Made by a program: the position numbers and the translations under genes
Shown here: one piece after another, positions 1-59,454 of the stretch
Position numbering within the stretch: position 1 is the stretch's first letter
Layout: every line of letters begins with the position of its first letter
DNA from: a virus
Taxonomy: Duplodnaviria; Caudoviricetes
DNA length: 59,454 nucleotides
Direction: 5' to 3' (one strand)
IMG/VR virus record: IMGVR_UViG_3300014720_001630
Span: 1 to 59,454 of that record
Notes under the pieces: generated by a model
The model's database searches: none
Seen by the model: the letters and a program-made list of their open reading frames with translations, nothing else
What the model was told of the DNA's origin: nothing

Positions 1-1
1 C

Positions 2-157
2 GCCGCGACCGACGCCGCGACCGACGCCGCGACCGCCGCCGCGACCTACGCCGCGACCGACGCCGCGACCGCCGCCGCGACCTACGCCGCGACCGTCGCC
101 GCGACCTACGCCGCGACCGCCGCCGCGACCTACGCCGCGACCGCCGCCGCGACCGAC
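2..157 (+). repeat. In-frame 12-bp tandem repeat GCCGCGACC(GAC/GCC/TAC/GTC), 13 visible units
   Basis: Read directly from the sequence. The variable codon runs D,D,A,Y,D,A,Y,V,Y,A,Y,A,D. Confidence 0.97.
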
Positions 158-862
158 GCCGCTAACACAAGCGCAGCGCGTGCCTGTTTTGATCTTGCGG
201 GCGCACTCGGCGTGGCGTGCGCGAAGAACTGGTACAACGTGTACCAAGGCGGCAACATGTGGGCGTACTACGACTGCTATTTGAGCTCGGCGCGCGACAT
301 TCTCGGCTTGCGTTTCAAGGAGCACGACGCCTACGCGCATTGGGAGCAGGCCGCGATCCACGGCGGCTTCCGCGTCATGCATCCCGAGTTCTGCATGGTG
401 TCGGACTTCCCCGAAGTGCTGCGCGTGGACGACCGCAACCGTCCGCATTGCGAGACGGGACCGAGCCACCGCTGGCGCGACGGGTGGTCGCTGTATCACT
501 GGCATGGCGTCCGCATTCCGGCGGAGTGGATCGAGGATCGCAAGAGCCTGACGGCGGCGGTGGCGCTCAAGTGCGAGAATGTCGAGCAGCGCCGTGCCGC
601 GTGCGAAATCCTCGGGTGGTCTGCTATCTTGCGCGAGCTTAACGCACGGGAGATCGACGCGGATGACGACCCCGAGATCGGCACGCTGGTCGAGGTCGAG
701 TTGCCAGATGCAGGCAAGGAGCGGTTCTTGCGGGTGCTCTGCGGTACGAAGCGCGAGTTCGCTCTGCCCGTGCCCCGCGAGATGCGGACGGCGCTTGAGG
801 CGCAGGCGTGGACCTGGGGGCTGGATGGCAAGACGTTCGTGAAACCCGAAGTGCGGACCTGA
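2..862 (+). CDS. DUF6745-like protein with N-terminal AAT(D/A/Y/V) repeat; 5'-truncated by the window edge
   Basis: The frame of ORF 212..862 is open back to base 2. The C-terminal part has RPHCETGPSHRWRDGWSLYHWHGV...ENVEQRR...CGT..EF.L.VP...A.EAQAWTW, which is typical of DUF6745-type proteins. Confidence 0.75.
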   Translation, partial: AATDAATDAATAAATYAATDAATAAATYAATVAATYAATAAATYAATAAATDAANTSAARACFDLAGALGVACAKNWYNVYQGGNMWAYYDCYLSSARDILGLRFKEHDAYAHWEQAAIHGGFRVMHPEFCMVSDFPEVLRVDDRNRPHCETGPSHRWRDGWSLYHWHGVRIPAEWIEDRKSLTAAVALKCENVEQRRAACEILGWSAILRELNAREIDADDDPEIGTLVEVELPDAGKERFLRVLCGTKREFALPVPREMRTALEAQAWTWGLDGKTFVKPEVRT

Positions 863-894
863 GAAATCGGACCTAAGAAAGAAGGAGAGAGAAC

Positions 895-1233
895 ATGCGG
901 ACTTTCAAGAACGTGTGCGCGCAGGGCGACGTGTACATCCGGCGCATCGACAAGCTGCCGGAGGCGGCGGTGCCGGTGCCGGCGGAGAAGGGCGTCGTGG
1001 TCGTGGCGCACAGCGAAACGGGACACAACCACGTCATGGAGGCCGACACCGTGACGCTGCACCGGCTGCCGGACAGCATCATGGACTGCTTCCTTGAGGT
1101 GAATGAACCCACGGCGCTGGAGCACCTGCGGCCGACGGACACGCACGAGCCGATCATGTTCGAGAAGGGCGTCTACCATGTGCGGCGGCAACGCGAGCAC
1201 ACGCCGGAAGGCTGGCGCCGCGTGGAGGACTGA
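895..1233 (+). CDS. QGDV-motif protein (usual partner of DUF6745-like genes)
   Basis: AAGGAG SD upstream. Motifs QGDVYI, AHSETGHNH, L.H....H..I....GVY.VRRQRE, GWRRVED. Confidence 0.8.
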   Translation: MRTFKNVCAQGDVYIRRIDKLPEAAVPVPAEKGVVVVAHSETGHNHVMEADTVTLHRLPDSIMDCFLEVNEPTALEHLRPTDTHEPIMFEKGVYHVRRQREHTPEGWRRVED

Positions 1234-1234
1234 C

Positions 1235-1345
1235 ATGCACGGCCCGCTGTCGGTCGGCGCTGTGTGGTCGCGGCTTGTGGCTGCGGCGTCGGCGTGGGCG
1301 GCGCGCGGCTGGCGGCGGGCGGTGTATGTGTGGAGGACGCGATGA
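1235..1345 (+). CDS. Small hypothetical protein (36 aa)
   Basis: ATG 1 nt after the previous stop, GGAGG upstream, ATGA overlap with the next gene. Confidence 0.45.
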   Translation: MHGPLSVGAVWSRLVAAASAWAARGWRRAVYVWRTR

Positions 1346-1524
1346 CCGACATATTCCAAGCACGCGACCGGCTGCTGCGGGCGGTGGTTGCGGAGATGGA
1401 CGCGCGGGCGGCTATCGACACCGACGACTTCAACGGCGCCGCGTACATGGACGCGCAGACCGAGCGGCTTGAGGCGGCGAAGGCGTATTGGGAATTGGCG
1501 AGGGGGCGGAAGTGGCCGGAGTAG
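1342..1524 (+). CDS. Hypothetical protein (MTDIFQARD...)
   Basis: GGAGG SD and coupled start. Confidence 0.65.
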   Translation: MTDIFQARDRLLRAVVAEMDARAAIDTDDFNGAAYMDAQTERLEAAKAYWELARGRKWPE

Positions 1525-1784
1525 CCAAGCGCCCCCGCGGTCGCCCGAAAGGCGGCGTTGGCCTCATGGTGTTCGTGTCGCCGGACGTGGAGGCATGGGT
1601 GCGGCGCGAGGCGGCAAGGACGCGCGTGCCGGCGACACATATCGTGGAGTTGGCGCTGCTGCGCCTGATGCACTCGCGGCCGGAGTCGGGGCTTGCGGAG
1701 TTGCGCGAGGTCAAGAGTACGGGGTCGCGCGTCCGCGCGGCGCTGGTCAACCCCGCGGTGCGGGCGGCTTTGGAGGGAAGGTAG
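1512..1784 (+). CDS. Putative ribbon-helix-helix DNA-binding protein with an AT-hook-like N-terminus
   Basis: KRPRGRPK followed by a strand-helix-helix pattern (LMVFVSPDVEAWVRREAARTRVPATHIVELAL). Confidence 0.55.
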   Translation: MAGVAKRPRGRPKGGVGLMVFVSPDVEAWVRREAARTRVPATHIVELALLRLMHSRPESGLAELREVKSTGSRVRAALVNPAVRAALEGR

Positions 1785-1785
1785 T

Positions 1786-2205
1786 ATGGCTGGAGTCAAC
1801 GTCGCAATTTTGCTTGGCAATGTCGGGAAAGACCCCGAGATTCGGACGATGCAGAACGGCGACAAGGTGGCGAACTTCTCGCTTGCCACGTCGGAATCGT
1901 GGAAGGACAAGACCACGGGCGAGCGCGTGGATCGCGTGGAATGGCATCGCGTCTCGGTATTCGGCCCGCTTGCCGACATCGTGGAACGCTACGTCAAGAA
2001 GGGCAGCAAGCTGCACTTGATGGGCAAGATCCAGACGCGCAAGTGGACGGACAACGCGGGTGTCGAGAAATACACGACCGAGATCGTGTTGCAGAAGATG
2101 GGCGGAAGCCTCACGCTGCTAGACAAGAAGCCCGACGGCGCGGATGCCGGACATGCGCCCGCTGCCGGCGGCGGCTCGGCGATCGACGACCAGATTCCTT
2201 TTTGA
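1786..2205 (+). CDS. ssb: Single-stranded DNA-binding protein
   Basis: LLGNVGKDPE, FSLATSESWKDK, EWHRV, VKKGSK, acidic DDQIPF tail. Confidence 0.97.
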   Translation: MAGVNVAILLGNVGKDPEIRTMQNGDKVANFSLATSESWKDKTTGERVDRVEWHRVSVFGPLADIVERYVKKGSKLHLMGKIQTRKWTDNAGVEKYTTEIVLQKMGGSLTLLDKKPDGADAGHAPAAGGGSAIDDQIPF

Positions 2206-2212
2206 GGGAGGC

Positions 2213-2467
2213 ATGAACATGCGCGGCCCCTACCCGACAGTGATGAGCGGCAACGCGAGCAAGCTCAAGCGCGGCGAGCATTACGAGAGCGAGCGCGACA
2301 CGCTGCTCCAGCGCAACGACGTGTGCAAGCACGGATACGCGCTTGAGGCGGCAGGCGTCGTCTACGAGGACGACCCGCGTTCCCTGGCCGAGCCCCGGCG
2401 CGTGGTGACGGTGCGGCGCACGGGCCACGAGACGAGCTACGGCGTGCCGAGCGGGTGGGGACAGTGA
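2213..2467 (+). CDS. Hypothetical protein
   Basis: GGGAGG SD and tight packing. Confidence 0.65.
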   Translation: MNMRGPYPTVMSGNASKLKRGEHYESERDTLLQRNDVCKHGYALEAAGVVYEDDPRSLAEPRRVVTVRRTGHETSYGVPSGWGQ

Positions 2468-2790
2468 CCGACCCCACCTACCACAACGCCGACGAGCAGC
2501 AGGTCGCGGCATCGCGGATGATCGCGGACATGCTCGCCGAGTTCATGCGCGCGGCCCGCAAGGTGTCGGAGCGATGGGTGATCGAGGGCCAGCAGGGGCA
2601 GCCGCCGGACTGGTGGCTCATCATGGCCGTGCTGCATTGCGTCGAGGGCATCCGGCAGCAGCAGGGCGGCGCCGTGACGCAAGAGTACGCGGACCAACTG
2701 CGGCTCATCACGGACACGGCGGCGGCCGGCAACCCGCTGTTCGTGACGACGAGCAAGGCGAATCATGCGGGCACGGGGACGGTACAGTGA
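2464..2790 (+). CDS. Hypothetical protein
   Basis: GTGA overlap with the upstream gene and typical codon usage. Confidence 0.65.
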   Translation: MTDPTYHNADEQQVAASRMIADMLAEFMRAARKVSERWVIEGQQGQPPDWWLIMAVLHCVEGIRQQQGGAVTQEYADQLRLITDTAAAGNPLFVTTSKANHAGTGTVQ

Positions 2791-2990
2791 TCTTGGTCGT
2801 CACCCAAGACCCCCGCCAGCCCGTGCGCACGGTGCGCTGCCTCGGGACGCGCGGCGACATGGCGACGATGCAGATCGACCATCGCGTGCAGGAGGTCACG
2901 ATCACGCCGGGCACCGCGCGGTTCGTGTTGGAGAGCCAGATGGCGCGAGCGGTCGCCGACCACGAGGCGCAGCGTGCCGCCGAAACTTGA
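2787..2990 (+). CDS. Hypothetical protein
   Basis: GTGA overlap; fills the gap before terL. Confidence 0.55.
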   Translation: MILVVTQDPRQPVRTVRCLGTRGDMATMQIDHRVQEVTITPGTARFVLESQMARAVADHEAQRAAET

Positions 2991-4617
2991 CATAGACCCG
3001 CACAAGGCTGCGGCGGAGTTGCTGGCTCGGCGCAAGGCGACGGAGAGCTTGCACGAGTTTGTCAAGAACGCATGGGCTCAAGTCGAGGGCGGCCGAGAAT
3101 TTACAGACGGCTGGCATGTGCAGGCTATTGCAGAACATCTTGAGGCCGTGCATCGCGGAGAGATTAGAAATCTCTTAATTAATATTCCACCGAGGTTCAG
3201 TAAAAGTTCGCTTTGCTGCGTCTACTTTCCAGTTTGGTGCTGGATTCAGAACCCATCTTTGCAATGGGTATTTAGTTCTTACGCCTTCGACCTGACGCGC
3301 CGAGACAACGTGCGCTCGCGGCGCCTGATCGACAGCCGTTGGTTTCAGGCAAGGTGGGGAAATCTTTTTTCTCTGTCGGGCGACCAGAACACCAAGGAGC
3401 GGGTAGAGAACGATCAAGGCGGCCATCGCATCGCAACGTCCGTTGACGCGCGGACTATGGGCGACGGCGGAGATCTGGTTATCGTTGACGATCCGAACGA
3501 CAGCCGCAACCTAAGCGATCAAGTGCTTGAGAGCACGCTGTCTTGGTGGACTGACGTTATGCCGACGCGCCTCAACAACTTCAAAACCGGCAAGCGAGTC
3601 GTCATCCAACAGCGGCTTCACGAACGCGATCTGACCGGCCACATTCTCAAAACCGAGAAAGAAGATTGGGTGCATCTCTGTTTGGCAATGGAGTTTGAGC
3701 CCAAAAGCCGGTGCGTAACGGTTCCTCTGCCGAGCACGAAGGGGCGCAAGTGGGCAGACCCGCGGACTGTAGAAGGCGAGTTGCTTTGCGAAGCGCGTGT
3801 CGGCCCGAAGGAATTGAAGGTTCTCAAGCGAGGCCTGGCATCCAGTTACGCGATCGCCGGCCAGCTTCAACAGCGCCCCGCCCCCGAGGCCGGCGGCATG
3901 TTCAAGCGCGAGTGGTTCCGCAAATGGACCGCGCCGCAGAGCCCCAAGCTGGAGATGGTGCTGACGAGTTGGGACACGGCGCTGTCGGAGAAGGACAAGG
4001 CGGCGTACTCGGCCTGCACGGTCTGGGGCGTGTTCATGCGCAACTACCAAGACGAGCGGGAGTGGATGCAGGGCGCGACCCCTGGGGACACCGACGCACT
4101 TGGCAGGGTGCCGAACCTGTTGCTGCTCAACTGCTTCCGCGGCAGGTGGGAGTACCCGGAACTGCGGCGCATCATGTCGAACATGGCGAAGGACTACCGC
4201 TGCGACGTGCTCGGCGCCGTGCCCGACAAGGACCGCAAGTACAAGCCGGACATGAATCTGGTCGAGGGCAAGGCGTCGGGCATTTCGGTTACGCAGGAAT
4301 TGAGCCGGACGGGCGAGGTGTTTACGAAGTTCGTGCCCGACAAATTCGGCGACAAGATGCAGCGCGTGCGGCTCATTACGCACCTTATCGAAGCCGGTCG
4401 CGTGTGGCTGCCGGTGCGGCCGGACGGCGAGTACAAGGGGTATGCCAAGCTCTTGCTGGACCAATGCCTGCTGTTCCCCAACGCCGAGAGCCGCGACATC
4501 GTGGACACGCTGACGCAGGCGTTGCTGCGGCTGCAATACTCGGGTTGGATCGCGCACCCCGAGGATCCGGGCGAGCCGGCGGACATGGCGCCTGCGGAGG
4601 ATGGACCGCTGTATTGA
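2974..4617 (+). CDS. terL: Terminase large subunit
   Basis: Walker A-like NIPPRFSKS, Walker B LVIVDDP, QQRLHERDL, nuclease SWDTA, VEGKASG and FPNAESRDIVD. Confidence 0.96.
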   Translation: MPPKLDIDPHKAAAELLARRKATESLHEFVKNAWAQVEGGREFTDGWHVQAIAEHLEAVHRGEIRNLLINIPPRFSKSSLCCVYFPVWCWIQNPSLQWVFSSYAFDLTRRDNVRSRRLIDSRWFQARWGNLFSLSGDQNTKERVENDQGGHRIATSVDARTMGDGGDLVIVDDPNDSRNLSDQVLESTLSWWTDVMPTRLNNFKTGKRVVIQQRLHERDLTGHILKTEKEDWVHLCLAMEFEPKSRCVTVPLPSTKGRKWADPRTVEGELLCEARVGPKELKVLKRGLASSYAIAGQLQQRPAPEAGGMFKREWFRKWTAPQSPKLEMVLTSWDTALSEKDKAAYSACTVWGVFMRNYQDEREWMQGATPGDTDALGRVPNLLLLNCFRGRWEYPELRRIMSNMAKDYRCDVLGAVPDKDRKYKPDMNLVEGKASGISVTQELSRTGEVFTKFVPDKFGDKMQRVRLITHLIEAGRVWLPVRPDGEYKGYAKLLLDQCLLFPNAESRDIVDTLTQALLRLQYSGWIAHPEDPGEPADMAPAEDGPLY

Positions 4618-4626
4618 GGTCAGGCG

Positions 4627-4656
4627 TTGCACGGCCCCAAGGGGTTGTGCTAGGGT
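4627..4656 (+). promoter_or_regulatory. Possible sigma70-type promoter for the portal operon
   Basis: TTGCAC-N18-TAGGGT with an extended TG, in the only gap between terL and portal. Confidence 0.4.
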
Positions 4657-4689
4657 CCATATCTGGTATCCCACGGACCTAGGAACCAT

Positions 4690-7137
4690 ATGCCTCCGCG
4701 CGCCCGCCGCCAGCAGACAGACAAGGCCGAGCCCGGCGACCCGCTCGTGTTCGACGCGGGCCGGGCGATTGTCGAGGCGGCGCAAGGTCCGGCTGACGTA
4801 GAGGTGCCGCTTGGCGGCCCCGAGATCGTGGACGGCGCCGCGGCGACCGACATGGAAGATGGCAGCGTCGAGATCGACCTTGACCCGCAGGCGCCGGCGC
4901 TCAACACAGGTGCCGACCTCCCCTTCGATGCCAACCTCGCCGCCGTCCTGACCGATCAGGAAAAGAGCGACATCGCCAACAAGTTGTCGGAGCAGATCGA
5001 GGCCGACTGGCAAAGCTCGACGGAATGGCGCGACCAGACGGCGCAGGGCATCAAACTTCTCGGCCTCAAGATCGAGGATCTGGACTTCCCGTTCAAAGGT
5101 GCCGCCGCCGTCACCGAGTCCGTCATGCTCGACGCGCTCGTGCGGTATCAGGCGAACGCGAGTGCGGAGATGCTGCCGCCGCAAGGGCCGGTCAAGTCGG
5201 CGATCCTTGGCGTGGCGACGGAGCAGCGCGAGGAGCGGGCGTCCCGCAAACAGCAGTTCTTCAACTGGTTCTTGACCGAGGAATCGCCCGAGTTCTACCC
5301 CGACTACGACCAGATGCTCCTGTGGCACGGGCTCGTCGGGAGCACGTTCAAGAAGGTCTACTACGACCCGCTGATGGGCCGCGCGGTGTCGCCGTTCCTG
5401 ACGCCCAACGACCTGATCGTCTCCTACAACACGACCGACATCGCCACCTGCCCGCGCGTCACGCACAAGATCGATATGTACCAGCGCGACGTGCGCGCCA
5501 TGCAGAAGTCGGGACAGTGGCTCGACGTGACGCTGCCGACCCCGGACCAGACGACGAGTGCGAACCAGTCCACGGTGTCGATGGCTGTCGATCGCGTGGA
5601 AGGCAAGCAGCCCGTCATCCCCGAGAACGACGACCGGATGCCGATCTACGAGAGCCATGTGGATCTCGACATCCCGCAGTTCGCCCACATGATCGACGGG
5701 AAGAAGTCGGGCATCCCGATTCCGTACCGCGTCGTGATCGAGAAGGAGAGCCAGAAGGTTCTCGCGGTCTACCGCAACTGGAAGCCGAACGACCCGAAGT
5801 TCCGCAAGCGCAACTATTTCGTCCACTACAAATTCCTGCCGGGCCTCGGCTTCTACGGCTTCGGCCTCGTCCATCTGCTCGGCCAGCAGACCAAGACCGC
5901 CACGACCGCGCTGCGTCAGTTGCTCGACGCCGGCACGCTGGTCAACTTCCCCGGCGGCGTCCGCATGAAGGGCGTGCGGATGACGAAGAACAACATCCGC
6001 ATCGGGCCGACGGAGTTCCCCGAGGTGGACACGGGCGGCATGCCGCTCGACCAAGCCATCAAGCCGCTGCCGTACAAAGAGCCCTCGCAGCAGTTGCGCG
6101 AGTTGCGGCGCGAGATCGTGGAGGACGCGCGGCGCACGGCCAACACGTCGGAGATCGCGGTCGGCGACGGACGGCAGGACGCGCCGGTCGGCACGACGAT
6201 GGCGCTTCTGGAAGCCGCCACGCGCGTCGAGTCCGGCGTGGTCAAGCGGCTGCATCGGTCCATGCGGCAGGAGTTGCGCCTGTTCGCCGAGTTGTTCGGC
6301 GAGTACCTGCCTGCCAATGCGCCCTATCCGTTCCCCGTGCAGGGCGGCATGGCGGCGGTCACGCGCAACGACTTCCTCGACAACAGCGACATCGTGCCCG
6401 TGTCGGACCCCAACTACGGTTCCGGCACGCAGCGTTTCGTGCGCGCCGAGGCGCGACTGCGCATGGCGATGCAGGCCCCGCAGCTTCACAACATGCACGA
6501 GGCGTATCGCCAATTTTATGTGGCGATGAACACCGACCCGTCCGAGATCGACCGCCTGCTGCCGATGCCGCAGCAAGCCATGCCGATGGACCCCGTTTCC
6601 GAGAACATGGCCGTGATGACAGGCAAGCCCGTCGCCGTGGGGCCGTGGCAGGACGACGAGGCGCATATCATGGTGCATACGGCGCTGGCGCAGGATCCTG
6701 CGATGGCGGCGCACATTTCCGAGCATATGGCGCAAGCGTTCCGCAAGAAGATCGAGAAGGTGCTTGGCATCCCGCTGCCGCCGCCCGGCATGCAGTTGCC
6801 GCCCGAGATCGAGAACCAGGTTGCGATGCTCACGGCCAAGGCGGCTGAAATCCTCAAGGCGCAGTCCGGTGCGCCGGGCACGCCGACGGACCCGCAGATG
6901 GCCGCCGTTCTGGCCGAGGCTCAGTCGCGGGCGCAGGAGGTCAAGGGCCGCTTGGAAGTGGCGATGATTAACGCCGCGTCCGACCGCTACAAGACCGACG
7001 TGAAGCGCGACACGGAACTTGCGCGCATGGCAAGCCGCGAGCGGACGGAGCGCGTCAAGGCGTTCGCGTCCGTCGCCGACAATCTCAATCCCGCCCGGCC
7101 CGAGGCCGAGGCAATCCTGACAAGGAGACTGCAATGA
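4690..7137 (+). CDS. Portal protein
   Basis: Follows terL, 815 aa. Motifs GSTFKKVYYD, FVHYKFLPGLGFYGFGL, LRQLLDAGT, APVGTTMALLE. Confidence 0.9.
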   Translation: MPPRARRQQTDKAEPGDPLVFDAGRAIVEAAQGPADVEVPLGGPEIVDGAAATDMEDGSVEIDLDPQAPALNTGADLPFDANLAAVLTDQEKSDIANKLSEQIEADWQSSTEWRDQTAQGIKLLGLKIEDLDFPFKGAAAVTESVMLDALVRYQANASAEMLPPQGPVKSAILGVATEQREERASRKQQFFNWFLTEESPEFYPDYDQMLLWHGLVGSTFKKVYYDPLMGRAVSPFLTPNDLIVSYNTTDIATCPRVTHKIDMYQRDVRAMQKSGQWLDVTLPTPDQTTSANQSTVSMAVDRVEGKQPVIPENDDRMPIYESHVDLDIPQFAHMIDGKKSGIPIPYRVVIEKESQKVLAVYRNWKPNDPKFRKRNYFVHYKFLPGLGFYGFGLVHLLGQQTKTATTALRQLLDAGTLVNFPGGVRMKGVRMTKNNIRIGPTEFPEVDTGGMPLDQAIKPLPYKEPSQQLRELRREIVEDARRTANTSEIAVGDGRQDAPVGTTMALLEAATRVESGVVKRLHRSMRQELRLFAELFGEYLPANAPYPFPVQGGMAAVTRNDFLDNSDIVPVSDPNYGSGTQRFVRAEARLRMAMQAPQLHNMHEAYRQFYVAMNTDPSEIDRLLPMPQQAMPMDPVSENMAVMTGKPVAVGPWQDDEAHIMVHTALAQDPAMAAHISEHMAQAFRKKIEKVLGIPLPPPGMQLPPEIENQVAMLTAKAAEILKAQSGAPGTPTDPQMAAVLAEAQSRAQEVKGRLEVAMINAASDRYKTDVKRDTELARMASRERTERVKAFASVADNLNPARPEAEAILTRRLQ

Positions 7138-7586
7138 AGGACCGTCTGGACTCGCGGCGCAAGGCGGCTGCGGCACTCATGGGCAACGGTGGCCCGCGCT
7201 CGAACCTCGCGATGGAGATGGGCGGCCTCAACAAGCCGGCGGCGCGCGTCGTGCCCAAGGGTCCGGCCGACGTGTACAAGCGGCCGACGGGCAAGGAAGC
7301 CGGTTCCGAGATGGGCGCCTATGCGCGCGGCGGGAAGGTGAAGGCCATGTCGGCGCCGCGCGGCATGGTCGCGCGCATGATGGAGCGCGACAAGCGGGCG
7401 GACAAGGAGACGGTCAAGAAGGCCGTGCATCGCCATGAATCGCATCTCCATAAGGGGCAGCCCAAGACGCGGCTCAAGGACGGCGGCAAGGTCGGCCACT
7501 ACGCCATCGGCGGTGCTGCCAAGGTGCGGCAGGGCCACGGCCAGAAGGTCGCCAAGTCGCCGCGCGGCGGCAACCCGCAGTATTAG
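7134..7586 (+). CDS. Basic virion-associated protein with three Phi-xx-GG motifs
   Basis: ATGA overlap. Contains YARGGKV, LKDGGKV and YAIGGAA. Confidence 0.75.
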   Translation: MKDRLDSRRKAAAALMGNGGPRSNLAMEMGGLNKPAARVVPKGPADVYKRPTGKEAGSEMGAYARGGKVKAMSAPRGMVARMMERDKRADKETVKKAVHRHESHLHKGQPKTRLKDGGKVGHYAIGGAAKVRQGHGQKVAKSPRGGNPQY

Positions 7587-7595
7587 GAGGCGCGC

Positions 7596-7691
7596 ATGAA
7601 AAAGATGCAGCCCGCAAAGCCGAAGATGATGCGCAAGTCGGCGAAGGTGCCGAAGATTCCCATGCCCATGAAGAAGGGCGGGAAGTGCTGA
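7596..7691 (+). CDS. 31-aa Lys/Met-rich micro-protein (not in the ORF track)
   Basis: AGGAGG SD. Translates MKKMQPAKPKMMRKSAKVPKIPMPMKKGGKC. Its stop overlaps the next ATG. Confidence 0.7.
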   Translation: MKKMQPAKPKMMRKSAKVPKIPMPMKKGGKC

Positions 7692-7921
7692 TGCTTGCGC
7701 TGCGCAAGACCGAGGAGAACGAACGCCCGTACACGATCCGCATGTCGCTGGTCGAGGAGCGACTTCTCGCCACCGTGATGGTGATGATAAATATTGGCGA
7801 AGAAAAAGAAATCTGGAACACCTGCTCGCATATGTGCGCGGGCCACGGGCTCAACGAGGAACAGTCGCGGCGCGTGGTTGCTGCGGCCTTCGAGCGCGCA
7901 AAGCGAAAAATGGGGTACTGA
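7691..7921 (+). CDS. Hypothetical protein
   Basis: TGATG coupling at both ends. Confidence 0.6.
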   Translation: MLALRKTEENERPYTIRMSLVEERLLATVMVMINIGEEKEIWNTCSHMCAGHGLNEEQSRRVVAAAFERAKRKMGY

Positions 7922-8160
7922 TGATCGAGAAGCTGCGCGCTGCCGCTCTCGAAAAAATCGAGGCGGCCCGAAGCCAAACGCTGCTCGACCTCGTGCAATT
8001 GAAATGCACGTCGATGCAGGAACTCGGCGAGCGCCACACGATGCTCAAGTCCAAGTACGAAGGGCTCGGCGAGGCGGCGCGGCTTATCGAGGAAGCGCAC
8101 GCCGAACTGCTCGGCAAGGAAGATGACGCGGAAACACCGGAGAAGGGGCCATACGAATGA
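7921..8160 (+). CDS. Small helical head-module protein
   Basis: TGATG coupling. Y..L.EA..LIEE pattern, directly before the GroES-like gene. Confidence 0.7.
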   Translation: MIEKLRAAALEKIEAARSQTLLDLVQLKCTSMQELGERHTMLKSKYEGLGEAARLIEEAHAELLGKEDDAETPEKGPYE

Positions 8161-8645
8161 GTGCCGCAAAGAGCAAGACAAGCTACATCGAGGATCACGA
8201 GGTCGAGGAGGCGAACAAGGTCGTCGCCGACCAGATGCTCGCACTCACGGGCAAGGCGGAACTCCCGCGCCCGTGCGGTCCCTGGATCGCGGTCAAGATC
8301 TACATCCGGCCGGAAGAACTCAAGACGATCACCGACGACACGGGCAAGACCGTGACGCTCTACCTGCCGGACCAGTCGCGCGCGTCGGACAAGTGGACGA
8401 ACTGCGTCGGCCTCGTCGTCGGCATGGGTCCGGGCGCCTACACCGGCCAGAACGCGGACGGCAGCGCGCGCTTCCCCGAGGGTGCGTGGTGCCGCATCGG
8501 CGATTTCGTGGTGTTCCCGCGCTACGAGGGTCAGGTGTTCATGTGGCGCGGTGTCGCCATGATGCTGATCTACGACGACAAGGTGCAGATGGTGGTGGCC
8601 GACCCGACCGAGGTGCAGGCCGGCCACACGATCGACAAGTTCTGA
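8157..8645 (+). CDS. GroES-like co-chaperonin
   Basis: PRPCGPWIAVK, LYLPD, GLVVGMGPGAY, WCRIGDFVVFPRYEG, LIYDDKVQMVV align with the Cpn10 pattern. Confidence 0.85.
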   Translation: MSAAKSKTSYIEDHEVEEANKVVADQMLALTGKAELPRPCGPWIAVKIYIRPEELKTITDDTGKTVTLYLPDQSRASDKWTNCVGLVVGMGPGAYTGQNADGSARFPEGAWCRIGDFVVFPRYEGQVFMWRGVAMMLIYDDKVQMVVADPTEVQAGHTIDKF

Positions 8646-8655
8646 GGAGGCGTAA

Positions 8656-9828
8656 ATGGCAGGCAAGCAAGCATCCGAAGGCAACGCCGACCGCGGCGAG
8701 TCCATCGTCAGCATGTCCACCATGAAAACGGCGGTGGGCGACATCGACACCATGACGATCTCGCCGAAGGGCGACACGGAAGTGGAAGTCGGCGAGGCGG
8801 ACGAGGGCGACCAGAATGGGGTCCAGATCAACGACAAGGTTGGCGCGCGTGAAGGTGCGCCGGCGGACAAAGGAGGAGACGGCGAAGCGGCCGAGGGCGA
8901 GGAAGGCAACGCCAACCTTTCCGATGAAGTCGGCGACCGTCCCAAGAAAAAGCCCTTCAAGGCCACCCGCGACGGGCGCATCAACGCCCTGACCGGCAAG
9001 CTGCGCGAGACGGAGCGCACGGCCGAGGACTACCGGCGCGAGTTGGAGGAGGAGCGCGCCAAGCGCGCCGCCATCGAGAACGAGAAGCGCCTGTCGGACT
9101 ATGCCGCCGTCATGCACTACTCGGACAAGCTCAAGGCCGACGAGCGCGAACTGATCCGCGAACTCAAGGACGCCAAGGACAAGGCGGACACGGAGAAGGA
9201 AGCCGAGATCCAGTCGAAGCTCTCCGACGTGCAGGGCCGCAAGCGCGAAGCCGAGGCGTGGGTCAACAACAACAAGCCGCCGGAAGCGCCGCCGAAAAAG
9301 GAGGCGACTGCGGAGCAGCCGGCACCCAAGGAGCAGCCGCGCCCCAAGGTGACGTACCAAGGCGAGGCGGCGCGGTGGGTGCAGGAGAACCCGTGGTTCA
9401 ACGAGGGGACGCCCGACTACGACCCCGACCTGTCCACCTACGCGCGGAACTTCGCCACCGGCCTTGAAATCCGCCTCAAGCGTGCGGGCAACGAGGCGGC
9501 GATCGGCAGCAAGGACTATTTCGCCGCCATCGACAACCACATGCGGCAGGCGTTCCCCGACGCATTCGGCGACGATGACGACGGCGACGAACCGCCAGCC
9601 GAGACGCCGCCCCCGCGCGGCAACGGCATCGCGCCGGCGCGGTCCTCCGGCGGCCAGCCCGCGCGCACGGGCCAGCCCGCCAATCCGAACAAGGTGGTCT
9701 TGACGCAGGAACAGCGCGAGGTCGCGCATGGTATGATCCTGCGTCACCCCGACGGGCGCTCGTTCTCGCCACGCGAGAAGGAAATCGCCTACGCCAAGAG
9801 CCTCGTGTCACTCAAGAAGGGAGCCTGA
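8656..9828 (+). CDS. Putative capsid scaffolding protein
   Basis: Acidic N-terminus, long coiled coil (RINALTGKLRE...), W..ENPWF, C-terminal VVLTQEQREVA; position between portal and capsid. Confidence 0.75.
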   Translation: MAGKQASEGNADRGESIVSMSTMKTAVGDIDTMTISPKGDTEVEVGEADEGDQNGVQINDKVGAREGAPADKGGDGEAAEGEEGNANLSDEVGDRPKKKPFKATRDGRINALTGKLRETERTAEDYRRELEEERAKRAAIENEKRLSDYAAVMHYSDKLKADERELIRELKDAKDKADTEKEAEIQSKLSDVQGRKREAEAWVNNNKPPEAPPKKEATAEQPAPKEQPRPKVTYQGEAARWVQENPWFNEGTPDYDPDLSTYARNFATGLEIRLKRAGNEAAIGSKDYFAAIDNHMRQAFPDAFGDDDDGDEPPAETPPPRGNGIAPARSSGGQPARTGQPANPNKVVLTQEQREVAHGMILRHPDGRSFSPREKEIAYAKSLVSLKKGA

Positions 9829-9829
9829 T

Positions 9830-10321
9830 ATGTCTCGTACATCCCGTGCCGCCGCGTCCCGTGCGATGGGCCAGCGCGCCGCCGTCAAGGGGGGCTTCCA
9901 GAGCGCCCTGCATGTCCCCAAGTCCGAAATCCCCAAGGGTGTCGTGTACCGTTGGGTGCGCGAGTACATCCAAGGCGAGCCGGACGACAACAACGTGGAA
10001 CAGCGGCTGCGCAACGGTTGGACGCCCGTGCCTGCCGACCGGCACCCCACGCTCGTCGCACCCCCGCTGCCGGGCCGCACGCAGGAAAACCACGGCGTCA
10101 TCCGGCGCGGCGGCCTCATCCTGTGCCAGATGTCCGAAGCCGAGTTCAAGGAATGGCAGCAGGCCCTTGCGGCCGAGAACGCCGAGCACATGAACAGCAC
10201 GGCATGGACCCGCGGCGAGCTTGCCGACGACGACCGCCGCATGCCCATGATCGAGCTTGCCGACGAGGCCGGCATGAACGAAACCAAGATCGAGCGGGTT
10301 GTGTCCCTGCCCGACAAGTAG
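9830..10321 (+). CDS. Conserved head-module protein of unknown function
   Basis: YRWVR...N...R..NGWTPV...HP...GGLILC pattern; position after the scaffold gene. Confidence 0.75.
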   Translation: MSRTSRAAASRAMGQRAAVKGGFQSALHVPKSEIPKGVVYRWVREYIQGEPDDNNVEQRLRNGWTPVPADRHPTLVAPPLPGRTQENHGVIRRGGLILCQMSEAEFKEWQQALAAENAEHMNSTAWTRGELADDDRRMPMIELADEAGMNETKIERVVSLPDK

Positions 10322-10325
10322 TACA

Positions 10326-10416
10326 GTCACCCCGCTCGGCTTTGCAGCCTGAGCGTGGCGTTTTCCTCCCTGTCAAACTTGCCCCGGCCGCCTCCCCGCG
10401 CGCCGGGGTCTTTATT
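10326..10416 (+). ncRNA. Candidate MmgR/SuhB (alpha-r8)-like anti-Shine-Dalgarno sRNA
   Basis: 5' hairpin 10326-10359, single-stranded UUUCCUCCCU at 10362-10371, then a terminator hairpin with a U-rich tail. Confidence 0.55.
10381..10416 (+). terminator. Intrinsic terminator
   Basis: GCCCCGGC/GCCGGGGT stem followed by CTTTATT. Confidence 0.65.
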
Positions 10417-10469
10417 CCGAGCCCGGCGGACTACCGGCATGGCCGTGCGATCCGGCCTGACACTACCCC

Positions 10470-10498
10470 TTGACACAGCATTTAATCCCCGATAGCGT
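10470..10498 (+). promoter_or_regulatory. Sigma70-type promoter for the capsid genes
   Basis: TTGACA-N17-TAGCGT. Confidence 0.75.
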
Positions 10499-10655
10499 AC
10501 CGACACTCGGCCTATGAGCCGTTCGCGCTTCGGCGCGCCTTGACCCCTCCGAGGGGTCCGCCCACGGGGCGCAAAACTCGGTCCAATTTCAAGCTGGCAA
10601 CGGCACGGCGCACGCGCGCTCGTGCCCTTTTGCCGTGCTCAACAGGAGGCCACGA

Positions 10656-11258
10656 ATGGCTTACGGTGTGAACGCTCCCTGGGGTCTCAAGCCCAACCGT
10701 TACGCGAACGGTTCGCCCTACACGGGCACGACGAACCAGTACAACATCGCGTCCGGCTACGGCACGAGCCTGTTCACGGGCGACCCCGTGACGACGCTCA
10801 ACGACGGCACGATCGGCATCGGTGTCGCCGGCTCCGCCATCCGCGGCGTGTTCATGGGCACCAAGTACACCGACACGCTCGGCAACATCCGCTTCTTCCC
10901 CTACTGGCCCGCGAGCACGACCGTCCAGACCGGCTCGACCGTCGTGGCCCTCGTGATCGATGACCCGAACATCGTCGTCAACGTGCAGGAGACGAACGGT
11001 TCCGGCGCTGCCGGCACGCCGCTCGCCCTCGCCGACCGCGGCCTCAACGCGAACTTCTATGTCGGCACCGGCAACACGACCACCGGCCTCTCGGGCACGA
11101 CGATCAACAACGCGACCGAGAACACGACCGGCACGCTGAACCTCAAGATCCTCGACCTCACGCCGGTCCCCGGCAACGTCGTTGGCGCCTTCGCCAACTG
11201 GATCTGCACGATCAACAACCACCAGTTCAAGGGTGGCACCGGCACCGACGGCGTCTGA
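10656..11258 (+). CDS. Putative capsid decoration/cement protein
   Basis: AGGAGG SD, NAPWGLKP N-terminus, Thr/Gly-rich, strongly biased codons, directly before the major capsid gene. Confidence 0.7.
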   Translation: MAYGVNAPWGLKPNRYANGSPYTGTTNQYNIASGYGTSLFTGDPVTTLNDGTIGIGVAGSAIRGVFMGTKYTDTLGNIRFFPYWPASTTVQTGSTVVALVIDDPNIVVNVQETNGSGAAGTPLALADRGLNANFYVGTGNTTTGLSGTTINNATENTTGTLNLKILDLTPVPGNVVGAFANWICTINNHQFKGGTGTDGV

Positions 11259-11285
11259 CCCCCAGGTCACGGAAGGAACAATCCC

Positions 11286-12191
11286 ATGACGGTCAATACC
11301 ACCCAGATCCGCGACCTGCTCCGCCCCGGACTTGCCGCGGTTTTCGGCGACTACCCGATGTATCCGGCCCAGTGGACCGAGATCTTCGAGAAGCACACGT
11401 CCGACAAGGCCGTGGAGATCGAAGTCGAAATGAAGATGCTCGGCCTTGCGCAGATCAAGCAGGAAGGTGCGAGCATCGCCTACGACACGATGGGCCAGCG
11501 GTTCGTCACGAACTACGTCCACCGTTACGTCGGCCTCGGCTTCATCATCACGCGGCAGGCGATCAAGGACAACCTGTACAAGTCCCGCTTCCCGCTCCAG
11601 CAGCAGGCGCTCAAGCGTTCGCTGCTCCAGACGAAGGAAGTGCTCGGCGCCTCGGTGCTGAACAACGGCTTCGACACGAACTTCCCCATCGGCGACGGCC
11701 AACCGCTGTTCTCGACGGCCCATCCGATCGACGGTTCGACGCAGGCCAACACCTTCACGGTGCAGGCCGACCTCAACGAAACCTCCTTGCAGGACGCCAT
11801 CACCGGCATCCAGCGGTTCCGCGATGTCGCCGGCCTGCGCGTCATGACGAAGCCCAAGAAGCTCATCGTCCCGACGCCGCTCCAGTGGACGGCCGACCGC
11901 CTGCTCAACTCGCAGTTCCGCACCGGCACCGCCAACAACGACATCTCGGCGCTCTACAACACCTCCGCCGTGCCGCAGGGCTACCGCGTCAACCAGTTCC
12001 TCACGGACGACAATGCGTGGTTCGTGATGACGGACGCGGACAACTCGTTCAAGTACTACGACCGCGAGCCGCTCGAAATCGATATGTACACGGACTTCGA
12101 TAATGACAACTTGAAGGTCAAGGCCATCGAGCGGTATTCGTTCGGCGTGTCGAACTGGCGCGGTGCGTGGGGCTCGCAGGGTTCCACCTGA
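11286..12191 (+). CDS. Major capsid protein (Mu gpT-like, HK97 fold)
   Basis: LLRPGL..FG.Y, DNLY, GDGQPLFSTAHP, PKKLIVP, ERYSFGVSNWRGAWGS; strong codon bias. Confidence 0.9.
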   Translation: MTVNTTQIRDLLRPGLAAVFGDYPMYPAQWTEIFEKHTSDKAVEIEVEMKMLGLAQIKQEGASIAYDTMGQRFVTNYVHRYVGLGFIITRQAIKDNLYKSRFPLQQQALKRSLLQTKEVLGASVLNNGFDTNFPIGDGQPLFSTAHPIDGSTQANTFTVQADLNETSLQDAITGIQRFRDVAGLRVMTKPKKLIVPTPLQWTADRLLNSQFRTGTANNDISALYNTSAVPQGYRVNQFLTDDNAWFVMTDADNSFKYYDREPLEIDMYTDFDNDNLKVKAIERYSFGVSNWRGAWGSQGST

Positions 12192-12215
12192 TCTGACGGT
12201 GCAAGGAGAGCGGGC

Positions 12216-12944
12216 ATGACCCACGTTTCCGACAACTACCGCACCGGCCAGGTGTTCCGTGCGTCCAACGGGACCAACGGTGCGGCGACGAGCCCGATCT
12301 ACGTCTACGCGACGACGCCGCCGGAGGCAGCGCCGAACGCGCTGGCGGCGGCGCAGACGGTTTCCGGTGCAGCGTTCACGCTCGCGGCGGGTTCCGGCGT
12401 CACGACGACGACGATCAACGGGACGACGTACTACGACCTCGGCGTGGCGCGCTGCATCCGTGCGGTGGGCCAGATCGGCACGGTGACGGGCACGACCCTC
12501 ACGGTGGTCGGCATCGAGGAGACTGTGGAGGAGGACGGCACGCTTGGGCCGGGCCTGCCGATGCAGTTCACGATGTCGAGTCCGGTTTCGGGCCTGACGA
12601 CGACGAGCACGAAGGCGATCCGGTACGTCCGGTCGATCACGACGGACGGGAACACGACCTCGGGCGTGTCGATCGGCACGGTCGATACGTTCGGCTTCCC
12701 GTACAAGGTGGCGAACTTCGGCGACGTGATCCTCAACTGGAACAACGCGCTCATCACGGCGAGCACGGGCTTCACGGCGGCGGTCACGACCTCGCCGGCG
12801 ACGGCGCAGACGGGCGACGTACGCGGCACCTATGCGGTGCAGTCGGGCTCGTCCAACGGCTCGCTGGTGTTCCGGGCGTACATCTTCGTCAAGGATCCCA
12901 ACACGACGACCGGACTGTACGGCCAAGCGCAGTACAACGGTTAA
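12216..12944 (+). CDS. Thr-rich virion structural protein (head-associated)
   Basis: AAGGAG SD, beta-rich, GDVRGTY motif, follows the capsid gene. Confidence 0.7.
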   Translation: MTHVSDNYRTGQVFRASNGTNGAATSPIYVYATTPPEAAPNALAAAQTVSGAAFTLAAGSGVTTTTINGTTYYDLGVARCIRAVGQIGTVTGTTLTVVGIEETVEEDGTLGPGLPMQFTMSSPVSGLTTTSTKAIRYVRSITTDGNTTSGVSIGTVDTFGFPYKVANFGDVILNWNNALITASTGFTAAVTTSPATAQTGDVRGTYAVQSGSSNGSLVFRAYIFVKDPNTTTGLYGQAQYNG

Positions 12945-12950
12945 CGCGCC

Positions 12951-14330
12951 ATGTGGCTGCTTCCCACGCACGCGCGGGCCGACAACCTCCGCACGGTTCT
13001 GGCGGCGTGCGTGGAAACCGGCATGTCTACGCCGGGCCTCATCCACGTCAACGCCGGGCCGGCGCAGGATGCGTATCGGGATATTGCCGTGCCCGCCAAC
13101 TGGACGGTGGTGTACGGCGAGCGGGACATGACGCTCGGCGACGTGATGCGCTGGTTCTACGCCACGCATCCCGACCTGCCGTGGTACGGCATCATCACCG
13201 ACGACCAGGTTCCGGTGACGCCGGGATGGGATGCCAAGCTCGTGGCACAGGCCGAGGGTTCGCGCATCGTGTCAAGCGACGACGGCTGGCAGGCGCCGCA
13301 GCGCATGCACGGGGCGGCGGTGCTCGGCGGCGACTTCGTGCGGGCGATGGGCGGCCTGGTCCCCGAGGGGTTCCAGCATCAGTTCATCGACAACGTGTGG
13401 GAACGGCTTGGCCGCGACTCCGGCTTGTGGTTCGTGGACATGAGCGTGCTCGTGGAGCACCGGCACCCGCTCAAGGCGGGCAAGCCGATGGACGCGACGT
13501 ATGAGGCCAATTTCGCCCGGCAGCAGGACGACGCGCGCCGGTATCAGGCGTGGGAGACTTTCGAGCGGCAGCGCGCCGTGACGGCGCTGGCTCCGCTCAT
13601 GGGAGCCGGTCGCAACCGGCCGGTCACTCTGGCGGGCAAGAAACTGTCCATCGGCACGCCTTGCTACGGCGGCCAGTTCACCGAGGCGTACATGCACTCG
13701 ATGATGAGCACGGTACCCGTGCTGATCGAGTACGGCGTGGGCTACGAGTTCTTCACGATCCCCAACCAGTCGCTCGTGCATCGCGCGCGCAACCAGATCA
13801 TCGAGCGTTTCCTGCGCTCCGACACCGACTGGCTCGTGTTCATCGACGCGGACATGGGCTGGAAGCCGGACGCGCTTTTGCGCCTCATGGCGTCGGGCAA
13901 GGACGTGGTAGCCGTGGCCGGCCCGCGCAAGCAAGAGCCGGTGACGTTCTGCGTCAACCTCGACGGGCCGCCGGCCAAGGCTTGCCCGGATACCAACCTT
14001 TTGGAAGCAGCCGAGGTCGGTTCGGGATTCATGCTCATCTCGCGCGCCGCGGCGCAGAAGATGTGGGACTCGTATCAGGACCGCCGGTACTTCTGCCAGG
14101 TGACGGGCAAGTGGTTCGTCAACCTGTTCGAGAACACGATCGAGGACTACCGCGAGTATTCGGAGGACTACACGTTCTGCCGGCGCTGGCGTGCGCTTGG
14201 CGGCAAGGTGTATGTGGACCCTTTCAGCGCGTTGGATCACGTCGGCGGCAAGACCTTCACGGGCAAGTACGGCGACTGGCTTGCCGAGCAGGCTGCCGCC
14301 GCGCGCGACCAACAGCAAGCGGCGGAGTAG
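12951..14330 (+). CDS. Tandem two-domain GT-A glycosyltransferase
   Basis: N-domain LLPTHAR...IITDDQV...GWD...HQFIDN...VEHRHP. C-domain IGTPCYGG...SLVHRARN...LVFIDAD...GSGFMLI...SEDYTFC. Confidence 0.85.
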   Translation: MWLLPTHARADNLRTVLAACVETGMSTPGLIHVNAGPAQDAYRDIAVPANWTVVYGERDMTLGDVMRWFYATHPDLPWYGIITDDQVPVTPGWDAKLVAQAEGSRIVSSDDGWQAPQRMHGAAVLGGDFVRAMGGLVPEGFQHQFIDNVWERLGRDSGLWFVDMSVLVEHRHPLKAGKPMDATYEANFARQQDDARRYQAWETFERQRAVTALAPLMGAGRNRPVTLAGKKLSIGTPCYGGQFTEAYMHSMMSTVPVLIEYGVGYEFFTIPNQSLVHRARNQIIERFLRSDTDWLVFIDADMGWKPDALLRLMASGKDVVAVAGPRKQEPVTFCVNLDGPPAKACPDTNLLEAAEVGSGFMLISRAAAQKMWDSYQDRRYFCQVTGKWFVNLFENTIEDYREYSEDYTFCRRWRALGGKVYVDPFSALDHVGGKTFTGKYGDWLAEQAAAARDQQQAAE

Positions 14331-14333
14331 GCT

Positions 14334-15008
14334 ATGGCTATCCCGGCAACCTATACATTCGTGGTGTCAGGTAGTGCGGCCATCTGCGCTGCGCAGACAA
14401 CTGGTGCGGCCGGGGCGCTGACAATTAACGGAACATACCTTGACGGTATGACGGCTGGCACGTCTTGGGCGCGAGCGATCGTGCCTGGCGGCTTCGGTCG
14501 TGTCGTTTCGCTTACGTCAACAGGCAATTTGTCTGCGATCAATTTTACGATTGCTGGACGCGATGTTTACGGTCGCAGCGTATCGGAAACGCGCGTTGGT
14601 CCCAACAACAGTACAGTTGTCACGACTCAGGAGTTTGCTGTTGTAACCTCGGTTACGGCAGACGCGGCGGTCGGCACAAACGTAACCGTTGGCCTTGGCA
14701 CGACCGGAAGCACGCGCCCGTTTACAGCGTCCACAAACCTCACGCCGGCAAACTTTGCGCTGTACGGCACAATTTCTGGAACGGTCACATGGTCGATCCA
14801 AGATACGCCAACTGACATCAATGCGCTTTTGGCGGCGGCTGGCAACCCGCAGAGCATTGTGTGGCTGAACCATCCGACGCTTAGTTCGGTGACGAGCAAT
14901 CTATCTTCAAACTATGCGTTTCCCGTGCGGTTCATTCGCGGCGTTGTCAACAGTTCGGCGTCCAACGCTTCTGCGGAAATCACCATCACGCAGGCAGGTG
15001 TGACATGA
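14334..15008 (+). CDS. Virion structural protein (beta-rich)
   Basis: Thr/Ser-rich; ends YAFPVRFIR...ITITQAG. Confidence 0.7.
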   Translation: MAIPATYTFVVSGSAAICAAQTTGAAGALTINGTYLDGMTAGTSWARAIVPGGFGRVVSLTSTGNLSAINFTIAGRDVYGRSVSETRVGPNNSTVVTTQEFAVVTSVTADAAVGTNVTVGLGTTGSTRPFTASTNLTPANFALYGTISGTVTWSIQDTPTDINALLAAAGNPQSIVWLNHPTLSSVTSNLSSNYAFPVRFIRGVVNSSASNASAEITITQAGVT

Positions 15009-15577
15009 CGGCAGCCATTGCAGGCACGGCGGTTGCGCCGCAGCCGTTCAATCTCAGCGATGCCATTCTCCGTGCGCTGTCGTCGCCGGATGAGGTGGCA
15101 AAGATTGCGGCATATGCCAAAAAGATCGTTGACGACGCGGAAGCGAAAGCTGCGGCTGTCCGATCCGAAATGGATGCGGAGGTTTCTGCCGCCAAAGCCA
15201 GCATCGAAAATTCGACAAAGCAGGCAAACGACATCATTGCAAGGGCGCAGGCGCAGGCATCCGAAATTGCCGCTACGGCTCAAGCGCAAGCTGACAGGGC
15301 GCTGGAGTCGAAGCGCGCCGCCGAAAAGCGTGTCGCCGAAATAAATGCTTCTGTTGAGGCGCTGGAAAAGCGCGTTGCAGATCTTTCTGCGCAAGTCGAT
15401 GCGGCATTTGCCGATCGAGAGGCCAACGTGTCTGCGGGCGAAGCCAAAATAACTGCCGCTTTGCAGGCTGCCGCAGATAGGGAAGGCGCGGCGCGTGCTG
15501 CTGAAAAAGCGGCGCTTGCGGCCGAGTCGGAGTTTAAGTCCAAGCTGGCCGCGCTGAAAGCCGCTATGGCGGGGTGA
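15005..15577 (+). CDS. Ala-rich coiled-coil protein
   Basis: Heptad-like A/E/K-rich sequence; ATGA overlap. Confidence 0.7.
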   Translation: MTAAIAGTAVAPQPFNLSDAILRALSSPDEVAKIAAYAKKIVDDAEAKAAAVRSEMDAEVSAAKASIENSTKQANDIIARAQAQASEIAATAQAQADRALESKRAAEKRVAEINASVEALEKRVADLSAQVDAAFADREANVSAGEAKITAALQAAADREGAARAAEKAALAAESEFKSKLAALKAAMAG

Positions 15578-15581
15578 TGTC

Positions 15582-15947
15582 ATGGCCGTTACTCACAAAT
15601 TCGTTTCGGCGATCGTAGACAGCGGCGATCCAACGATTGTCCAGCCGTCAAACTGGAACGACACGCACGATGGGGCGCTTGAGGCGGCGTCTGGACAAGT
15701 TAACTTCGGCACGACTGAGGGCAACGGCGATGCGTCGGTTTCCGTCGCGGCGACTTGGGTAACAGCGTCGTCAATTATCGTGGTTTCCCCCGGCGCGGCG
15801 AGTGCGGACCACGACGCGGAAGATGCGCTTCTTGAAGGTTTGATCGCTAGCGTTACCGACCTGACGGCGGGCGTTGGTTTCACACTCACGGTCCATGCGC
15901 CTTCTGGCACTTGGGGCCGCTACAATTTTAACGCAGCGGGGCTTTAG
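15582..15947 (+). CDS. Small virion structural protein
   Basis: N-terminal H.F.SAI.D....VQPSNWN..H motif. Confidence 0.7.
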   Translation: MAVTHKFVSAIVDSGDPTIVQPSNWNDTHDGALEAASGQVNFGTTEGNGDASVSVAATWVTASSIIVVSPGAASADHDAEDALLEGLIASVTDLTAGVGFTLTVHAPSGTWGRYNFNAAGL

Positions 15948-15950
15948 AGA

Positions 15951-17405
15951 ATGTCAGTCGTTCTCCGTGGTGGCGCTTCGGGCTTATTGCCGGATGCAAA
16001 GGCGGGTATCGGCGGCGAGGTCGCGCTGGTCGTCTCAAGCGAGGCGACAAAGGCGGAAGCCGGATATGTCGCTGGCATGGGCCTTGTCGATGAAGGTTCT
16101 GTCGTTGCTGGCGGCATTCGTCGCGAATTTGACGTTTCGAGCGACTTTCGCCAGCGCGTCGGCACGGATACCGCGCTTTGGCAGGATGCGTTCCAGTATA
16201 CGACAATCAACGCATCTGCCTATCAGGTCATCACTTCCACGATGACAATCACGCAAGCGGGCGGCCTGTTGAACCTCAACGCGGGCTCTGCGACGGCGAC
16301 AGGTAACCACGTTGTTTTGCGTACCTATCGAACGTTCCCCATTCTCTCGGCGGCTCCGAGCTATCTCTATTTCTCGGCTATCGGCATCAACCAGACGGCG
16401 CTCAACGCTCAGTGCGACGTTGGCCTTGGATTTGCGACGACCACGGTTGCCCCGACCGACGGCGTGTTTTTCCGCTGGACGCTCTCCGGAACGCTTGTCG
16501 GCGTGATGAACAACAACGGCGTCGAAACGACGACCGACGGCCTGACGAAAGTTGCCGACAACGAGCGCGGCGAATACTTGATCGTCATCAACGACGAGGA
16601 CGTCGAGTTCTGGATCGACGGCGTATTCCGCGCGCGCCTAACTGCCGTCACGACCTATACCGGTCATGGCGTCGTGCAATCGGAAGCGCTCCCATTCGTC
16701 GCGCGCCTGTTCAACTCCGGCACCGCCAGCCCGGCCAAGCGCCTCGGCATTGCGGAAGTCGGCATTGCCATGGGCGACATGGCGACCAACCGCTTGTGGG
16801 CCACGCAGATGGCGGGTATGGAGCAGGGCGCGCACCAGACGCCGCCGGGGGCTGCGGCAGCGCAGGCCGCGACTTGGGCCAACTCCGCAGCCCCCGCATC
16901 GATCACGCTGGCAAACAACGGCGCAGGCGCAAACACTCTAACCACGCTTGGCGGTCTGTGGCAGTTTGCCGCCCCGGCTGGTGCCGAAACAGACTATGTG
17001 ATTTTCACGTACCTAGTCCCTGCTGGCTCGGTCACGCAGCCCGGCAAAACTCTCGTCATTCGCGGGGTCCGCATTGACGCGCTTAACACGGGCGCTGCGG
17101 TTGCCACGACCCCCACAACGCTGTTCTGGGCGCTCGGCGTCGGCGGTACGGCGGCAAACTTGGCGACGGCGGACAGCTTGACGGCGGGCACTCGTGCCTA
17201 TCGCCGTATTCCGCTCGGCATCCAGTCGTTGGTTGTCGGTGCGGCAATCGGCGCGCAGGCCACGGCTATCGACATGAACCTTGACGCCCCCGTGATTGTT
17301 GCCCCCGGCACGCGCGTCAACGGCATCGTCCGCGTTCCGCTCGGCACGGCGACGGCTTCGCAGGTCTTGCGCGGCACGTTCTTCGTCAACGGCTATTTCG
17401 AGTAA
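15951..17405 (+). CDS. Virion protein with a putative concanavalin/lectin-like beta-sandwich
   Basis: DGVFFRW...YLIVI....VEFWIDG pattern. Confidence 0.65.
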   Translation: MSVVLRGGASGLLPDAKAGIGGEVALVVSSEATKAEAGYVAGMGLVDEGSVVAGGIRREFDVSSDFRQRVGTDTALWQDAFQYTTINASAYQVITSTMTITQAGGLLNLNAGSATATGNHVVLRTYRTFPILSAAPSYLYFSAIGINQTALNAQCDVGLGFATTTVAPTDGVFFRWTLSGTLVGVMNNNGVETTTDGLTKVADNERGEYLIVINDEDVEFWIDGVFRARLTAVTTYTGHGVVQSEALPFVARLFNSGTASPAKRLGIAEVGIAMGDMATNRLWATQMAGMEQGAHQTPPGAAAAQAATWANSAAPASITLANNGAGANTLTTLGGLWQFAAPAGAETDYVIFTYLVPAGSVTQPGKTLVIRGVRIDALNTGAAVATTPTTLFWALGVGGTAANLATADSLTAGTRAYRRIPLGIQSLVVGAAIGAQATAIDMNLDAPVIVAPGTRVNGIVRVPLGTATASQVLRGTFFVNGYFE

Positions 17406-17410
17406 GTCCG

Positions 17411-17551
17411 ATGGTCAACCTTTCTGCGGGAAAACTTGGCGGGACGGTTGTGGACGGCACCGGATGGGAAATCGGGACCGAGCGTGTGTTCAGCGGTTTT
17501 ATCTATCGACGCATTGACGAAGATCAGGCCGTATTTGTCGGGAGTGTCTAG
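17411..17551 (+). CDS. 46-aa micro-protein (not in the ORF track)
   Basis: Translates MVNLSAGKLGGTVVDGTGWEIGTERVFSGFIYRRIDEDQAVFVGSV; tiles the gap. Confidence 0.6.
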   Translation: MVNLSAGKLGGTVVDGTGWEIGTERVFSGFIYRRIDEDQAVFVGSV

Positions 17552-17727
17552 TGCCAGGCCCCACCGCTTTCTTGCCGACGGCGTTTCAAAACGACGCTTT
17601 TCAAATTGCCAATACGCCGCCGCCCGTAGACAATGCACAGTTCCGACTTGGAGGCCCAACGGTTACGCAAGCCTACCCCTTCTACCAACTTGCCGAACCC
17701 TACGATTTGCGGCGAAGGACGAACTAG
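17551..17727 (+). CDS. 58-aa micro-protein with an AFLPTAFQNDAFQI motif (not in the ORF track)
   Basis: GTG overlaps the previous TAG; its stop abuts the ATG at 17728. Confidence 0.65.
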   Translation: MPGPTAFLPTAFQNDAFQIANTPPPVDNAQFRLGGPTVTQAYPFYQLAEPYDLRRRTN

Positions 17728-17982
17728 ATGGCTCGCGGCAAGACCAACGAGATGCGCGGGATTACGGTGTCGGGCGGCTACAAGCTCCCGGCGTCGAAGG
17801 GTGCCGGGCTGACTGCCAAGGGCCGCGCCGCGATCAACCGCCGCACGGGGTCCAACCTCAAGGCGCCGGCACCGAATCCCAAGACCAAGGCCGACGCCGG
17901 ACGCAAGAAGTCCTTCTGCGCCCGCTCGGCAGGCTGGAAGGGCGAGCGCGGTCTGGCTGCCCGTCGTAGGTGGAAGTGCTGA
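17728..17982 (+). CDS. Small basic protein (DUF6321-like)
   Basis: GLTAKGR...GSNLKAP...RKKSFCAR...RRWKC. Confidence 0.75.
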   Translation: MARGKTNEMRGITVSGGYKLPASKGAGLTAKGRAAINRRTGSNLKAPAPNPKTKADAGRKKSFCARSAGWKGERGLAARRRWKC

Positions 17983-19031
17983 TGGCAAGCTCGGGCACCT
18001 ACAGGTTCGGGGATACCTTCACCGTCACGGACATGATTGCCGAGGCGCTGGAGAGGTGCGGCATTTTCGGTCCCCGCCAGAACCAGAACCATCAGACCTC
18101 GGCGCTGCGGAGCCTCAACCTCACGCTCGCCGACATGGCGAACAACCAGTTGAACCTGTGGACGTTGGAGCAGGAGGCGCTGACGCTTCTTGAGGGCCAG
18201 ACGGACTACAGCCTGCCCCCTGGGACCGTGGATGTGGTCGGCGTCTATCGGCGGACGATGCTGCGGCAGTTGGGCGGAACGGCAGCGTCGTCGGCAGGGG
18301 GTACTGCGTCGTTCGCGTTTGATGACGACTTTGCCACGGCCTGCACGCAGACGAGCCCCAACGGCAATATCAGCTACGACTTCGGTGCGGGCAACACGCC
18401 GAGCATTACGATGGTCGGCGTGCGGTCGAATGCGCAGACGGCGTACACGCTGTCGGTCCAGATTTCGGTGGACGACGGGACGAACTGGGAGACCGTCTGG
18501 TCGCAGACCAAGACGACGTATGAGAAGGACGTGACGACGTGGAACATCATCCCGTCGGCGCGCGCGGCCCGCTACATCCGGCTCGTGGAGTCGGGTGGTG
18601 CTACGCTCAACATCCAAGAACTGTACTTCTCGACGCAGGTGCAGGACATCGAGGTCGGCCGGTTCTCGCAGCAGGAATACTACGGTCTGCCCGACAAGAC
18701 GACGCCGGGCACGCCGACGGCCTACTTCGTGGACCGCCGCGTCAACCCCGTCGTGATGCGGATCTGGAAGCCGACGAACGGCCAGACCACGATGCTGTTC
18801 TACACGCGCATCCGGCAGATGCAGGACGTGTCGGGCACCTCGCAGACGGTGGACGTGCCGTATCGTTTCCTTGAGGCGGTGACGGCTTCGCTCGCGTGGC
18901 GCATGTCGAGCAAGTACAGCCCGGATCGCGAGGAGCGCCTTGGGTTTCAGGCCGCTGCCGCCATCAAGGCCGCACAGGAGGAGGACGACCAGCGCGTGCC
19001 GCTGCGGTTCTCCGTGATGGGGTACGGCTGA
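17982..19031 (+). CDS. Head-tail adaptor-like protein with an inserted galactose-binding/discoidin-like domain
   Basis: N-terminal EALERCG...SALRSLNL...N..LNLW and C-terminal P.K...GTP...DVPYRFLEA, flanking AFDDD...QISVDDGTNW...ARYIRL. Confidence 0.7.
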   Translation: MASSGTYRFGDTFTVTDMIAEALERCGIFGPRQNQNHQTSALRSLNLTLADMANNQLNLWTLEQEALTLLEGQTDYSLPPGTVDVVGVYRRTMLRQLGGTAASSAGGTASFAFDDDFATACTQTSPNGNISYDFGAGNTPSITMVGVRSNAQTAYTLSVQISVDDGTNWETVWSQTKTTYEKDVTTWNIIPSARAARYIRLVESGGATLNIQELYFSTQVQDIEVGRFSQQEYYGLPDKTTPGTPTAYFVDRRVNPVVMRIWKPTNGQTTMLFYTRIRQMQDVSGTSQTVDVPYRFLEAVTASLAWRMSSKYSPDREERLGFQAAAAIKAAQEEDDQRVPLRFSVMGYG

Positions 19032-19447
19032 TGGGCCGCACCTTCCAACTCAACAATTCAAGCGGGCGCCGCCGTCGGCCGGCGAGCCCCGTCATCGTGC
19101 CGTTCGACAATCCGCAGGGCGTGGGCGTGTGCGACGGCTGCGGTGCCGTGGTCGCGTATCCCCTACTCCAGCAACTCCACCACTACGCCGGCACGCCGCG
19201 CGGTGGCCCCAACACGCCGATGTATGGTCCCGGCGGCGGTCCCGGTGGGCCGCTGGTGCCGACCGGCCTCAAGATGTGCCCGTCGTGTCAGGACGTGCCG
19301 AACGGCCAGTTCTCGCCGCAGGTGCTTGGCCCCGATCCCGTGCCGCTTGCCGAGCCGCGTCCCGAGGCGCCGACGGTGTTCTGGATCCTGACGCAGGACA
19401 ACAACGTGCTTTCGACTGAGGACGAAGAACCTTTGGAGTGGACATAG
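19031..19447 (+). CDS. Zn-ribbon virion protein
   Basis: CDGCG...CPSCQD, DPVPL..PRP, C-terminal ILTQD...TED motif. Confidence 0.7.
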   Translation: MGRTFQLNNSSGRRRRPASPVIVPFDNPQGVGVCDGCGAVVAYPLLQQLHHYAGTPRGGPNTPMYGPGGGPGGPLVPTGLKMCPSCQDVPNGQFSPQVLGPDPVPLAEPRPEAPTVFWILTQDNNVLSTEDEEPLEWT

Positions 19448-19451
19448 CCAT

Positions 19452-20897
19452 ATGGTCGCGGTCCCGATCTTACAGTTGCCCTCAGTATCGTCCCTCACGG
19501 GCAACGAGCAGATTCCGCTTGTCCAGTATGGGGCGACGAAACGCGCGTCGATCAACGACATCCTGTTCACGGTGTCGGGCGGTTTCGTGCCTGTGACGCG
19601 CACGATCTTTGCCGGCTCTGGCTTGTCGGGCGGCGGCACGCTCCTCAACAACGTCACCATCGCGGTTGCTGACAACGGCATTACGAACGCGATGCTGCGG
19701 CAAGCTGCGGCGAACTCGGTCATCGGGCGCGCGGGGGGCACGGCGGGCAACGTGGCGGACATTGCTGCCACGAACAATGGCGACGTTCTCCAACTTTCCG
19801 GCGGTTCGCTGGTGTTTGGGCCGGTGCCTACGTCGGGCATTTCTGGATTTGTGCCTGACTCGCGGACGATCACGACAAGCGGCGGTCTGTCTGGCGGTGG
19901 CGACCTGTCGGCGAATCGGACGTTCATCATCGAGGACACGGTATCGACGGCCGGCAGCGTAGGGTCGAGCACGGCAATTCCGGTTCTCGGCTACAACGCG
20001 CGCGGCCAGTTGACCTCGATTGCGACGGCGGCCGTTTCCGTGTCCGGCATCGGCGGCTTGCCGGACCCCGGCAGCAACGGCGTGGTGGCGCGCACGGCAG
20101 CGTCCACGACGGTCGCGCGGACAATCACGGGCGCGGGCAACGTCAACGTCGCCAACGGCGACGGCGTGGCTGGCAATCCCACGGTCACGTTCTCGGGCAT
20201 CCTGCCGCTTGCCAACGGCGGCACGAATGCGGACCTGTCGGCGACGACCTCGGGGCTGTTGTACCTGACGGGCGGTGCCGCGACGACGATCGCCAACACG
20301 GCGACGGCGGCGCTGGTGACGGGCGGGACGGGCGTTCCGACGTATACGCTAGGAACCGTAGCCAACCGGCTGCTGCGGACGGACGGGTCAAGCATCGCGT
20401 TCGCGCAAGCGGTACTCACGACCGACGTGTCGGGCATCCTGCCTGCGGCCAACGGCGGAACGGCGAGCCCTTACTTCACCGTTTCCGGCCCGCTTGCCGC
20501 GCGCACCTACATTTTCCCCGACGCCAACGCGACGATGGCCGCACTCGGCGTGACACAGACTTGGACGGCCCCGCAGCGCGGCAGCATCGCCACCATCACG
20601 GCGAGCGGCATCGACATCATTCCCGACTTCTCGCTGTCCAACAATTTCCGCGTGACGGTGAGCGGCGCAATGCGCTTGCAGAACCCGACGAACGTGGTCG
20701 GCGGTCAGTCTGGCGGCATCATCTTCACGAACAACGGGCACAGCACGGCCAACGTCACGATTTCTGGAACTTATTGGGTTTTTGCCGATGGCACAGATCC
20801 GACATTCCCGTCAACGTCTGGTGCCGTCTCGCTCGTGTCGTATTTGACGGACACGGCCACGCGCGTCATCGCATCCGGCTTGGGAAACGTGAGTTAA
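19452..20897 (+). CDS. Tail fibre protein 1
   Basis: N-terminal ILQLP...GNEQIPLVQ, two GLSGGG.L repeats, two GILP.ANGGT repeats. Confidence 0.8.
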   Translation: MVAVPILQLPSVSSLTGNEQIPLVQYGATKRASINDILFTVSGGFVPVTRTIFAGSGLSGGGTLLNNVTIAVADNGITNAMLRQAAANSVIGRAGGTAGNVADIAATNNGDVLQLSGGSLVFGPVPTSGISGFVPDSRTITTSGGLSGGGDLSANRTFIIEDTVSTAGSVGSSTAIPVLGYNARGQLTSIATAAVSVSGIGGLPDPGSNGVVARTAASTTVARTITGAGNVNVANGDGVAGNPTVTFSGILPLANGGTNADLSATTSGLLYLTGGAATTIANTATAALVTGGTGVPTYTLGTVANRLLRTDGSSIAFAQAVLTTDVSGILPAANGGTASPYFTVSGPLAARTYIFPDANATMAALGVTQTWTAPQRGSIATITASGIDIIPDFSLSNNFRVTVSGAMRLQNPTNVVGGQSGGIIFTNNGHSTANVTISGTYWVFADGTDPTFPSTSGAVSLVSYLTDTATRVIASGLGNVS

Positions 20898-20898
20898 C

Positions 20899-21741
20899 AT
20901 GATTGTCCCAGGATCACTCATCGCCACGCTTTTGTCGTCGCCTGCAAGTCTTTCACAGGTCGAATACCTCGTCATCGCGGGCGGAGGTTCGGGCGGTACG
21001 CTCGGCGGCGGCGGCGGTGCCGGTGGCTATCGAACCGGCACGCTATCGGTATCTGTCGGCAATACCTACACCGTCACGGTCGGCGGCGGTGGTGCCGGTG
21101 GTCCGTTCCCCACGGCTGGTGCGAACGGCGGCGACAGCGTCTTCGGCAGCATTACATCTTCGGGCGGCGGGCTCGGCGGCTCAAGCGGGGCCGGAGCGAG
21201 CGGCGGGTCCGGTGGCGGCGGCGGTCTTTCCGGCGGCGGTACTGTCAGCGAGCCGGGCGGCACGGGAACTGTCGGGCAGGGCAACGACGGCGGCGACTGC
21301 ACGGGTGGGTCTCAAGGTAACTACGGCGGCGGCGGCGGTGCCGGTGTAGCGGGACAGGACGGCATTTCCGGCGGTCAGTCGGGTGCGGGTGGCGACGGCC
21401 TTTCGTCCAGCATTACGGGATCGAGCGTCACGCGCGGCGGTGGCGGTGGTGGTGGTCGCGCACAGGGCGGGTCTACCCTTCGCGGCCTCGGCGGTTCTGG
21501 CGGCGGCGGCAACGGGAACACGACCGGCAACAACGCATCGAACGGCACGGCGAACACGGGCGGCGGCGGTGGTGGTGCGGGCGGCGGTAACGGGTCCGGT
21601 AACGGCGGCTCGGGTTTTGTCGCGATCCGCTATCCCGACAGTTTCCCGGCGGCGACGAGCACGACGGGCTCGCCGACCGTCACGGTTACGGGCGGATATA
21701 GAATTTACGAGTGGACCGGATCGGGGAGCATCACCTTCTGA
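20899..21741 (+). CDS. Glycine-rich adhesin / fibre-tip protein
   Basis: VEYLVIAGGG...GGGGGAGGY...NTGGGGGG...GGSGFVAIRY...Y.WTGSGSITF. Confidence 0.8.
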   Translation: MIVPGSLIATLLSSPASLSQVEYLVIAGGGSGGTLGGGGGAGGYRTGTLSVSVGNTYTVTVGGGGAGGPFPTAGANGGDSVFGSITSSGGGLGGSSGAGASGGSGGGGGLSGGGTVSEPGGTGTVGQGNDGGDCTGGSQGNYGGGGGAGVAGQDGISGGQSGAGGDGLSSSITGSSVTRGGGGGGGRAQGGSTLRGLGGSGGGGNGNTTGNNASNGTANTGGGGGGAGGGNGSGNGGSGFVAIRYPDSFPAATSTTGSPTVTVTGGYRIYEWTGSGSITF

Positions 21742-22076
21742 TGGCACACTTTGCCCGCATGGACGGAAACACCGTCACGCAAGTTATCGTCGTCCACAAC
21801 AACGACGCGCCGACCGAAGCGGCAGGCATTGCTTTTTGCCGCTCGCTCTACGGACAGGACACGGACTGGCTCCAATGTTCCTACAACGGGAACATGCGCA
21901 AGCAGTATCCGGGGCCGGGGTACACTTACGACAACGCGCGCGACGAGTTCGTATCGCCGCGCCCCTACCCGTCGTGGACCCTCGACGCGAACAACGACTG
22001 GCAGGCTCCAGTTCCGAAGCCGGATGCGGCGCACTGGTTTTGGGATGAAGCAAACCAACAGTGGATCGCGCCATGA
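21741..22076 (+). CDS. Putative fibre assembly/chaperone protein
   Basis: MAHFA...WLQCSYN...RKQYPG.GYTYD...PYPSW..., the usual neighbour of glycine-rich adhesins. Confidence 0.75.
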   Translation: MAHFARMDGNTVTQVIVVHNNDAPTEAAGIAFCRSLYGQDTDWLQCSYNGNMRKQYPGPGYTYDNARDEFVSPRPYPSWTLDANNDWQAPVPKPDAAHWFWDEANQQWIAP

Positions 22077-22555
22077 TCGCCCTCTACGCCCTGTGGTGCG
22101 GCTTCTGCTGGGTGCTGCGCGGCGGTCTGTACGGCCGGTTCCACCGCGCCGCGTTCGGCTGGAAGCCCGGCACGCAGTTGACGCGCGCAGTGAGCGCCGT
22201 GCTGATGGCGGCGCCCTTGGCGGTCGCGTTCGATCCCGCGTTCGCGGTGTTGGCGCTGTCGGTGTGGGCGGCGATGACGATTGGCTACTTCGACGACGCG
22301 ATGGGTCTCGTCGAGACGCCGCGGGACTACCTGTTCATGGCTCTGTGGGGTTCTGCGGTGTCGCTGACAATGCTGCTGCCGCTTGGCTACCTCGTCTCGC
22401 CGTGGGCGCTCGCATGGTGCGGCCTTGGCGCGCTGGCTGTCTCGGCCTACGGGATTAACAAACCGTTTGGACGCCGGCTTGGGTTGGACTGGACCGAGCG
22501 GGCGGAAATCTGCACGGGAGTCGCGTTCGGTTGCGCTTTGTGGAGTGCGACATGA
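22073..22555 (+). CDS. Multi-pass membrane protein
   Basis: Several hydrophobic segments; ATGA overlap. Confidence 0.7.
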   Translation: MIALYALWCGFCWVLRGGLYGRFHRAAFGWKPGTQLTRAVSAVLMAAPLAVAFDPAFAVLALSVWAAMTIGYFDDAMGLVETPRDYLFMALWGSAVSLTMLLPLGYLVSPWALAWCGLGALAVSAYGINKPFGRRLGLDWTERAEICTGVAFGCALWSAT

Positions 22556-22628
22556 GCGCGACAAAACTGAGGCTTCAGCAAGGTTCCATTGTGGTTGTTG
22601 TACCGCATATCATGGGAGGGCGATAGCC

Positions 22629-22898
22629 ATGTCTCCTGTGGATGCGGATGCCGAAATGGACAAAGAAGCGATCAAGAAGGTGAACGAGTTGGACAAGTGG
22701 CAATCTCGGCACGAGATCGAGTGCGAGGCCCGTCACAAGGCCATCGGGCTCCGCATCGAGGGTCTTGTTGAGCGCATGAAGCGCGGCGAGATCCTGCTGT
22801 GGGCGATCATGCTCGTCACCGTGCTCGGCATCGGCAACCATCCCAACGGCGTGGTCGGTTTCATCCGTGAGGCCATTACGCAGGTGTCGCAGCGATGA
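22629..22898 (+). CDS. Putative holin (XhlA-like: coiled coil plus one TM)
   Basis: GGGAGG SD, HEIECEARH coiled coil, then ILLWAIMLVTVLGIG; directly before the endolysin. Confidence 0.55.
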   Translation: MSPVDADAEMDKEAIKKVNELDKWQSRHEIECEARHKAIGLRIEGLVERMKRGEILLWAIMLVTVLGIGNHPNGVVGFIREAITQVSQR

Positions 22899-23599
22899 TT
22901 AACGCGGCCGGACTGGCGCTCATCAAGGAGTTCGAGGGGTGCCGTCTGGAGGCATACCTTGACATTGCCGGCGTGCCCACTGTGGGTTTTGGTCATACTG
23001 GCCCCGGCGTCAAGTTGGGCCTCAAGTGGACGCAGGATCGCGCCGACAACCAGCTTCTCGCCGACGTGGCCGTGTTCGCGCAGGGCGTCAACGCGGCCTG
23101 CAAGGAGAGCCCCAACGACAACCAGTTGGCGGCCATGACGAGCCTTGCGTTCAACGTCGGCCTCGGCGCCTTCCGCAAGTCCACGGTGCTGCGGATGCAC
23201 AACCAGATGAAATTTGCCGAGGCCGCGGCGGCCTTCGGCATGTGGAACAAGGCAGGCGGCGAGGTGCGCGCAGGCTTGACGCGCCGCCGTGCTGCCGAGA
23301 CGGCGCTGTACCTGACGCCGGTGGACGCGGCGACCGTGCAGACCACGCGCGCCGCACCGGACCCGAGCAAGGATCCGGCAACCTCCAAGTGGAACATCCC
23401 GGCCATTACGGCCGGCGCTACTGCGGCCATGACCGGCGCGCAACAGGTCGTCGGGCAGGTCGAGGCGGTGTGGGGCCAGCTTTACCGGCTTGGCATCAAC
23501 CCGCACTACCTCATGGCCGCATTGGGTGTCGCCGCCGTGGTCGGAATAGGTTATTTTGTCTACGACCAGTGGCGCCGCAATCAGGAGGGCGACAGGTGA
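22895..23599 (+). CDS. Endolysin (GH24 lysozyme) with a hydrophobic C-terminal extension
   Basis: E-x8-D-x5-T triad (EGCRLEAYLDIAGVPT), AFNVG, GLTRRRAAE; C-terminal LMAALGVAAVVGIGYFVY. Confidence 0.93.
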   Translation: MINAAGLALIKEFEGCRLEAYLDIAGVPTVGFGHTGPGVKLGLKWTQDRADNQLLADVAVFAQGVNAACKESPNDNQLAAMTSLAFNVGLGAFRKSTVLRMHNQMKFAEAAAAFGMWNKAGGEVRAGLTRRRAAETALYLTPVDAATVQTTRAAPDPSKDPATSKWNIPAITAGATAAMTGAQQVVGQVEAVWGQLYRLGINPHYLMAALGVAAVVGIGYFVYDQWRRNQEGDR

Positions 23600-23832
23600 C
23601 TTTCCTCGCCAGCATCGGGCTCAAGGTGTGGGGCTACGTCGCTGCGGCTGTTGCCGTGGTGGTCGGCCTGCTGACCATGTTCGGCCGCGCCAAGCAGGCG
23701 GGACGCGACGAGGTGGCCGGTGCCGTCAACAAGTCCACGGCGGACGCCAACGCGCGCATGGTGGACGCCGCCGTGCAGGCGCCAGGTGACAGGCAGGGGG
23801 TCGCGAATGACGCGCGCAAGGGCCGCTTTTAG
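23596..23832 (+). CDS. Putative i-spanin (Rz-like)
   Basis: N-terminal TM followed by a helical domain; follows the endolysin. Confidence 0.7.
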   Translation: MTFLASIGLKVWGYVAAAVAVVVGLLTMFGRAKQAGRDEVAGAVNKSTADANARMVDAAVQAPGDRQGVANDARKGRF

Positions 23833-24037
23833 CGCCATCGCATTGCTGGCTCTGACGGGCTGCGGCCAGACGGTCGTGGTCAAGAACCAGTGCCCGCCGA
23901 TCGTGCAGTACCAACAGCCGTTTCTCAACAAGCTCGCGGACGAGGTTGACCGGATGCCGCTCGACAGCGCGGCGCTCAAGGCCATCATCGACTACCGGCA
24001 ACTGCGCGACGTGATCCGCGCGTGCAAGGGGGAATGA
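23807..24037 (+). CDS. Putative o-spanin lipoprotein (Rz1-like)
   Basis: Signal peptide with LTGC lipobox; overlaps the end of the i-spanin gene. Confidence 0.75.
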   Translation: MTRARAAFSAIALLALTGCGQTVVVKNQCPPIVQYQQPFLNKLADEVDRMPLDSAALKAIIDYRQLRDVIRACKGE

Positions 24038-24040
24038 GGC

Positions 24041-24709
24041 ATGGCTGCGGTCCTCACATATTCCTCGCTGGTTGCGAACCTCACCGCCTACGCCGAGCGC
24101 ATCGGCGACACGGGCATGATCGAGAAGATTCCGTTCTTCATCACGCTTGCGGAGTATCGCGTCTCGCAAGAGGTGAAGGTTCTTCCGGCGATCAATTTCG
24201 TGACGGGCAATTTTGTGTCGGGAACGAGCGTCTACCAGAAGCCGGGTCGGCTGCGGGATTTTGAGTTCATCAACTTCTCGGCCGGCGCATCCGGCTTCGA
24301 GACGACGCCGCCGTTCAATCGACGCATCAACCTGCTCAAGCGGGCCTACGATTTCTGCCGCGAGTTCTGGCCCGACCCGACCGTGACCGGCGTGCCGCAG
24401 TATTACGCGGACTACGGCATGGGCAACATGCTGATCGTCCCGACGCCGAACGCGGCGTATCCGTTCGAGATCGGCTACTACGAGCGCGCCGAGCCGCTGA
24501 CGGATTCCAACCAGACCAACTGGATGACGATCTATGCGCCGAACCTCTTGATGTACGCCTGCATGTGGGAAATGCAGTTGTTCCTCAAGAATTTCGAGAT
24601 GGCGAAAGAGTGGCAGGAGCTTTACAACCGCGCCGCCCGTGCCTTGTCCAACGAGGACGTGCTGCAATCCACCGATGCGCAGTCGTCGCAGAACGCTGAC
24701 GGGGGCTGA
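24041..24709 (+). CDS. Putative tail adaptor/connector protein
   Basis: TYSSL......Y.ER...IP.FI.LAE, GVPQYYA, PTPNAAY, TNW....PNLLMYA. Confidence 0.75.
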   Translation: MAAVLTYSSLVANLTAYAERIGDTGMIEKIPFFITLAEYRVSQEVKVLPAINFVTGNFVSGTSVYQKPGRLRDFEFINFSAGASGFETTPPFNRRINLLKRAYDFCREFWPDPTVTGVPQYYADYGMGNMLIVPTPNAAYPFEIGYYERAEPLTDSNQTNWMTIYAPNLLMYACMWEMQLFLKNFEMAKEWQELYNRAARALSNEDVLQSTDAQSSQNADGG

Positions 24710-24711
24710 GA

Positions 24712-26253
24712 ATGAGCTACACGGATGTATTCGGCGGCGGCGTGGCGAGCCCGGCAGATGTGCAGTACCGCGCATTTACCATCGCCGCGAACACGACGCT
24801 GCAATGGCCGTCCTCCAACGAGGACCAGCCCAACGTCGTCGCGCGTTTCATGCAGATCACGGCGTCGGCCGGCAGCCTGACGCTCACGATGCCTCCGGCC
24901 AACGAGGCGGCGACGGGCGAGAACACGGTCATCCGCAACGTCGGCGCCAATGCGTTCACGGTTCTGTCGGACGGGGGTGCCACCATCGGCACGGTCGCGG
25001 CGGGAGAGACGAAGTACATCTACGTGACGGACAACAGCACGGCGGCGGGGTCGTGGAGCATCTACACGTTCGGCACCGGCACGTCGGGTGCCGACGCTTC
25101 GGCGCTTGCGGGGCTCGGCCTGCGTGCGTCGGCAAACACGCTCCAGCAGGCGCTTTCGGTCAATCAGTTGGCGATGAATTACACGGCGCTGACGACGGAT
25201 CGCGCGTCCGTGATCGAGTGGGTCGGCGGTGTCGGCACGCTGGCGCTGACGGCGGCGGCCACGCTGGGCAACAACTGGTTCATCTACGTCAACAACCAAG
25301 GTTCGGGCACGCTGACGGTCAACCCCAATGGCAGCGAGACGATCGACGGCGAGGCGACGATCTCCATCTTGCAGGACGAGTCCTGCATGATCGTGTGCGA
25401 TGGGACGAACTTCATCACCGTGGGCCGCGGGCGCGCTGTGTCCGTCACGGTGACGGCGGCGAGCATCAACATTGCGGGCTCCGGCACGACGACGCTCTCG
25501 ACGGCAGAGGCGGCGGCACAGGTGCAGGATTACACGGGACTGTTGACCGGAAACCGCATCGTCAACTACGGCTCGTCGCCGGGCTTCTGGTTCGTGACCA
25601 ACAGCACGACGGGCGCTTTCACGGTCACGCTGCGGGTGGATAGCTCGGATACCGGTGTCGCCATTGCGGCGGGTACGTCTGGCGTGTTCGTGTCGGACGG
25701 CGTGAACCTCACGAGCGCCATCAGTCTCACGTCCGGCACGGTCACGAACGTCGCCACGGGTACCGGCCTCACGGGCGGTCCCATCACCACGACGGGCACC
25801 ATCAGCCTCGCCAATACGGCTGTGTCGCCGGGGTCGTACACGGTGCTTGGTGGCACGGTGGATGCGCAGGGGCGGCTGACAGCGGCGACCGAGCGCATTT
25901 CGACCGTGAACAACTGGCAGGCCGGTCAGGTCGGGCCGTTTCTTGCGGTGCCGTATTCGACCACGATCTCGCTCAATCTTGCGGCATCCAACAATTTCCG
26001 CATTGCCGGCATCACGGGAAATTTCACGCTCGCCAATCCGACGAACATCCCCACGTCGGGCGGCCAGTCGGGGTTGATTGACCTCAATATGTCCGGCGGG
26101 TCGTACCAGATCACGGCCTACGGAAATGCGTGGGTGTCAAAATTGGGAGTGCGGCCGACGATTTCAGGCACTCGCTCGATTTTGTCGTATATGGCTCTCG
26201 ATTCTGCGTCTGTGTTTCTTGCGTCCAGCGATGACGTAAGGACCGTTTCGTGA
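24712..26253 (+). CDS. Tail fibre protein 2
   Basis: Repeated beta modules, GTVTNVATGTGLTGGPITTTGTISLAN, C-terminal domain resembling fibre 1. Confidence 0.8.
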   Translation: MSYTDVFGGGVASPADVQYRAFTIAANTTLQWPSSNEDQPNVVARFMQITASAGSLTLTMPPANEAATGENTVIRNVGANAFTVLSDGGATIGTVAAGETKYIYVTDNSTAAGSWSIYTFGTGTSGADASALAGLGLRASANTLQQALSVNQLAMNYTALTTDRASVIEWVGGVGTLALTAAATLGNNWFIYVNNQGSGTLTVNPNGSETIDGEATISILQDESCMIVCDGTNFITVGRGRAVSVTVTAASINIAGSGTTTLSTAEAAAQVQDYTGLLTGNRIVNYGSSPGFWFVTNSTTGAFTVTLRVDSSDTGVAIAAGTSGVFVSDGVNLTSAISLTSGTVTNVATGTGLTGGPITTTGTISLANTAVSPGSYTVLGGTVDAQGRLTAATERISTVNNWQAGQVGPFLAVPYSTTISLNLAASNNFRIAGITGNFTLANPTNIPTSGGQSGLIDLNMSGGSYQITAYGNAWVSKLGVRPTISGTRSILSYMALDSASVFLASSDDVRTVS

Positions 26254-27770
26254 GTGACGGCGCTCCCCTTCTTCTGGTCGGCAAACCTGGGATCAAGCGT
26301 GACGGCACGCTGACGGAGGGCGAGTATTGCGTTGACGGCGAGTGGGTGCGGTGGAACCGCCTCGGTCGCCCGCGCAAGATGAATGGCTACAACAAGATCA
26401 GCGACGTTGCTTCCGGCCCCATCTACGGGTTCAAGATTTTCCCCGAGGGCGGCAACGGGTTTGTGTTCACGGGTTCGCAGAACGGCGTCGAGATGCAGCG
26501 CCTCACGCTGCAAGGCATCTACGCCGGCGGCCCGTTCGACCGGACGACATCGGGTGGCATCACCACCTCGGGCGACGTGTGGGTGTTCGATACGATCTAC
26601 GACCCGACGGGTCTCAACGTGCCGGTCGTACTGGCGCACGGTGCACCGAACCTCAACGACATCGACTCCAACGTCACGGTGTCCACCTACTACGGCTCGC
26701 TCACCGCGACGACGCCGCTCATTCCGACGACGGCCCCCCCGTCATCCGGCGGCGTGGTCGTGCTGCACCCGTATGTATTCGTCTACGGCTCCAACGGTCA
26801 AGTCGCGTGGTCCGATCCCGGCGTGCCTGCGACGTTCACCAGCGCGAATGCCGCCCGCATCACGGGCTCCAAGATCGTCTATGGCGCCCCCGTGCGCGGC
26901 GGTGCAGGGCAGGCGCCTGCTGGCTTGTTCTGGTCGCTCGACAGCGTGGTTCGTGCCACCTTCAACGGTGGCTCGACGGACTTCGATTTCGACACGATCA
27001 CGGCAGAGAGCAGCATCCTGTCGAGCCGGTGCGTCGTGGAAATGGACGGGCTGTTCTACTGGATCGGCACCGATCGTTTCCTGTTCTACAACGGCATCGT
27101 CAAGGAGTTGCCGAACGCGCTCAACTCGGACGACTTTTTCTCAAACGTCAACTTGAACTACCGGCAAAAGGTGTGGGGCACGAAGGTTCCGCGGTGGGGC
27201 GAAATCTGGTGGTTCTATCCGCGCGGCACGGCGACGGAAGCCAACCACGCGATCATCTACAACGTGCCGCTTCAAACCTGGTACGACACGGCAATCCCCG
27301 AGGGCGGGCGGTCGGACGGGTTCTTTGCGCAGGTCATTCCCAACCCCGTGTGGGCGGGTCTTGAGGAGTCGCCGACGAACACCTATCCGCTCTGGCTTCA
27401 CGAGAAGCAGGGCAGCTACGACAAGGTGGACGGCACGACGCAGGCGATCCGGTCGTTCTTCCAGACGCAGGACTACAACTATGCCGACCAAGGGCGCGTC
27501 AACAACGTGCGCATCACGCGCATCGAGTTGGATCTGAACCAGACGCAGAATATGACGGTCGAGCGCATCGGCTACGCCTATCCGCGGAGCACGCCGGTCA
27601 CGACATCCGCGGTGTCGTTCTCGCCGACCGAGACGGTGGTGGACAGCCTGCGCGGCCAGTCGCGATATCTGTTCCTCAAGTTCACGTCCAACGTCGCCGG
27701 CGGGTTCTATGAGTTTGGCGATACCCGCATCTGGCTCGACGGCGGCGACACGCGGCCGGGAGGTGGGTGA
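26250..27770 (+). CDS. Tail nozzle / head-closure protein (P22 gp10-like)
   Basis: PGIKRDGT..., VAWSDP, F..YNG.V..LP, EIWWFYP, WY; beta-propeller-like, directly before the ejection genes. Confidence 0.75.
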   Translation: MSDGAPLLLVGKPGIKRDGTLTEGEYCVDGEWVRWNRLGRPRKMNGYNKISDVASGPIYGFKIFPEGGNGFVFTGSQNGVEMQRLTLQGIYAGGPFDRTTSGGITTSGDVWVFDTIYDPTGLNVPVVLAHGAPNLNDIDSNVTVSTYYGSLTATTPLIPTTAPPSSGGVVVLHPYVFVYGSNGQVAWSDPGVPATFTSANAARITGSKIVYGAPVRGGAGQAPAGLFWSLDSVVRATFNGGSTDFDFDTITAESSILSSRCVVEMDGLFYWIGTDRFLFYNGIVKELPNALNSDDFFSNVNLNYRQKVWGTKVPRWGEIWWFYPRGTATEANHAIIYNVPLQTWYDTAIPEGGRSDGFFAQVIPNPVWAGLEESPTNTYPLWLHEKQGSYDKVDGTTQAIRSFFQTQDYNYADQGRVNNVRITRIELDLNQTQNMTVERIGYAYPRSTPVTTSAVSFSPTETVVDSLRGQSRYLFLKFTSNVAGGFYEFGDTRIWLDGGDTRPGGG

Positions 27771-28000
27771 TGCGGTCGGCTGTCATGCCAACGGGCCTCA
27801 CGCCGGAACAGTGGGCGGCGCAGTTGCGGATCGACTTTTCGACGGACGACATTCCGCAATGGACGCCGGACCTTACATGGGTCCAATGGGCGCGGATCGT
27901 CTACAACCAGAGCGCCACGCTGCGGGGTGCCGCGCCGTCGCCGGAGCAGTTCGGCACGTTTGAGGAATGGGCGGAGCGGGTCTTTCAGGCAACCAACTGA
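27767..28000 (+). CDS. Small Trp-rich virion protein
   Basis: Overlaps the nozzle gene; W..WA and P.P..F..FEEWA motifs. Confidence 0.65.
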   Translation: MMRSAVMPTGLTPEQWAAQLRIDFSTDDIPQWTPDLTWVQWARIVYNQSATLRGAAPSPEQFGTFEEWAERVFQATN

Positions 28001-28017
28001 TTGTGGTAGGGTGCGAC

Positions 28018-30420
28018 ATGCACGGCATCGGGGCACAAACTGTTGACAACCCGCGCATAAAGCGGGACGTGGCGCGGGTCCGCTCGGCGGGCCGGTTCGG
28101 CGACACGCAGTTGGCGCACCTGTCGCCCGAGGCGCGCAGCACGCTCAAGCGCATGGGTGGTTCCGGCACGCGCAATCCGCAGACGGGCTTGGAAGAACAC
28201 TTCAAATTCAAGGACTTGCTGCCTATCCTCGCGCCCGTCGCGCTCAATTTTGTGGCGCCCGGTGTGGGGTCCGCGATCGGCACGGCCTTGGGCTTTTCCG
28301 GTGCCGCAGGCAATATCGTCGGTTCGGGCCTCGTGGGTGCGGGCATTGGCGCGCTGACGGGCGGCAAGCGGGGCGCCTTGACGGGTGGCCTTGCGGGCGG
28401 CGCGCTGGCAGGCTTTAACGAGTTGGGCGGCTTTCAGGGCATCGGTGAGCGGCTTGGCATCGGCGGCGGTGGTGTCGGTGGCGGGGCTGCGGCGTCGTCT
28501 GGTGCGGCGCCTGACCTGCTCAATACCCAAGTGCAGCCGCCGGGCCTTGAGGGCGTCACGGTGCCCGGCGACTTGCCTGCGCCACCTCCTCCGTCGCTTG
28601 GTGTCATCGCAGGGCCGGCGAGCACGTCGGCCTCGACGCGGGGCTCTGGCGGGGTTCCCGCGGGCACCACGGCGGACAAGCCTTTCGACTGGAAGAAGGC
28701 GGCTCTTTTGGGCGGCGGCGCGCTGCTGCTCTCGGGTGCGGGCCAGCGCCAGGGGATTGAGGAGGAGGAAGCGCCGACGCTCGTGGGCTCGTTCGGGGGG
28801 CCGCTGCCCAAGTACGAGTTGGACCGCACGGCGACGGATCTGAGCGACGAGGAGTTGCGGCGCTTTGGGCAGGCCGGCCGGACCACGGGCGGCACGGGCG
28901 TGTTCTTCGACGCGCCCAATCGGTACAAGTTCAAGAACTTCAAGGAAGGCGGCAAGGTGGACAAGGGCGTGGAGAAGTGGCGCCCGCACGAAGCCTACGA
29001 CAAGTTCCGCAAGCCGGGCTCGTGGCGCGGCGACGAGGTTCTGCCCAACCGCAAGCCTGCGACGGCACCGCGGAGGGCGGCCGAGCGGCTTGAGGACATG
29101 GGCCGCAACGGCGACACCATTCTCGCGCATATCAATCCCGAGGAGGCCGCGCTGCTCAAGGCGATGGGCGGTGCGGGCTCGGTCAATCCGCACACGGGGT
29201 TGCTGGAGTTCTCGGATACGGGCGTTGGAGAGTCGTTCGGCGGCGGCGGCACAGAAACGGGTCTGGCCGGAGACGGCAGCGGCGGCATCGGCTCGGGCGC
29301 CGAGACGGGCGGCTACCTGCAAGGCGAGCCGCAGGTCACGCCGACTGGCGGCGTCAGTATGGGTCCGGTCAATCCCGGCACTTACAATCCGGGTTTCTCG
29401 CACACCGAGGGCACATTCAATCTTCCGGCTATGGACCCACCGAGCGTGGTGACGAAGGGGCTTGACTGGCTTGGGCAGCAAATCCAAAAGGGCTTCCGCT
29501 ACGCGCACAACAATCCGGCGTCGGCGCTCATCAACCTTGCATCGCCGGCGCTCCTCACGGCGGGGTCCAAGTTGGTGACGGGCAAGATGCCGGGTGAGTT
29601 GGTGACGGGCATCGCTCGGCAACTGACGGACTATGTGCCGGGCGCGGATCAGGAAATTCCCAACACCTTCGACCGGCAGGCCGGAAATGTTGACCCGCGC
29701 ACCGAGAGCGGCGATATGTACATCCCCGGCCCGACGCGCGGCATCGGCATGGCGCAGTCGGATGTCGAGCAGATGGCGGCCAACGCGGCAACGCCTGCCA
29801 ATCCCGCAGGCTCGGGCTCGCCGTGGACGCGCGAGTCCACGATGCCGACGGACGAGGAGCTTGCCATGTTCGGGCGCGGCTTCCGCGGCGGCCAGCAGGG
29901 CGCGTTCTACGAGAACGCGAATTTCAAAGACGGCGGCGAGGTCGAGTTTGACGCCGAAGGATCTGGATACGATTACGAGACTGCCCGCCGCTCCGGCTTG
30001 AAGCGCGACAAGCGCGGCCACATGGGGTCGGTCGTTCCGATTGAGGACGAAGCGGGCGCGTATCTGATGCTCAAGGGCAAGAAGCATCCGACGTGGGCCA
30101 AGGGTGTCGATGCCGAGAACATGATGGGGCGTGCGGTCGTCAAGCGCGGCAAGCGTTATGTCGCGGAACCGTTTGCGCCGGGCGGCGGCTATGAAGAAGG
30201 CGGCGAGGTCATGGACGGCCGCTCGGACGACGTGCCTGCGATGCTTTCCGAGGGGGAGCACGTCCTTGACGCAGAATTTGTAAGCCTAATGGGCAACGGT
30301 TCTAACGAGGCGGGCCACAAGCGCATCGAAAAGATGAAGGCCGAGGTCCGCAAGCGCAAAGGTAAGGCGCTCGCAAAAGGCAAGATTTCACCCGACGCCA
30401 AGATGCCCAAGGTGGCATAG
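28018..30420 (+). CDS. Internal virion/ejection protein A (modular, internally duplicated)
   Basis: Two GR.GDT.LAH...NP.TGL.E domains, Gly-rich hydrophobic stretch, DGRSDDVPAMLSEGE domain. Confidence 0.8.
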   Translation: MHGIGAQTVDNPRIKRDVARVRSAGRFGDTQLAHLSPEARSTLKRMGGSGTRNPQTGLEEHFKFKDLLPILAPVALNFVAPGVGSAIGTALGFSGAAGNIVGSGLVGAGIGALTGGKRGALTGGLAGGALAGFNELGGFQGIGERLGIGGGGVGGGAAASSGAAPDLLNTQVQPPGLEGVTVPGDLPAPPPPSLGVIAGPASTSASTRGSGGVPAGTTADKPFDWKKAALLGGGALLLSGAGQRQGIEEEEAPTLVGSFGGPLPKYELDRTATDLSDEELRRFGQAGRTTGGTGVFFDAPNRYKFKNFKEGGKVDKGVEKWRPHEAYDKFRKPGSWRGDEVLPNRKPATAPRRAAERLEDMGRNGDTILAHINPEEAALLKAMGGAGSVNPHTGLLEFSDTGVGESFGGGGTETGLAGDGSGGIGSGAETGGYLQGEPQVTPTGGVSMGPVNPGTYNPGFSHTEGTFNLPAMDPPSVVTKGLDWLGQQIQKGFRYAHNNPASALINLASPALLTAGSKLVTGKMPGELVTGIARQLTDYVPGADQEIPNTFDRQAGNVDPRTESGDMYIPGPTRGIGMAQSDVEQMAANAATPANPAGSGSPWTRESTMPTDEELAMFGRGFRGGQQGAFYENANFKDGGEVEFDAEGSGYDYETARRSGLKRDKRGHMGSVVPIEDEAGAYLMLKGKKHPTWAKGVDAENMMGRAVVKRGKRYVAEPFAPGGGYEEGGEVMDGRSDDVPAMLSEGEHVLDAEFVSLMGNGSNEAGHKRIEKMKAEVRKRKGKALAKGKISPDAKMPKVA

Positions 30421-30429
30421 GAGCACGAC

Positions 30430-31545
30430 ATGGCTAGCAGCATTTCCGACTGGCTGTTCGGGTCGAGCACGAACCCCAAGGCGACGAGCAACACCGTCGT
30501 CTCGCAGGGCCAGCCCGAGTGGTATCTTGAGATGGTCAAGAACCTCATCGGCAAGTCGTCGGCCATCGCCGCCGAGCCCTATCGCGCGTACACGGGCCAG
30601 CAGTTCGCGTCCGCCACGCCGGACACGACGAACGCCTACGCCATGACGCGCGGCAATGTGGGCTCGTGGCAGCCGGGGATGAACACGGCGACGAACACGC
30701 TGACGGGCATCGCGGGCGGCACGGCGGACACGGTGATGGACATGCTCGCCCGTCGCGGGCAGCGGAACCTCACCGAGAATCTGATGCCGGAGATCAACAA
30801 GACGTTCATCGGTTCGGGTCAGTTCGGGTCCAACAAGCAACAGGACTTCATGGGCCGCGCCGTGCGCGACGTGAACGAGTCGGTGCTGGACGCGCAGGCG
30901 GGTGCCTTCTTGCAGAACCAGGCGCAGCAGGCGCAGGCCGCGCAGGGGCTCGGCGCGCTGTCGGAGCAGCGGCAGGGCCTCGGGCTGCGGGATGCGGCGG
31001 CGTTGCAGGCGATCGGCGGCGAGGAGGAAGCCCGCACGCAGCGGTCGCTGGACGCGGCCAAGCAGCAGTTCTTGGAGGAGCGCAACTATCCGCGCGATAC
31101 AGCACAGTTCATGTCGCAGATCATCCGCGGCTACAACCCGCCCACGACGACGAGCACGACGAGCACGGCGCCGGCGACGGCAGGCCAGTTGGCACCGAGC
31201 CCCTTGGCACAGTTGGCCGGTGCGGGCATCAGCGCCTACGGTGCGGGCAAGGCGTTCGGCGCGTTCAAGGATGGCGGCAAGGTGGACATGCGGGGCGGCG
31301 GGGCTGTGCCGCGCGGCATCGGGTATGCCAAGGGTGGATGGGTCAAGTCGGCCATCAAGAAGCCCGGCGCGCTGCACCGCGACTTGGGCGTGCCCGAGGG
31401 CGAGAAGATCCCCAAGGCCAAGATCGACGCGGCGGCCAAGAAGCCGGGCAAGGTCGGGCAGCGTGCGAGGCTCGCCAAGACGATGGCAAGCTGGCACAAG
31501 GCCGACGGCGGCGAGGTCAAGCGCGGCATCGGGAGGGCGGCGTAA
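30430..31545 (+). CDS. Internal virion/ejection protein B
   Basis: AGGAG SD, PY.AYTGQ, GQFGS, Gln/Ala helical body, GG motifs, C-terminal W.K.AIKKPGAL module. Confidence 0.8.
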   Translation: MASSISDWLFGSSTNPKATSNTVVSQGQPEWYLEMVKNLIGKSSAIAAEPYRAYTGQQFASATPDTTNAYAMTRGNVGSWQPGMNTATNTLTGIAGGTADTVMDMLARRGQRNLTENLMPEINKTFIGSGQFGSNKQQDFMGRAVRDVNESVLDAQAGAFLQNQAQQAQAAQGLGALSEQRQGLGLRDAAALQAIGGEEEARTQRSLDAAKQQFLEERNYPRDTAQFMSQIIRGYNPPTTTSTTSTAPATAGQLAPSPLAQLAGAGISAYGAGKAFGAFKDGGKVDMRGGGAVPRGIGYAKGGWVKSAIKKPGALHRDLGVPEGEKIPKAKIDAAAKKPGKVGQRARLAKTMASWHKADGGEVKRGIGRAA

Positions 31546-32868
31546 ATGGCTGCGTCCATCATGCAGGCCCCGACGCTTGCCGAGCGGCTGCGGGCGATCA
31601 ACGCTTTGCAGATGGCGCAGCGCGGCGCGCTCCCGTCTCCGGCACTTGACCGAATTGAGGGCGAGATCGACCAGACGCTTGCGGCGGCGAGGCGCCCGAC
31701 GGCGCAGCCCCAAGCGCAGCCGTCCGTGGCGGTGTCGGAGCCGATGCCGCAACAGGTGGACGTGCAGCCGCCCTATCAGTTGCCGCAAGGCCAAACTGCA
31801 CCCATGCCCCGCGCCGCCGTTGCCGACCCCGCCGTTGCCGCCGCCGACGCAGGCATGGCAGCCGAGGCCGAGGCCGACACACGCAGCGCCTATGAGAAGG
31901 CGGCGGAAGCGGCGCGCCTGCGGATGCAGGCCATCCTCGCGCAAACGCAGGGTGCCGGTGCCAGCGACCGCGACAAGTTCCTCGCTTTGGCTTTGGGCGG
32001 TGCGCGCATGGCGGCATCCCGCAACCCGACGCTCTTTGGCGCCGCCGGCGAGGGTGCCGAGGCGGGCATCGGGGCGTACCAGCAGGCCGACCAGCGCGCC
32101 AAGGCCGAGGCGCTGCGGCGTGCCGGGCAGGAGATGGAGGGTGAGGCGGCTGCCGAGCGTGCGGGCGCGCGTGCCGAGGATCGGGTCATCCGGCGCGAGG
32201 ACATCGCTGCCCGCAAGCAGGCGCGCTTGGATGCGTTGCAGGCGCGTAAAGAGGACTTGCAAGCGCGGCGCGACGACGCGCGGCTGTCCCGTGAGGAGCG
32301 TGCCGAGGCGGCCCGGCAGTTGCGCGAGACGCAGGTGGAGATCGCCAAGATCACCGCCGCGAGTCGCGAGAGCGTGGCGACGACTGCGGCTGACGCGCGG
32401 GTCAAGGCGGCCGAGACTGCCGCCGCCGCCCGTGCCGCTCGCGCCGCAGGAGCCCCGCCGGCGCGTATCCGCGAGGCCGAGGCGCTGGTGGAGAAGGGCA
32501 AGGCGCCCGACTTCGGCACGGCCTATGACATGGTGCGCGCGGGCGTCAACGACCTTGCCACCTACCAGCGCAATGTGCAGGCGGCGAAGGTGGATTTGCG
32601 CAAGGGCCTGACGGACATTACCGGCAAGTTGACGATCCCCGAGGAGGAACTTGAGGAGCGGGCGCGGGACTTGGTGCGCAGCCGCGTGGGCAGCGCGCCG
32701 GGACCGGCTGCGACTGCGCCTGCGGCAGCACCGGCTCCCGCACCACAGGCTGCTCCGGCGGCAGGCAGCATCCCGAAGCCGCCGCAAGGGGTGCCGCAAG
32801 GCGCGCGGTACAGCCCCTCGCAGGGCAAGTGGTGGTGGCAGGAAAACGGCCAGTGGCAGAGCCGGTAA
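31546..32868 (+). CDS. Internal virion/ejection protein C
   Basis: Ala/Arg-rich helical body with an aromatic C-terminal hairpin. Confidence 0.75.
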   Translation: MAASIMQAPTLAERLRAINALQMAQRGALPSPALDRIEGEIDQTLAAARRPTAQPQAQPSVAVSEPMPQQVDVQPPYQLPQGQTAPMPRAAVADPAVAAADAGMAAEAEADTRSAYEKAAEAARLRMQAILAQTQGAGASDRDKFLALALGGARMAASRNPTLFGAAGEGAEAGIGAYQQADQRAKAEALRRAGQEMEGEAAAERAGARAEDRVIRREDIAARKQARLDALQARKEDLQARRDDARLSREERAEAARQLRETQVEIAKITAASRESVATTAADARVKAAETAAAARAARAAGAPPARIREAEALVEKGKAPDFGTAYDMVRAGVNDLATYQRNVQAAKVDLRKGLTDITGKLTIPEEELEERARDLVRSRVGSAPGPAATAPAAAPAPAPQAAPAAGSIPKPPQGVPQGARYSPSQGKWWWQENGQWQSR

Positions 32869-32871
32869 CGC

Positions 32872-35800
32872 ATGGCACAGTCCATCGCGCCGCCGGACGA
32901 TTTGGTATCGCCGCCTGACGACCTTGTGGCCGTCAAGGGTCCGCCCGACGATTTGATCCAACCGCCGGACGACTTGGTTGCTGCACCTGCACAGCGGGGC
33001 TTCTTCGAGGCTCTTGGTGCGGGTGCTACGGCCGGCGTCGAGGCGCTTGGCGAGCAGGCCGGTACGCTTGGTGCGCTGGCGACGGGCCGCGCTGCCGAGG
33101 CTGCCGTGGAGGGCGCCAAGCCGCCGACCGCGCTGGACGAGCGCACGCGGGATATGTCGATCTGGCAGAAGATCACGGACCCCGAGTGGCTTGCCTACAA
33201 CATCGGCCAGACGGCTCCGCAGTCCGCGCCCTTTCTTGGTGGTGCTATTGCAGGCGGCGCGGCGGGCTCGCTTGCTGGCCCCGTCGGCACCCTCATCGGC
33301 GCGATGGTCGGCGGCGGCGGTGCGGCGGGCGCGCAGCAGTTGGCCGAGGCGTACAACGAGGCGCGGCGCGCGGGTCAGGACCACGACAAGGCGGTAGACA
33401 CGGCGATGATCGCGGGCCTTGCGTCGGCTGGCATCAACGCGGCGTCGGTGCCCGCCGGTCTGTTGCGCATCGCCAAGGGTCCGATTCAGTACGCGCTGAC
33501 ACAGATGGCCGTGCAGCCGGCGATCGGTGGTGCGGAGCAGGCGGCGCAGAACGTGATCGCCCGCGAGCGCGGCGTGGATCCTGACCGGCCTATCGGACAG
33601 GGCGTGCCCGAGGCCATCGCCCTAGAGGCGCTGTTTGAGGGGCCGGCGCAGGCGGCGGGGACGTTCGCCGGGCGCCGCGCGCTGCCGCAGGGCCAGCAAC
33701 CGCCGCCGGACTTGGTGGCGCCGACTGAGGCCGAGCCTGCCGCGGTCGAGCCGCCCGCCAAAGCGCCGGACATCAACGAGCCGTTCGGGTTTGAGATCGA
33801 ACCAGGTCGCGTCGTTCCCGCCCGCGTGCTGGAGTATTTCGAGCAGGACGGCACGCTCTACGCCCGTCTTGCCGAGGAGACGCCGGACGCTGCGGCCATG
33901 TCCACGCCCGAGGTGGTCGCGGTAGACGACATGCTTGGGCTCGTGCGCGATGCGGTGCCGGAGCCGGAGGGGCGGGCGCGTCCGACCGAGGCCGAGCCGG
34001 TCAGCCTTACAGACGAGGCGGCGCGCTTTGGCGAGGGGGTTCCTGACGAGCCCGAGAGTCCGCAGGGGCGGCTAGCCGTCGAGACGCCGCAGGGTCCGCT
34101 GCAAATGCGGATCGAGAACCTGTCGCCGCGCACGCTGGACGGTGCCGTGCGCGCCAACTACGAGGCGGCCGAGCGGCTTGAGCGCGACCCGGTGGTGGCG
34201 CTTGACCGTTACATGAGCCAGCAGGGCATGAGCCCCGAGGAAGCCGAGGCGGCGGTCCAGCGCGACATCGCCAAGTTCCGCGAGAACGGGCGCATGTACG
34301 AGGCCGAGCGGCGCCGGCGGCAGGGTGAGGAGACGCCGGACGTGGATCCGCGCGCGGGCCTGACGCCGTTGCTGCGCCAGCGTCCCGAGGTGAGCGAGGC
34401 AGACACGGGGCCACTGACGCGCCCGCGACCGGAAGGGCCGGGGCCTGTGCAGGGTGCGCTTGGTCCGGTGGCAGGCAGCGAGGCTGAAACTGGGGTGCCC
34501 TTGACGCGGCCGCGCCGCGAGGCGCCGCTGATGACCATGCGCGGTGGCGTGCCGGTCAGCACCGAGTTGGCAGGACGGCAGCCGACGCCGCGGCAGGCTC
34601 GCTTGCAGCCGCAGGAGCAGCGCGTCCGCACGCCGGAGGAAGTCGAGGCCGACAGGCAGGCCGCAGAGGCGCGCGCCGCAGAAGCAAAGCGTCGTGCTGA
34701 ACCTGCGGCGGTGCGCTATTTCGACTACGACAAGAAAAAGTCGTTTGTCAAAATGCTCGATCGCACGGTCGGCAAGCGCAACTACACGCTCGAAAAGTCG
34801 GGTGGTGGCTGGCGCGCTACCGTTAAGGACGGCGTCAAGTTGACCGAGGGCCAGCGCGAGGCATTGGATGCGTCGCTCAATGCTCAACGGCAGCGCAGGA
34901 CGAAAGCGTCTGAAACAGCTAAGGCGCGCGGGCCTTCGCAGAAGTCAATGTCGCTTTTGGAGTCCATCGCGCAGCGCGGCATCCGCGCCGGAAGTCCCGC
35001 CGCTCAACGTCTTGGCGAGCCGACGCTTGCTCGATGGAAGCCCGAGAAGGCACTTGGGCCGGGACGTTATTCTCGCTTAATCGTGCAAGAAGGCGACCCG
35101 CGCTGGCAGAACGCCGTCACCGAGACGGACCAGTTGGCTGGTTTCCTTGAGGGCATAGACCCGCTCTACATTGGCGAGGAATACCGCGGCAACAAGTCGG
35201 CGTATGAGCGCGTCGAGGAATTGATCGGCGAGGAACTGTCGGGCAACCGGCAGATGCCGCTCGACTACTACGACAGTGAGCAGGCTGCCGCCGACCGCGC
35301 GCAGGCGCTTGTCGATCAATACGGTAACGAGGCCGACGCGACGGACATTGATGCCGCGCTTGATGCGCGTGATGTTGTCGATCCCGACGACCCCTCAACG
35401 TACATGGACTACGAACCGCCGCCGGTATCCGACGCCGAGTGGGCATCCATCATGGAGGAATACGATGTTGGGCAACGAGACGCCGGAGGAGAAGCATCGC
35501 CGCGCGCTGAGGAATCTGCGGTCGGTGAGGGCCGTGATGGCGAGGCCCGAGTTGAAGCCCGAGAAGCGGGAACAGGTGCGGCGGCTGCTGGAGAAACAGA
35601 AGCGGCTGGTGCGCCTGTGCGCGGAACAACTGAAACCGTCCGCAACGTCGTAGGCGCCACCGAGCAGGGCGTCATCCCCGGCACCGAGCAGTCGGCAAAG
35701 CAGGCACAGGCCGCGCGCGATGCGAAGGGTGGGCTACGGGCTACCGTCGAACAGAAGAAAGCGGACGAGGGGTTGTTCTCTCCTCCGGCCATCGCGCAAG

Positions 35801-38800
35801 AAACGCTGCCCATGTCGCCGGACCAGTTGTTCGTGCAGATGGGTGAGCGCCAGTATCCCGTGAAGTCGCTTGCCGAGGCGTCAGATAAATTTGCGCGGGC
35901 GCGCGACACATATGGCGAAGGTGCGAGCAAGACGCCGACGCCAATTGTGGTTGACGGGCGCGGCGATGTCGTCGGGTACATCGCGTATAATGGAAAAGTT
36001 TTCCCCGGTCGCCCGCAAGATTGGCAAGAAGGCGTCAAACCGCTGTTCACGCCCGGCGAGCCAGAAGCTCCGAGGCTTATCGCCAAGCCCGACGACCAGA
36101 ATCCCCTATTCGAGTTGCAATCCACCGCCCGCGAAACCGAGCGCATGTCGGAGCAGGCGGTGCGCGATGCCATCGCCGCCATCGCCGGTCCCGAGGCTGC
36201 GAAGCGCGCGGTCGTGGAGCCCGGCACCGATGGAATCCGCGGCTCGTTCGATCCTGCCGATGGCGTCATAAGCGTTGCCGTCCGCAGCCCCGACATGCGG
36301 GGCACGCTGCGGCACGAGTCGCTGCACTACCTCAAGAGCATGGGTGCCTTCTCGCCGACGGAGTGGGCCACGCTTGAGAAGGCGGCGGTCGAGTGGCGCG
36401 AGAAGTACGACATCGACCGGCGGTACAACGAGGATACCGTTACCGACGTGTCGCCCGAGACGCTTGAGCGAATCCGCAAGGAGGAAGCCATCGCGGCAGC
36501 CTACGCGGAGTGGGCGCGCGGCGACATGCCGGGGCTGGCGCCCAAGATCCGCGCGCTGTTCGAGCGAATCCGCGCCATTCTCGACGCCATCCGTGCGCGG
36601 GTGATGGGTAGCCCCGAGACGGCACGGGCGATCTTCTACAACATCGACAACGGCAAGTACGTCGCCGCTGCAACGCGCGCCGATCGTGCGCGGTTTGCAA
36701 GTGCGGTGGCCGACGCTGACATGGCTGCGGCGACTGTCGCTGCGGACGGCGAGCAGGCAGTCGGCGGCAACGTGCCGCGCAAGGAAGCTGCGGCGCTGCG
36801 GATGTTCGAGCGCGAGCCGATAGAGAAGCGCACCGGCCCGCGCTGGCTGTCGTGGGGCACGCGCATCGCGTCGTTCCCGCTTGCGCGTGCGGCGAACGAT
36901 CCGATGTTTGCGCCCTACGTCAACGCGGAACTGTCGCGGCAGAAGCGCGAGTCGGCCATCACGCGGACGATCCAGACGGGCGTGGAGCCTATCTTCCGGC
37001 TGCCGACCAAGGAGCAGAACGAGGTCCGCAAGGCGCTGGAATTGATCGCACTCAACAACTCGTTCCCGCCGGTCATCAACGGGCGCATGACGGTGCAGAA
37101 CCAGTCCGGCAAGATCGCCCGCCTCACCGGCCCCAAGCGCATCGTCCGCCTGTCCCCCGAGGCGACCAAGGCCATGCTGTCGTACAAGGCCGGCATGGAC
37201 GCAGCGTGGGATGCGTATGCGACGGGTGCGGTGCGCAACGCCACGAACTACACGGGCGACATGACGGTGGAGGCAGCGCAGGCGGCGGCGCAACAGGCGG
37301 TCGCTGCGGGTCAGAAGTCTGCGACCAAGGATGCCGAGACGGCGGCGCTGATCCTGCAAGCGGCCAAGGAACAGAAGCGGCGCGGCTACTATCCGGCCAT
37401 GCGTGACGGCGATACGCAGGTCATCGTGCGGCGCAAACTGACGCCCGAGTTCGCGCGCATCATCGGCATGGCGCGGTCGCGCGGCTACCCGAAGGGCGAG
37501 CCGCTGACTGCCGAGGGGCTGGACAAGTTCGTGGATGCGGCGCGGACGACAAAGGACATCGAGTTCTGGTCGGGCCTGCGCTCGGACTTTGACGACGCGC
37601 GCGGCGAGAAGGGTGTCGTCTCGGTCAACGACGACATGGTTTGGAACGAACATTTCTACGTCAAGCCGCCGTTCATGGGCGAGGTCATCCCCATGACGGA
37701 GCGTGCGCGCCAGCGTGCGACGGAAGCCAAGAAGGCCGAGGTTGCGGAACTGATGACGCGGCGCGGGCTTGACATGCGCGAGTACGAGATCGTCACGCGG
37801 CCCGTTCGCGAGAGCCTGCAAGACACGATCAACGACCAGTCCGTGCCGGTATTCGAGAAGCTGTTGAAGGTCGCGACGGACGGCGACCCCAAGATGTTCG
37901 CGGAACTGTGGCCGCAAATGCGCGATGCCATAGCCAAGGAATTGGTGTCGGGCTTCCGCAAGCGGTCGGACGTGGTGCCGGGGTTCTCGATGGACATCGG
38001 CGACACGCTCTCGCGCTACAGTCATGCGGTCGGCAATGTCGCGGCCAAGCTTGAATACAAGAAGGGCATTGACGAGTCGCTGCGCTCCATCATGGAGAAC
38101 CACCCCGACCCTGCGATGCGCGGGTCCAACGGGTATGCGGCACGGCTCAAGGACTACGTTGACAATCCGGCGCAGGACTACAACGCGCTCAAGTCGTTCG
38201 GGTTCATGTACTACCTCGCAGGCGTCCCGAGTACCGCCGTGCAGAACATGGCGCAGGTGCCGATGCTCATGGTCCCGCAGATGACGGGGCTGCTTGGCGT
38301 GCGCGGGGCTGGCATCGTGCGGCAGGCGTGGACCGACTCGCTGCGTGGCGTCACGTTCGGCAAGGGCGGCGTGCGGATGGATGTGTCCAAGTTGGGCAAG
38401 ACGCCGGCCGAGCGCGCGTTCCTCAAGCGCATGGACGACGAGGGGCAGATTTCCGCGTCCGTCACGCGGGAGTTGATGGGGCGCGACTACGACGTGGGGC
38501 CGCGGCTTGAGGCGGCGCAAGGGTTCTGGCGCAAGACGTACACAGTGGCGGCGTCCATGTTCGACGCGGCGGAGAGCCTTAACCGGGCGACGGCTTTGCT
38601 TGCGGGATACCGTGCGGCGCAGGTGCCGGGTGCCGACGCCAAGCTCAAGAAGGTCTACGGCCAGAACCAGAACTACCGCGAGATGGCGAACCGCGACGGC
38701 ACGATCGACCCCGAGGCGTTCGGCGAGTTCTTCTCCCGTGAGGTCAATTTCGAGGGCAGCCGCGTCAACCGGCCCGAGGCGCTGCGCGGTGCGGGCGGCG

Positions 38801-39738
38801 TCATCCTGCAATTCAAGTCGTACCCCATGAACTACATTTCGCTCCTGCGGAAGAACGCCACGCAGATGGGGCCGGAGGGTAAGGCGGCGTTCATCATGAT
38901 GATCGGCATGATGCTGCTCGGCGGTGGCCTGCTCGGGCTGCCGTTCGCGGAGGATATGGCGGACTTGTTCGACCAGGTTGCCAAGATCGTGACCGACGAG
39001 AACGAGGGTGCCGTGCATACCCTCGCGGCCATGATGGAGGACTGGAGGCTTGGCAAGTACGGCGCGGAGATGATGCTGCGCGGCGTGTCCCGTCCGACCG
39101 GCGTGGATCTGTCGCGCACGCTCGGCATGGGCAACATCGCACCGCGCATGGACAACCCGGTCGCGGTGCTCGGGCCGACGGCATCGGCCCTGCTCGCTGG
39201 TCCGTACTACGGCTACAAGCGCCTCGACACGGGCCAGTCGGTCGCGTCTGCGGCAATGGAGGTGGCACCCCGCGCGCTCAAGGGACCGCTACAGGCGGCT
39301 GCCGTGCTGCCGGAGGAAGGGCTTGTCAGCCGGACGGGGCGCCAGATCATTCCCCCGTCCGAGGTGAGCACGGGCGCCAAGGCGGCCCGCGCCCTAGGCT
39401 TCCAGCCGACCGAGTTCTCGCGCGAGTACGAGGCCCGCGGCTACCGGCAGGACGTGCAGGCCAAGGCGCTGGCCGAGGCGACAAGGCTCAAGTCCCAGTA
39501 CCAGCGGCTCAACGCGCTGGCCTACGACCAAGAGCGCGCCGGCGACAAGGACAAGGCCGAGCAAACCAAGCTGCGCGCCCGTCGCGTGGCCGAGAACATG
39601 GCTGCCAAGGGCATTGCCGTGCCGCGTGGGCGCGATGCCGTCGGTCCAAATGTGGACCCCGAGGCGGCGGCAGTCCGGCAGGCGCCCCGTCGCGTGCGCG
39701 AGCGGATGATGGATAGTCCGTATCCGGGGCGGGAGTAG
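32872..39738 (+). CDS. Giant (2288 aa) ejection / large polyvalent protein
   Basis: Last late gene. PPDDL repeats, zincin-like LRHESLHY...EEAIA, C-terminal LQFKSYP...GLLGLPF...ALGFQP region. Confidence 0.85.
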   Translation: MAQSIAPPDDLVSPPDDLVAVKGPPDDLIQPPDDLVAAPAQRGFFEALGAGATAGVEALGEQAGTLGALATGRAAEAAVEGAKPPTALDERTRDMSIWQKITDPEWLAYNIGQTAPQSAPFLGGAIAGGAAGSLAGPVGTLIGAMVGGGGAAGAQQLAEAYNEARRAGQDHDKAVDTAMIAGLASAGINAASVPAGLLRIAKGPIQYALTQMAVQPAIGGAEQAAQNVIARERGVDPDRPIGQGVPEAIALEALFEGPAQAAGTFAGRRALPQGQQPPPDLVAPTEAEPAAVEPPAKAPDINEPFGFEIEPGRVVPARVLEYFEQDGTLYARLAEETPDAAAMSTPEVVAVDDMLGLVRDAVPEPEGRARPTEAEPVSLTDEAARFGEGVPDEPESPQGRLAVETPQGPLQMRIENLSPRTLDGAVRANYEAAERLERDPVVALDRYMSQQGMSPEEAEAAVQRDIAKFRENGRMYEAERRRRQGEETPDVDPRAGLTPLLRQRPEVSEADTGPLTRPRPEGPGPVQGALGPVAGSEAETGVPLTRPRREAPLMTMRGGVPVSTELAGRQPTPRQARLQPQEQRVRTPEEVEADRQAAEARAAEAKRRAEPAAVRYFDYDKKKSFVKMLDRTVGKRNYTLEKSGGGWRATVKDGVKLTEGQREALDASLNAQRQRRTKASETAKARGPSQKSMSLLESIAQRGIRAGSPAAQRLGEPTLARWKPEKALGPGRYSRLIVQEGDPRWQNAVTETDQLAGFLEGIDPLYIGEEYRGNKSAYERVEELIGEELSGNRQMPLDYYDSEQAAADRAQALVDQYGNEADATDIDAALDARDVVDPDDPSTYMDYEPPPVSDAEWASIMEEYDVGQRDAGGEASPRAEESAVGEGRDGEARVEAREAGTGAAAAGETEAAGAPVRGTTETVRNVVGATEQGVIPGTEQSAKQAQAARDAKGGLRATVEQKKADEGLFSPPAIAQETLPMSPDQLFVQMGERQYPVKSLAEASDKFARARDTYGEGASKTPTPIVVDGRGDVVGYIAYNGKVFPGRPQDWQEGVKPLFTPGEPEAPRLIAKPDDQNPLFELQSTARETERMSEQAVRDAIAAIAGPEAAKRAVVEPGTDGIRGSFDPADGVISVAVRSPDMRGTLRHESLHYLKSMGAFSPTEWATLEKAAVEWREKYDIDRRYNEDTVTDVSPETLERIRKEEAIAAAYAEWARGDMPGLAPKIRALFERIRAILDAIRARVMGSPETARAIFYNIDNGKYVAAATRADRARFASAVADADMAAATVAADGEQAVGGNVPRKEAAALRMFEREPIEKRTGPRWLSWGTRIASFPLARAANDPMFAPYVNAELSRQKRESAITRTIQTGVEPIFRLPTKEQNEVRKALELIALNNSFPPVINGRMTVQNQSGKIARLTGPKRIVRLSPEATKAMLSYKAGMDAAWDAYATGAVRNATNYTGDMTVEAAQAAAQQAVAAGQKSATKDAETAALILQAAKEQKRRGYYPAMRDGDTQVIVRRKLTPEFARIIGMARSRGYPKGEPLTAEGLDKFVDAARTTKDIEFWSGLRSDFDDARGEKGVVSVNDDMVWNEHFYVKPPFMGEVIPMTERARQRATEAKKAEVAELMTRRGLDMREYEIVTRPVRESLQDTINDQSVPVFEKLLKVATDGDPKMFAELWPQMRDAIAKELVSGFRKRSDVVPGFSMDIGDTLSRYSHAVGNVAAKLEYKKGIDESLRSIMENHPDPAMRGSNGYAARLKDYVDNPAQDYNALKSFGFMYYLAGVPSTAVQNMAQVPMLMVPQMTGLLGVRGAGIVRQAWTDSLRGVTFGKGGVRMDVSKLGKTPAERAFLKRMDDEGQISASVTRELMGRDYDVGPRLEAAQGFWRKTYTVAASMFDAAESLNRATALLAGYRAAQVPGADAKLKKVYGQNQNYREMANRDGTIDPEAFGEFFSREVNFEGSRVNRPEALRGAGGVILQFKSYPMNYISLLRKNATQMGPEGKAAFIMMIGMMLLGGGLLGLPFAEDMADLFDQVAKIVTDENEGAVHTLAAMMEDWRLGKYGAEMMLRGVSRPTGVDLSRTLGMGNIAPRMDNPVAVLGPTASALLAGPYYGYKRLDTGQSVASAAMEVAPRALKGPLQAAAVLPEEGLVSRTGRQIIPPSEVSTGAKAARALGFQPTEFSREYEARGYRQDVQAKALAEATRLKSQYQRLNALAYDQERAGDKDKAEQTKLRARRVAENMAAKGIAVPRGRDAVGPNVDPEAAAVRQAPRRVRERMMDSPYPGRE

Positions 39739-39745
39739 GGCAGCG

Positions 39746-39808
39746 CCCCGGCAGGAGCTTGCGCCTGTGCCGGGGGCCTATCCGCTAGGCGCGGAAGGTG
39801 CGCCTAGC
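39746..39808. other. Two GC-rich hairpins at the convergence of the late operon and the leftward RNA
   Basis: CCCCGGCA/TGCCGGGG (39746-39775) and GCTAGGCGC/GCGCCTAGC (39784-39808). Neither strand has a U-tract. Confidence 0.7.
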
Positions 39809-39814
39809 ACAAGC

Positions 39815-39921
39815 GTTGCGAGCCAGTCGGGGCATCCCATTTGACTGGAGCGCGCGTCCTCAGTTCGCCGTGCACGACTCCCTGAGTAGGCACCCTTAGC
39901 CGCTGTTTCCAGCCTCGCAAC
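39815..39921 (-). ncRNA. Candidate structured non-coding RNA (multi-helix junction, about 107 nt core)
   Basis: TATAAT promoter 6-7 nt upstream. GUUGCGAG/CUCGCAAC closing helix, GCUG-GAAA-CAGC, CUCAG/CUGAG and CCAGUC/GACUGG stems. Confidence 0.7.
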
Positions 39922-39927
39922 CCCCGC

Positions 39928-39969
39928 ATTATACAAGTCGTTGCACCACATGCAACAGCGGGGTATAAA
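39928..39969. promoter_or_regulatory. Overlapping divergent promoters with a palindromic operator
   Basis: Leftward TTGCAT-N16-TATAAT (39955-39928), rightward TTGCAC-N17-TATAAA (39941-39969), palindrome GTTGCA-N5-TGCAAC at 39940-39956. Confidence 0.8.
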
Positions 39970-39975
39970 TACCCC

Positions 39976-40179
39976 ATGACGCTGGAGCAATACCGCCAAG
40001 TCCAAGGGCTTACGAACAACCGCCTCGCGGTCCTGATCGGCGTGGACAAGTCCACCATCAGCCGCCTGCGCCGCGGCGTGACGCGGCCCACGAGCGACAC
40101 CGCGCGCCTCATCGTGGCCGTGACGAACGGGGCCGTGACGATGGCGGATCTGTATGGGCAGGCCGATGCGGAAGCGTAG
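39976..40179 (+). CDS. Cro/YdaS-like HTH regulator, probably leaderless
   Basis: LA.LIGVDKSTISRLRRG..RP...I...TNGAVTMADL. ATG lies 6 nt after the -10 hexamer and there is no SD. Confidence 0.9.
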   Translation: MTLEQYRQVQGLTNNRLAVLIGVDKSTISRLRRGVTRPTSDTARLIVAVTNGAVTMADLYGQADAEA

Positions 40180-40291
40180 GCTCGTGCGCCGGCCGCGCCT
40201 TGAGTTGGGCCGCGTTGGGCTGCTGCGGCAGGCGTTGACCACCGCATATTGGCATCGTGAAGCACGACATGCGTTTTGGGGGATGCAATGA
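40166..40291 (+). CDS. Possible 41-aa Arg-rich micro-protein
   Basis: MRKRRLVRRPRLE...; bridges the gap, ATGA overlap with the next gene. Confidence 0.4.
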   Translation: MRKRRLVRRPRLELGRVGLLRQALTTAYWHREARHAFWGMQ

Positions 40292-40671
40292 GCTTCAAGG
40301 TCCGCCTCAAGGGCGCCGAGCCCGAGAAGAAAGCCGACATCGTGGCCGCCGCCCGCGAGGTGCTGGAGAACAGCCGCGCGCTACTGCTGTGCAAGCCGCA
40401 CTACACGGTCGGCCAGCCGCAATTTTTTGGGCTCTATCGCAAGAAGCTGCATGTCCTGCGCACAATCAACGCGGACGGGTATCAACCGTTCGAGAAGCGC
40501 AACGACCGGACTCTGGCGTTCGCCATCGCCATCCTCGTGGCCGACGAGAAGGGGCCGACCAAAGCCGAGACGAAGTGGCTGTCATGGGCCGACGAGCGCG
40601 GCGTCATCTGCCATGTCGTCAAAACCTGGGGCGAGTTCCGGCACGCGGTCGGGGAGTTGTCGGAGATTTAG
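40288..40671 (+). CDS. Degenerate VRR-NUC-like protein
   Basis: C-terminal GPTKAETKWL.....RGVICHVVKTWGEF resembles the VRR-NUC tail; no clear PD-(D/E)xK motif. Confidence 0.5.
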   Translation: MSFKVRLKGAEPEKKADIVAAAREVLENSRALLLCKPHYTVGQPQFFGLYRKKLHVLRTINADGYQPFEKRNDRTLAFAIAILVADEKGPTKAETKWLSWADERGVICHVVKTWGEFRHAVGELSEI

Positions 40672-40976
40672 AATACAAACGCTTTCGGTTCTGTGCTCGG
40701 CCCCATGTTTTGCGAGGTCCGCGGGCAACCGTAGCCTTTGCATGTCCGCTCTGCCCCTGCCGGGCAAACGCACCCCGGCATCGGCTGTTGCGGCGTGATC
40801 CCCACCGACCGCGCCGCCTCTGCCGCCTCAAGCGCCTTGAGCCGCTTGTCGATGTCGTCCAGCCGGCGCTCGATCGCCAGCACCATCTGTCCCGTCATGG
40901 CCGTCGAGCGGCTGCATGTATCCGCCAGCACCGACAGTTGGGACGCAAGCGTGCGGATGCGGTCGTGATCAAGCAT
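40668..40976 (-). CDS. Hypothetical coiled-coil protein with a C-terminal Cys cluster
   Basis: GCVCP.....C...GCP. Confidence 0.7.
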   Translation of the reverse strand: MLDHDRIRTLASQLSVLADTCSRSTAMTGQMVLAIERRLDDIDKRLKALEAAEAARSVGITPQQPMPGCVCPAGAERTCKGYGCPRTSQNMGPSTEPKAFVF

Positions 40977-41214
40977 GGCTCACCACCCTCGCCAGCATCT
41001 CGGGGTCGGGATCGCGCACGTCCTTGAGGCGGTCGGCAACGAGGTTGCTGATCGTCTCGCGCTCGCCCGTCACGGGGTCGATCACGCGCACGTCGTACAT
41101 CTCGGGATGGCTTGTGCTCGGCCATGTCCGGCCGCAGACGTAGCCCTCGCGGCCGTCCACGGTGACGCGCGACAGGAGAGGGATTGAGGGGTTGCGGGGG
41201 CGCAGCATGGTCAC
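40969..41214 (-). CDS. Hypothetical protein
   Basis: GGAGGAG SD; GTGA overlap with the recT stop. Confidence 0.65.
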   Translation of the reverse strand: MTMLRPRNPSIPLLSRVTVDGREGYVCGRTWPSTSHPEMYDVRVIDPVTGERETISNLVADRLKDVRDPDPEMLARVVSHA

Positions 41215-42344
41215 TCCTCCCCGCCGGCCGAGTTCATAAACTGCTCCAGCGCGGAGTGCAGGTCGGGGCGCGCGGTCTTGAGGTTGGCGAGGACGATGGC
41301 GTTCGTCGCCCACACCTTCTTCATGTCCGGCGCGTCGGAGAGCACGGCCTGCATGGCGGCGGCGTAGCCCGGCCAGTCGGGCGTGCCGTCCGGCTTGTTG
41401 GGCACCGGCAGGATCTTGGCGCGGGTGGTCTTGGGCGGGGTGCCCTGAGCCGGCGCGGGCTGCGGCGCCACGCGGGCGGCGAGCGCGTCCACCTGTGCGG
41501 CGGCCTTGGCCTGCGCGGGTGCAGGCTGCGGTGCGGGCTCGGGCTCCGGCGCGGGTTCCGGCTCGGGTGCCACGGCCTCCTCCCAGTCGGTCACGTCCAC
41601 GGCACCGTCGGGCATGACGCCGGGGATGGGGGCGCCGTCGATCGTCTCGCCGTCGAACTCCGAAAGGGCCGACGCGATGCGCTCCACCTCGGGGCTGCGC
41701 GGCATGTACTTGCTGGCCCGGCGCACGACCGTCTTGCGCCACATCTCCTCCTCGTCCGTCACCCAAGGGCCGACGACTTGCCCGTCCTTGGTCTTGGCCG
41801 ACGAACGGTTGCGGATGGCGAGCACCTGGTCCTTGTCCATGTACTCGAAATCGACTGTGCCGTTGGTCATGTGCCAGACACAGTAGACGCCGACGAGCGC
41901 GCCGCGGTCCTTGGGGGCGGGCTTGTGCTTGATCTCCTTGGCCGTGCCGAGGGTCTGGTCGAACTCGTCGTTCTCGCGGACGGTGTGCGCGTAGATGGTG
42001 CGGATCTGGCCGGACTGGCGGGCGAGTTTCATCAAGCCGCCGTAGCGCGGCGAGAAACGGGCGATGTAGCCGCCGGCGCGCTTGTCGTACTGCTTGAGGA
42101 TGTCGGCCTCGCCGAGAGCGGGGTTAAGCGACAGGCCCAACTCGGCGGCGTCACGGCAGGCTTTGAACAGGCTGCGCCGGTCCACGGTAAGCAGGTCGGG
42201 GTTGGCCGTGACGGCAGCGATCACGACGGCCTCGAACTTCTCGGGCTTGACGTGCGAGGGCAGCATCTTCGCCATCGTCGGGAAGGCGGCGGCGAACTCG
42301 GACTTGAATTGGTTGAACGGTGCGACGGCGGTGGATTGGGACAT
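41211..42344 (-). CDS. recT: RecT-family single-strand annealing protein
   Basis: LGLSLNPALGEA, YGGLMKLARQSG, VRENDEF, GPWVTDEEEMWRKTVVRRASKYMP. Confidence 0.95.
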   Translation of the reverse strand: MSQSTAVAPFNQFKSEFAAAFPTMAKMLPSHVKPEKFEAVVIAAVTANPDLLTVDRRSLFKACRDAAELGLSLNPALGEADILKQYDKRAGGYIARFSPRYGGLMKLARQSGQIRTIYAHTVRENDEFDQTLGTAKEIKHKPAPKDRGALVGVYCVWHMTNGTVDFEYMDKDQVLAIRNRSSAKTKDGQVVGPWVTDEEEMWRKTVVRRASKYMPRSPEVERIASALSEFDGETIDGAPIPGVMPDGAVDVTDWEEAVAPEPEPAPEPEPAPQPAPAQAKAAAQVDALAARVAPQPAPAQGTPPKTTRAKILPVPNKPDGTPDWPGYAAAMQAVLSDAPDMKKVWATNAIVLANLKTARPDLHSALEQFMNSAGGEE

Positions 42345-42493
42345 CAACGGCCTCCAAGAAGGTCAGCGGTGGAAGGGACAGGCCCGTAAGTGAACGTGTA
42401 GCGGGTGACAGGAGCGGACGCCGCATCGACGCCGACCATGAAGCCGGCGGAGAAGAAGATGGCGGCGAAGGCCAGCCATGCGAGGTGGGTCAT
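42344..42493 (-). CDS. 49-aa membrane/secreted micro-protein (not in the ORF track)
   Basis: MTHLAWLAFAAIFFSAGFMVG...; coupled at both ends. Confidence 0.6.
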   Translation of the reverse strand: MTHLAWLAFAAIFFSAGFMVGVDAASAPVTRYTFTYGPVPSTADLLGGR

Positions 42494-43458
42494 GCCGACG
42501 CTCCCTTCCTCGGCCTACCCGCCGTGCTGCGAATCTGACACCGCCGGAAACCCTCGCGGCCCCCAATGGTCTGGCCGACCATCTCCTCGGTGACGAGTTT
42601 CCCTGGCGAGCCTTGCGTGTAGCCGAGATCCACCTTGACGCCGCCGATCATGGCGACGGAAGCGGTGTCCGCGAGCGCCCACAGATTTCCCTTAGCCTCG
42701 GCGCGCAGCTTCTTGCCGCGCTCCTCCAACTTGGCGCCGACCTTGAGCTTGCGGACCCATTGCTCGGCCTCGTCGGTGGGCAACTCCACCACGCGGTCCT
42801 CGGTGCGCTTGAACAATTGCGCGACACCATCGGCGTCGGCAAACCAGTCCACGGGCGGCTCGGTGCCGGCGGCAACGTCGGACCAGAACTGGCGTATGGC
42901 GGCGCGTATGGCGTCGATGATGGGCTCGGAACGCTGGATGAGCATGCGCCGGACCATGCCGCCGCAGTACCCGACGAGCCAGCCTTGCGGCTTGCCGGTG
43001 AGCATGAGTTGGTGCTGCACCTGCGCGATGTACGCGACGGGCGCTTGGATGATGTCCTCGCCCTCCCAGTCCCACGCATTGTCGGGATCGTCGTTGCCCC
43101 AACCCGTGCTGAACTTGACCTCGACCGGCTCGTGGCCCTGCATCGTCTCGTAGTCGAGGGAAGCGCCAGCGCGCAGGTCGGTGTCGGCGATGTACCGATG
43201 CACCTTGCGCAGCGGCCAGTCCCACTTGTCGGCCGCCCACGCAGCGAGCGCCGGTTCCATGTGGCGGCCCGTCAGCACGGCGGCATTCTTGTCGAGCGAG
43301 TCCGGCTCCAGCGTGCCGCGCTTCTCGTGCCACAGTCGCCAGCGCGTCTTGAACTTGGACAGGCCGAGCAGGATGGCGACTTCGCTGGCCCCTATGTGCT
43401 GGCGGCGTAGCTCGTGCCAGTGCGCCTCGTCGCGGACTTCGGTGGTGGTGATGGTCAT
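42490..43458 (-). CDS. YqaJ-family (lambda exonuclease-like) recombinase nuclease
   Basis: W..LR...IGASE, G..MEP, ASLD, EVK, Y.AQVQHQL. Confidence 0.93.
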   Translation of the reverse strand: MTITTTEVRDEAHWHELRRQHIGASEVAILLGLSKFKTRWRLWHEKRGTLEPDSLDKNAAVLTGRHMEPALAAWAADKWDWPLRKVHRYIADTDLRAGASLDYETMQGHEPVEVKFSTGWGNDDPDNAWDWEGEDIIQAPVAYIAQVQHQLMLTGKPQGWLVGYCGGMVRRMLIQRSEPIIDAIRAAIRQFWSDVAAGTEPPVDWFADADGVAQLFKRTEDRVVELPTDEAEQWVRKLKVGAKLEERGKKLRAEAKGNLWALADTASVAMIGGVKVDLGYTQGSPGKLVTEEMVGQTIGGREGFRRCQIRSTAGRPRKGASA

Positions 43459-43634
43459 TGCGGCACCGCATCCAACTCCGCAAGCGCGGCAGTTAAAGCC
43501 GCCACCTCCGGCTCATCCAAAATGATAACGGCGTGGTTGGCATCGTTTGCTTCGGCGTCTCGACGCATTAAAGCTAACAATGCCCGCGCGCTTGTAATGA
43601 CGGCAAGCGCCGCATGTTCTTCGGCATGGGTCAC
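43455..43634 (-). CDS. Hypothetical protein
   Basis: Coupled overlaps at both ends. Confidence 0.55.
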   Translation of the reverse strand: MTHAEEHAALAVITSARALLALMRRDAEANDANHAVIILDEPEVAALTAALAELDAVPQ

Positions 43635-43696
43635 AGGATCACCGCGCCCACGGCCATGATCGCCAACGACAGCAGCACCCATTCGAGCGGGGTCAT
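43631..43696 (-). CDS. 21-aa single-TM peptide
   Basis: AAGGAGG SD; translates MTPLEWVLLSLAIMAVGAVIL. Confidence 0.5.
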   Translation of the reverse strand: MTPLEWVLLSLAIMAVGAVIL

Positions 43697-43697
43697 G

Positions 43698-43874
43698 TCA
43701 GTCCTCCTTCTCAGCCAGTTTGGTCATCAAATCCGCGACAGCCTCGGCCTCCGTCGGCCCGTAGCCGTACAGACCTTCCTCCTCGTAGCCGTCCTCCCAC
43801 GCCTGCCAGTCGAACCGGCGGTCGGGGATCGGCGGATGCGTAAACTCGGTCTTGATCGTGGCGCGGGGTTTCAT
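43698..43874 (-). CDS. Small phage protein (PPIP.R.FDW.A...GYG.TE.EA.ADL pattern)
   Basis: GACAGGGAG SD; first gene after a promoter. Confidence 0.75.
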   Translation of the reverse strand: MKPRATIKTEFTHPPIPDRRFDWQAWEDGYEEEGLYGYGPTEAEAVADLMTKLAEKED

Positions 43875-43895
43875 TTGCACTCCCTGTCTCGGCAA

Positions 43896-43925
43896 ACCAT
43901 GCAACACTCATTATCCCCCTGTCAA
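43896..43925 (-). promoter_or_regulatory. Promoter for the recombination operon
   Basis: TTGACA-N18-CATGGT in an AT-rich gap; overlaps ATGCAACACT. Confidence 0.55.
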
Positions 43926-43928
43926 CAC

Positions 43929-46508
43929 CTAATACGGAGCGTGGTCGCGCTCGTACCTGTCGTCTACGCCGGGCCGCGGCACGTTGCCGCCGTGATTGCG
44001 CCACGGCGTCTCGGACATGGGCTTGAACGACCAGCCTTTGAACATGCGGTAGCCGTTGAGCGTGATACGCCGCATGCCCTTTTCTTCCATCTTCTTGGCA
44101 AAGTATTGCCGCGACCAACGCTCGATGCGGCGATCGTGCCGGTAGCGAGCCCACTTGATAAGCGCCTCGTACAGATCGGCGGTGTTGATCTTTTCGTCCG
44201 GGTCGGCGACGAGGTTCGCCTGCACGAACTCGCCAAGCACGTCCTCGTCCTCCTTGTACTCGGCGGTGGCGTCGAGCACGGCCGGCGGGATCGGCAACTC
44301 CGACAGGGCCGCCTGCATCATCGCGCCCTCGATCATCCAGCGGAAAATCTGCGGCCCCTCCTCCTCAAGCAACTCCTTGTAGATTTCTTTCTTGTCGGCC
44401 TTTCCCTCAAACTTGGCGTTGAACGGAATGAGTTTGATGCGGCGCCAGGTGCCGTGGGTCTGGTCGAGGATGTTGGGCTTGGTGTTCGACATGAGGAACA
44501 CCTTATGCGTGGCGTCGAACTCGACATGGCTTTGCTGCAAGTGACGCCCGATCATCGTGTCGCCGCCCGTGATGCGCTTGATGGTGCCCATGGAGAGGGT
44601 CGCGTTCTGCTCAAGCTCGGCGGTGTAGAACATGCGGGCGCCCTTGAACCGGATCATGCGGTACTCGGGATTGCCGCCGCGCGGGATGCCGTCGAGCAGG
44701 ATGTCCGGGCTGTCGGTCGTCGCGTAGTCGCCGAGAAGGTGGCGCAGGATGTTGAGCAACTGGCTCTTGCCGTTCTGCCCCTCGCCGTAGAAGAAAAACA
44801 GGCATTGATGGCGCACGTCGCCGGTCAGCGCGTACCCGCACATAAGCTGCATGAAATGCGCGAGCGCATCGTCGCCGCAGCAAATGTCCATGATGAACTT
44901 GATGAACCGCTTGGGCCGGTCGCCGGACGGCGCGACGTGATAGGGCGCGCACTTCGACACGAGCCATTGCGGGCCGTGCGGGTGGATGTCGCCGGTCTTG
45001 AGATCCACGACGCCGGAAAGGGTATTGAGCAGATACGGGTCGCGGTCCATGTTGCGAGCGTCGAATTGGACGCCGGCAAGCGCCTCGGCCGACTTCATCA
45101 TCGCCTCGACCTTGCCCGTGCTCTGCGTCGAGATGGCCCACCGCTCCACCGCGCGCTGCGCGTCAAGTCCGTCGGCGTGCTGTGCCTCCCACTGAATGCG
45201 GATGGCGACGGACTGCGCAAGGCGGCGCACGGCGAGCATGTCGGGCACCCAACGCTGGCCGTTGAAGTAGACCCATCCGAGGCCGTAGCTGTATTTGATC
45301 CTGTCGCCAAACCAGGCGGCGAGGCGGCGGGCGTTGCCGAGATCCGTGTGCGGCTGCGCGCAGGCGTAGCCGAGGACGGCCGACCACTTCGGGCTATACC
45401 TGTCGTCGTCCGACTCCCAAGTAGGCCGGACTTCGATGACTTGCTCGGCGGCTGGCGGCGCCGGGAGTGCGAGCGGGGCGTGCCCATTCGCATGGCCGTT
45501 AAGGTAAACCTCGCCCGTCTCCGGGTCGTGAGGCGGCGGTGCAGGGGGCGGCGGCAACGCGCGTGTGCGCGGCTGCTGGCTGGCGCGTCCCCACCATTCC
45601 GGCAGGTCGATCGCCTCGCCGCCGACAGCGTCGGCCGCGGACTTGAGCGTGGTGCTGATCTCCTGATCGTGCAGACCGAGGCTCGCGGCGTGGGCGCGCA
45701 GCGCGGCTTCAACCTGTGCGGCCTCCATATGCCCGGCATTGATCCACTTGCGCGCGTTCGTCGCCACCTTGAACAGCGTGGCGTTGCGCTTGCCCTCCTG
45801 CGCGGTGGCAAGCTCGGCAATCATGTTGTCCCATGCGCCGTCGCGGTACTTCTGCTCGCGGCGCCCGACCTTGTGCGGGTCGTCGGTGCCGCGCGGGCGG
45901 CCGAGTTTGGGTGTCGTGGCCTTGGGCTTGGGGCGCAGCAGGTTGACAAGCCACTCGGGCGCGTCGGCCAGCGGCAGGTCGGCCGGCGAGAGGGTCATTA
46001 CCCAGTCGTAGACGTGGCCCGAGCGGTGGACAGATCCCGCCGCGTGGACCGTCGAGCCCTTGGTCTTGGACTCGATGCCCGGCCCGAGTTCGCCGTTCGT
46101 GTTCCGCAGGTCGTCGCCCGTGTAGCGGAAATAGATGTGGCAGCCGCGCGACGTGGCAACGCGCCAGGTGTCCGGCAGCGGCTCGTGGCGGTCCTCCAAA
46201 TCCTGCAACGCTTGCGCTGCGGCAATTCCGTCCACGTCGAGCACGAGCAGGCCGGACACAGGCCCGGCGCAGATGGCAATGTTTGCCTTGGGGTATCGCT
46301 TCTCCCACGCGGCAAATTCTTCGTCGGTCGGCAGGCGGGTTTGAAACGGCTTCCACTTCACGAGCGGGGCCTTGCCGATCTGCTTCTCGTCAACCTCGCT
46401 CGTCTGCGGGTCGATCATCGCCTTGGTGGCGCGCATCCCCGGCGCGTGCGTCGGGAACACCGAGAAGCCAAGGGCGCGCAGGCCTCGGGCGTGGGCGAGG
46501 AAGGTCAT
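43929..46508 (-). CDS. Bifunctional primase-polymerase fused to a D5/P4-type SF3 helicase
   Basis: NIAI..G..SGLLVLDVD, T.RG.HIYF, EGKRN..LF, TDLGNA.R, GEGQNGKS, IKRITGGD, WRRIKLIPF. Confidence 0.95.
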   Translation of the reverse strand: MTFLAHARGLRALGFSVFPTHAPGMRATKAMIDPQTSEVDEKQIGKAPLVKWKPFQTRLPTDEEFAAWEKRYPKANIAICAGPVSGLLVLDVDGIAAAQALQDLEDRHEPLPDTWRVATSRGCHIYFRYTGDDLRNTNGELGPGIESKTKGSTVHAAGSVHRSGHVYDWVMTLSPADLPLADAPEWLVNLLRPKPKATTPKLGRPRGTDDPHKVGRREQKYRDGAWDNMIAELATAQEGKRNATLFKVATNARKWINAGHMEAAQVEAALRAHAASLGLHDQEISTTLKSAADAVGGEAIDLPEWWGRASQQPRTRALPPPPAPPPHDPETGEVYLNGHANGHAPLALPAPPAAEQVIEVRPTWESDDDRYSPKWSAVLGYACAQPHTDLGNARRLAAWFGDRIKYSYGLGWVYFNGQRWVPDMLAVRRLAQSVAIRIQWEAQHADGLDAQRAVERWAISTQSTGKVEAMMKSAEALAGVQFDARNMDRDPYLLNTLSGVVDLKTGDIHPHGPQWLVSKCAPYHVAPSGDRPKRFIKFIMDICCGDDALAHFMQLMCGYALTGDVRHQCLFFFYGEGQNGKSQLLNILRHLLGDYATTDSPDILLDGIPRGGNPEYRMIRFKGARMFYTAELEQNATLSMGTIKRITGGDTMIGRHLQQSHVEFDATHKVFLMSNTKPNILDQTHGTWRRIKLIPFNAKFEGKADKKEIYKELLEEEGPQIFRWMIEGAMMQAALSELPIPPAVLDATAEYKEDEDVLGEFVQANLVADPDEKINTADLYEALIKWARYRHDRRIERWSRQYFAKKMEEKGMRRITLNGYRMFKGWSFKPMSETPWRNHGGNVPRPGVDDRYERDHAPY

Positions 46509-48082
46509 TCGCTTCCCTCGCGCAGCTTTTCGACCATTGCGATGCGCTCGCCGATCCAACGCATCACGGGAACGGCCATGCTATTTCCGTATGCGCGGTA
46601 CTGTGGACCGTCGGGACACTCGGACGCTGGCCGACCGCGCCAAGGAATTTGCGTCCAGTTGTCAGGAAATCCCTGCAATCTGGCGCACTCGGTCGGCGTC
46701 AGGCGGCGCACTTGCATGGCGTGCAGCAGCTTTGGCCCGGAGTGATTGGGCGCACCGCTTTCGGCGTTGAGCGTTGAAGTGACATCGCCGTCTATCGTCT
46801 GATTGTAGACATCGACCGCCACCGCAACCTGACCGCCGCCGTTCGCGTGGCTTCCGGCGTGGCCCATCGCGCGCAGTGTCGGCGCGGTGTCGCCGGCGTC
46901 GCCGCCGTGATCCTTGGCGCTGAACGCCAGCACATGCGGCTTGTCGCCGCCTCCTTGCGAGGCGCGCAGGGCGTGCGCCTTGTCGTCGCCGAGTTCCGCC
47001 GTCGCCCCGCCGTCGCGGCCGCGCAGGGCTACGCTGACCGGCACCAGCGGCGTGCCGCGGCCCGTGCCGTCCTCGCTGGCGTCGAAGCCTTCGCCGCGCA
47101 GGGCGCGGGCAACAGCTTGCACCTCGGCGCGTGCTTCCAACGTATAGGCGATATCGGCTTGGATGCCAACGCCGTCAGGGCCAGATGCCGGGTTCTCACG
47201 CAACGCGCCCGCTTGAATGGCGTGGGCGACAAACAGCCCCGCGCCGCCGAGCGCGTGCTGGTCCTCAAGGCCCTGCTTCTCGCCAAACGCCGCGTTGAGC
47301 GTCGGCGCTACGTCGGCCGGCAAGCGCGTGTCGGCGATCAGCGCTCCGTCGAGTTCGGCGTCGGTGCCGAGCCCGCCACCGACTCGAGTGCGCGCCGCAA
47401 GAGTGGGGGCAGTTCCTTGCCGCGCTTCTCGGCGCGGCGCAGGATGCCAGCGCAGGCTTTCGACGACAGGAAGAAGCGCGTCGGCACAGTCCCAGTTTCC
47501 AGAATTTCCGCGAGCGAGCACGAATACGCGCCGCCGTCGTTGCGCCAAGCCGAAGTGCTGGGCGTCCAAGATCCGCCATGCGGCGATTCTTTTGGGTCCA
47601 GAAACCACGCCTGCATCGGTCCATCCGCACCCCGCTGGCGCAACGATGGGTGCATCGTGGCCGACCAATCCCGCCAAGAAGGCGCCAAAGGCATTGTCGG
47701 CGACGGAGAGGATTCCGGGGACGTTTTCCCAAAGGATCCATGCGGGCTTGCGCCGAGCATCGCGTCGAAGATCGTCAATTGCATTTGCGAGCCTCACGAA
47801 TTCAAGGGTCAGGTTGCCGCGGTCGTCGGCGAGGGACTGCCGCAGGCCGGCGACGGAGAAGGCTTGGCAGGGCGTGCCGCCGACGAGGATGTCCGCGTCC
47901 ACAATCCACGCTTCGTCGCGCAGCTTCGTGAAATCGCCGTGGATAGGAACATGCGGGAATCGATGCGCCAAGACGGCGCGCGGGAATGCTTCGATCTCCG
48001 AGAACGCAAGCGGCGTCCAGCCAAGCGGTTCCCACGCCACGCTGGCAGCCTCAATCCCGCTGCACACGGACAAATACCTCAT
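46505..48082 (-). CDS. DNA cytosine-C5 methyltransferase (main chain)
   Basis: SVCSGIEA, GGTPCQAFS, WENVPG, QRRRRVF, RRLTPTECARLQGFPD, YGNSMAVP. Confidence 0.96.
   Translation of the reverse strand: MRYLSVCSGIEAASVAWEPLGWTPLAFSEIEAFPRAVLAHRFPHVPIHGDFTKLRDEAWIVDADILVGGTPCQAFSVAGLRQSLADDRGNLTLEFVRLANAIDDLRRDARRKPAWILWENVPGILSVADNAFGAFLAGLVGHDAPIVAPAGCGWTDAGVVSGPKRIAAWRILDAQHFGLAQRRRRVFVLARGNSGNWDCADALLPVVESLRWHPAPRREARQGTAPTLAARTRVGGGLGTDAELDGALIADTRLPADVAPTLNAAFGEKQGLEDQHALGGAGLFVAHAIQAGALRENPASGPDGVGIQADIAYTLEARAEVQAVARALRGEGFDASEDGTGRGTPLVPVSVALRGRDGGATAELGDDKAHALRASQGGGDKPHVLAFSAKDHGGDAGDTAPTLRAMGHAGSHANGGGQVAVAVDVYNQTIDGDVTSTLNAESGAPNHSGPKLLHAMQVRRLTPTECARLQGFPDNWTQIPWRGRPASECPDGPQYRAYGNSMAVPVMRWIGERIAMVEKLREGSE
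47338..47784 (-). CDS. Nested alternative-frame gene, putative second subunit of the C5 methyltransferase
   Basis: GAGG SD plus ATG. SLAEILE..VP.RFFLS.KAC.GILRRAEKRGK.LP pattern, like the EcoHK31I-type beta chain. Confidence 0.75.
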   Translation of the reverse strand: MQLTIFDAMLGASPHGSFGKTSPESSPSPTMPLAPSWRDWSATMHPSLRQRGADGPMQAWFLDPKESPHGGSWTPSTSAWRNDGGAYSCSLAEILETGTVPTRFFLSSKACAGILRRAEKRGKELPPLLRRALESVAGSAPTPNSTER

Positions 48083-48148
48083 CCGAGCAAACCTCCCCCG
48101 TTCTCGCGCGTTGTGTGCGAGCTATATGCGGACCACAACATATGGGGG

Positions 48149-48709
48149 CTATCCTGTCGGCTGCGGCGAGGGCGTCAGTCTGCGAGCACCGTCCGTCGGC
48201 TGCGGTGTGGGTGCGGTAGTCGGCGTCACGTCGATCAGCTTGCCGGACAGGTACGCCTCAAGCTCCTGCGTGCTCATCGTCTCGACGGACTTGCGGACGT
48301 TGACGTTGACCTCGGTGGTGATGAGGCCGTTGACCTTGGCAAGCGCTTCGAGCAGCCCGCGGCCGGCGGTCGCCTGACCTGGCGAGATGCGTTCGGCCTT
48401 CAGGTCGTCCAGCAACGATGCGATCTCGCGGTTCACGAAGTCGCGCGTGATCTCGACGCGGCTCTGCTCGCCGACGGGCGTGCCCTTGGGATTCCGCTCG
48501 GCCTCGATGCGGCGGACGGTCGCTTCCTGCGCGCGACGGAGCAGCGGCGCATAGAACGGGTCCGACATGATCTGGTCGTACTCGGCCTGCCCCAAGCCGA
48601 CGGCGCGGGCAGCGGCCAGCGGATTGAAGTTGCGGCCTAGTTCTTGGAAGAACAGGTCTTGCTTTGCGGTGAGGGGCTTGTCGCCGGGAGGCTTGTCAGG
48701 GGCCGTCAT
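48149..48709 (-). CDS. Terminase small subunit-like protein
   Basis: LTAKQDLF..E....N...AARAVG, ITRDFV..E, ALAK.NGL, C-terminal MSTQEL. Confidence 0.75.
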   Translation of the reverse strand: MTAPDKPPGDKPLTAKQDLFFQELGRNFNPLAAARAVGLGQAEYDQIMSDPFYAPLLRRAQEATVRRIEAERNPKGTPVGEQSRVEITRDFVNREIASLLDDLKAERISPGQATAGRGLLEALAKVNGLITTEVNVNVRKSVETMSTQELEAYLSGKLIDVTPTTAPTPQPTDGARRLTPSPQPTG

Positions 48710-49191
48710 ATCTCACCTGTCGGGGTGGGCTTCTTCGGTCGGGAGGGGCCGGTGGACAAGACCGGCCCCATGACGCTGTTTCCAGCGCCAGCCCCGACAG
48801 GAAGCGCGACCGGTATAGCATCGGCCCGCTTGAGATGCAACACTTGTTGCGGCGTGAACATGCGGGCGACCCCCTCTAGCGCGTCGTCAACCGATCGCGC
48901 GAGGATGTAAGTCCCGCCGGCGGCTTCGATCGCGCCCTGCCAATCTATCTGCTCATCGCTCTGCTTGGACCATCGGACGGGGCGCTTGACCTCGATCGCC
49001 AAGAACCTTCCGTAGTAGCAGCCGAGAATGTCAGCCTGTCCCGGCATGCCGCCGAAGCGGATCGAGCGCGGGCCACCTTTGGTCCGCACCCATCCGTTGC
49101 CGACGGCGCTGCGCCAGATCGCCATGCCGGGGTAGGTGCCCAAGGCTAGGAGGATCTGGTCTTGGATGGTTTTTTCTTTGGGGGGCGGCAT
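48706..49191 (-). CDS. VRR-NUC domain nuclease
   Basis: EKTIQ..I, GQADIL, FLAIEVK, S.EQ..W...I..AGG.Y..ARSVDD. Confidence 0.92.
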   Translation of the reverse strand: MPPPKEKTIQDQILLALGTYPGMAIWRSAVGNGWVRTKGGPRSIRFGGMPGQADILGCYYGRFLAIEVKRPVRWSKQSDEQIDWQGAIEAAGGTYILARSVDDALEGVARMFTPQQVLHLKRADAIPVALPVGAGAGNSVMGPVLSTGPSRPKKPTPTGEI

Positions 49192-49328
49192 GCAAGGATC
49201 CTGACGTGGTTCTTTCCGTACTTGTCGTGGTGCGCTGGCGCCCCGTCGGTCGGCTTGTAGCCCTTCGGCGGCTTGTGACCGTGGGGCACGCGGCGCACGA
49301 TGGCGGTTTGGCCGACGCGGAGTTTCAT
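49146..49328 (-). CDS. Small basic hypothetical protein
   Basis: ATGA overlap with the methyltransferase stop. Confidence 0.5.
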   Translation of the reverse strand: MKLRVGQTAIVRRVPHGHKPPKGYKPTDGAPAHHDKYGKNHVRILACRPPKKKPSKTRSS

Positions 49329-49891
49329 GGGCTCACCCATCCGAGCGTGGGCGGTCCTTTGTGCGAGTGATCCCAAACGAACCATGCAAACGCGATCATG
49401 CCGCCCTCGTGCTTCTCAGCCAGCCGGGCACGCTGCAAGCTGAGGCGTCCGGCGAACACCCATACCCGCGCAAGCGGCGTGCTCTCAAACATCTTGCGCC
49501 GCTCGCGGCCCTCAAGCCATGCGAGGCGGCACAGCATGGCGACCTTGCCTGTGGTCAAGTCGAGCGCCTTGCGCACGAACGGCTCGGCCATCTTGAACGG
49601 CGGGTTGGTCACGATGTTGGGCGCGCGCGGCTTGTATTCCATGAGGAAGTCGGCGCGCGACTCTCCGTACCCTCGGTCAACCAAGTCGCTGCTGATAACC
49701 TCGTAGCCTGCGTCAATGAGCACCTTGCTGATCGCGCCGTCGCCGCATGCGGGTTCCCATATCGGCCCGTCGAAACGCTCGACCGACAGCAACGCGCGCG
49801 TGCCCTCCGGCGGCGTAGGATAGAAGTCGTCACGCTCGCGGTTCTCGGCGTCGGGAATGATGCCGCGGACATATGCTTGTGCTCCGCTCAT
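49325..49891 (-). CDS. DNA amino-(N6-adenine) methyltransferase
   Basis: DFYPTP, WEPACGDG, IVTNPPF. Confidence 0.9.
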   Translation of the reverse strand: MSGAQAYVRGIIPDAENRERDDFYPTPPEGTRALLSVERFDGPIWEPACGDGAISKVLIDAGYEVISSDLVDRGYGESRADFLMEYKPRAPNIVTNPPFKMAEPFVRKALDLTTGKVAMLCRLAWLEGRERRKMFESTPLARVWVFAGRLSLQRARLAEKHEGGMIAFAWFVWDHSHKGPPTLGWVSP

Positions 49892-52344
49892 CCCGCCTTA
49901 ACCCCCATCTCCAAAGCCAGCCGCATCCTGTCGCGCTCTTTCTTCTGCCGTCCCGCAAGCACGATCTCGGCCCATCCGCGCTTGTAGCCCTTTGCCGCCT
50001 CGACGGCCTTGAGCGATTGCAGGGCGGCGTCCCAGTAGCCCTTTGGCTTGCCCGTCTCGGCGTGGCTGCCGCGCACGATGCGCTCAAGCTCGCCCTCGAC
50101 GTACTCCACCTCGCGGACCTTGACGGTATACGCATGGCCGCAGCGCGGGCAAGTGGGGCTGAATTTGTGCACCGAGAGGCACTTGGGGCAGTTGCGGAGT
50201 GCTACCGCCCGCTCGTCGCTCGTCTCGCGCTTGGCGCCGCCGTCCAGCGTCCACGCCACGCGCTCGTCGGGGAGGCCGTGGACGAGGGTGTTGCCGGCGT
50301 GGTCAAGGATTATGAGCGACTGCTTGCCGGGGAAGGGACGCAAGCCGCGGCCGATCTGCTGGCGGTGAAGCCCCATGCTCTTGGTCGGCCGCAAAAGAAT
50401 GACGACCTCGATCCTGGGAATGTCCGTGCCCTCGGAGATGATGTCGCACGAAGTCAGGCCGTGGATCTTGCCGTCGGTCATGTCCTTGATGAGGCCGCGC
50501 CGCTCCTCCGCGCTCATCTTGCCGTCGATGCTCTTGAACCGATAGCCGGCGGCGCGGAATTGTGCCGCGACTTCCTCAGCGTGCGCGACAGAGACGCAGA
50601 ACACCACCGCGCTCTTGCCGTCCGCGAGGCGCTTGTAGTGCTTGACCGCATCGCCTGTGATCGCGGCCTTGCGCATCGCGGCGTCAAGCTCGGACGAAAC
50701 GTAGTCGCCGGCGCGCGTGTGGACGCCCGACAGGTTGGGCGGCTTCGGGGCGTAGACCTCGAAGTCGGACAGGAAGCCTTGCGTGATTAACTCGTCGGTG
50801 TGCGGACCTAGCACCATCGCGTCGAAGATGTCGCCGAGTCCTTTGCCGTCGAGGCGGCAGGGTGTGGCGGTGAGGCCGACGACCTTGGCCTCGGGGAAGT
50901 GGCGGATTACGTCGGCCCATGTCTTAGCCAGCGCGTGATGCGTTTCGTCCACGAACAGCAGGTCTGGCTTGAGCGGCAGCCGTTCCTTGCGTCGGTGGAG
51001 CGTGCCGATCGACGCCACGATGACGTTGGCGCGCGGCATGCCGTGCGTGGCGGCCGTGAGGAACGAGAACGGCACGCCTACTGTGCGCAATGCGGCGCCA
51101 AGCTGGAACACGATCTCCGTGCGATGCCCGAGATAGATCGCGCTCTTGCCGTTCTTGTGCAGGCCGGCGCCGATCAAGGATGCGATGGCGGTGTTGTGTG
51201 TCACCGTCATGTCGCCGAGCAGGTACAGGTTGTCGCCGCCCACTTCGAAGCCGAAATACTCACCCAAGCCAACGTGCTCAATCGACCGCACACCAGTAAG
51301 AAGCACGTCCTTAATTTGTTTCCTGCGCGCGGCGATTTTTCGGGGCAATCTGCATGGAACGGTGTCGATGTCTCCGCTGATTGAAATAGACGTATACTGG
51401 CCGACCGCGCCATTGTTGTAACAAGTTTTACTTGTGCGGCGCGCATATGCGGCAAGTCCAAGCGAGCGCGCCAAAAATAAAATGTCGTTTGCAAGCGCCT
51501 CGGACTTCTGCGAAATCAAATATCCTTTGTGGCTGTAATAACCGTCGGAGTCGATTAAACCCGCCATCAATTGCAGGCGCGCTTCGCGCGTGGCTGTCTT
51601 GTAGATTTGCGGGATATGTTTATTGTTGACCACCCGCATTTTCTTGAGTTGCGAGAAAACCGGATTTGAGTCCGAGCGGCCCGTTCTTCCCGCTGTCAAA
51701 ATGTATGTAGAGGCTTTGTTGTTTTTCTTGCTGTCTACCCGGACGCCAAGCCCATATCGATGCGCTGTTTCGTACACAACAGAGGAAATTTCTCCGTCCA
51801 TTGTCGTGATGCCGGCCTTCGCCGATGCGCCATCGCCGAGCCAGAGCCCGAAGAAATAAGGATCGAGCGGCAAATCTTTTGACTCTGCGGCACCGTCAAA
51901 CGTGACAGGAACGCGCCACAATTTGAGCAAATGTTTGGTGGTCTTTCCAGCGCAAAGCCATGCCGCAACGCTCATATTGACAGTCTCGCCGCCGCGCCAA
52001 CCTCCAACCCCCTTCGCGCCGTTAGTGACGCGAAAACTCAAAGTGTGGTTGGCCGTCACAACGAACGGGTCGCCCTTCACTGGCGTGACGCGGAATAGGT
52101 CCGCGGTGCCGTTGCCAGTTGCGACGACCGTGCGCGGTCGGCTGTCTGGTCCCAACAACTTGTGCCCAACCCGAATGTCTTGAGACATAAGAACGCGCCC
52201 GTCTGCCATGAGAACGGGCGTATCGCGCGCCAGACACTTGCCTCCGCCGGTCGGCAGCACGAAGCACACGCGCTTTGCGCCCGCGCTGAATGCCGCGCGG
52301 ATGTCTTGGATCGCTTGCGTTTGGTAGGGGCGCGGGGTGAGCAT
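49888..52344 (-). CDS. SF2 DEAD/DEAH-box helicase containing an intein
   Basis: RPYQ, PTGGGK|T, DETHH, TATP, QQIGRGLR, C-terminal CPKC/CPRC. Confidence 0.95.
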   Translation of the reverse strand: MLTPRPYQTQAIQDIRAAFSAGAKRVCFVLPTGGGKCLARDTPVLMADGRVLMSQDIRVGHKLLGPDSRPRTVVATGNGTADLFRVTPVKGDPFVVTANHTLSFRVTNGAKGVGGWRGGETVNMSVAAWLCAGKTTKHLLKLWRVPVTFDGAAESKDLPLDPYFFGLWLGDGASAKAGITTMDGEISSVVYETAHRYGLGVRVDSKKNNKASTYILTAGRTGRSDSNPVFSQLKKMRVVNNKHIPQIYKTATREARLQLMAGLIDSDGYYSHKGYLISQKSEALANDILFLARSLGLAAYARRTSKTCYNNGAVGQYTSISISGDIDTVPCRLPRKIAARRKQIKDVLLTGVRSIEHVGLGEYFGFEVGGDNLYLLGDMTVTHNTAIASLIGAGLHKNGKSAIYLGHRTEIVFQLGAALRTVGVPFSFLTAATHGMPRANVIVASIGTLHRRKERLPLKPDLLFVDETHHALAKTWADVIRHFPEAKVVGLTATPCRLDGKGLGDIFDAMVLGPHTDELITQGFLSDFEVYAPKPPNLSGVHTRAGDYVSSELDAAMRKAAITGDAVKHYKRLADGKSAVVFCVSVAHAEEVAAQFRAAGYRFKSIDGKMSAEERRGLIKDMTDGKIHGLTSCDIISEGTDIPRIEVVILLRPTKSMGLHRQQIGRGLRPFPGKQSLIILDHAGNTLVHGLPDERVAWTLDGGAKRETSDERAVALRNCPKCLSVHKFSPTCPRCGHAYTVKVREVEYVEGELERIVRGSHAETGKPKGYWDAALQSLKAVEAAKGYKRGWAEIVLAGRQKKERDRMRLALEMGVKAG
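51193..52236 (-). mobile_element. Intein with LAGLIDADG homing endonuclease (348 aa)
   Basis: Starts CLARDT, ends VTHN before Thr. Contains TANH, FGLWLGDG and MAGLIDSDG; more AT-rich than its flanks. Confidence 0.95.
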
Positions 52345-52559
52345 TACGCCTGCCGTGCAGCCTCCGCCGTCCGCGGCTCCGGCCAGTCCATCAAGCCCAC
52401 CGCCCCCCGCGTGGCGACGAACACGCGGCGCACGAGCGAATACGTCGGCTGCCGCTTGCCTTGCGTGACGAACGTAAGTGTCGAGGGATGCTCGCCGATC
52501 GCGCGGGCAAACTCCGCCTGCCGGATGTTCTGCGTGGTCAGCCAGTCCTTGAGTGTCAT
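52344..52559 (-). CDS. Second Cro/YdaS-like HTH regulator
   Basis: MTLKDWL....QAEFARAIG...STL....GKRQP...T.GAV...DW. Confidence 0.9.
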   Translation of the reverse strand: MTLKDWLTTQNIRQAEFARAIGEHPSTLTFVTQGKRQPTYSLVRRVFVATRGAVGLMDWPEPRTAEAARQA

Positions 52560-52606
52560 GGGGTGCTCCTTGCCTTGCGCGGCAGCGTATTTGGTCGGTG
52601 GCTCTC

Positions 52607-52657
52607 AACCTACCGCGTGCAACACTTATTGACAAGGGGTGCGCGCAGGAATAGTGT
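52607..52657. promoter_or_regulatory. Overlapping divergent promoters
   Basis: Rightward TTGACA-N17-TAGTGT (52629-52657), leftward TTGTCA-N17-TAGGTT (52635-52607); contains TGCAACACT. Confidence 0.75.
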
Positions 52658-52683
52658 GGCGACCTCACGACAGGAGGACAAGC

Positions 52684-53070
52684 ATGCCCCGCCCCGGCAC
52701 GCATCAAGGCACCTACAGCGTCGAACTCGAACTCGCGGAGGTGGACGAAAACCCCGCGGCGACGTTCGTGCTCGACATCGAATACACCTACAGCCCCGGC
52801 AGGCCCGCGCGCTTATCTCCATGGCCGGGCGAGCCCCCCGAGGGCGCCGAACTCGAAACTGAGGCCGACCTGTTCCTGCTCGACGGGACCAAGCGCATCG
52901 CCATTCCCGCCGAGGCGAAGGCGTGGCTGCTGCGCGTCATCGACCCCGCGCGCTACGTCAACAGGATCTTGAACCAGGCCGCCGAGGAAGCCACGGACGC
53001 GCGCGCCGCAGCGCAGGAGGCTCGGTGGGAAAGCCGGCGCGAGGAGAGGGAGATGGCAAGTGACCGATAA
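52684..53070 (+). CDS. Hypothetical early protein
   Basis: GACAGGAGG SD. Confidence 0.75.
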   Translation: MPRPGTHQGTYSVELELAEVDENPAATFVLDIEYTYSPGRPARLSPWPGEPPEGAELETEADLFLLDGTKRIAIPAEAKAWLLRVIDPARYVNRILNQAAEEATDARAAAQEARWESRREEREMASDR

Positions 53071-53548
53071 ACTGACGCCGGGGCAACTGCGGGACTTGGC
53101 GCAAGTATTGCGCGACGCGAGCGGGATCACATGGAACGGCTTGCTCGAAGAAGCCGCGCGCCGCGAGGCCGATGCGAAGCCGCAGTGGTCCGATGCAGGG
53201 CAAGTCTGGGCGACCGCGACTGGTAAAGCCCCGGCCCCCGCCGACGATCTGCACAAGGCCATCGACAAACTGAGCGATGCAGTTTCCCGCTTCCGCAACA
53301 GTATGCACGGCCAATCGCAGACCGACTACAAGGCGCAGGCTGACGCGCTCAACGCCCGCGACGAAATCAAGGCGCTGTTTTCGGCACTCAAGGCCGACAA
53401 CGCGCGGCTGCGGGAGGTTATGGGCAACGTGCTCCCGATGATCGGCGTGCGCCTCGATGCAAGGAGCGACGCACAGCGCGCCTGCGACATCAACGCGGCT
53501 TGGCACATGCTGAGCAACGCCCTCGCGGCAGGAGGCGACCGTGGCTAG
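53060..53548 (+). CDS. Hypothetical early protein
   Basis: Overlapping packing and SD. Confidence 0.65.
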   Translation: MTDKLTPGQLRDLAQVLRDASGITWNGLLEEAARREADAKPQWSDAGQVWATATGKAPAPADDLHKAIDKLSDAVSRFRNSMHGQSQTDYKAQADALNARDEIKALFSALKADNARLREVMGNVLPMIGVRLDARSDAQRACDINAAWHMLSNALAAGGDRG

Positions 53549-53804
53549 ACCGACGCTGAAAGAGCGGGCGTGGGGCATGGTGCGCCGCAAGTTCGGGCCA
53601 CACGGCATTCCGCCTGTGCGCGAGGCCTACGCGAACGGTGTCATCGCAGGCTGGCACGCGCGAGGCCGGGTCGAGCAGCTCACGAAGGCACGGCGCGCGG
53701 TGGTCGAGGCGGCTATCCGTTGTCACAACCGAGATTTTCGAGACGGAGTGAACGCTCTTGTAAAGGCCATCGCCAATCTCGAACGCGCACGGAGGAAGGC
53801 ATGA
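53541..53804 (+). CDS. Hypothetical early protein
   Basis: AGGAGG SD. Confidence 0.65.
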   Translation: MARPTLKERAWGMVRRKFGPHGIPPVREAYANGVIAGWHARGRVEQLTKARRAVVEAAIRCHNRDFRDGVNALVKAIANLERARRKA

Positions 53805-54064
53805 GCACGAATACCGACTTAATCGCCGCCGCCGTCGCGGAACTCAGCGGAGAGCACGCCGCAATTACGGCATTTGGATGCGCGCGCGAACTCGCCGCCG
53901 TGTTCGTCGCTGCTGCCCGGCACCGTGAAGCCGTCGCAGTTTGCCTAGAGGCATCGCGCGGGGACGACGACGAAGCCTATCGCAAGGCGTGCATCGAACT
54001 GGATGCCTCTGCCGCCGAACTCGACGCCGCCCTCGCACGCGCGGCAGAGGCGGTGATGCGATGA
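53801..54064 (+). CDS. Hypothetical early protein
   Basis: GGAGG SD and ATGA overlap. Confidence 0.65.
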   Translation: MSTNTDLIAAAVAELSGEHAAITAFGCARELAAVFVAAARHREAVAVCLEASRGDDDEAYRKACIELDASAAELDAALARAAEAVMR

Positions 54065-54333
54065 AGATCAACGTAACAGACCTGCCGACGTTCTCGCAGC
54101 CCGTCGTCGGCAACGTTTACGGGATCAGCGGCGGATACGGACGCAAGGCCGGTCATTGCATGGTGCTGCTGGCAATCACTGAACGCGGTGCTTGCTTGAT
54201 GCTGATCGTGGACAAGGAAGGCAATCCAGTCGGCGTGACCTCGTACAACCTGCACTCAATCGAGGATCGTGCGCCGATTGCTTTCGTGCGCGGGCTCGAC
54301 GCACTCAACCTCACGATGGAGCCTTTGTCATGA
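54061..54333 (+). CDS. Hypothetical early protein
   Basis: ATGA overlap. Confidence 0.65.
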   Translation: MKINVTDLPTFSQPVVGNVYGISGGYGRKAGHCMVLLAITERGACLMLIVDKEGNPVGVTSYNLHSIEDRAPIAFVRGLDALNLTMEPLS

Positions 54334-54584
54334 ACGACCGCGACGACACGCCTGCGTTTCCGACGCCGTTTCTCGACACGGAAGCGGGCCGCGTGTACGC
54401 CGAACGCCTTGGCGGCATGTCCCTGCGTGACTGGTTCGCCGGTCAGGCGCTTGCGGGGCTTTGCGCGTTTTCGGGGCGCATCAAGGGCGAATACTCACCC
54501 ACGCCAAAATTACATGCGCAAACGGCCTACGAATACGCCGACGCCATGATGGCCGCACGCAAGGAGAAGCCCGATGCAGAATGA
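54330..54584 (+). CDS. Phage protein of the PAFP...GMSLRDWFA pattern
   Basis: PAFP, GMSLRDWFAGQALAG, AYEYADAMMAAR. Confidence 0.8.
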   Translation: MNDRDDTPAFPTPFLDTEAGRVYAERLGGMSLRDWFAGQALAGLCAFSGRIKGEYSPTPKLHAQTAYEYADAMMAARKEKPDAE

Positions 54585-54849
54585 CACCAATCTCGACGCG
54601 CTGATCCGCCGACACCACGACGCGGTAGTTCGCTGGACGATGCTCGACAGTATCGCGCATCTGCGCGAGGTAAATGCAGCCGAAGCAGCCCTGCGCGCCC
54701 GCGCCGAAGCAGCCGAGGCCGATGCGGACCAGTTGCGCGACTTTGCAATCTGGATGACAGGTTGCGGATACGACTTTGCTTCCGTCCCCGCGTTTCGCGA
54801 GCGCCAACATTTGCTGATCAAGAAGGAGCCGACCGATGATAAAGCGTGA
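54574..54849 (+). CDS. Hypothetical early protein
   Basis: AAGGAG SD. Confidence 0.65.
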   Translation: MQNDTNLDALIRRHHDAVVRWTMLDSIAHLREVNAAEAALRARAEAAEADADQLRDFAIWMTGCGYDFASVPAFRERQHLLIKKEPTDDKA

Positions 54850-55231
54850 CGAGGCCGAGCGGCTGCTGGACGACTATCGCGATTGGGTTTACGCGAACGC
54901 GGGCCTTCAGGCATCGGCGCAAGACATACCCCGCGAGCACAAAGCCCGCGCCGGTGTGCTCGCCGCGATGACGCCTCAGTGGCTTCCTATGGAAACGCTC
55001 GTTCACAAACACGTTGACGACAAGCCGCTGACGGTCGAGGGCAAGATTGTGCCCGCAACCTACACCAGCGACCCGGTAATCCTGACGAACGGCAAGCGCG
55101 TTTGGGTCGAGCGCAGCGTCATCATCGGCGGCGCGAGGTCGTCGAGCGCGGACAAATTCACCGCGTACCCGAGCGGCGACAAGCCCACCCACTGGATGCC
55201 CCTTCCCGCAGCCCCCGAAGTGCCCCGATGA
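54836..55231 (+). CDS. DUF551-like protein
   Basis: W.PMET...PTHWMPLPAAP. Confidence 0.7.
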   Translation: MIKRDEAERLLDDYRDWVYANAGLQASAQDIPREHKARAGVLAAMTPQWLPMETLVHKHVDDKPLTVEGKIVPATYTSDPVILTNGKRVWVERSVIIGGARSSSADKFTAYPSGDKPTHWMPLPAAPEVPR

Positions 55232-55461
55232 CCAAGCCCACGATCAGCGTCGGGGATGTATCCAGATTCTGCGAGGTCGCGGGCATTAAGAGGCCGGGAC
55301 TCGGCACCGTAGATAGCGCGGCCCTCTCGAACGCCCTCGCCGACTTCCTCGCGCGCCGGGTGCCGGATGCGCGGGATGCCGGGCACAAGGACGATGAGGT
55401 CGGGTATTGCAACGCGGGCTTCAATGCCTGCCGCGACATGGTTTTGCGAGGTGGCAAATGA
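55228..55461 (+). CDS. Hypothetical early protein
   Basis: ATGA overlap; GFNACR..VL tail. Confidence 0.65.
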   Translation: MTKPTISVGDVSRFCEVAGIKRPGLGTVDSAALSNALADFLARRVPDARDAGHKDDEVGYCNAGFNACRDMVLRGGK

Positions 55462-55703
55462 CCCGCGCCGAACTCCGAGAGGCCGTGGCGCGGGCGATCT
55501 ACGCTGCGGAATGCCCGTCAGGCAGACTGTGGAACGACAGGCCACAGGGCACCCAGGGCGCGTACCTGAGATTGGCCGACGCCGCGCTCGCAGTCGCGCT
55601 GCCGGTCTTGCGGGAGCATTTTGCCGAGATTGCGGAAGATGTAGGGGCGGACGGATCCAGCGAGGCAGCCAGCCGCATCCGCGCTGACGAGGGGCCGGCG
55701 TGA
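55458..55703 (+). CDS. Hypothetical early protein
   Basis: GAGG SD; EAVARAI...Y...ADAAL pattern. Confidence 0.65.
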   Translation: MTRAELREAVARAIYAAECPSGRLWNDRPQGTQGAYLRLADAALAVALPVLREHFAEIAEDVGADGSSEAASRIRADEGPA

Positions 55704-56068
55704 AACACCCATACCTCGACTGGCTCGGCCCTCGCCTGTCGAGCCTAGGCATAGAAGTGCTGCGTCTCGACATAGGCCGCGTCCACGCCAAGCTCTACCT
55801 CACCTACGCCGGCCGCACCAGGTTCGTCACGATCCCCAACTCCCCGTCCGATCGCCGCGGCGTGCGCAACTGTCTCGCCGACATCAAGCGCGAACTCAAT
55901 TGGAAGCCCGAGCCGAGCCCTCGCCCGTCGAGACTAAAAAAGTCACGACCATCTGTCCGTGAGCGAGCCCCGCATGCGGTCGCCGCGCCGCTGCCCGTGA
56001 CTGTCGGGGCGGATCCTTGGGCGGCGCTAGCTAAGTGGGCGACTGATCCCGAGAATAAGCACGACTAA
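55700..56068 (+). CDS. HicA-like (dsRBD-fold) protein
   Basis: H.KL.......T.P.SPSD.R...N..A.I.R pattern. Confidence 0.55.
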   Translation: MKHPYLDWLGPRLSSLGIEVLRLDIGRVHAKLYLTYAGRTRFVTIPNSPSDRRGVRNCLADIKRELNWKPEPSPRPSRLKKSRPSVRERAPHAVAAPLPVTVGADPWAALAKWATDPENKHD

Positions 56069-56132
56069 TGCAAGCATGTCCGAGTCAGTTTGCAGCGCTA
56101 TTAGGCCGCGGGCTAATTCTGTCGCGGCCGAC

Positions 56133-56162
56133 AAGAAAAACCCCGCCGGTGGTTTGGCGGGG
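56133..56162 (-). terminator. Intrinsic terminator of the leftward early operon
   Basis: CCCCGCC/GGCGGGG stem followed by TTTTTCTT on the - strand. Confidence 0.85.
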
Positions 56163-56188
56163 CTCGGGGGTCGGCTTGGTTGCGGGCG

Positions 56189-56383
56189 CTATGCGGTTTG
56201 CTTCCCGTGCAGCGCCACGGCTGCCATTGCATCGCGCCACCCTTGCGCGTGCCCGGCGTTGAAGGCGTCGGCTAGTCCCGGCTGCCCGGCCGGAGTCGGG
56301 TATTTCTTGAACGTGTCGGCGTGCCAAGCCAGCGCGTCGGTGCAGGCCTGGTGCTGGTAGTTGAGGGATTCGCGTAGGGTCAT
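56189..56383 (-). CDS. Hypothetical early protein
   Basis: ATGA overlap. Confidence 0.65.
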   Translation of the reverse strand: MTLRESLNYQHQACTDALAWHADTFKKYPTPAGQPGLADAFNAGHAQGWRDAMAAVALHGKQTA

Positions 56384-56709
56384 GCCGCACCCCCTTTCGC
56401 CGCGGCGATGGCGCGGCCAACGTCGCGGTTGGCTTCGATTTGCATCTGCACCATGCGCTTGCGCTCGCCGTCAACGTGCGGCAAGCATGCGGTTAGAACG
56501 GCCGTCGAGCAATTGAGGGATTCCAGCATCGCCGGCGCGGCGGCCAACAATGCCGCGTTGGCGTCGGCCTCCTCCTTTGACCTGCGCGGCGCGTCGGCAT
56601 TGACTAGGGCCACGCATCCCGCGCGCTTGCCGGCCCATATGATCGGGTCGTTGCCGGCCCGCTTGCTGCCAACGTGCCACGGTCCCGGCGTGTGTGTCTT
56701 GTCGGTCAT
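56380..56709 (-). CDS. Phage HTPGPW-pattern protein
   Basis: HTPGPW...ANA.L.AAAP.ML. Confidence 0.8.
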   Translation of the reverse strand: MTDKTHTPGPWHVGSKRAGNDPIIWAGKRAGCVALVNADAPRRSKEEADANAALLAAAPAMLESLNCSTAVLTACLPHVDGERKRMVQMQIEANRDVGRAIAAAKGGAA

Positions 56710-56741
56710 GTCCTGTGCTCCTGTCTTGGGGTTGCCGAGGG

Positions 56742-56978
56742 TTACCATACGGACGAATCCGTATCCGCCTGCGCGTCACGCTTGACGCGGTAGTCTATCC
56801 GCACGGCGAGCCATGCCGGCGCTGCCGCCCGTGCCGCCCGGATCCGCTGCACGTCTGCCGGGCTCCGCAAAGCCCGGCGTCGTATCTCGCCCGTCCGCGC
56901 GTCCGTCCATGTCGCCCAAGCGATCGGCGGGGCGAGCATCGCAAGCGCGCGGGCGCTGGATTCGGAGAGGCGGCCCAT
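56742..56978 (-). CDS. Hypothetical protein
   Basis: TAATG coupling with the upstream gene. Confidence 0.55.
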   Translation of the reverse strand: MGRLSESSARALAMLAPPIAWATWTDARTGEIRRRALRSPADVQRIRAARAAAPAWLAVRIDYRVKRDAQADTDSSVW

Positions 56979-58852
56979 TAGGGCGCCTCGATGACGAGCA
57001 ACGCGACGTTAACCGCCGTGCCTTGCTCGGCAAACGAGCCCGCGGGCAACTCCTCCCAGTGTGTCGCCATGGGTGCAAGGTGCTCCTTCTGGCGCGGCCC
57101 GTTGGCGCACAAGGCGACAAGTCGGCCGCCCGGCTTCAACATGCGCGCGGCATGCTGAATATGCTTGATGTCAGCCGCATTCCCAAAAGGCGGGTTCATA
57201 ACGATGCGGTCGAATGGCTCGAAATCCTCGGGCACGTTTTCGAGGAAGTCGTTGCAATGCACGTTTGTTAGCGGAAACTCCGCTTGCAGTCTGCCGGCGA
57301 GTTTCGGGTTGATTTCCACGGCATGAACCGTGCCGCGCTCGGGATTGTGCCCGAACATGCGGCCGCCCATGGCGCCTAGCAAGTTGCCCGTCCCCGCGCT
57401 CGGCTCTAGCACGCGATGCCCTGGCTCGATGCCGGCGAGATCCACCATGCGCGCGGCAATAGGCGCCGGCGTCGGGAACAGTTGCGGCGCTGCGACAACC
57501 TGAACGCCTGCCTTGAGTGCGGCGCGCATGTCCGCCGCAGGGTCCGGCGCCCGCTTGACGGAAACTAGGGCGGCGCGCTGGGCCTCGGCTTTGTCAAAGT
57601 CCTCGCGCGATTGCAAAAGCCAAAAGCCTATTCCGTCCGGCGCTTCCTTGATCCGCCCTTGCGCCCGCGCCTCCTCTACCTGCGCCCGCGTCATCACGTC
57701 GCGCAACTTGTCGAAGGGCTCCTTGTGGTCGAACACGCGGCCCCCGTCGTTCCAGCGGTGTTGAATCGTCACCGTTACCTTGTTGACCTTCTTAATGTAC
57801 GCCCATCCGCCGCGCGGCCCCCACAAGCTGAGCACGGCGCCCCCGACCTCCGGCTTGCGCTGGTCGGCAACTGTGCCCCCGGCCTCGGCCAGCATGGCGC
57901 GCTCGTACTCCAGGCGGTTATTGTAATGAGCACGCCACCGGGCGCGGTGCGCGGTCGCGCGCTCGGCCGCGGCCTTGATCTTCGCCATAACCTCGTCGAT
58001 CGTCATCACGGGCGCGGCCTTGTAGCGCTCCTGGGCCGGAAGCCGCAACACGTCGTAGGCGCTCCAGGTCTGCCCGTTCTCGCCTCGGGCGACATAAAAG
58101 CCCGCATGTTCGCGCCCCGCGATATAGGCGGCGCGCTCCTCGCGCGTTAGCGTGGTCCCGTCCTCGCGCGGCTTCCACTTGTCCGGCATGTCCACAAGCT
58201 CCCAAAGCCGCAGCGTGGCGGCCGATTCCTTGTCCTGCTTGTCGAGCTTGCGCAAGTCCGCCTCAATACCCTTGATGCGACGCGCGCGCACGGCGGGAAG
58301 CTCCTTATATTTGGCGTGGGCAAGTGCTCCGGCCGCGCGTGCCTGCCAATATTTCGCCGTGTCCCACATTTTGACGGCTTTCCGCATGCCGTTTTCTATG
58401 CGCTCGGCGTCCTTGCGCGCGTGGCGCTCGCTGTGGTGCCCGATCAAAATCGGCTGCCCGAGCGGGATGTGCTCGACAATTCCCGCAACGGCTTTTTGCG
58501 CCCGCTCGGCGTCTGCCGTCCGTTTCTCGGTGTACTCCTCGAAACGCTCGGCTCGCTCCTCGGCGCGCTCGGCGAGCGTCTTGTCCTCGTCGTCGATCTC
58601 GCCGCAAAGCTCAATTGCGAGATCCTCGCGGCCTGGCGTCCACATTGGCGCTACAAAAAGTTCTTGTTTCGGCGCCCACTTGAACCCGGCCGCCTTGACG
58701 CGCGCGTAAGTCTCCGCGTCCAGTCGGTGCCGGGGGTAGATTCGCAGTTTGTTGTCGTCGGGCGAATATGTCGCCGTGCCAATATAGGCGCGGTCGGGCG
58801 CAACCGGGGCGTCGGCTTCCGGTGCGGCGTGCGGCGTGTCTTGGTTGTCCAT
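56978..58852 (-). CDS. DUF3560-like domain fused to an N6-adenine methyltransferase
   Basis: ATYSPDDNKLRIY, GQPILIGHHSE; C-terminal QLFPTP, VLEPSAGTG, IVMNPPF. Confidence 0.9.
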   Translation of the reverse strand: MDNQDTPHAAPEADAPVAPDRAYIGTATYSPDDNKLRIYPRHRLDAETYARVKAAGFKWAPKQELFVAPMWTPGREDLAIELCGEIDDEDKTLAERAEERAERFEEYTEKRTADAERAQKAVAGIVEHIPLGQPILIGHHSERHARKDAERIENGMRKAVKMWDTAKYWQARAAGALAHAKYKELPAVRARRIKGIEADLRKLDKQDKESAATLRLWELVDMPDKWKPREDGTTLTREERAAYIAGREHAGFYVARGENGQTWSAYDVLRLPAQERYKAAPVMTIDEVMAKIKAAAERATAHRARWRAHYNNRLEYERAMLAEAGGTVADQRKPEVGGAVLSLWGPRGGWAYIKKVNKVTVTIQHRWNDGGRVFDHKEPFDKLRDVMTRAQVEEARAQGRIKEAPDGIGFWLLQSREDFDKAEAQRAALVSVKRAPDPAADMRAALKAGVQVVAAPQLFPTPAPIAARMVDLAGIEPGHRVLEPSAGTGNLLGAMGGRMFGHNPERGTVHAVEINPKLAGRLQAEFPLTNVHCNDFLENVPEDFEPFDRIVMNPPFGNAADIKHIQHAARMLKPGGRLVALCANGPRQKEHLAPMATHWEELPAGSFAEQGTAVNVALLVIEAP

Positions 58853-58884
58853 GTGCTTTTGTCTCCTGTCGATGCGAGCGGCCG

Positions 58885-58951
58885 GCCGGCCCCTCTAATG
58901 CCCTAAGCCCGGCCTCGTCTCCGAGGTCCGGGCTGTTGCGGGCGAGCCAGC
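58885..58951 (-). other. Long irregular intergenic stem-loop with a GAGA tetraloop
   Basis: AGCCCGG/CCGGGCU and CCUCG/CGAGG, enclosed by GCCC/GGGC and outer pairings. Confidence 0.6.
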
Positions 58952-58956
58952 GCGGG

Positions 58957-59199
58957 CTATGCCGTGGCGCGCACCTCCTGCCGTATCCGGTCGGCCTCTG
59001 CCTGCGCGGCCTCGCGTGTCTCGAACGGCCCCGCGATGATCTCGGGCCGCACGTATGACGGCCGCGCGCGGTCGCCTCGATAGGCGCTGACGTGCCAGGC
59101 GCCCGTTCCCGGTCGGCCGAGCGCGGCCGGCCAGGTGCTTGTTGGGTAGGCGAATCCGGCGACGATATGGCCGCGCAGAATGTCCCGCCTGCGTGGCAT
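58957..59199 (-). CDS. Hypothetical early protein
   Basis: GGAGG SD; GPFETREAA motif. Confidence 0.65.
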   Translation of the reverse strand: MPRRRDILRGHIVAGFAYPTSTWPAALGRPGTGAWHVSAYRGDRARPSYVRPEIIAGPFETREAAQAEADRIRQEVRATA

Positions 59200-59201
59200 G
59201 C

Positions 59202-59453
59202 TCACGCCTCCGCCCGGTCTTGCCCGTGGTAGATATCCACCGGCACGCGCTCGCCGCCGATCAGCACCCAAGCGGATCCGGCATTTGCGTATTGCGTGAC
59301 GTAGACCCGGCGCCAGCGTCCTTCCCATTGCACCATATGGCGCGAGGGAATGCGGGCGCCGTACCCGGTCGCCGTGTAGGTCAAGCCCTGGCGCTGCCAA
59401 CCGAGCGGCGCGTGCTTGTACGGCACGGGGATTGTCTGGAACGTGTCGCGCAT
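59202..59453 (-). CDS. Small phage protein (GYG.RIP...RWRRVY pattern); start may lie beyond the window
   Basis: TATGYGARIPS...WRRVY...Y.NAGS. Confidence 0.7.
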   Translation of the reverse strand: MRDTFQTIPVPYKHAPLGWQRQGLTYTATGYGARIPSRHMVQWEGRWRRVYVTQYANAGSAWVLIGGERVPVDIYHGQDRAEA

Positions 59454-59454
59454 C

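Follow-up and report, generated by a model that had tools for sequence, protein, structure and literature searches.

A candidate small structured RNA divergent from an HTH regulator gene in an uncultured freshwater phage

Does the intergenic gap between the giant virion gene and a small regulator gene of an uncultured freshwater (lake) phage encode a structured RNA, and if so, on which strand and under whose control? The window analysed here is the whole stretch of 59,454 nt of phage DNA. A reading made from the sequence alone had proposed that a non-coding RNA is transcribed leftward from this gap, divergent from a Cro-like gene and at the place where a cI repressor gene would be expected. 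By folding the region, searching RNA families and comparing it with a homologous locus on a metagenome contig (L005), we found a structure that we regard as a well-founded candidate at present and not as an established result.

A four-arm element between converging operons

The gap separates the 2288-aa virion gene from a 67-aa HTH_3 (Xre/Cro-type) regulator gene (39976-40179, plus strand; Pfam HTH_3, E 1.6e-9) and measures 237 nt (39739-39975) rather than the roughly 190 nt first estimated. On one side of the HTH gene the rightward virion operon ends, and on the other it faces the 3′ end of a leftward replication/recombination operon (RecT/YqaJ/primase). The head of that leftward operon, at 52344-52684, includes a second small HTH_3 gene; the head-to-head early divergent region lies at 52560-52684. 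Since the HTH gene lies between operon ends and the early region is elsewhere, no cI gene is "missing" from the gap. A lambdoid cI/cro switch needs divergent repressor genes that head the early operons and share operators, which this locus does not provide, and the operator motif described below is perfect only once in the window. The expectation of a lambdoid switch was therefore dropped.

On the minus strand, the element folds into a 107-nt four-way junction (39815-39921) of helices P1 to P4. All eight pairs of the closing helix P1 are Watson-Crick, joining GTTGCGAG (39815-39822, the 3′ arm) with CTCGCAAC (39914-39921, the 5′ arm). P2 (39902-39913), a GCUG-GAAA-CAGC hairpin with a GNRA loop, is flush with the P1 5′ arm; P3 (39849-39896) is a long arm with a CUCAG/CUGAG stem, GGA/GAA internal loops and a GUCG-UGCA-CGGC cap, and contains two U.G pairs when read on the minus strand; P4 (39823-39848), a 6-bp CCAGUC/GACUGG stem with a 14-nt loop, is flush with the P1 3′ arm. 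Inverted-repeat and fold checks recovered each of the helices placed by the sequence-only reading, together with the 9-bp hairpin that follows, exactly where it had been drawn, and pair probabilities of P1 and P4 on the minus strand of the window were at least 0.96. The pseudoknot proposed for the P4 loop is also possible (9 pairs, one bulge, -10.4 kcal/mol). GCTGGAAACAGCG recurs at 48774-48786, but with 630 repeated 13-mers in the window we attach no meaning to this second copy.

Two hairpins lie between the virion gene and the element. T1 (39744-39777) is GC-rich, begins just after the virion gene's stop codon, folds on both strands around a perfect 8-bp core (CCCCGGCA/TGCCGGGG, 39746-39753/39768-39775) and has an equivalent in L005 at 9397-9424. 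T2 (39784-39808) is the perfect 9-bp hairpin GCTAGGCGC-N7-GCGCCTAGC (arms 39784-39792/39800-39808); it is not conserved as such, L005 having a short CGCC-CTA-GGCG hairpin there. No U-run follows the hairpins on either strand of the window or L005, and a scan of both strands of 39739-39975 gave no terminator-like site. T1 is likely the terminator of the late operon and, in reverse, the last hairpin for a leftward transcript.

In the window, the fold of the element is more stable than shuffled sequence, and more so on the minus strand. For the 189 nt of 39739-39927, the minus strand reached -104 kcal/mol (z -3.98), with none of 200 shuffles folding as well, versus z -1.91 and 5 of 200 shuffles for the plus strand. 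The 107-nt core behaved alike (minus strand: MFE -50.2 kcal/mol, z -3.4, 0 of 300 shuffles; plus strand: z -2.51, 4 of 300 shuffles). Energy differences of this size between strands are ordinary for the genome, in which 8% of windows differ as much.

A shared operator and the pairing of P1 and P4 in a homologous locus

The leftward promoter of the sequence-only reading, TTGCAT-N16-TATAAT, a candidate sigma-70 promoter, is present on the minus strand at 39928-39955 (TTGCAT 39955-39950, TATAAT 39933-39928), and its predicted start coincides with the first base of P1, whose 5′ arm lies 6 nt downstream of TATAAT. This hexamer occurs only twice on both strands of the 59-kb window, once in the predicted promoter, which a consensus scan missed because its -35 box matches at 3 of 6 positions. 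Both this promoter and a predicted rightward one, TTGCAC-N17-TATAAA (39941-39969, plus strand), have their -35 elements in a palindromic, operator-like site, GTTGCA-N5-TGCAAC (39940-39956). The rightward promoter ends 6 nt before the ATG of the HTH gene, so a leaderless HTH mRNA is predicted. The perfect motif GTTGC-N7-GCAAC is found as a single copy in the window and a single copy in L005 (9559-9575).

Comparison with L005 involves two sequences, the window and one homologous locus, which are too few for covariation statistics. Coding flanks are 71-73% identical, the HTH protein shares 32 identical residues with its 62-aa counterpart, and for the gap itself blastn (E<=10) yields no alignment in syntenic position. 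The rightward promoter geometry is identical in L005 (TTGCGC-N17-TATAAC, 6 nt, ATG). The leftward promoter retains TTGCAT and its geometry there, with GTAGAT as the -10 box at the same spacing (2/6) or, as an alternative, TAGATG behind a 17-nt spacer with TG upstream (3/6); the TATAAT box is not conserved, and a TTG-N19-TANNNT pattern does not occur in L005.

Pairing is kept where the sequence has changed. P1 retains 7 of 8 aligned pairs in L005, two of them through double changes, the eighth being lost as G.G, and P4 retains 6 of 6, three through double changes. For both helices together, 13 of 14 aligned pairs are kept across these two sequences, 5 with both sides changed, and one-sided changes that preserve pairing (with a G-U intermediate) are absent. 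The spacer between P1 and the operator is exactly 18 nt in both loci, while the remaining gap differs in length, which links P1 to the layout of the promoter, whose predicted +1 is the first base of P1. Both P4 loops contain AA-GGGA when read on the minus strand, corresponding to TCCC-TT on the plus strand. Compensatory changes are seen in P1 and P4; P2 and P3 are not conserved and cannot be aligned: at the place of P2, L005 has a 4-nt linker and then a stem of 6 bp that closes an 8-nt loop, and its P3 has 7 bp. Neither the GNRA loop nor the purine internal loop, both noted in the sequence-only reading, occurs in L005.

We compared the locus with Rfam 15 (4227 models), taking a covariance-model score at or above the gathering threshold as the criterion of membership. 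The whole window gave 0 matches at this score; in E-value mode (E<=10), 39600-40100 gave 2 weak matches, both in the 3′ end of the giant gene (39606-39722), and none in 39739-39975. For the gap of L005, none of the 8 matches came near the gathering score (best E 0.87), so that the element matches no described Rfam family in either locus, as the sequence-only reading had anticipated. ARAGORN placed no tRNA or tmRNA at the element; its only call in the window (49-141) falls inside a 12-nt tandem repeat and was taken as spurious. Six-frame blastp between the gaps of the window and L005 revealed no conserved peptide (best E 0.012 over 17 aa). The portions of the literature available to us on structured intergenic RNAs of phages and four-way junctions contained nothing related, and those on PLxRFG proteins described no RNA. 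Judged from the compared sequences, a non-coding element constrained for pairing and without an Rfam match is supported.

Competing readings and the preferred one

Could the four-way shape be an accident of high GC, in a functionless cluster of GC-rich terminator or insulator hairpins? When criteria set on the window were applied to 200000 dinucleotide shuffles of the L005 gap, 2205 of them had a helix like P1 at the distance from the operator seen in the window, and only 20 had such a helix together with a flush hairpin; this result, and the five double substitutions with one lost pair in 14 despite drift of the gap beyond blastn detection, make an accident unlikely. It would nevertheless fit the abundance of 8-nt inverted repeats in DNA of 65% GC (36 inverted pairs in 701 nt), the z values near -4 in coding DNA of the window (for example 11750-11890, minus strand, z -4.17) and the rank of the element by raw energy, which is only in the top 3.4% of 7912 genome windows of the same length. 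After GC correction it ranks in the top 0.47%, which speaks for a real structure. On the side of an accident, P2 and P3, which make up half of the structure, are not conserved, and a covariance model built on the window only does not transfer to L005, where it scored 4.5 bits (E 0.36; 401 nt, filters off) and found nothing with default filters. We give a similarly low probability to a functional element on the plus strand, formed at a 3′ end or between cistrons by late read-through past the giant-gene hairpin and acting, by a logic like that of lambda sib, as a processing or stability site or as a barrier before the HTH promoter. With no good U-run behind the T1 hairpins, late read-through is plausible; double changes between Watson-Crick pairs do not tell the strands apart, and the leftward -10 box is not conserved. 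The claimed preference for the minus strand holds for the window and not for L005, whose element folds slightly better on the plus strand (-42.2 kcal/mol, as a compact junction, versus -39.5), as does its whole gap (z -3.25, 0 of 200 shuffles, versus -2.39). P1 of L005 has a probability of 0.88-0.89 on the plus strand in full context; on the minus strand, in keeping with a leftward start at P1, it reaches 0.88-1.0 with the RNA 5′ end at the first base of P1 and only 0.13-0.15 when the 18 upstream nt are included. However, a functional RNA downstream of an operon's terminator would be unusual, two pairs become C.A mismatches on the plus strand of the window at a cost of about 8 kcal/mol, the exact 18-nt operator spacing would have no obvious purpose, and no plus-strand promoter lies between T1/T2 and P1.

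Less probable still is a role of the inverted repeats at the level of DNA, duplex or single-stranded, either as a binding or looping site for the HTH protein or as a replication or recombination signal that is read as a folded single strand, perhaps by the VRR-NUC-like product of the next gene. The structure is symmetric between strands, the P1 arms of the window equal operator half-sites, and a copy of the operator with one mismatch overlaps P2/P1 (39905-39921). That imperfect copy is not conserved in L005, however, and the P1 arms, GTTGC.../...GCAAC in the window, have become GATGC/GCATC there through a compensating double change, while the operator has stayed GTTGC/GCAAC; such a change is predicted by pairing and not by recognition by the same protein. 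On energetic grounds, duplex DNA is also unlikely to extrude a cloverleaf of 107 nt. The next gene, probably co-transcribed with the HTH gene, encodes a 127-aa protein (40288-40671, plus strand) with a weakly VRR-NUC-like, junction-nuclease-like fold: its ESM Atlas feature score to VRR_NUC clusters is 0.93, and the best PDB match of its AF2 model (pLDDT 79.9) is the VRR_NUC domain 4qbo (E 0.03, TM 0.50/0.65). The usual nuclease residues are not evident by eye in this protein, which has no match among Pfam or PHROG families. It is 63% identical to its L005 counterpart; a paralogous relation to the 160-aa ORF at 48706-49188 was rejected (hhalign probability 0.1; neither protein has a Pfam match).

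Our preference, which is a tentative one, goes to a real structure under selection for base pairing that would likely make up most of a leftward-transcribed small non-coding RNA (about 105-180 nt), under control of the operator and belonging to a new family. A four-arm fold at an intergenic site that is kept in L005 makes a candidate for a new small phage RNA, and on the minus strand promoter, structured body and GC hairpin follow in the order of an sRNA gene, whereas on the plus strand the element stands behind a terminator. RNA polymerase would begin transcription at about 39921, using a promoter that has its -35 box within the palindrome GTTGC-N7-GCAAC. Because this palindrome also carries the -35 element of the rightward HTH gene, HTH protein bound to it would be expected to silence both units, its own gene and the RNA. 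From its first nucleotide the RNA would fold into a tRNA-shaped four-way junction, of which folding and comparison show that the P1 and P4 helices and the AA-GGGA loop of P4 are the conserved part and that P2 and P3 vary; since P1 and P4 are flush, they may stack end to end. Downstream, the transcript would meet the terminator hairpin or hairpins of the late operon in reverse.

What such an RNA might do is the weakest step of the proposal. Its best pairing with the HTH mRNA, over the first 60 nt, is at the level of shuffled RNA (z -0.03 in the window, -0.23 in L005), and antisense pairing with this mRNA was rejected. As there is no particular complementarity to the neighbouring mRNA, we would guess that binding or decoying a protein is more likely than antisense control; a role in immunity would likewise be a guess. 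The GGA-rich loops were also considered as CsrA/RsmA-type sites and dismissed as too weak a signal, GGA occurring 4 times on the minus strand versus once on the plus strand in the window and 4 versus 3 times in L005. A more far-reaching idea, improbable as a whole, is an undescribed family of tRNA-shaped phage RNAs, set back to back with a leaderless HTH autoregulator at a common palindromic operator and acting as protein-binding or decoy RNAs, for example by using the conserved GGGA-containing loop of P4 to titrate a defence sensor or a regulator of the host; the HTH/RNA pair would then be a self-contained accessory switch outside the main early control region. If the leftward transcript is real, the element would found a new family of small phage RNAs with an unusual architecture, in which a leaderless regulator gene and the structured RNA divergent from it are controlled by a single palindrome, and would add to the few cases in which phages use structured RNAs, not proteins, as regulators or decoys.

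Known phage RNAs and the distribution of the locus

The immI region of phage P22, with the divergent promoters Pant and Pmnt, the regulators Arc and Mnt and the sar antisense RNA, resembles the candidate locus. Both are secondary modules among or after late genes and away from the main early switch, with small DNA-binding regulators, a shared operator, overlapping divergent promoters and, in P22, a small RNA made at the site. P22 sar is a plain antisense RNA against the ribosome-binding site of ant, whereas the complementarity of the candidate RNA to the neighbouring mRNA stays within shuffled controls; the regulator here is of the HTH_3 type rather than ribbon-helix-helix, and no antirepressor was recognised.

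The C4 RNA of P1/P7 and the CI RNA of P4 are RNA immunity factors of about 70-80 nt that are processed by RNase P, cut from the same-strand leader of the operon that they control, and pair with downstream target repeats. With them the candidate would share the use of a phage-encoded structured RNA in place of a protein regulator, and a tRNA-like helix stack matters for the processing of C4 and CI. Unlike them, the proposed RNA diverges from the operon next to it, beyond the HTH promoter, and has neither an Rfam match nor, in the comparison with the HTH mRNA, complementarity to a target. The likeness to tRNA itself lies in the minus-strand cloverleaf, with a closing stem of 7-8 bp, three arms, and a last arm that abuts the closing stem on its 3′ strand in the way that the T arm abuts the acceptor stem; the 4-nt and 14-nt loops are of the wrong size, however, and there is no T-loop or CCA-like end. 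Lambda oop and sib are likewise small structured elements at the boundary of transcription units whose effect depends on which polymerase reads them, but the element shares no sequence or family match with them and bears no sign of RNase III processing.

The phage belongs to an uncultured lineage. Its portal protein is 37-40% identical to those of podoviruses of the Pelagibacter phage HTVC023P type, and the giant PLxRFG protein shares about 26% identity with its counterparts in F116-like phages; in two of these, H66 and 8P, the giant gene is followed by lysis genes instead of the HTH/RNA module. By blastn and tblastn, neither the gap nor the 127-aa protein matched anything in GenBank phages. 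Nothing related was found in viral contigs through the C-terminus of the giant protein, the 131-aa protein, alignments A1 and A3 or P0008, nor in genome contigs searched with A3 and A1. The sole HTH-protein match in viral contigs (L002) is an unrelated low-GC phage without synteny and was set aside, as were five viral-contig loci with the operator-plus-promoter DNA pattern, all low-GC chance matches. A search of metagenome contigs yielded L005 and L006, the latter without the HTH module after its giant gene. Among 5.8 billion proteins, the giant protein has 5 close homologues (P0002-P0006) and the 127-aa protein 4 besides that of L005 (P0090-P0093); four further loci are represented by such proteins only, and by these counts the candidate RNA family would be tiny. 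Six sequencing runs, all of DNA, are available for the phage, and four were compared with the window: X3 (throughout) and X4 and X5 (partly) show zero differences across 39739-39975, and X6, which covers only 39985-40155 inside the HTH gene, shows 7 differences.

Genomic setting and predicted divergent promoters

On the basis of two sequences, the predicted four-way junction of 107 nt at 39815–39921 (minus strand) is a real, conserved structured element without a described family, and the favoured reading is a candidate new small RNA of the phage, under joint control with the neighbouring, putatively leaderless HTH gene. According to a GC3-based gene map and family searches, the IMG/VR record (59,454 bp, estimated 93% complete, 65% GC) is built of a rightward block (~200 to 40671, plus strand; SSB, large terminase, portal and structural genes) and a leftward block (~52559 down to 40668, minus strand; 71-aa HTH_3 protein, intein-bearing helicase, methyltransferases, Prim-Pol/D5 primase, YqaJ exonuclease and RecT). 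The portal shares 37–40% identity with its counterparts in podoviruses of the Pelagibacter phage HTVC023P type. A 2288-aa virion protein (gene at 32872–39738, plus strand, at the end of the rightward block) matches, in its C-terminal part, giant PLxRFG proteins from F116-like Pseudomonas phages at ~26% identity (43 records matched, each <60%). Among the subset of ORFs whose proteins were scanned there was no integrase. In the helicase ORF (49888–52707, minus strand; ResIII/Helicase_C), residues ~158–432 match Hint, homing-endonuclease and LAGLIDADG domains, which indicates an intein within the helicase.

Where the two blocks converge lies a small rightward unit comprising a 67-aa HTH_3 gene (39976–40179, plus strand; Pfam E 1.6e-9) and a 127-aa gene (40288–40671, plus strand), and the gap directly before it (39739–39975, 237 nt) holds the element. 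The 127-aa protein could be assigned to neither a Pfam nor a PHROG family, and its own family is very small: a search of 5.8 billion proteins gave 4 further members, all metagenomic (61–84% identity). ESM Atlas features (0.93) and structure rows lead to VRR_NUC clusters, and the best PDB match of its AF2 model (pLDDT 79.9) is the VRR_NUC domain 4qbo, a weak match (E 0.03, TM 0.50/0.65). The predicted fold weakly resembles VRR-NUC; the usual nuclease residues were not seen in the alignment inspected by eye.

A perfect palindrome, GTTGCA-N5-TGCAAC (39940–39956), is the only instance of the putative operator GTTGC-N7-GCAAC in the window, and it bears a TTGCA(C/T) −35 element on either strand. The leftward promoter TTGCAT-N16-TATAAT is present as the sequence-only reading described it (TATAAT occurs twice in the whole window), and is missing from the consensus scan list because its −35 matches at just 3/6 positions. 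In the rightward direction, TTGCAC-N17-TATAAA ends 6 nt before the HTH ATG at 39976. The same geometry recurs in L005, the one metagenome contig in which a syntenic locus was found, as TTGCGC-N17-TATAAC, 6 nt and the ATG at 9595. With this geometry and no Shine-Dalgarno sequence in either phage, a conserved leaderless HTH mRNA is predicted. L005 also keeps GTTGC-N7-GCAAC, likewise unique within the locus; its leftward −10 is GTAGAT at the spacing of the window, or, for a spacer of 17 nt preceded by TG, TAGATG. Both rightward −10 boxes also lack the final T, and the module's promoters may depart from the consensus as a rule, although this is an excuse, not evidence. HTH protein bound to the palindrome would repress both divergent promoters. 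A copy of the operator motif with one mismatch, GTTTCCAGCCTCGCAAC (39905–39921), overlaps P2 and P1 of the element with its centre 35 bp from that of the real operator; no such copy was found in L005.

The sequence-only reading placed the RNA where a cI repressor gene would be expected, and this framing, with an RNA in place of cI, is not supported: the HTH gene at 39976 does not head the early operons. These start head to head at 52560–52684, with a small HTH_3 gene leftward and a rightward promoter (TTGACA-N17-TAGTGT) followed by a GGAGG ribosome-binding site, and 52344–52684, including the 71-aa HTH_3 gene, is likely the true early control region. It contains a single TGCAAC half-site of the 39940 operator; the full operator is absent.

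Structure of the element and its counterpart in L005

All structural features listed by that reading were found in the sequence. The 8-bp closing helix P1 (39815–39822 with 39914–39921) is abutted at its 5′ arm by hairpin P2 (GCUG-GAAA-CAGC) and at its 3′ arm by P4 (CCAGUC/GACUGG, 14-nt loop), and the long arm P3 has a CUCAG/CUGAG stem, GGA/GAA loops and a GUCG-UGCA-CGGC cap. Two hairpins separate P1 from the virion gene: T2, of nine perfect base pairs (39784–39808), and the GC hairpin T1 (39744–39777), which begins just past the stop codon. For the minus strand over 189 nt the folding energy is −104 kcal/mol (z −3.98, 0 of 200 shuffles equally good; plus strand z −1.91); for the 107-nt core, z is −3.4 (minus) and −2.51 (plus). 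Of 7912 windows of equal length from the genome, 3.4% are as stable in raw energy, and 0.47% once GC content is corrected for. No Rfam model matched anywhere in the window at the gathering score, and in E-value mode none matched inside the gap; for the L005 gap, 8 hits stayed well under the gathering score (best E 0.87).

The element is not the most extreme fold of the window: that at 11750–11890 (minus strand, within a gene) has z −4.17 and −74.1 kcal/mol. This fold and that at 1195–1345 (plus strand; z −3.27, −89.2 kcal/mol) are very stable, strand-asymmetric and within or antisense to coding DNA. A stable two-hairpin fold at 48690–48830 (minus strand, z −3.48) is overlapped by the 3′ end of a 160-aa ORF (48706–49188) and has the 13-mer GCTGGAAACAGCG in common with P2, which is not significant because the window holds 630 repeated 13-mers.

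Homologue searches of viral contigs, genome contigs and GenBank phages were nearly all empty. A protein database gave five homologues of the giant protein (65–69% identity over the C-terminal region), all from metagenome assemblies, and the comparison at DNA level uses L005. The listed sequencing runs in which the phage occurs are lake-water DNA runs, with no RNA run among them, and their assembled contigs add no variation, being identical to the window over the gap (X3 throughout, X4 and X5 in part; X6 extends to the HTH gene only). Beyond its giant gene and the gap, L005 encodes a 62-aa HTH protein, a counterpart of the 127-aa protein and, in opposite orientation, RecT. Compared with the window, 32 residues of the HTH protein are identical, and identity is 63% for the 127-aa protein and 71–73% for flanking coding DNA; for the gap, blastn gave no syntenic alignment at E ≤ 10.

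L005 has a terminator-like hairpin directly after the stop codon and a closing helix with a 6-bp hairpin flush with one arm. The opposite, promoter-side arm (the minus-strand 5′ arm) stops at the same distance from the operator as its counterpart in the window, exactly 18 nt. P1 keeps seven of its eight pairs (GC TA TA GC CG GC AT GC in the window, GC AT TA GC CG GC GC GG in L005), two of them changed on both sides, and P4 keeps all six (CG CG AT GC TA CG against GC CG AT GC GC GC), three with both sides changed. No one-sided, pairing-preserving change occurs in either helix, and pairing is lost solely at position eight of P1, which is G.G in L005. Plus-strand TCCC-TT (AA-GGGA on the minus strand) is common to both P4 loops. 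A shuffle test defined from the window and run on L005 required seven or more uninterrupted base pairs in a helix that ends 18 ± 1 nt from the operator and spans 70–140 nt, and in its second part an additional flush hairpin of at least 6 bp; among 200,000 dinucleotide shuffles of the 134-nt L005 gap, 2205 passed the helix part and 20 passed both.

The other arms are unlike those of the window in size and sequence (P2: 6 bp, 8-nt loop, preceded by a 4-nt linker; P3: 7 bp, CUCG cap), so neither the GNRA loop nor the purine internal loop is conserved. Lengths also differ, with 76 versus 56 nt before P1 and a junction of 107 versus 88 nt. Searching with a covariance model of the window sequence and structure found nothing in L005 with default filters, and gave the L005 element a score of 4.5 bits (E 0.36) with filters off.

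Strand, role and nearest analogies

We tentatively read the element as a leftward RNA, since its minus-strand order of promoter, structure from +1 and GC hairpins is that of an sRNA gene, and since transcription starting at the first base of P1 would account for its exact 18-nt distance from the operator. L005 P1 also forms when the RNA begins at its first base (probability 0.88–1.0, against 0.13–0.15 with 18 upstream nt). The GNRA loop and G-U pairs had been taken to favour the minus strand, and in the window that strand has two U.G pairs and the strands differ by ~8 kcal/mol; this preference is not reproduced in L005 (plus −42.2, minus −39.5 kcal/mol; whole-gap z −3.25 and −2.39, respectively). 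A plus-strand read-through element, which would lie past the terminator of the operon, is unlikely. A DNA-level or single-stranded-DNA signal is more doubtful still: P1 changes from T-A to A-T on both sides while the true operator stays GTTGC/GCAAC, which favours pairing and argues against the P1 arms as extra operator half-sites. That the element has no function of its own is improbable.

A leftward RNA probably does not act as an antisense to the neighbouring gene, because the duplex predicted for it with the HTH mRNA is no better than that of shuffled RNA. The pseudoknot suggested earlier is possible in the window (−10.4 kcal/mol) and is not homologous to the contact in L005, where 5 bp instead join the P2 and P4 loops (−7.9 kcal/mol); we give these contacts no weight.

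Phage-encoded structured small RNAs are a known kind, which this candidate would join. In the P22 immI region, a secondary control module sits among the late genes, with divergent promoters that overlap and a small RNA; P1 C4 and P4 CI are structured immunity RNAs of phages that take the regulatory role of a protein. These are the nearest analogies; membership in either type is not supported, given no target complementarity and no matching Rfam model, and, unlike C4 and CI, the element lies outside a same-strand leader of an operon. The portions of the literature available to our search held nothing relevant. The minus-strand topology is tRNA-like in that no unpaired base separates the last arm from the 3′ side of the closing stem; ARAGORN called nothing at the element. 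Its only call in the window, a 93-nt tRNA-Pro(agg) at 49–141 (minus strand), looks spurious and falls within an array at the left end of the record (1–162), where a 12-nt unit of consensus CGCCGCGACCGA is repeated in 13.5 tandem copies with 88% matches.
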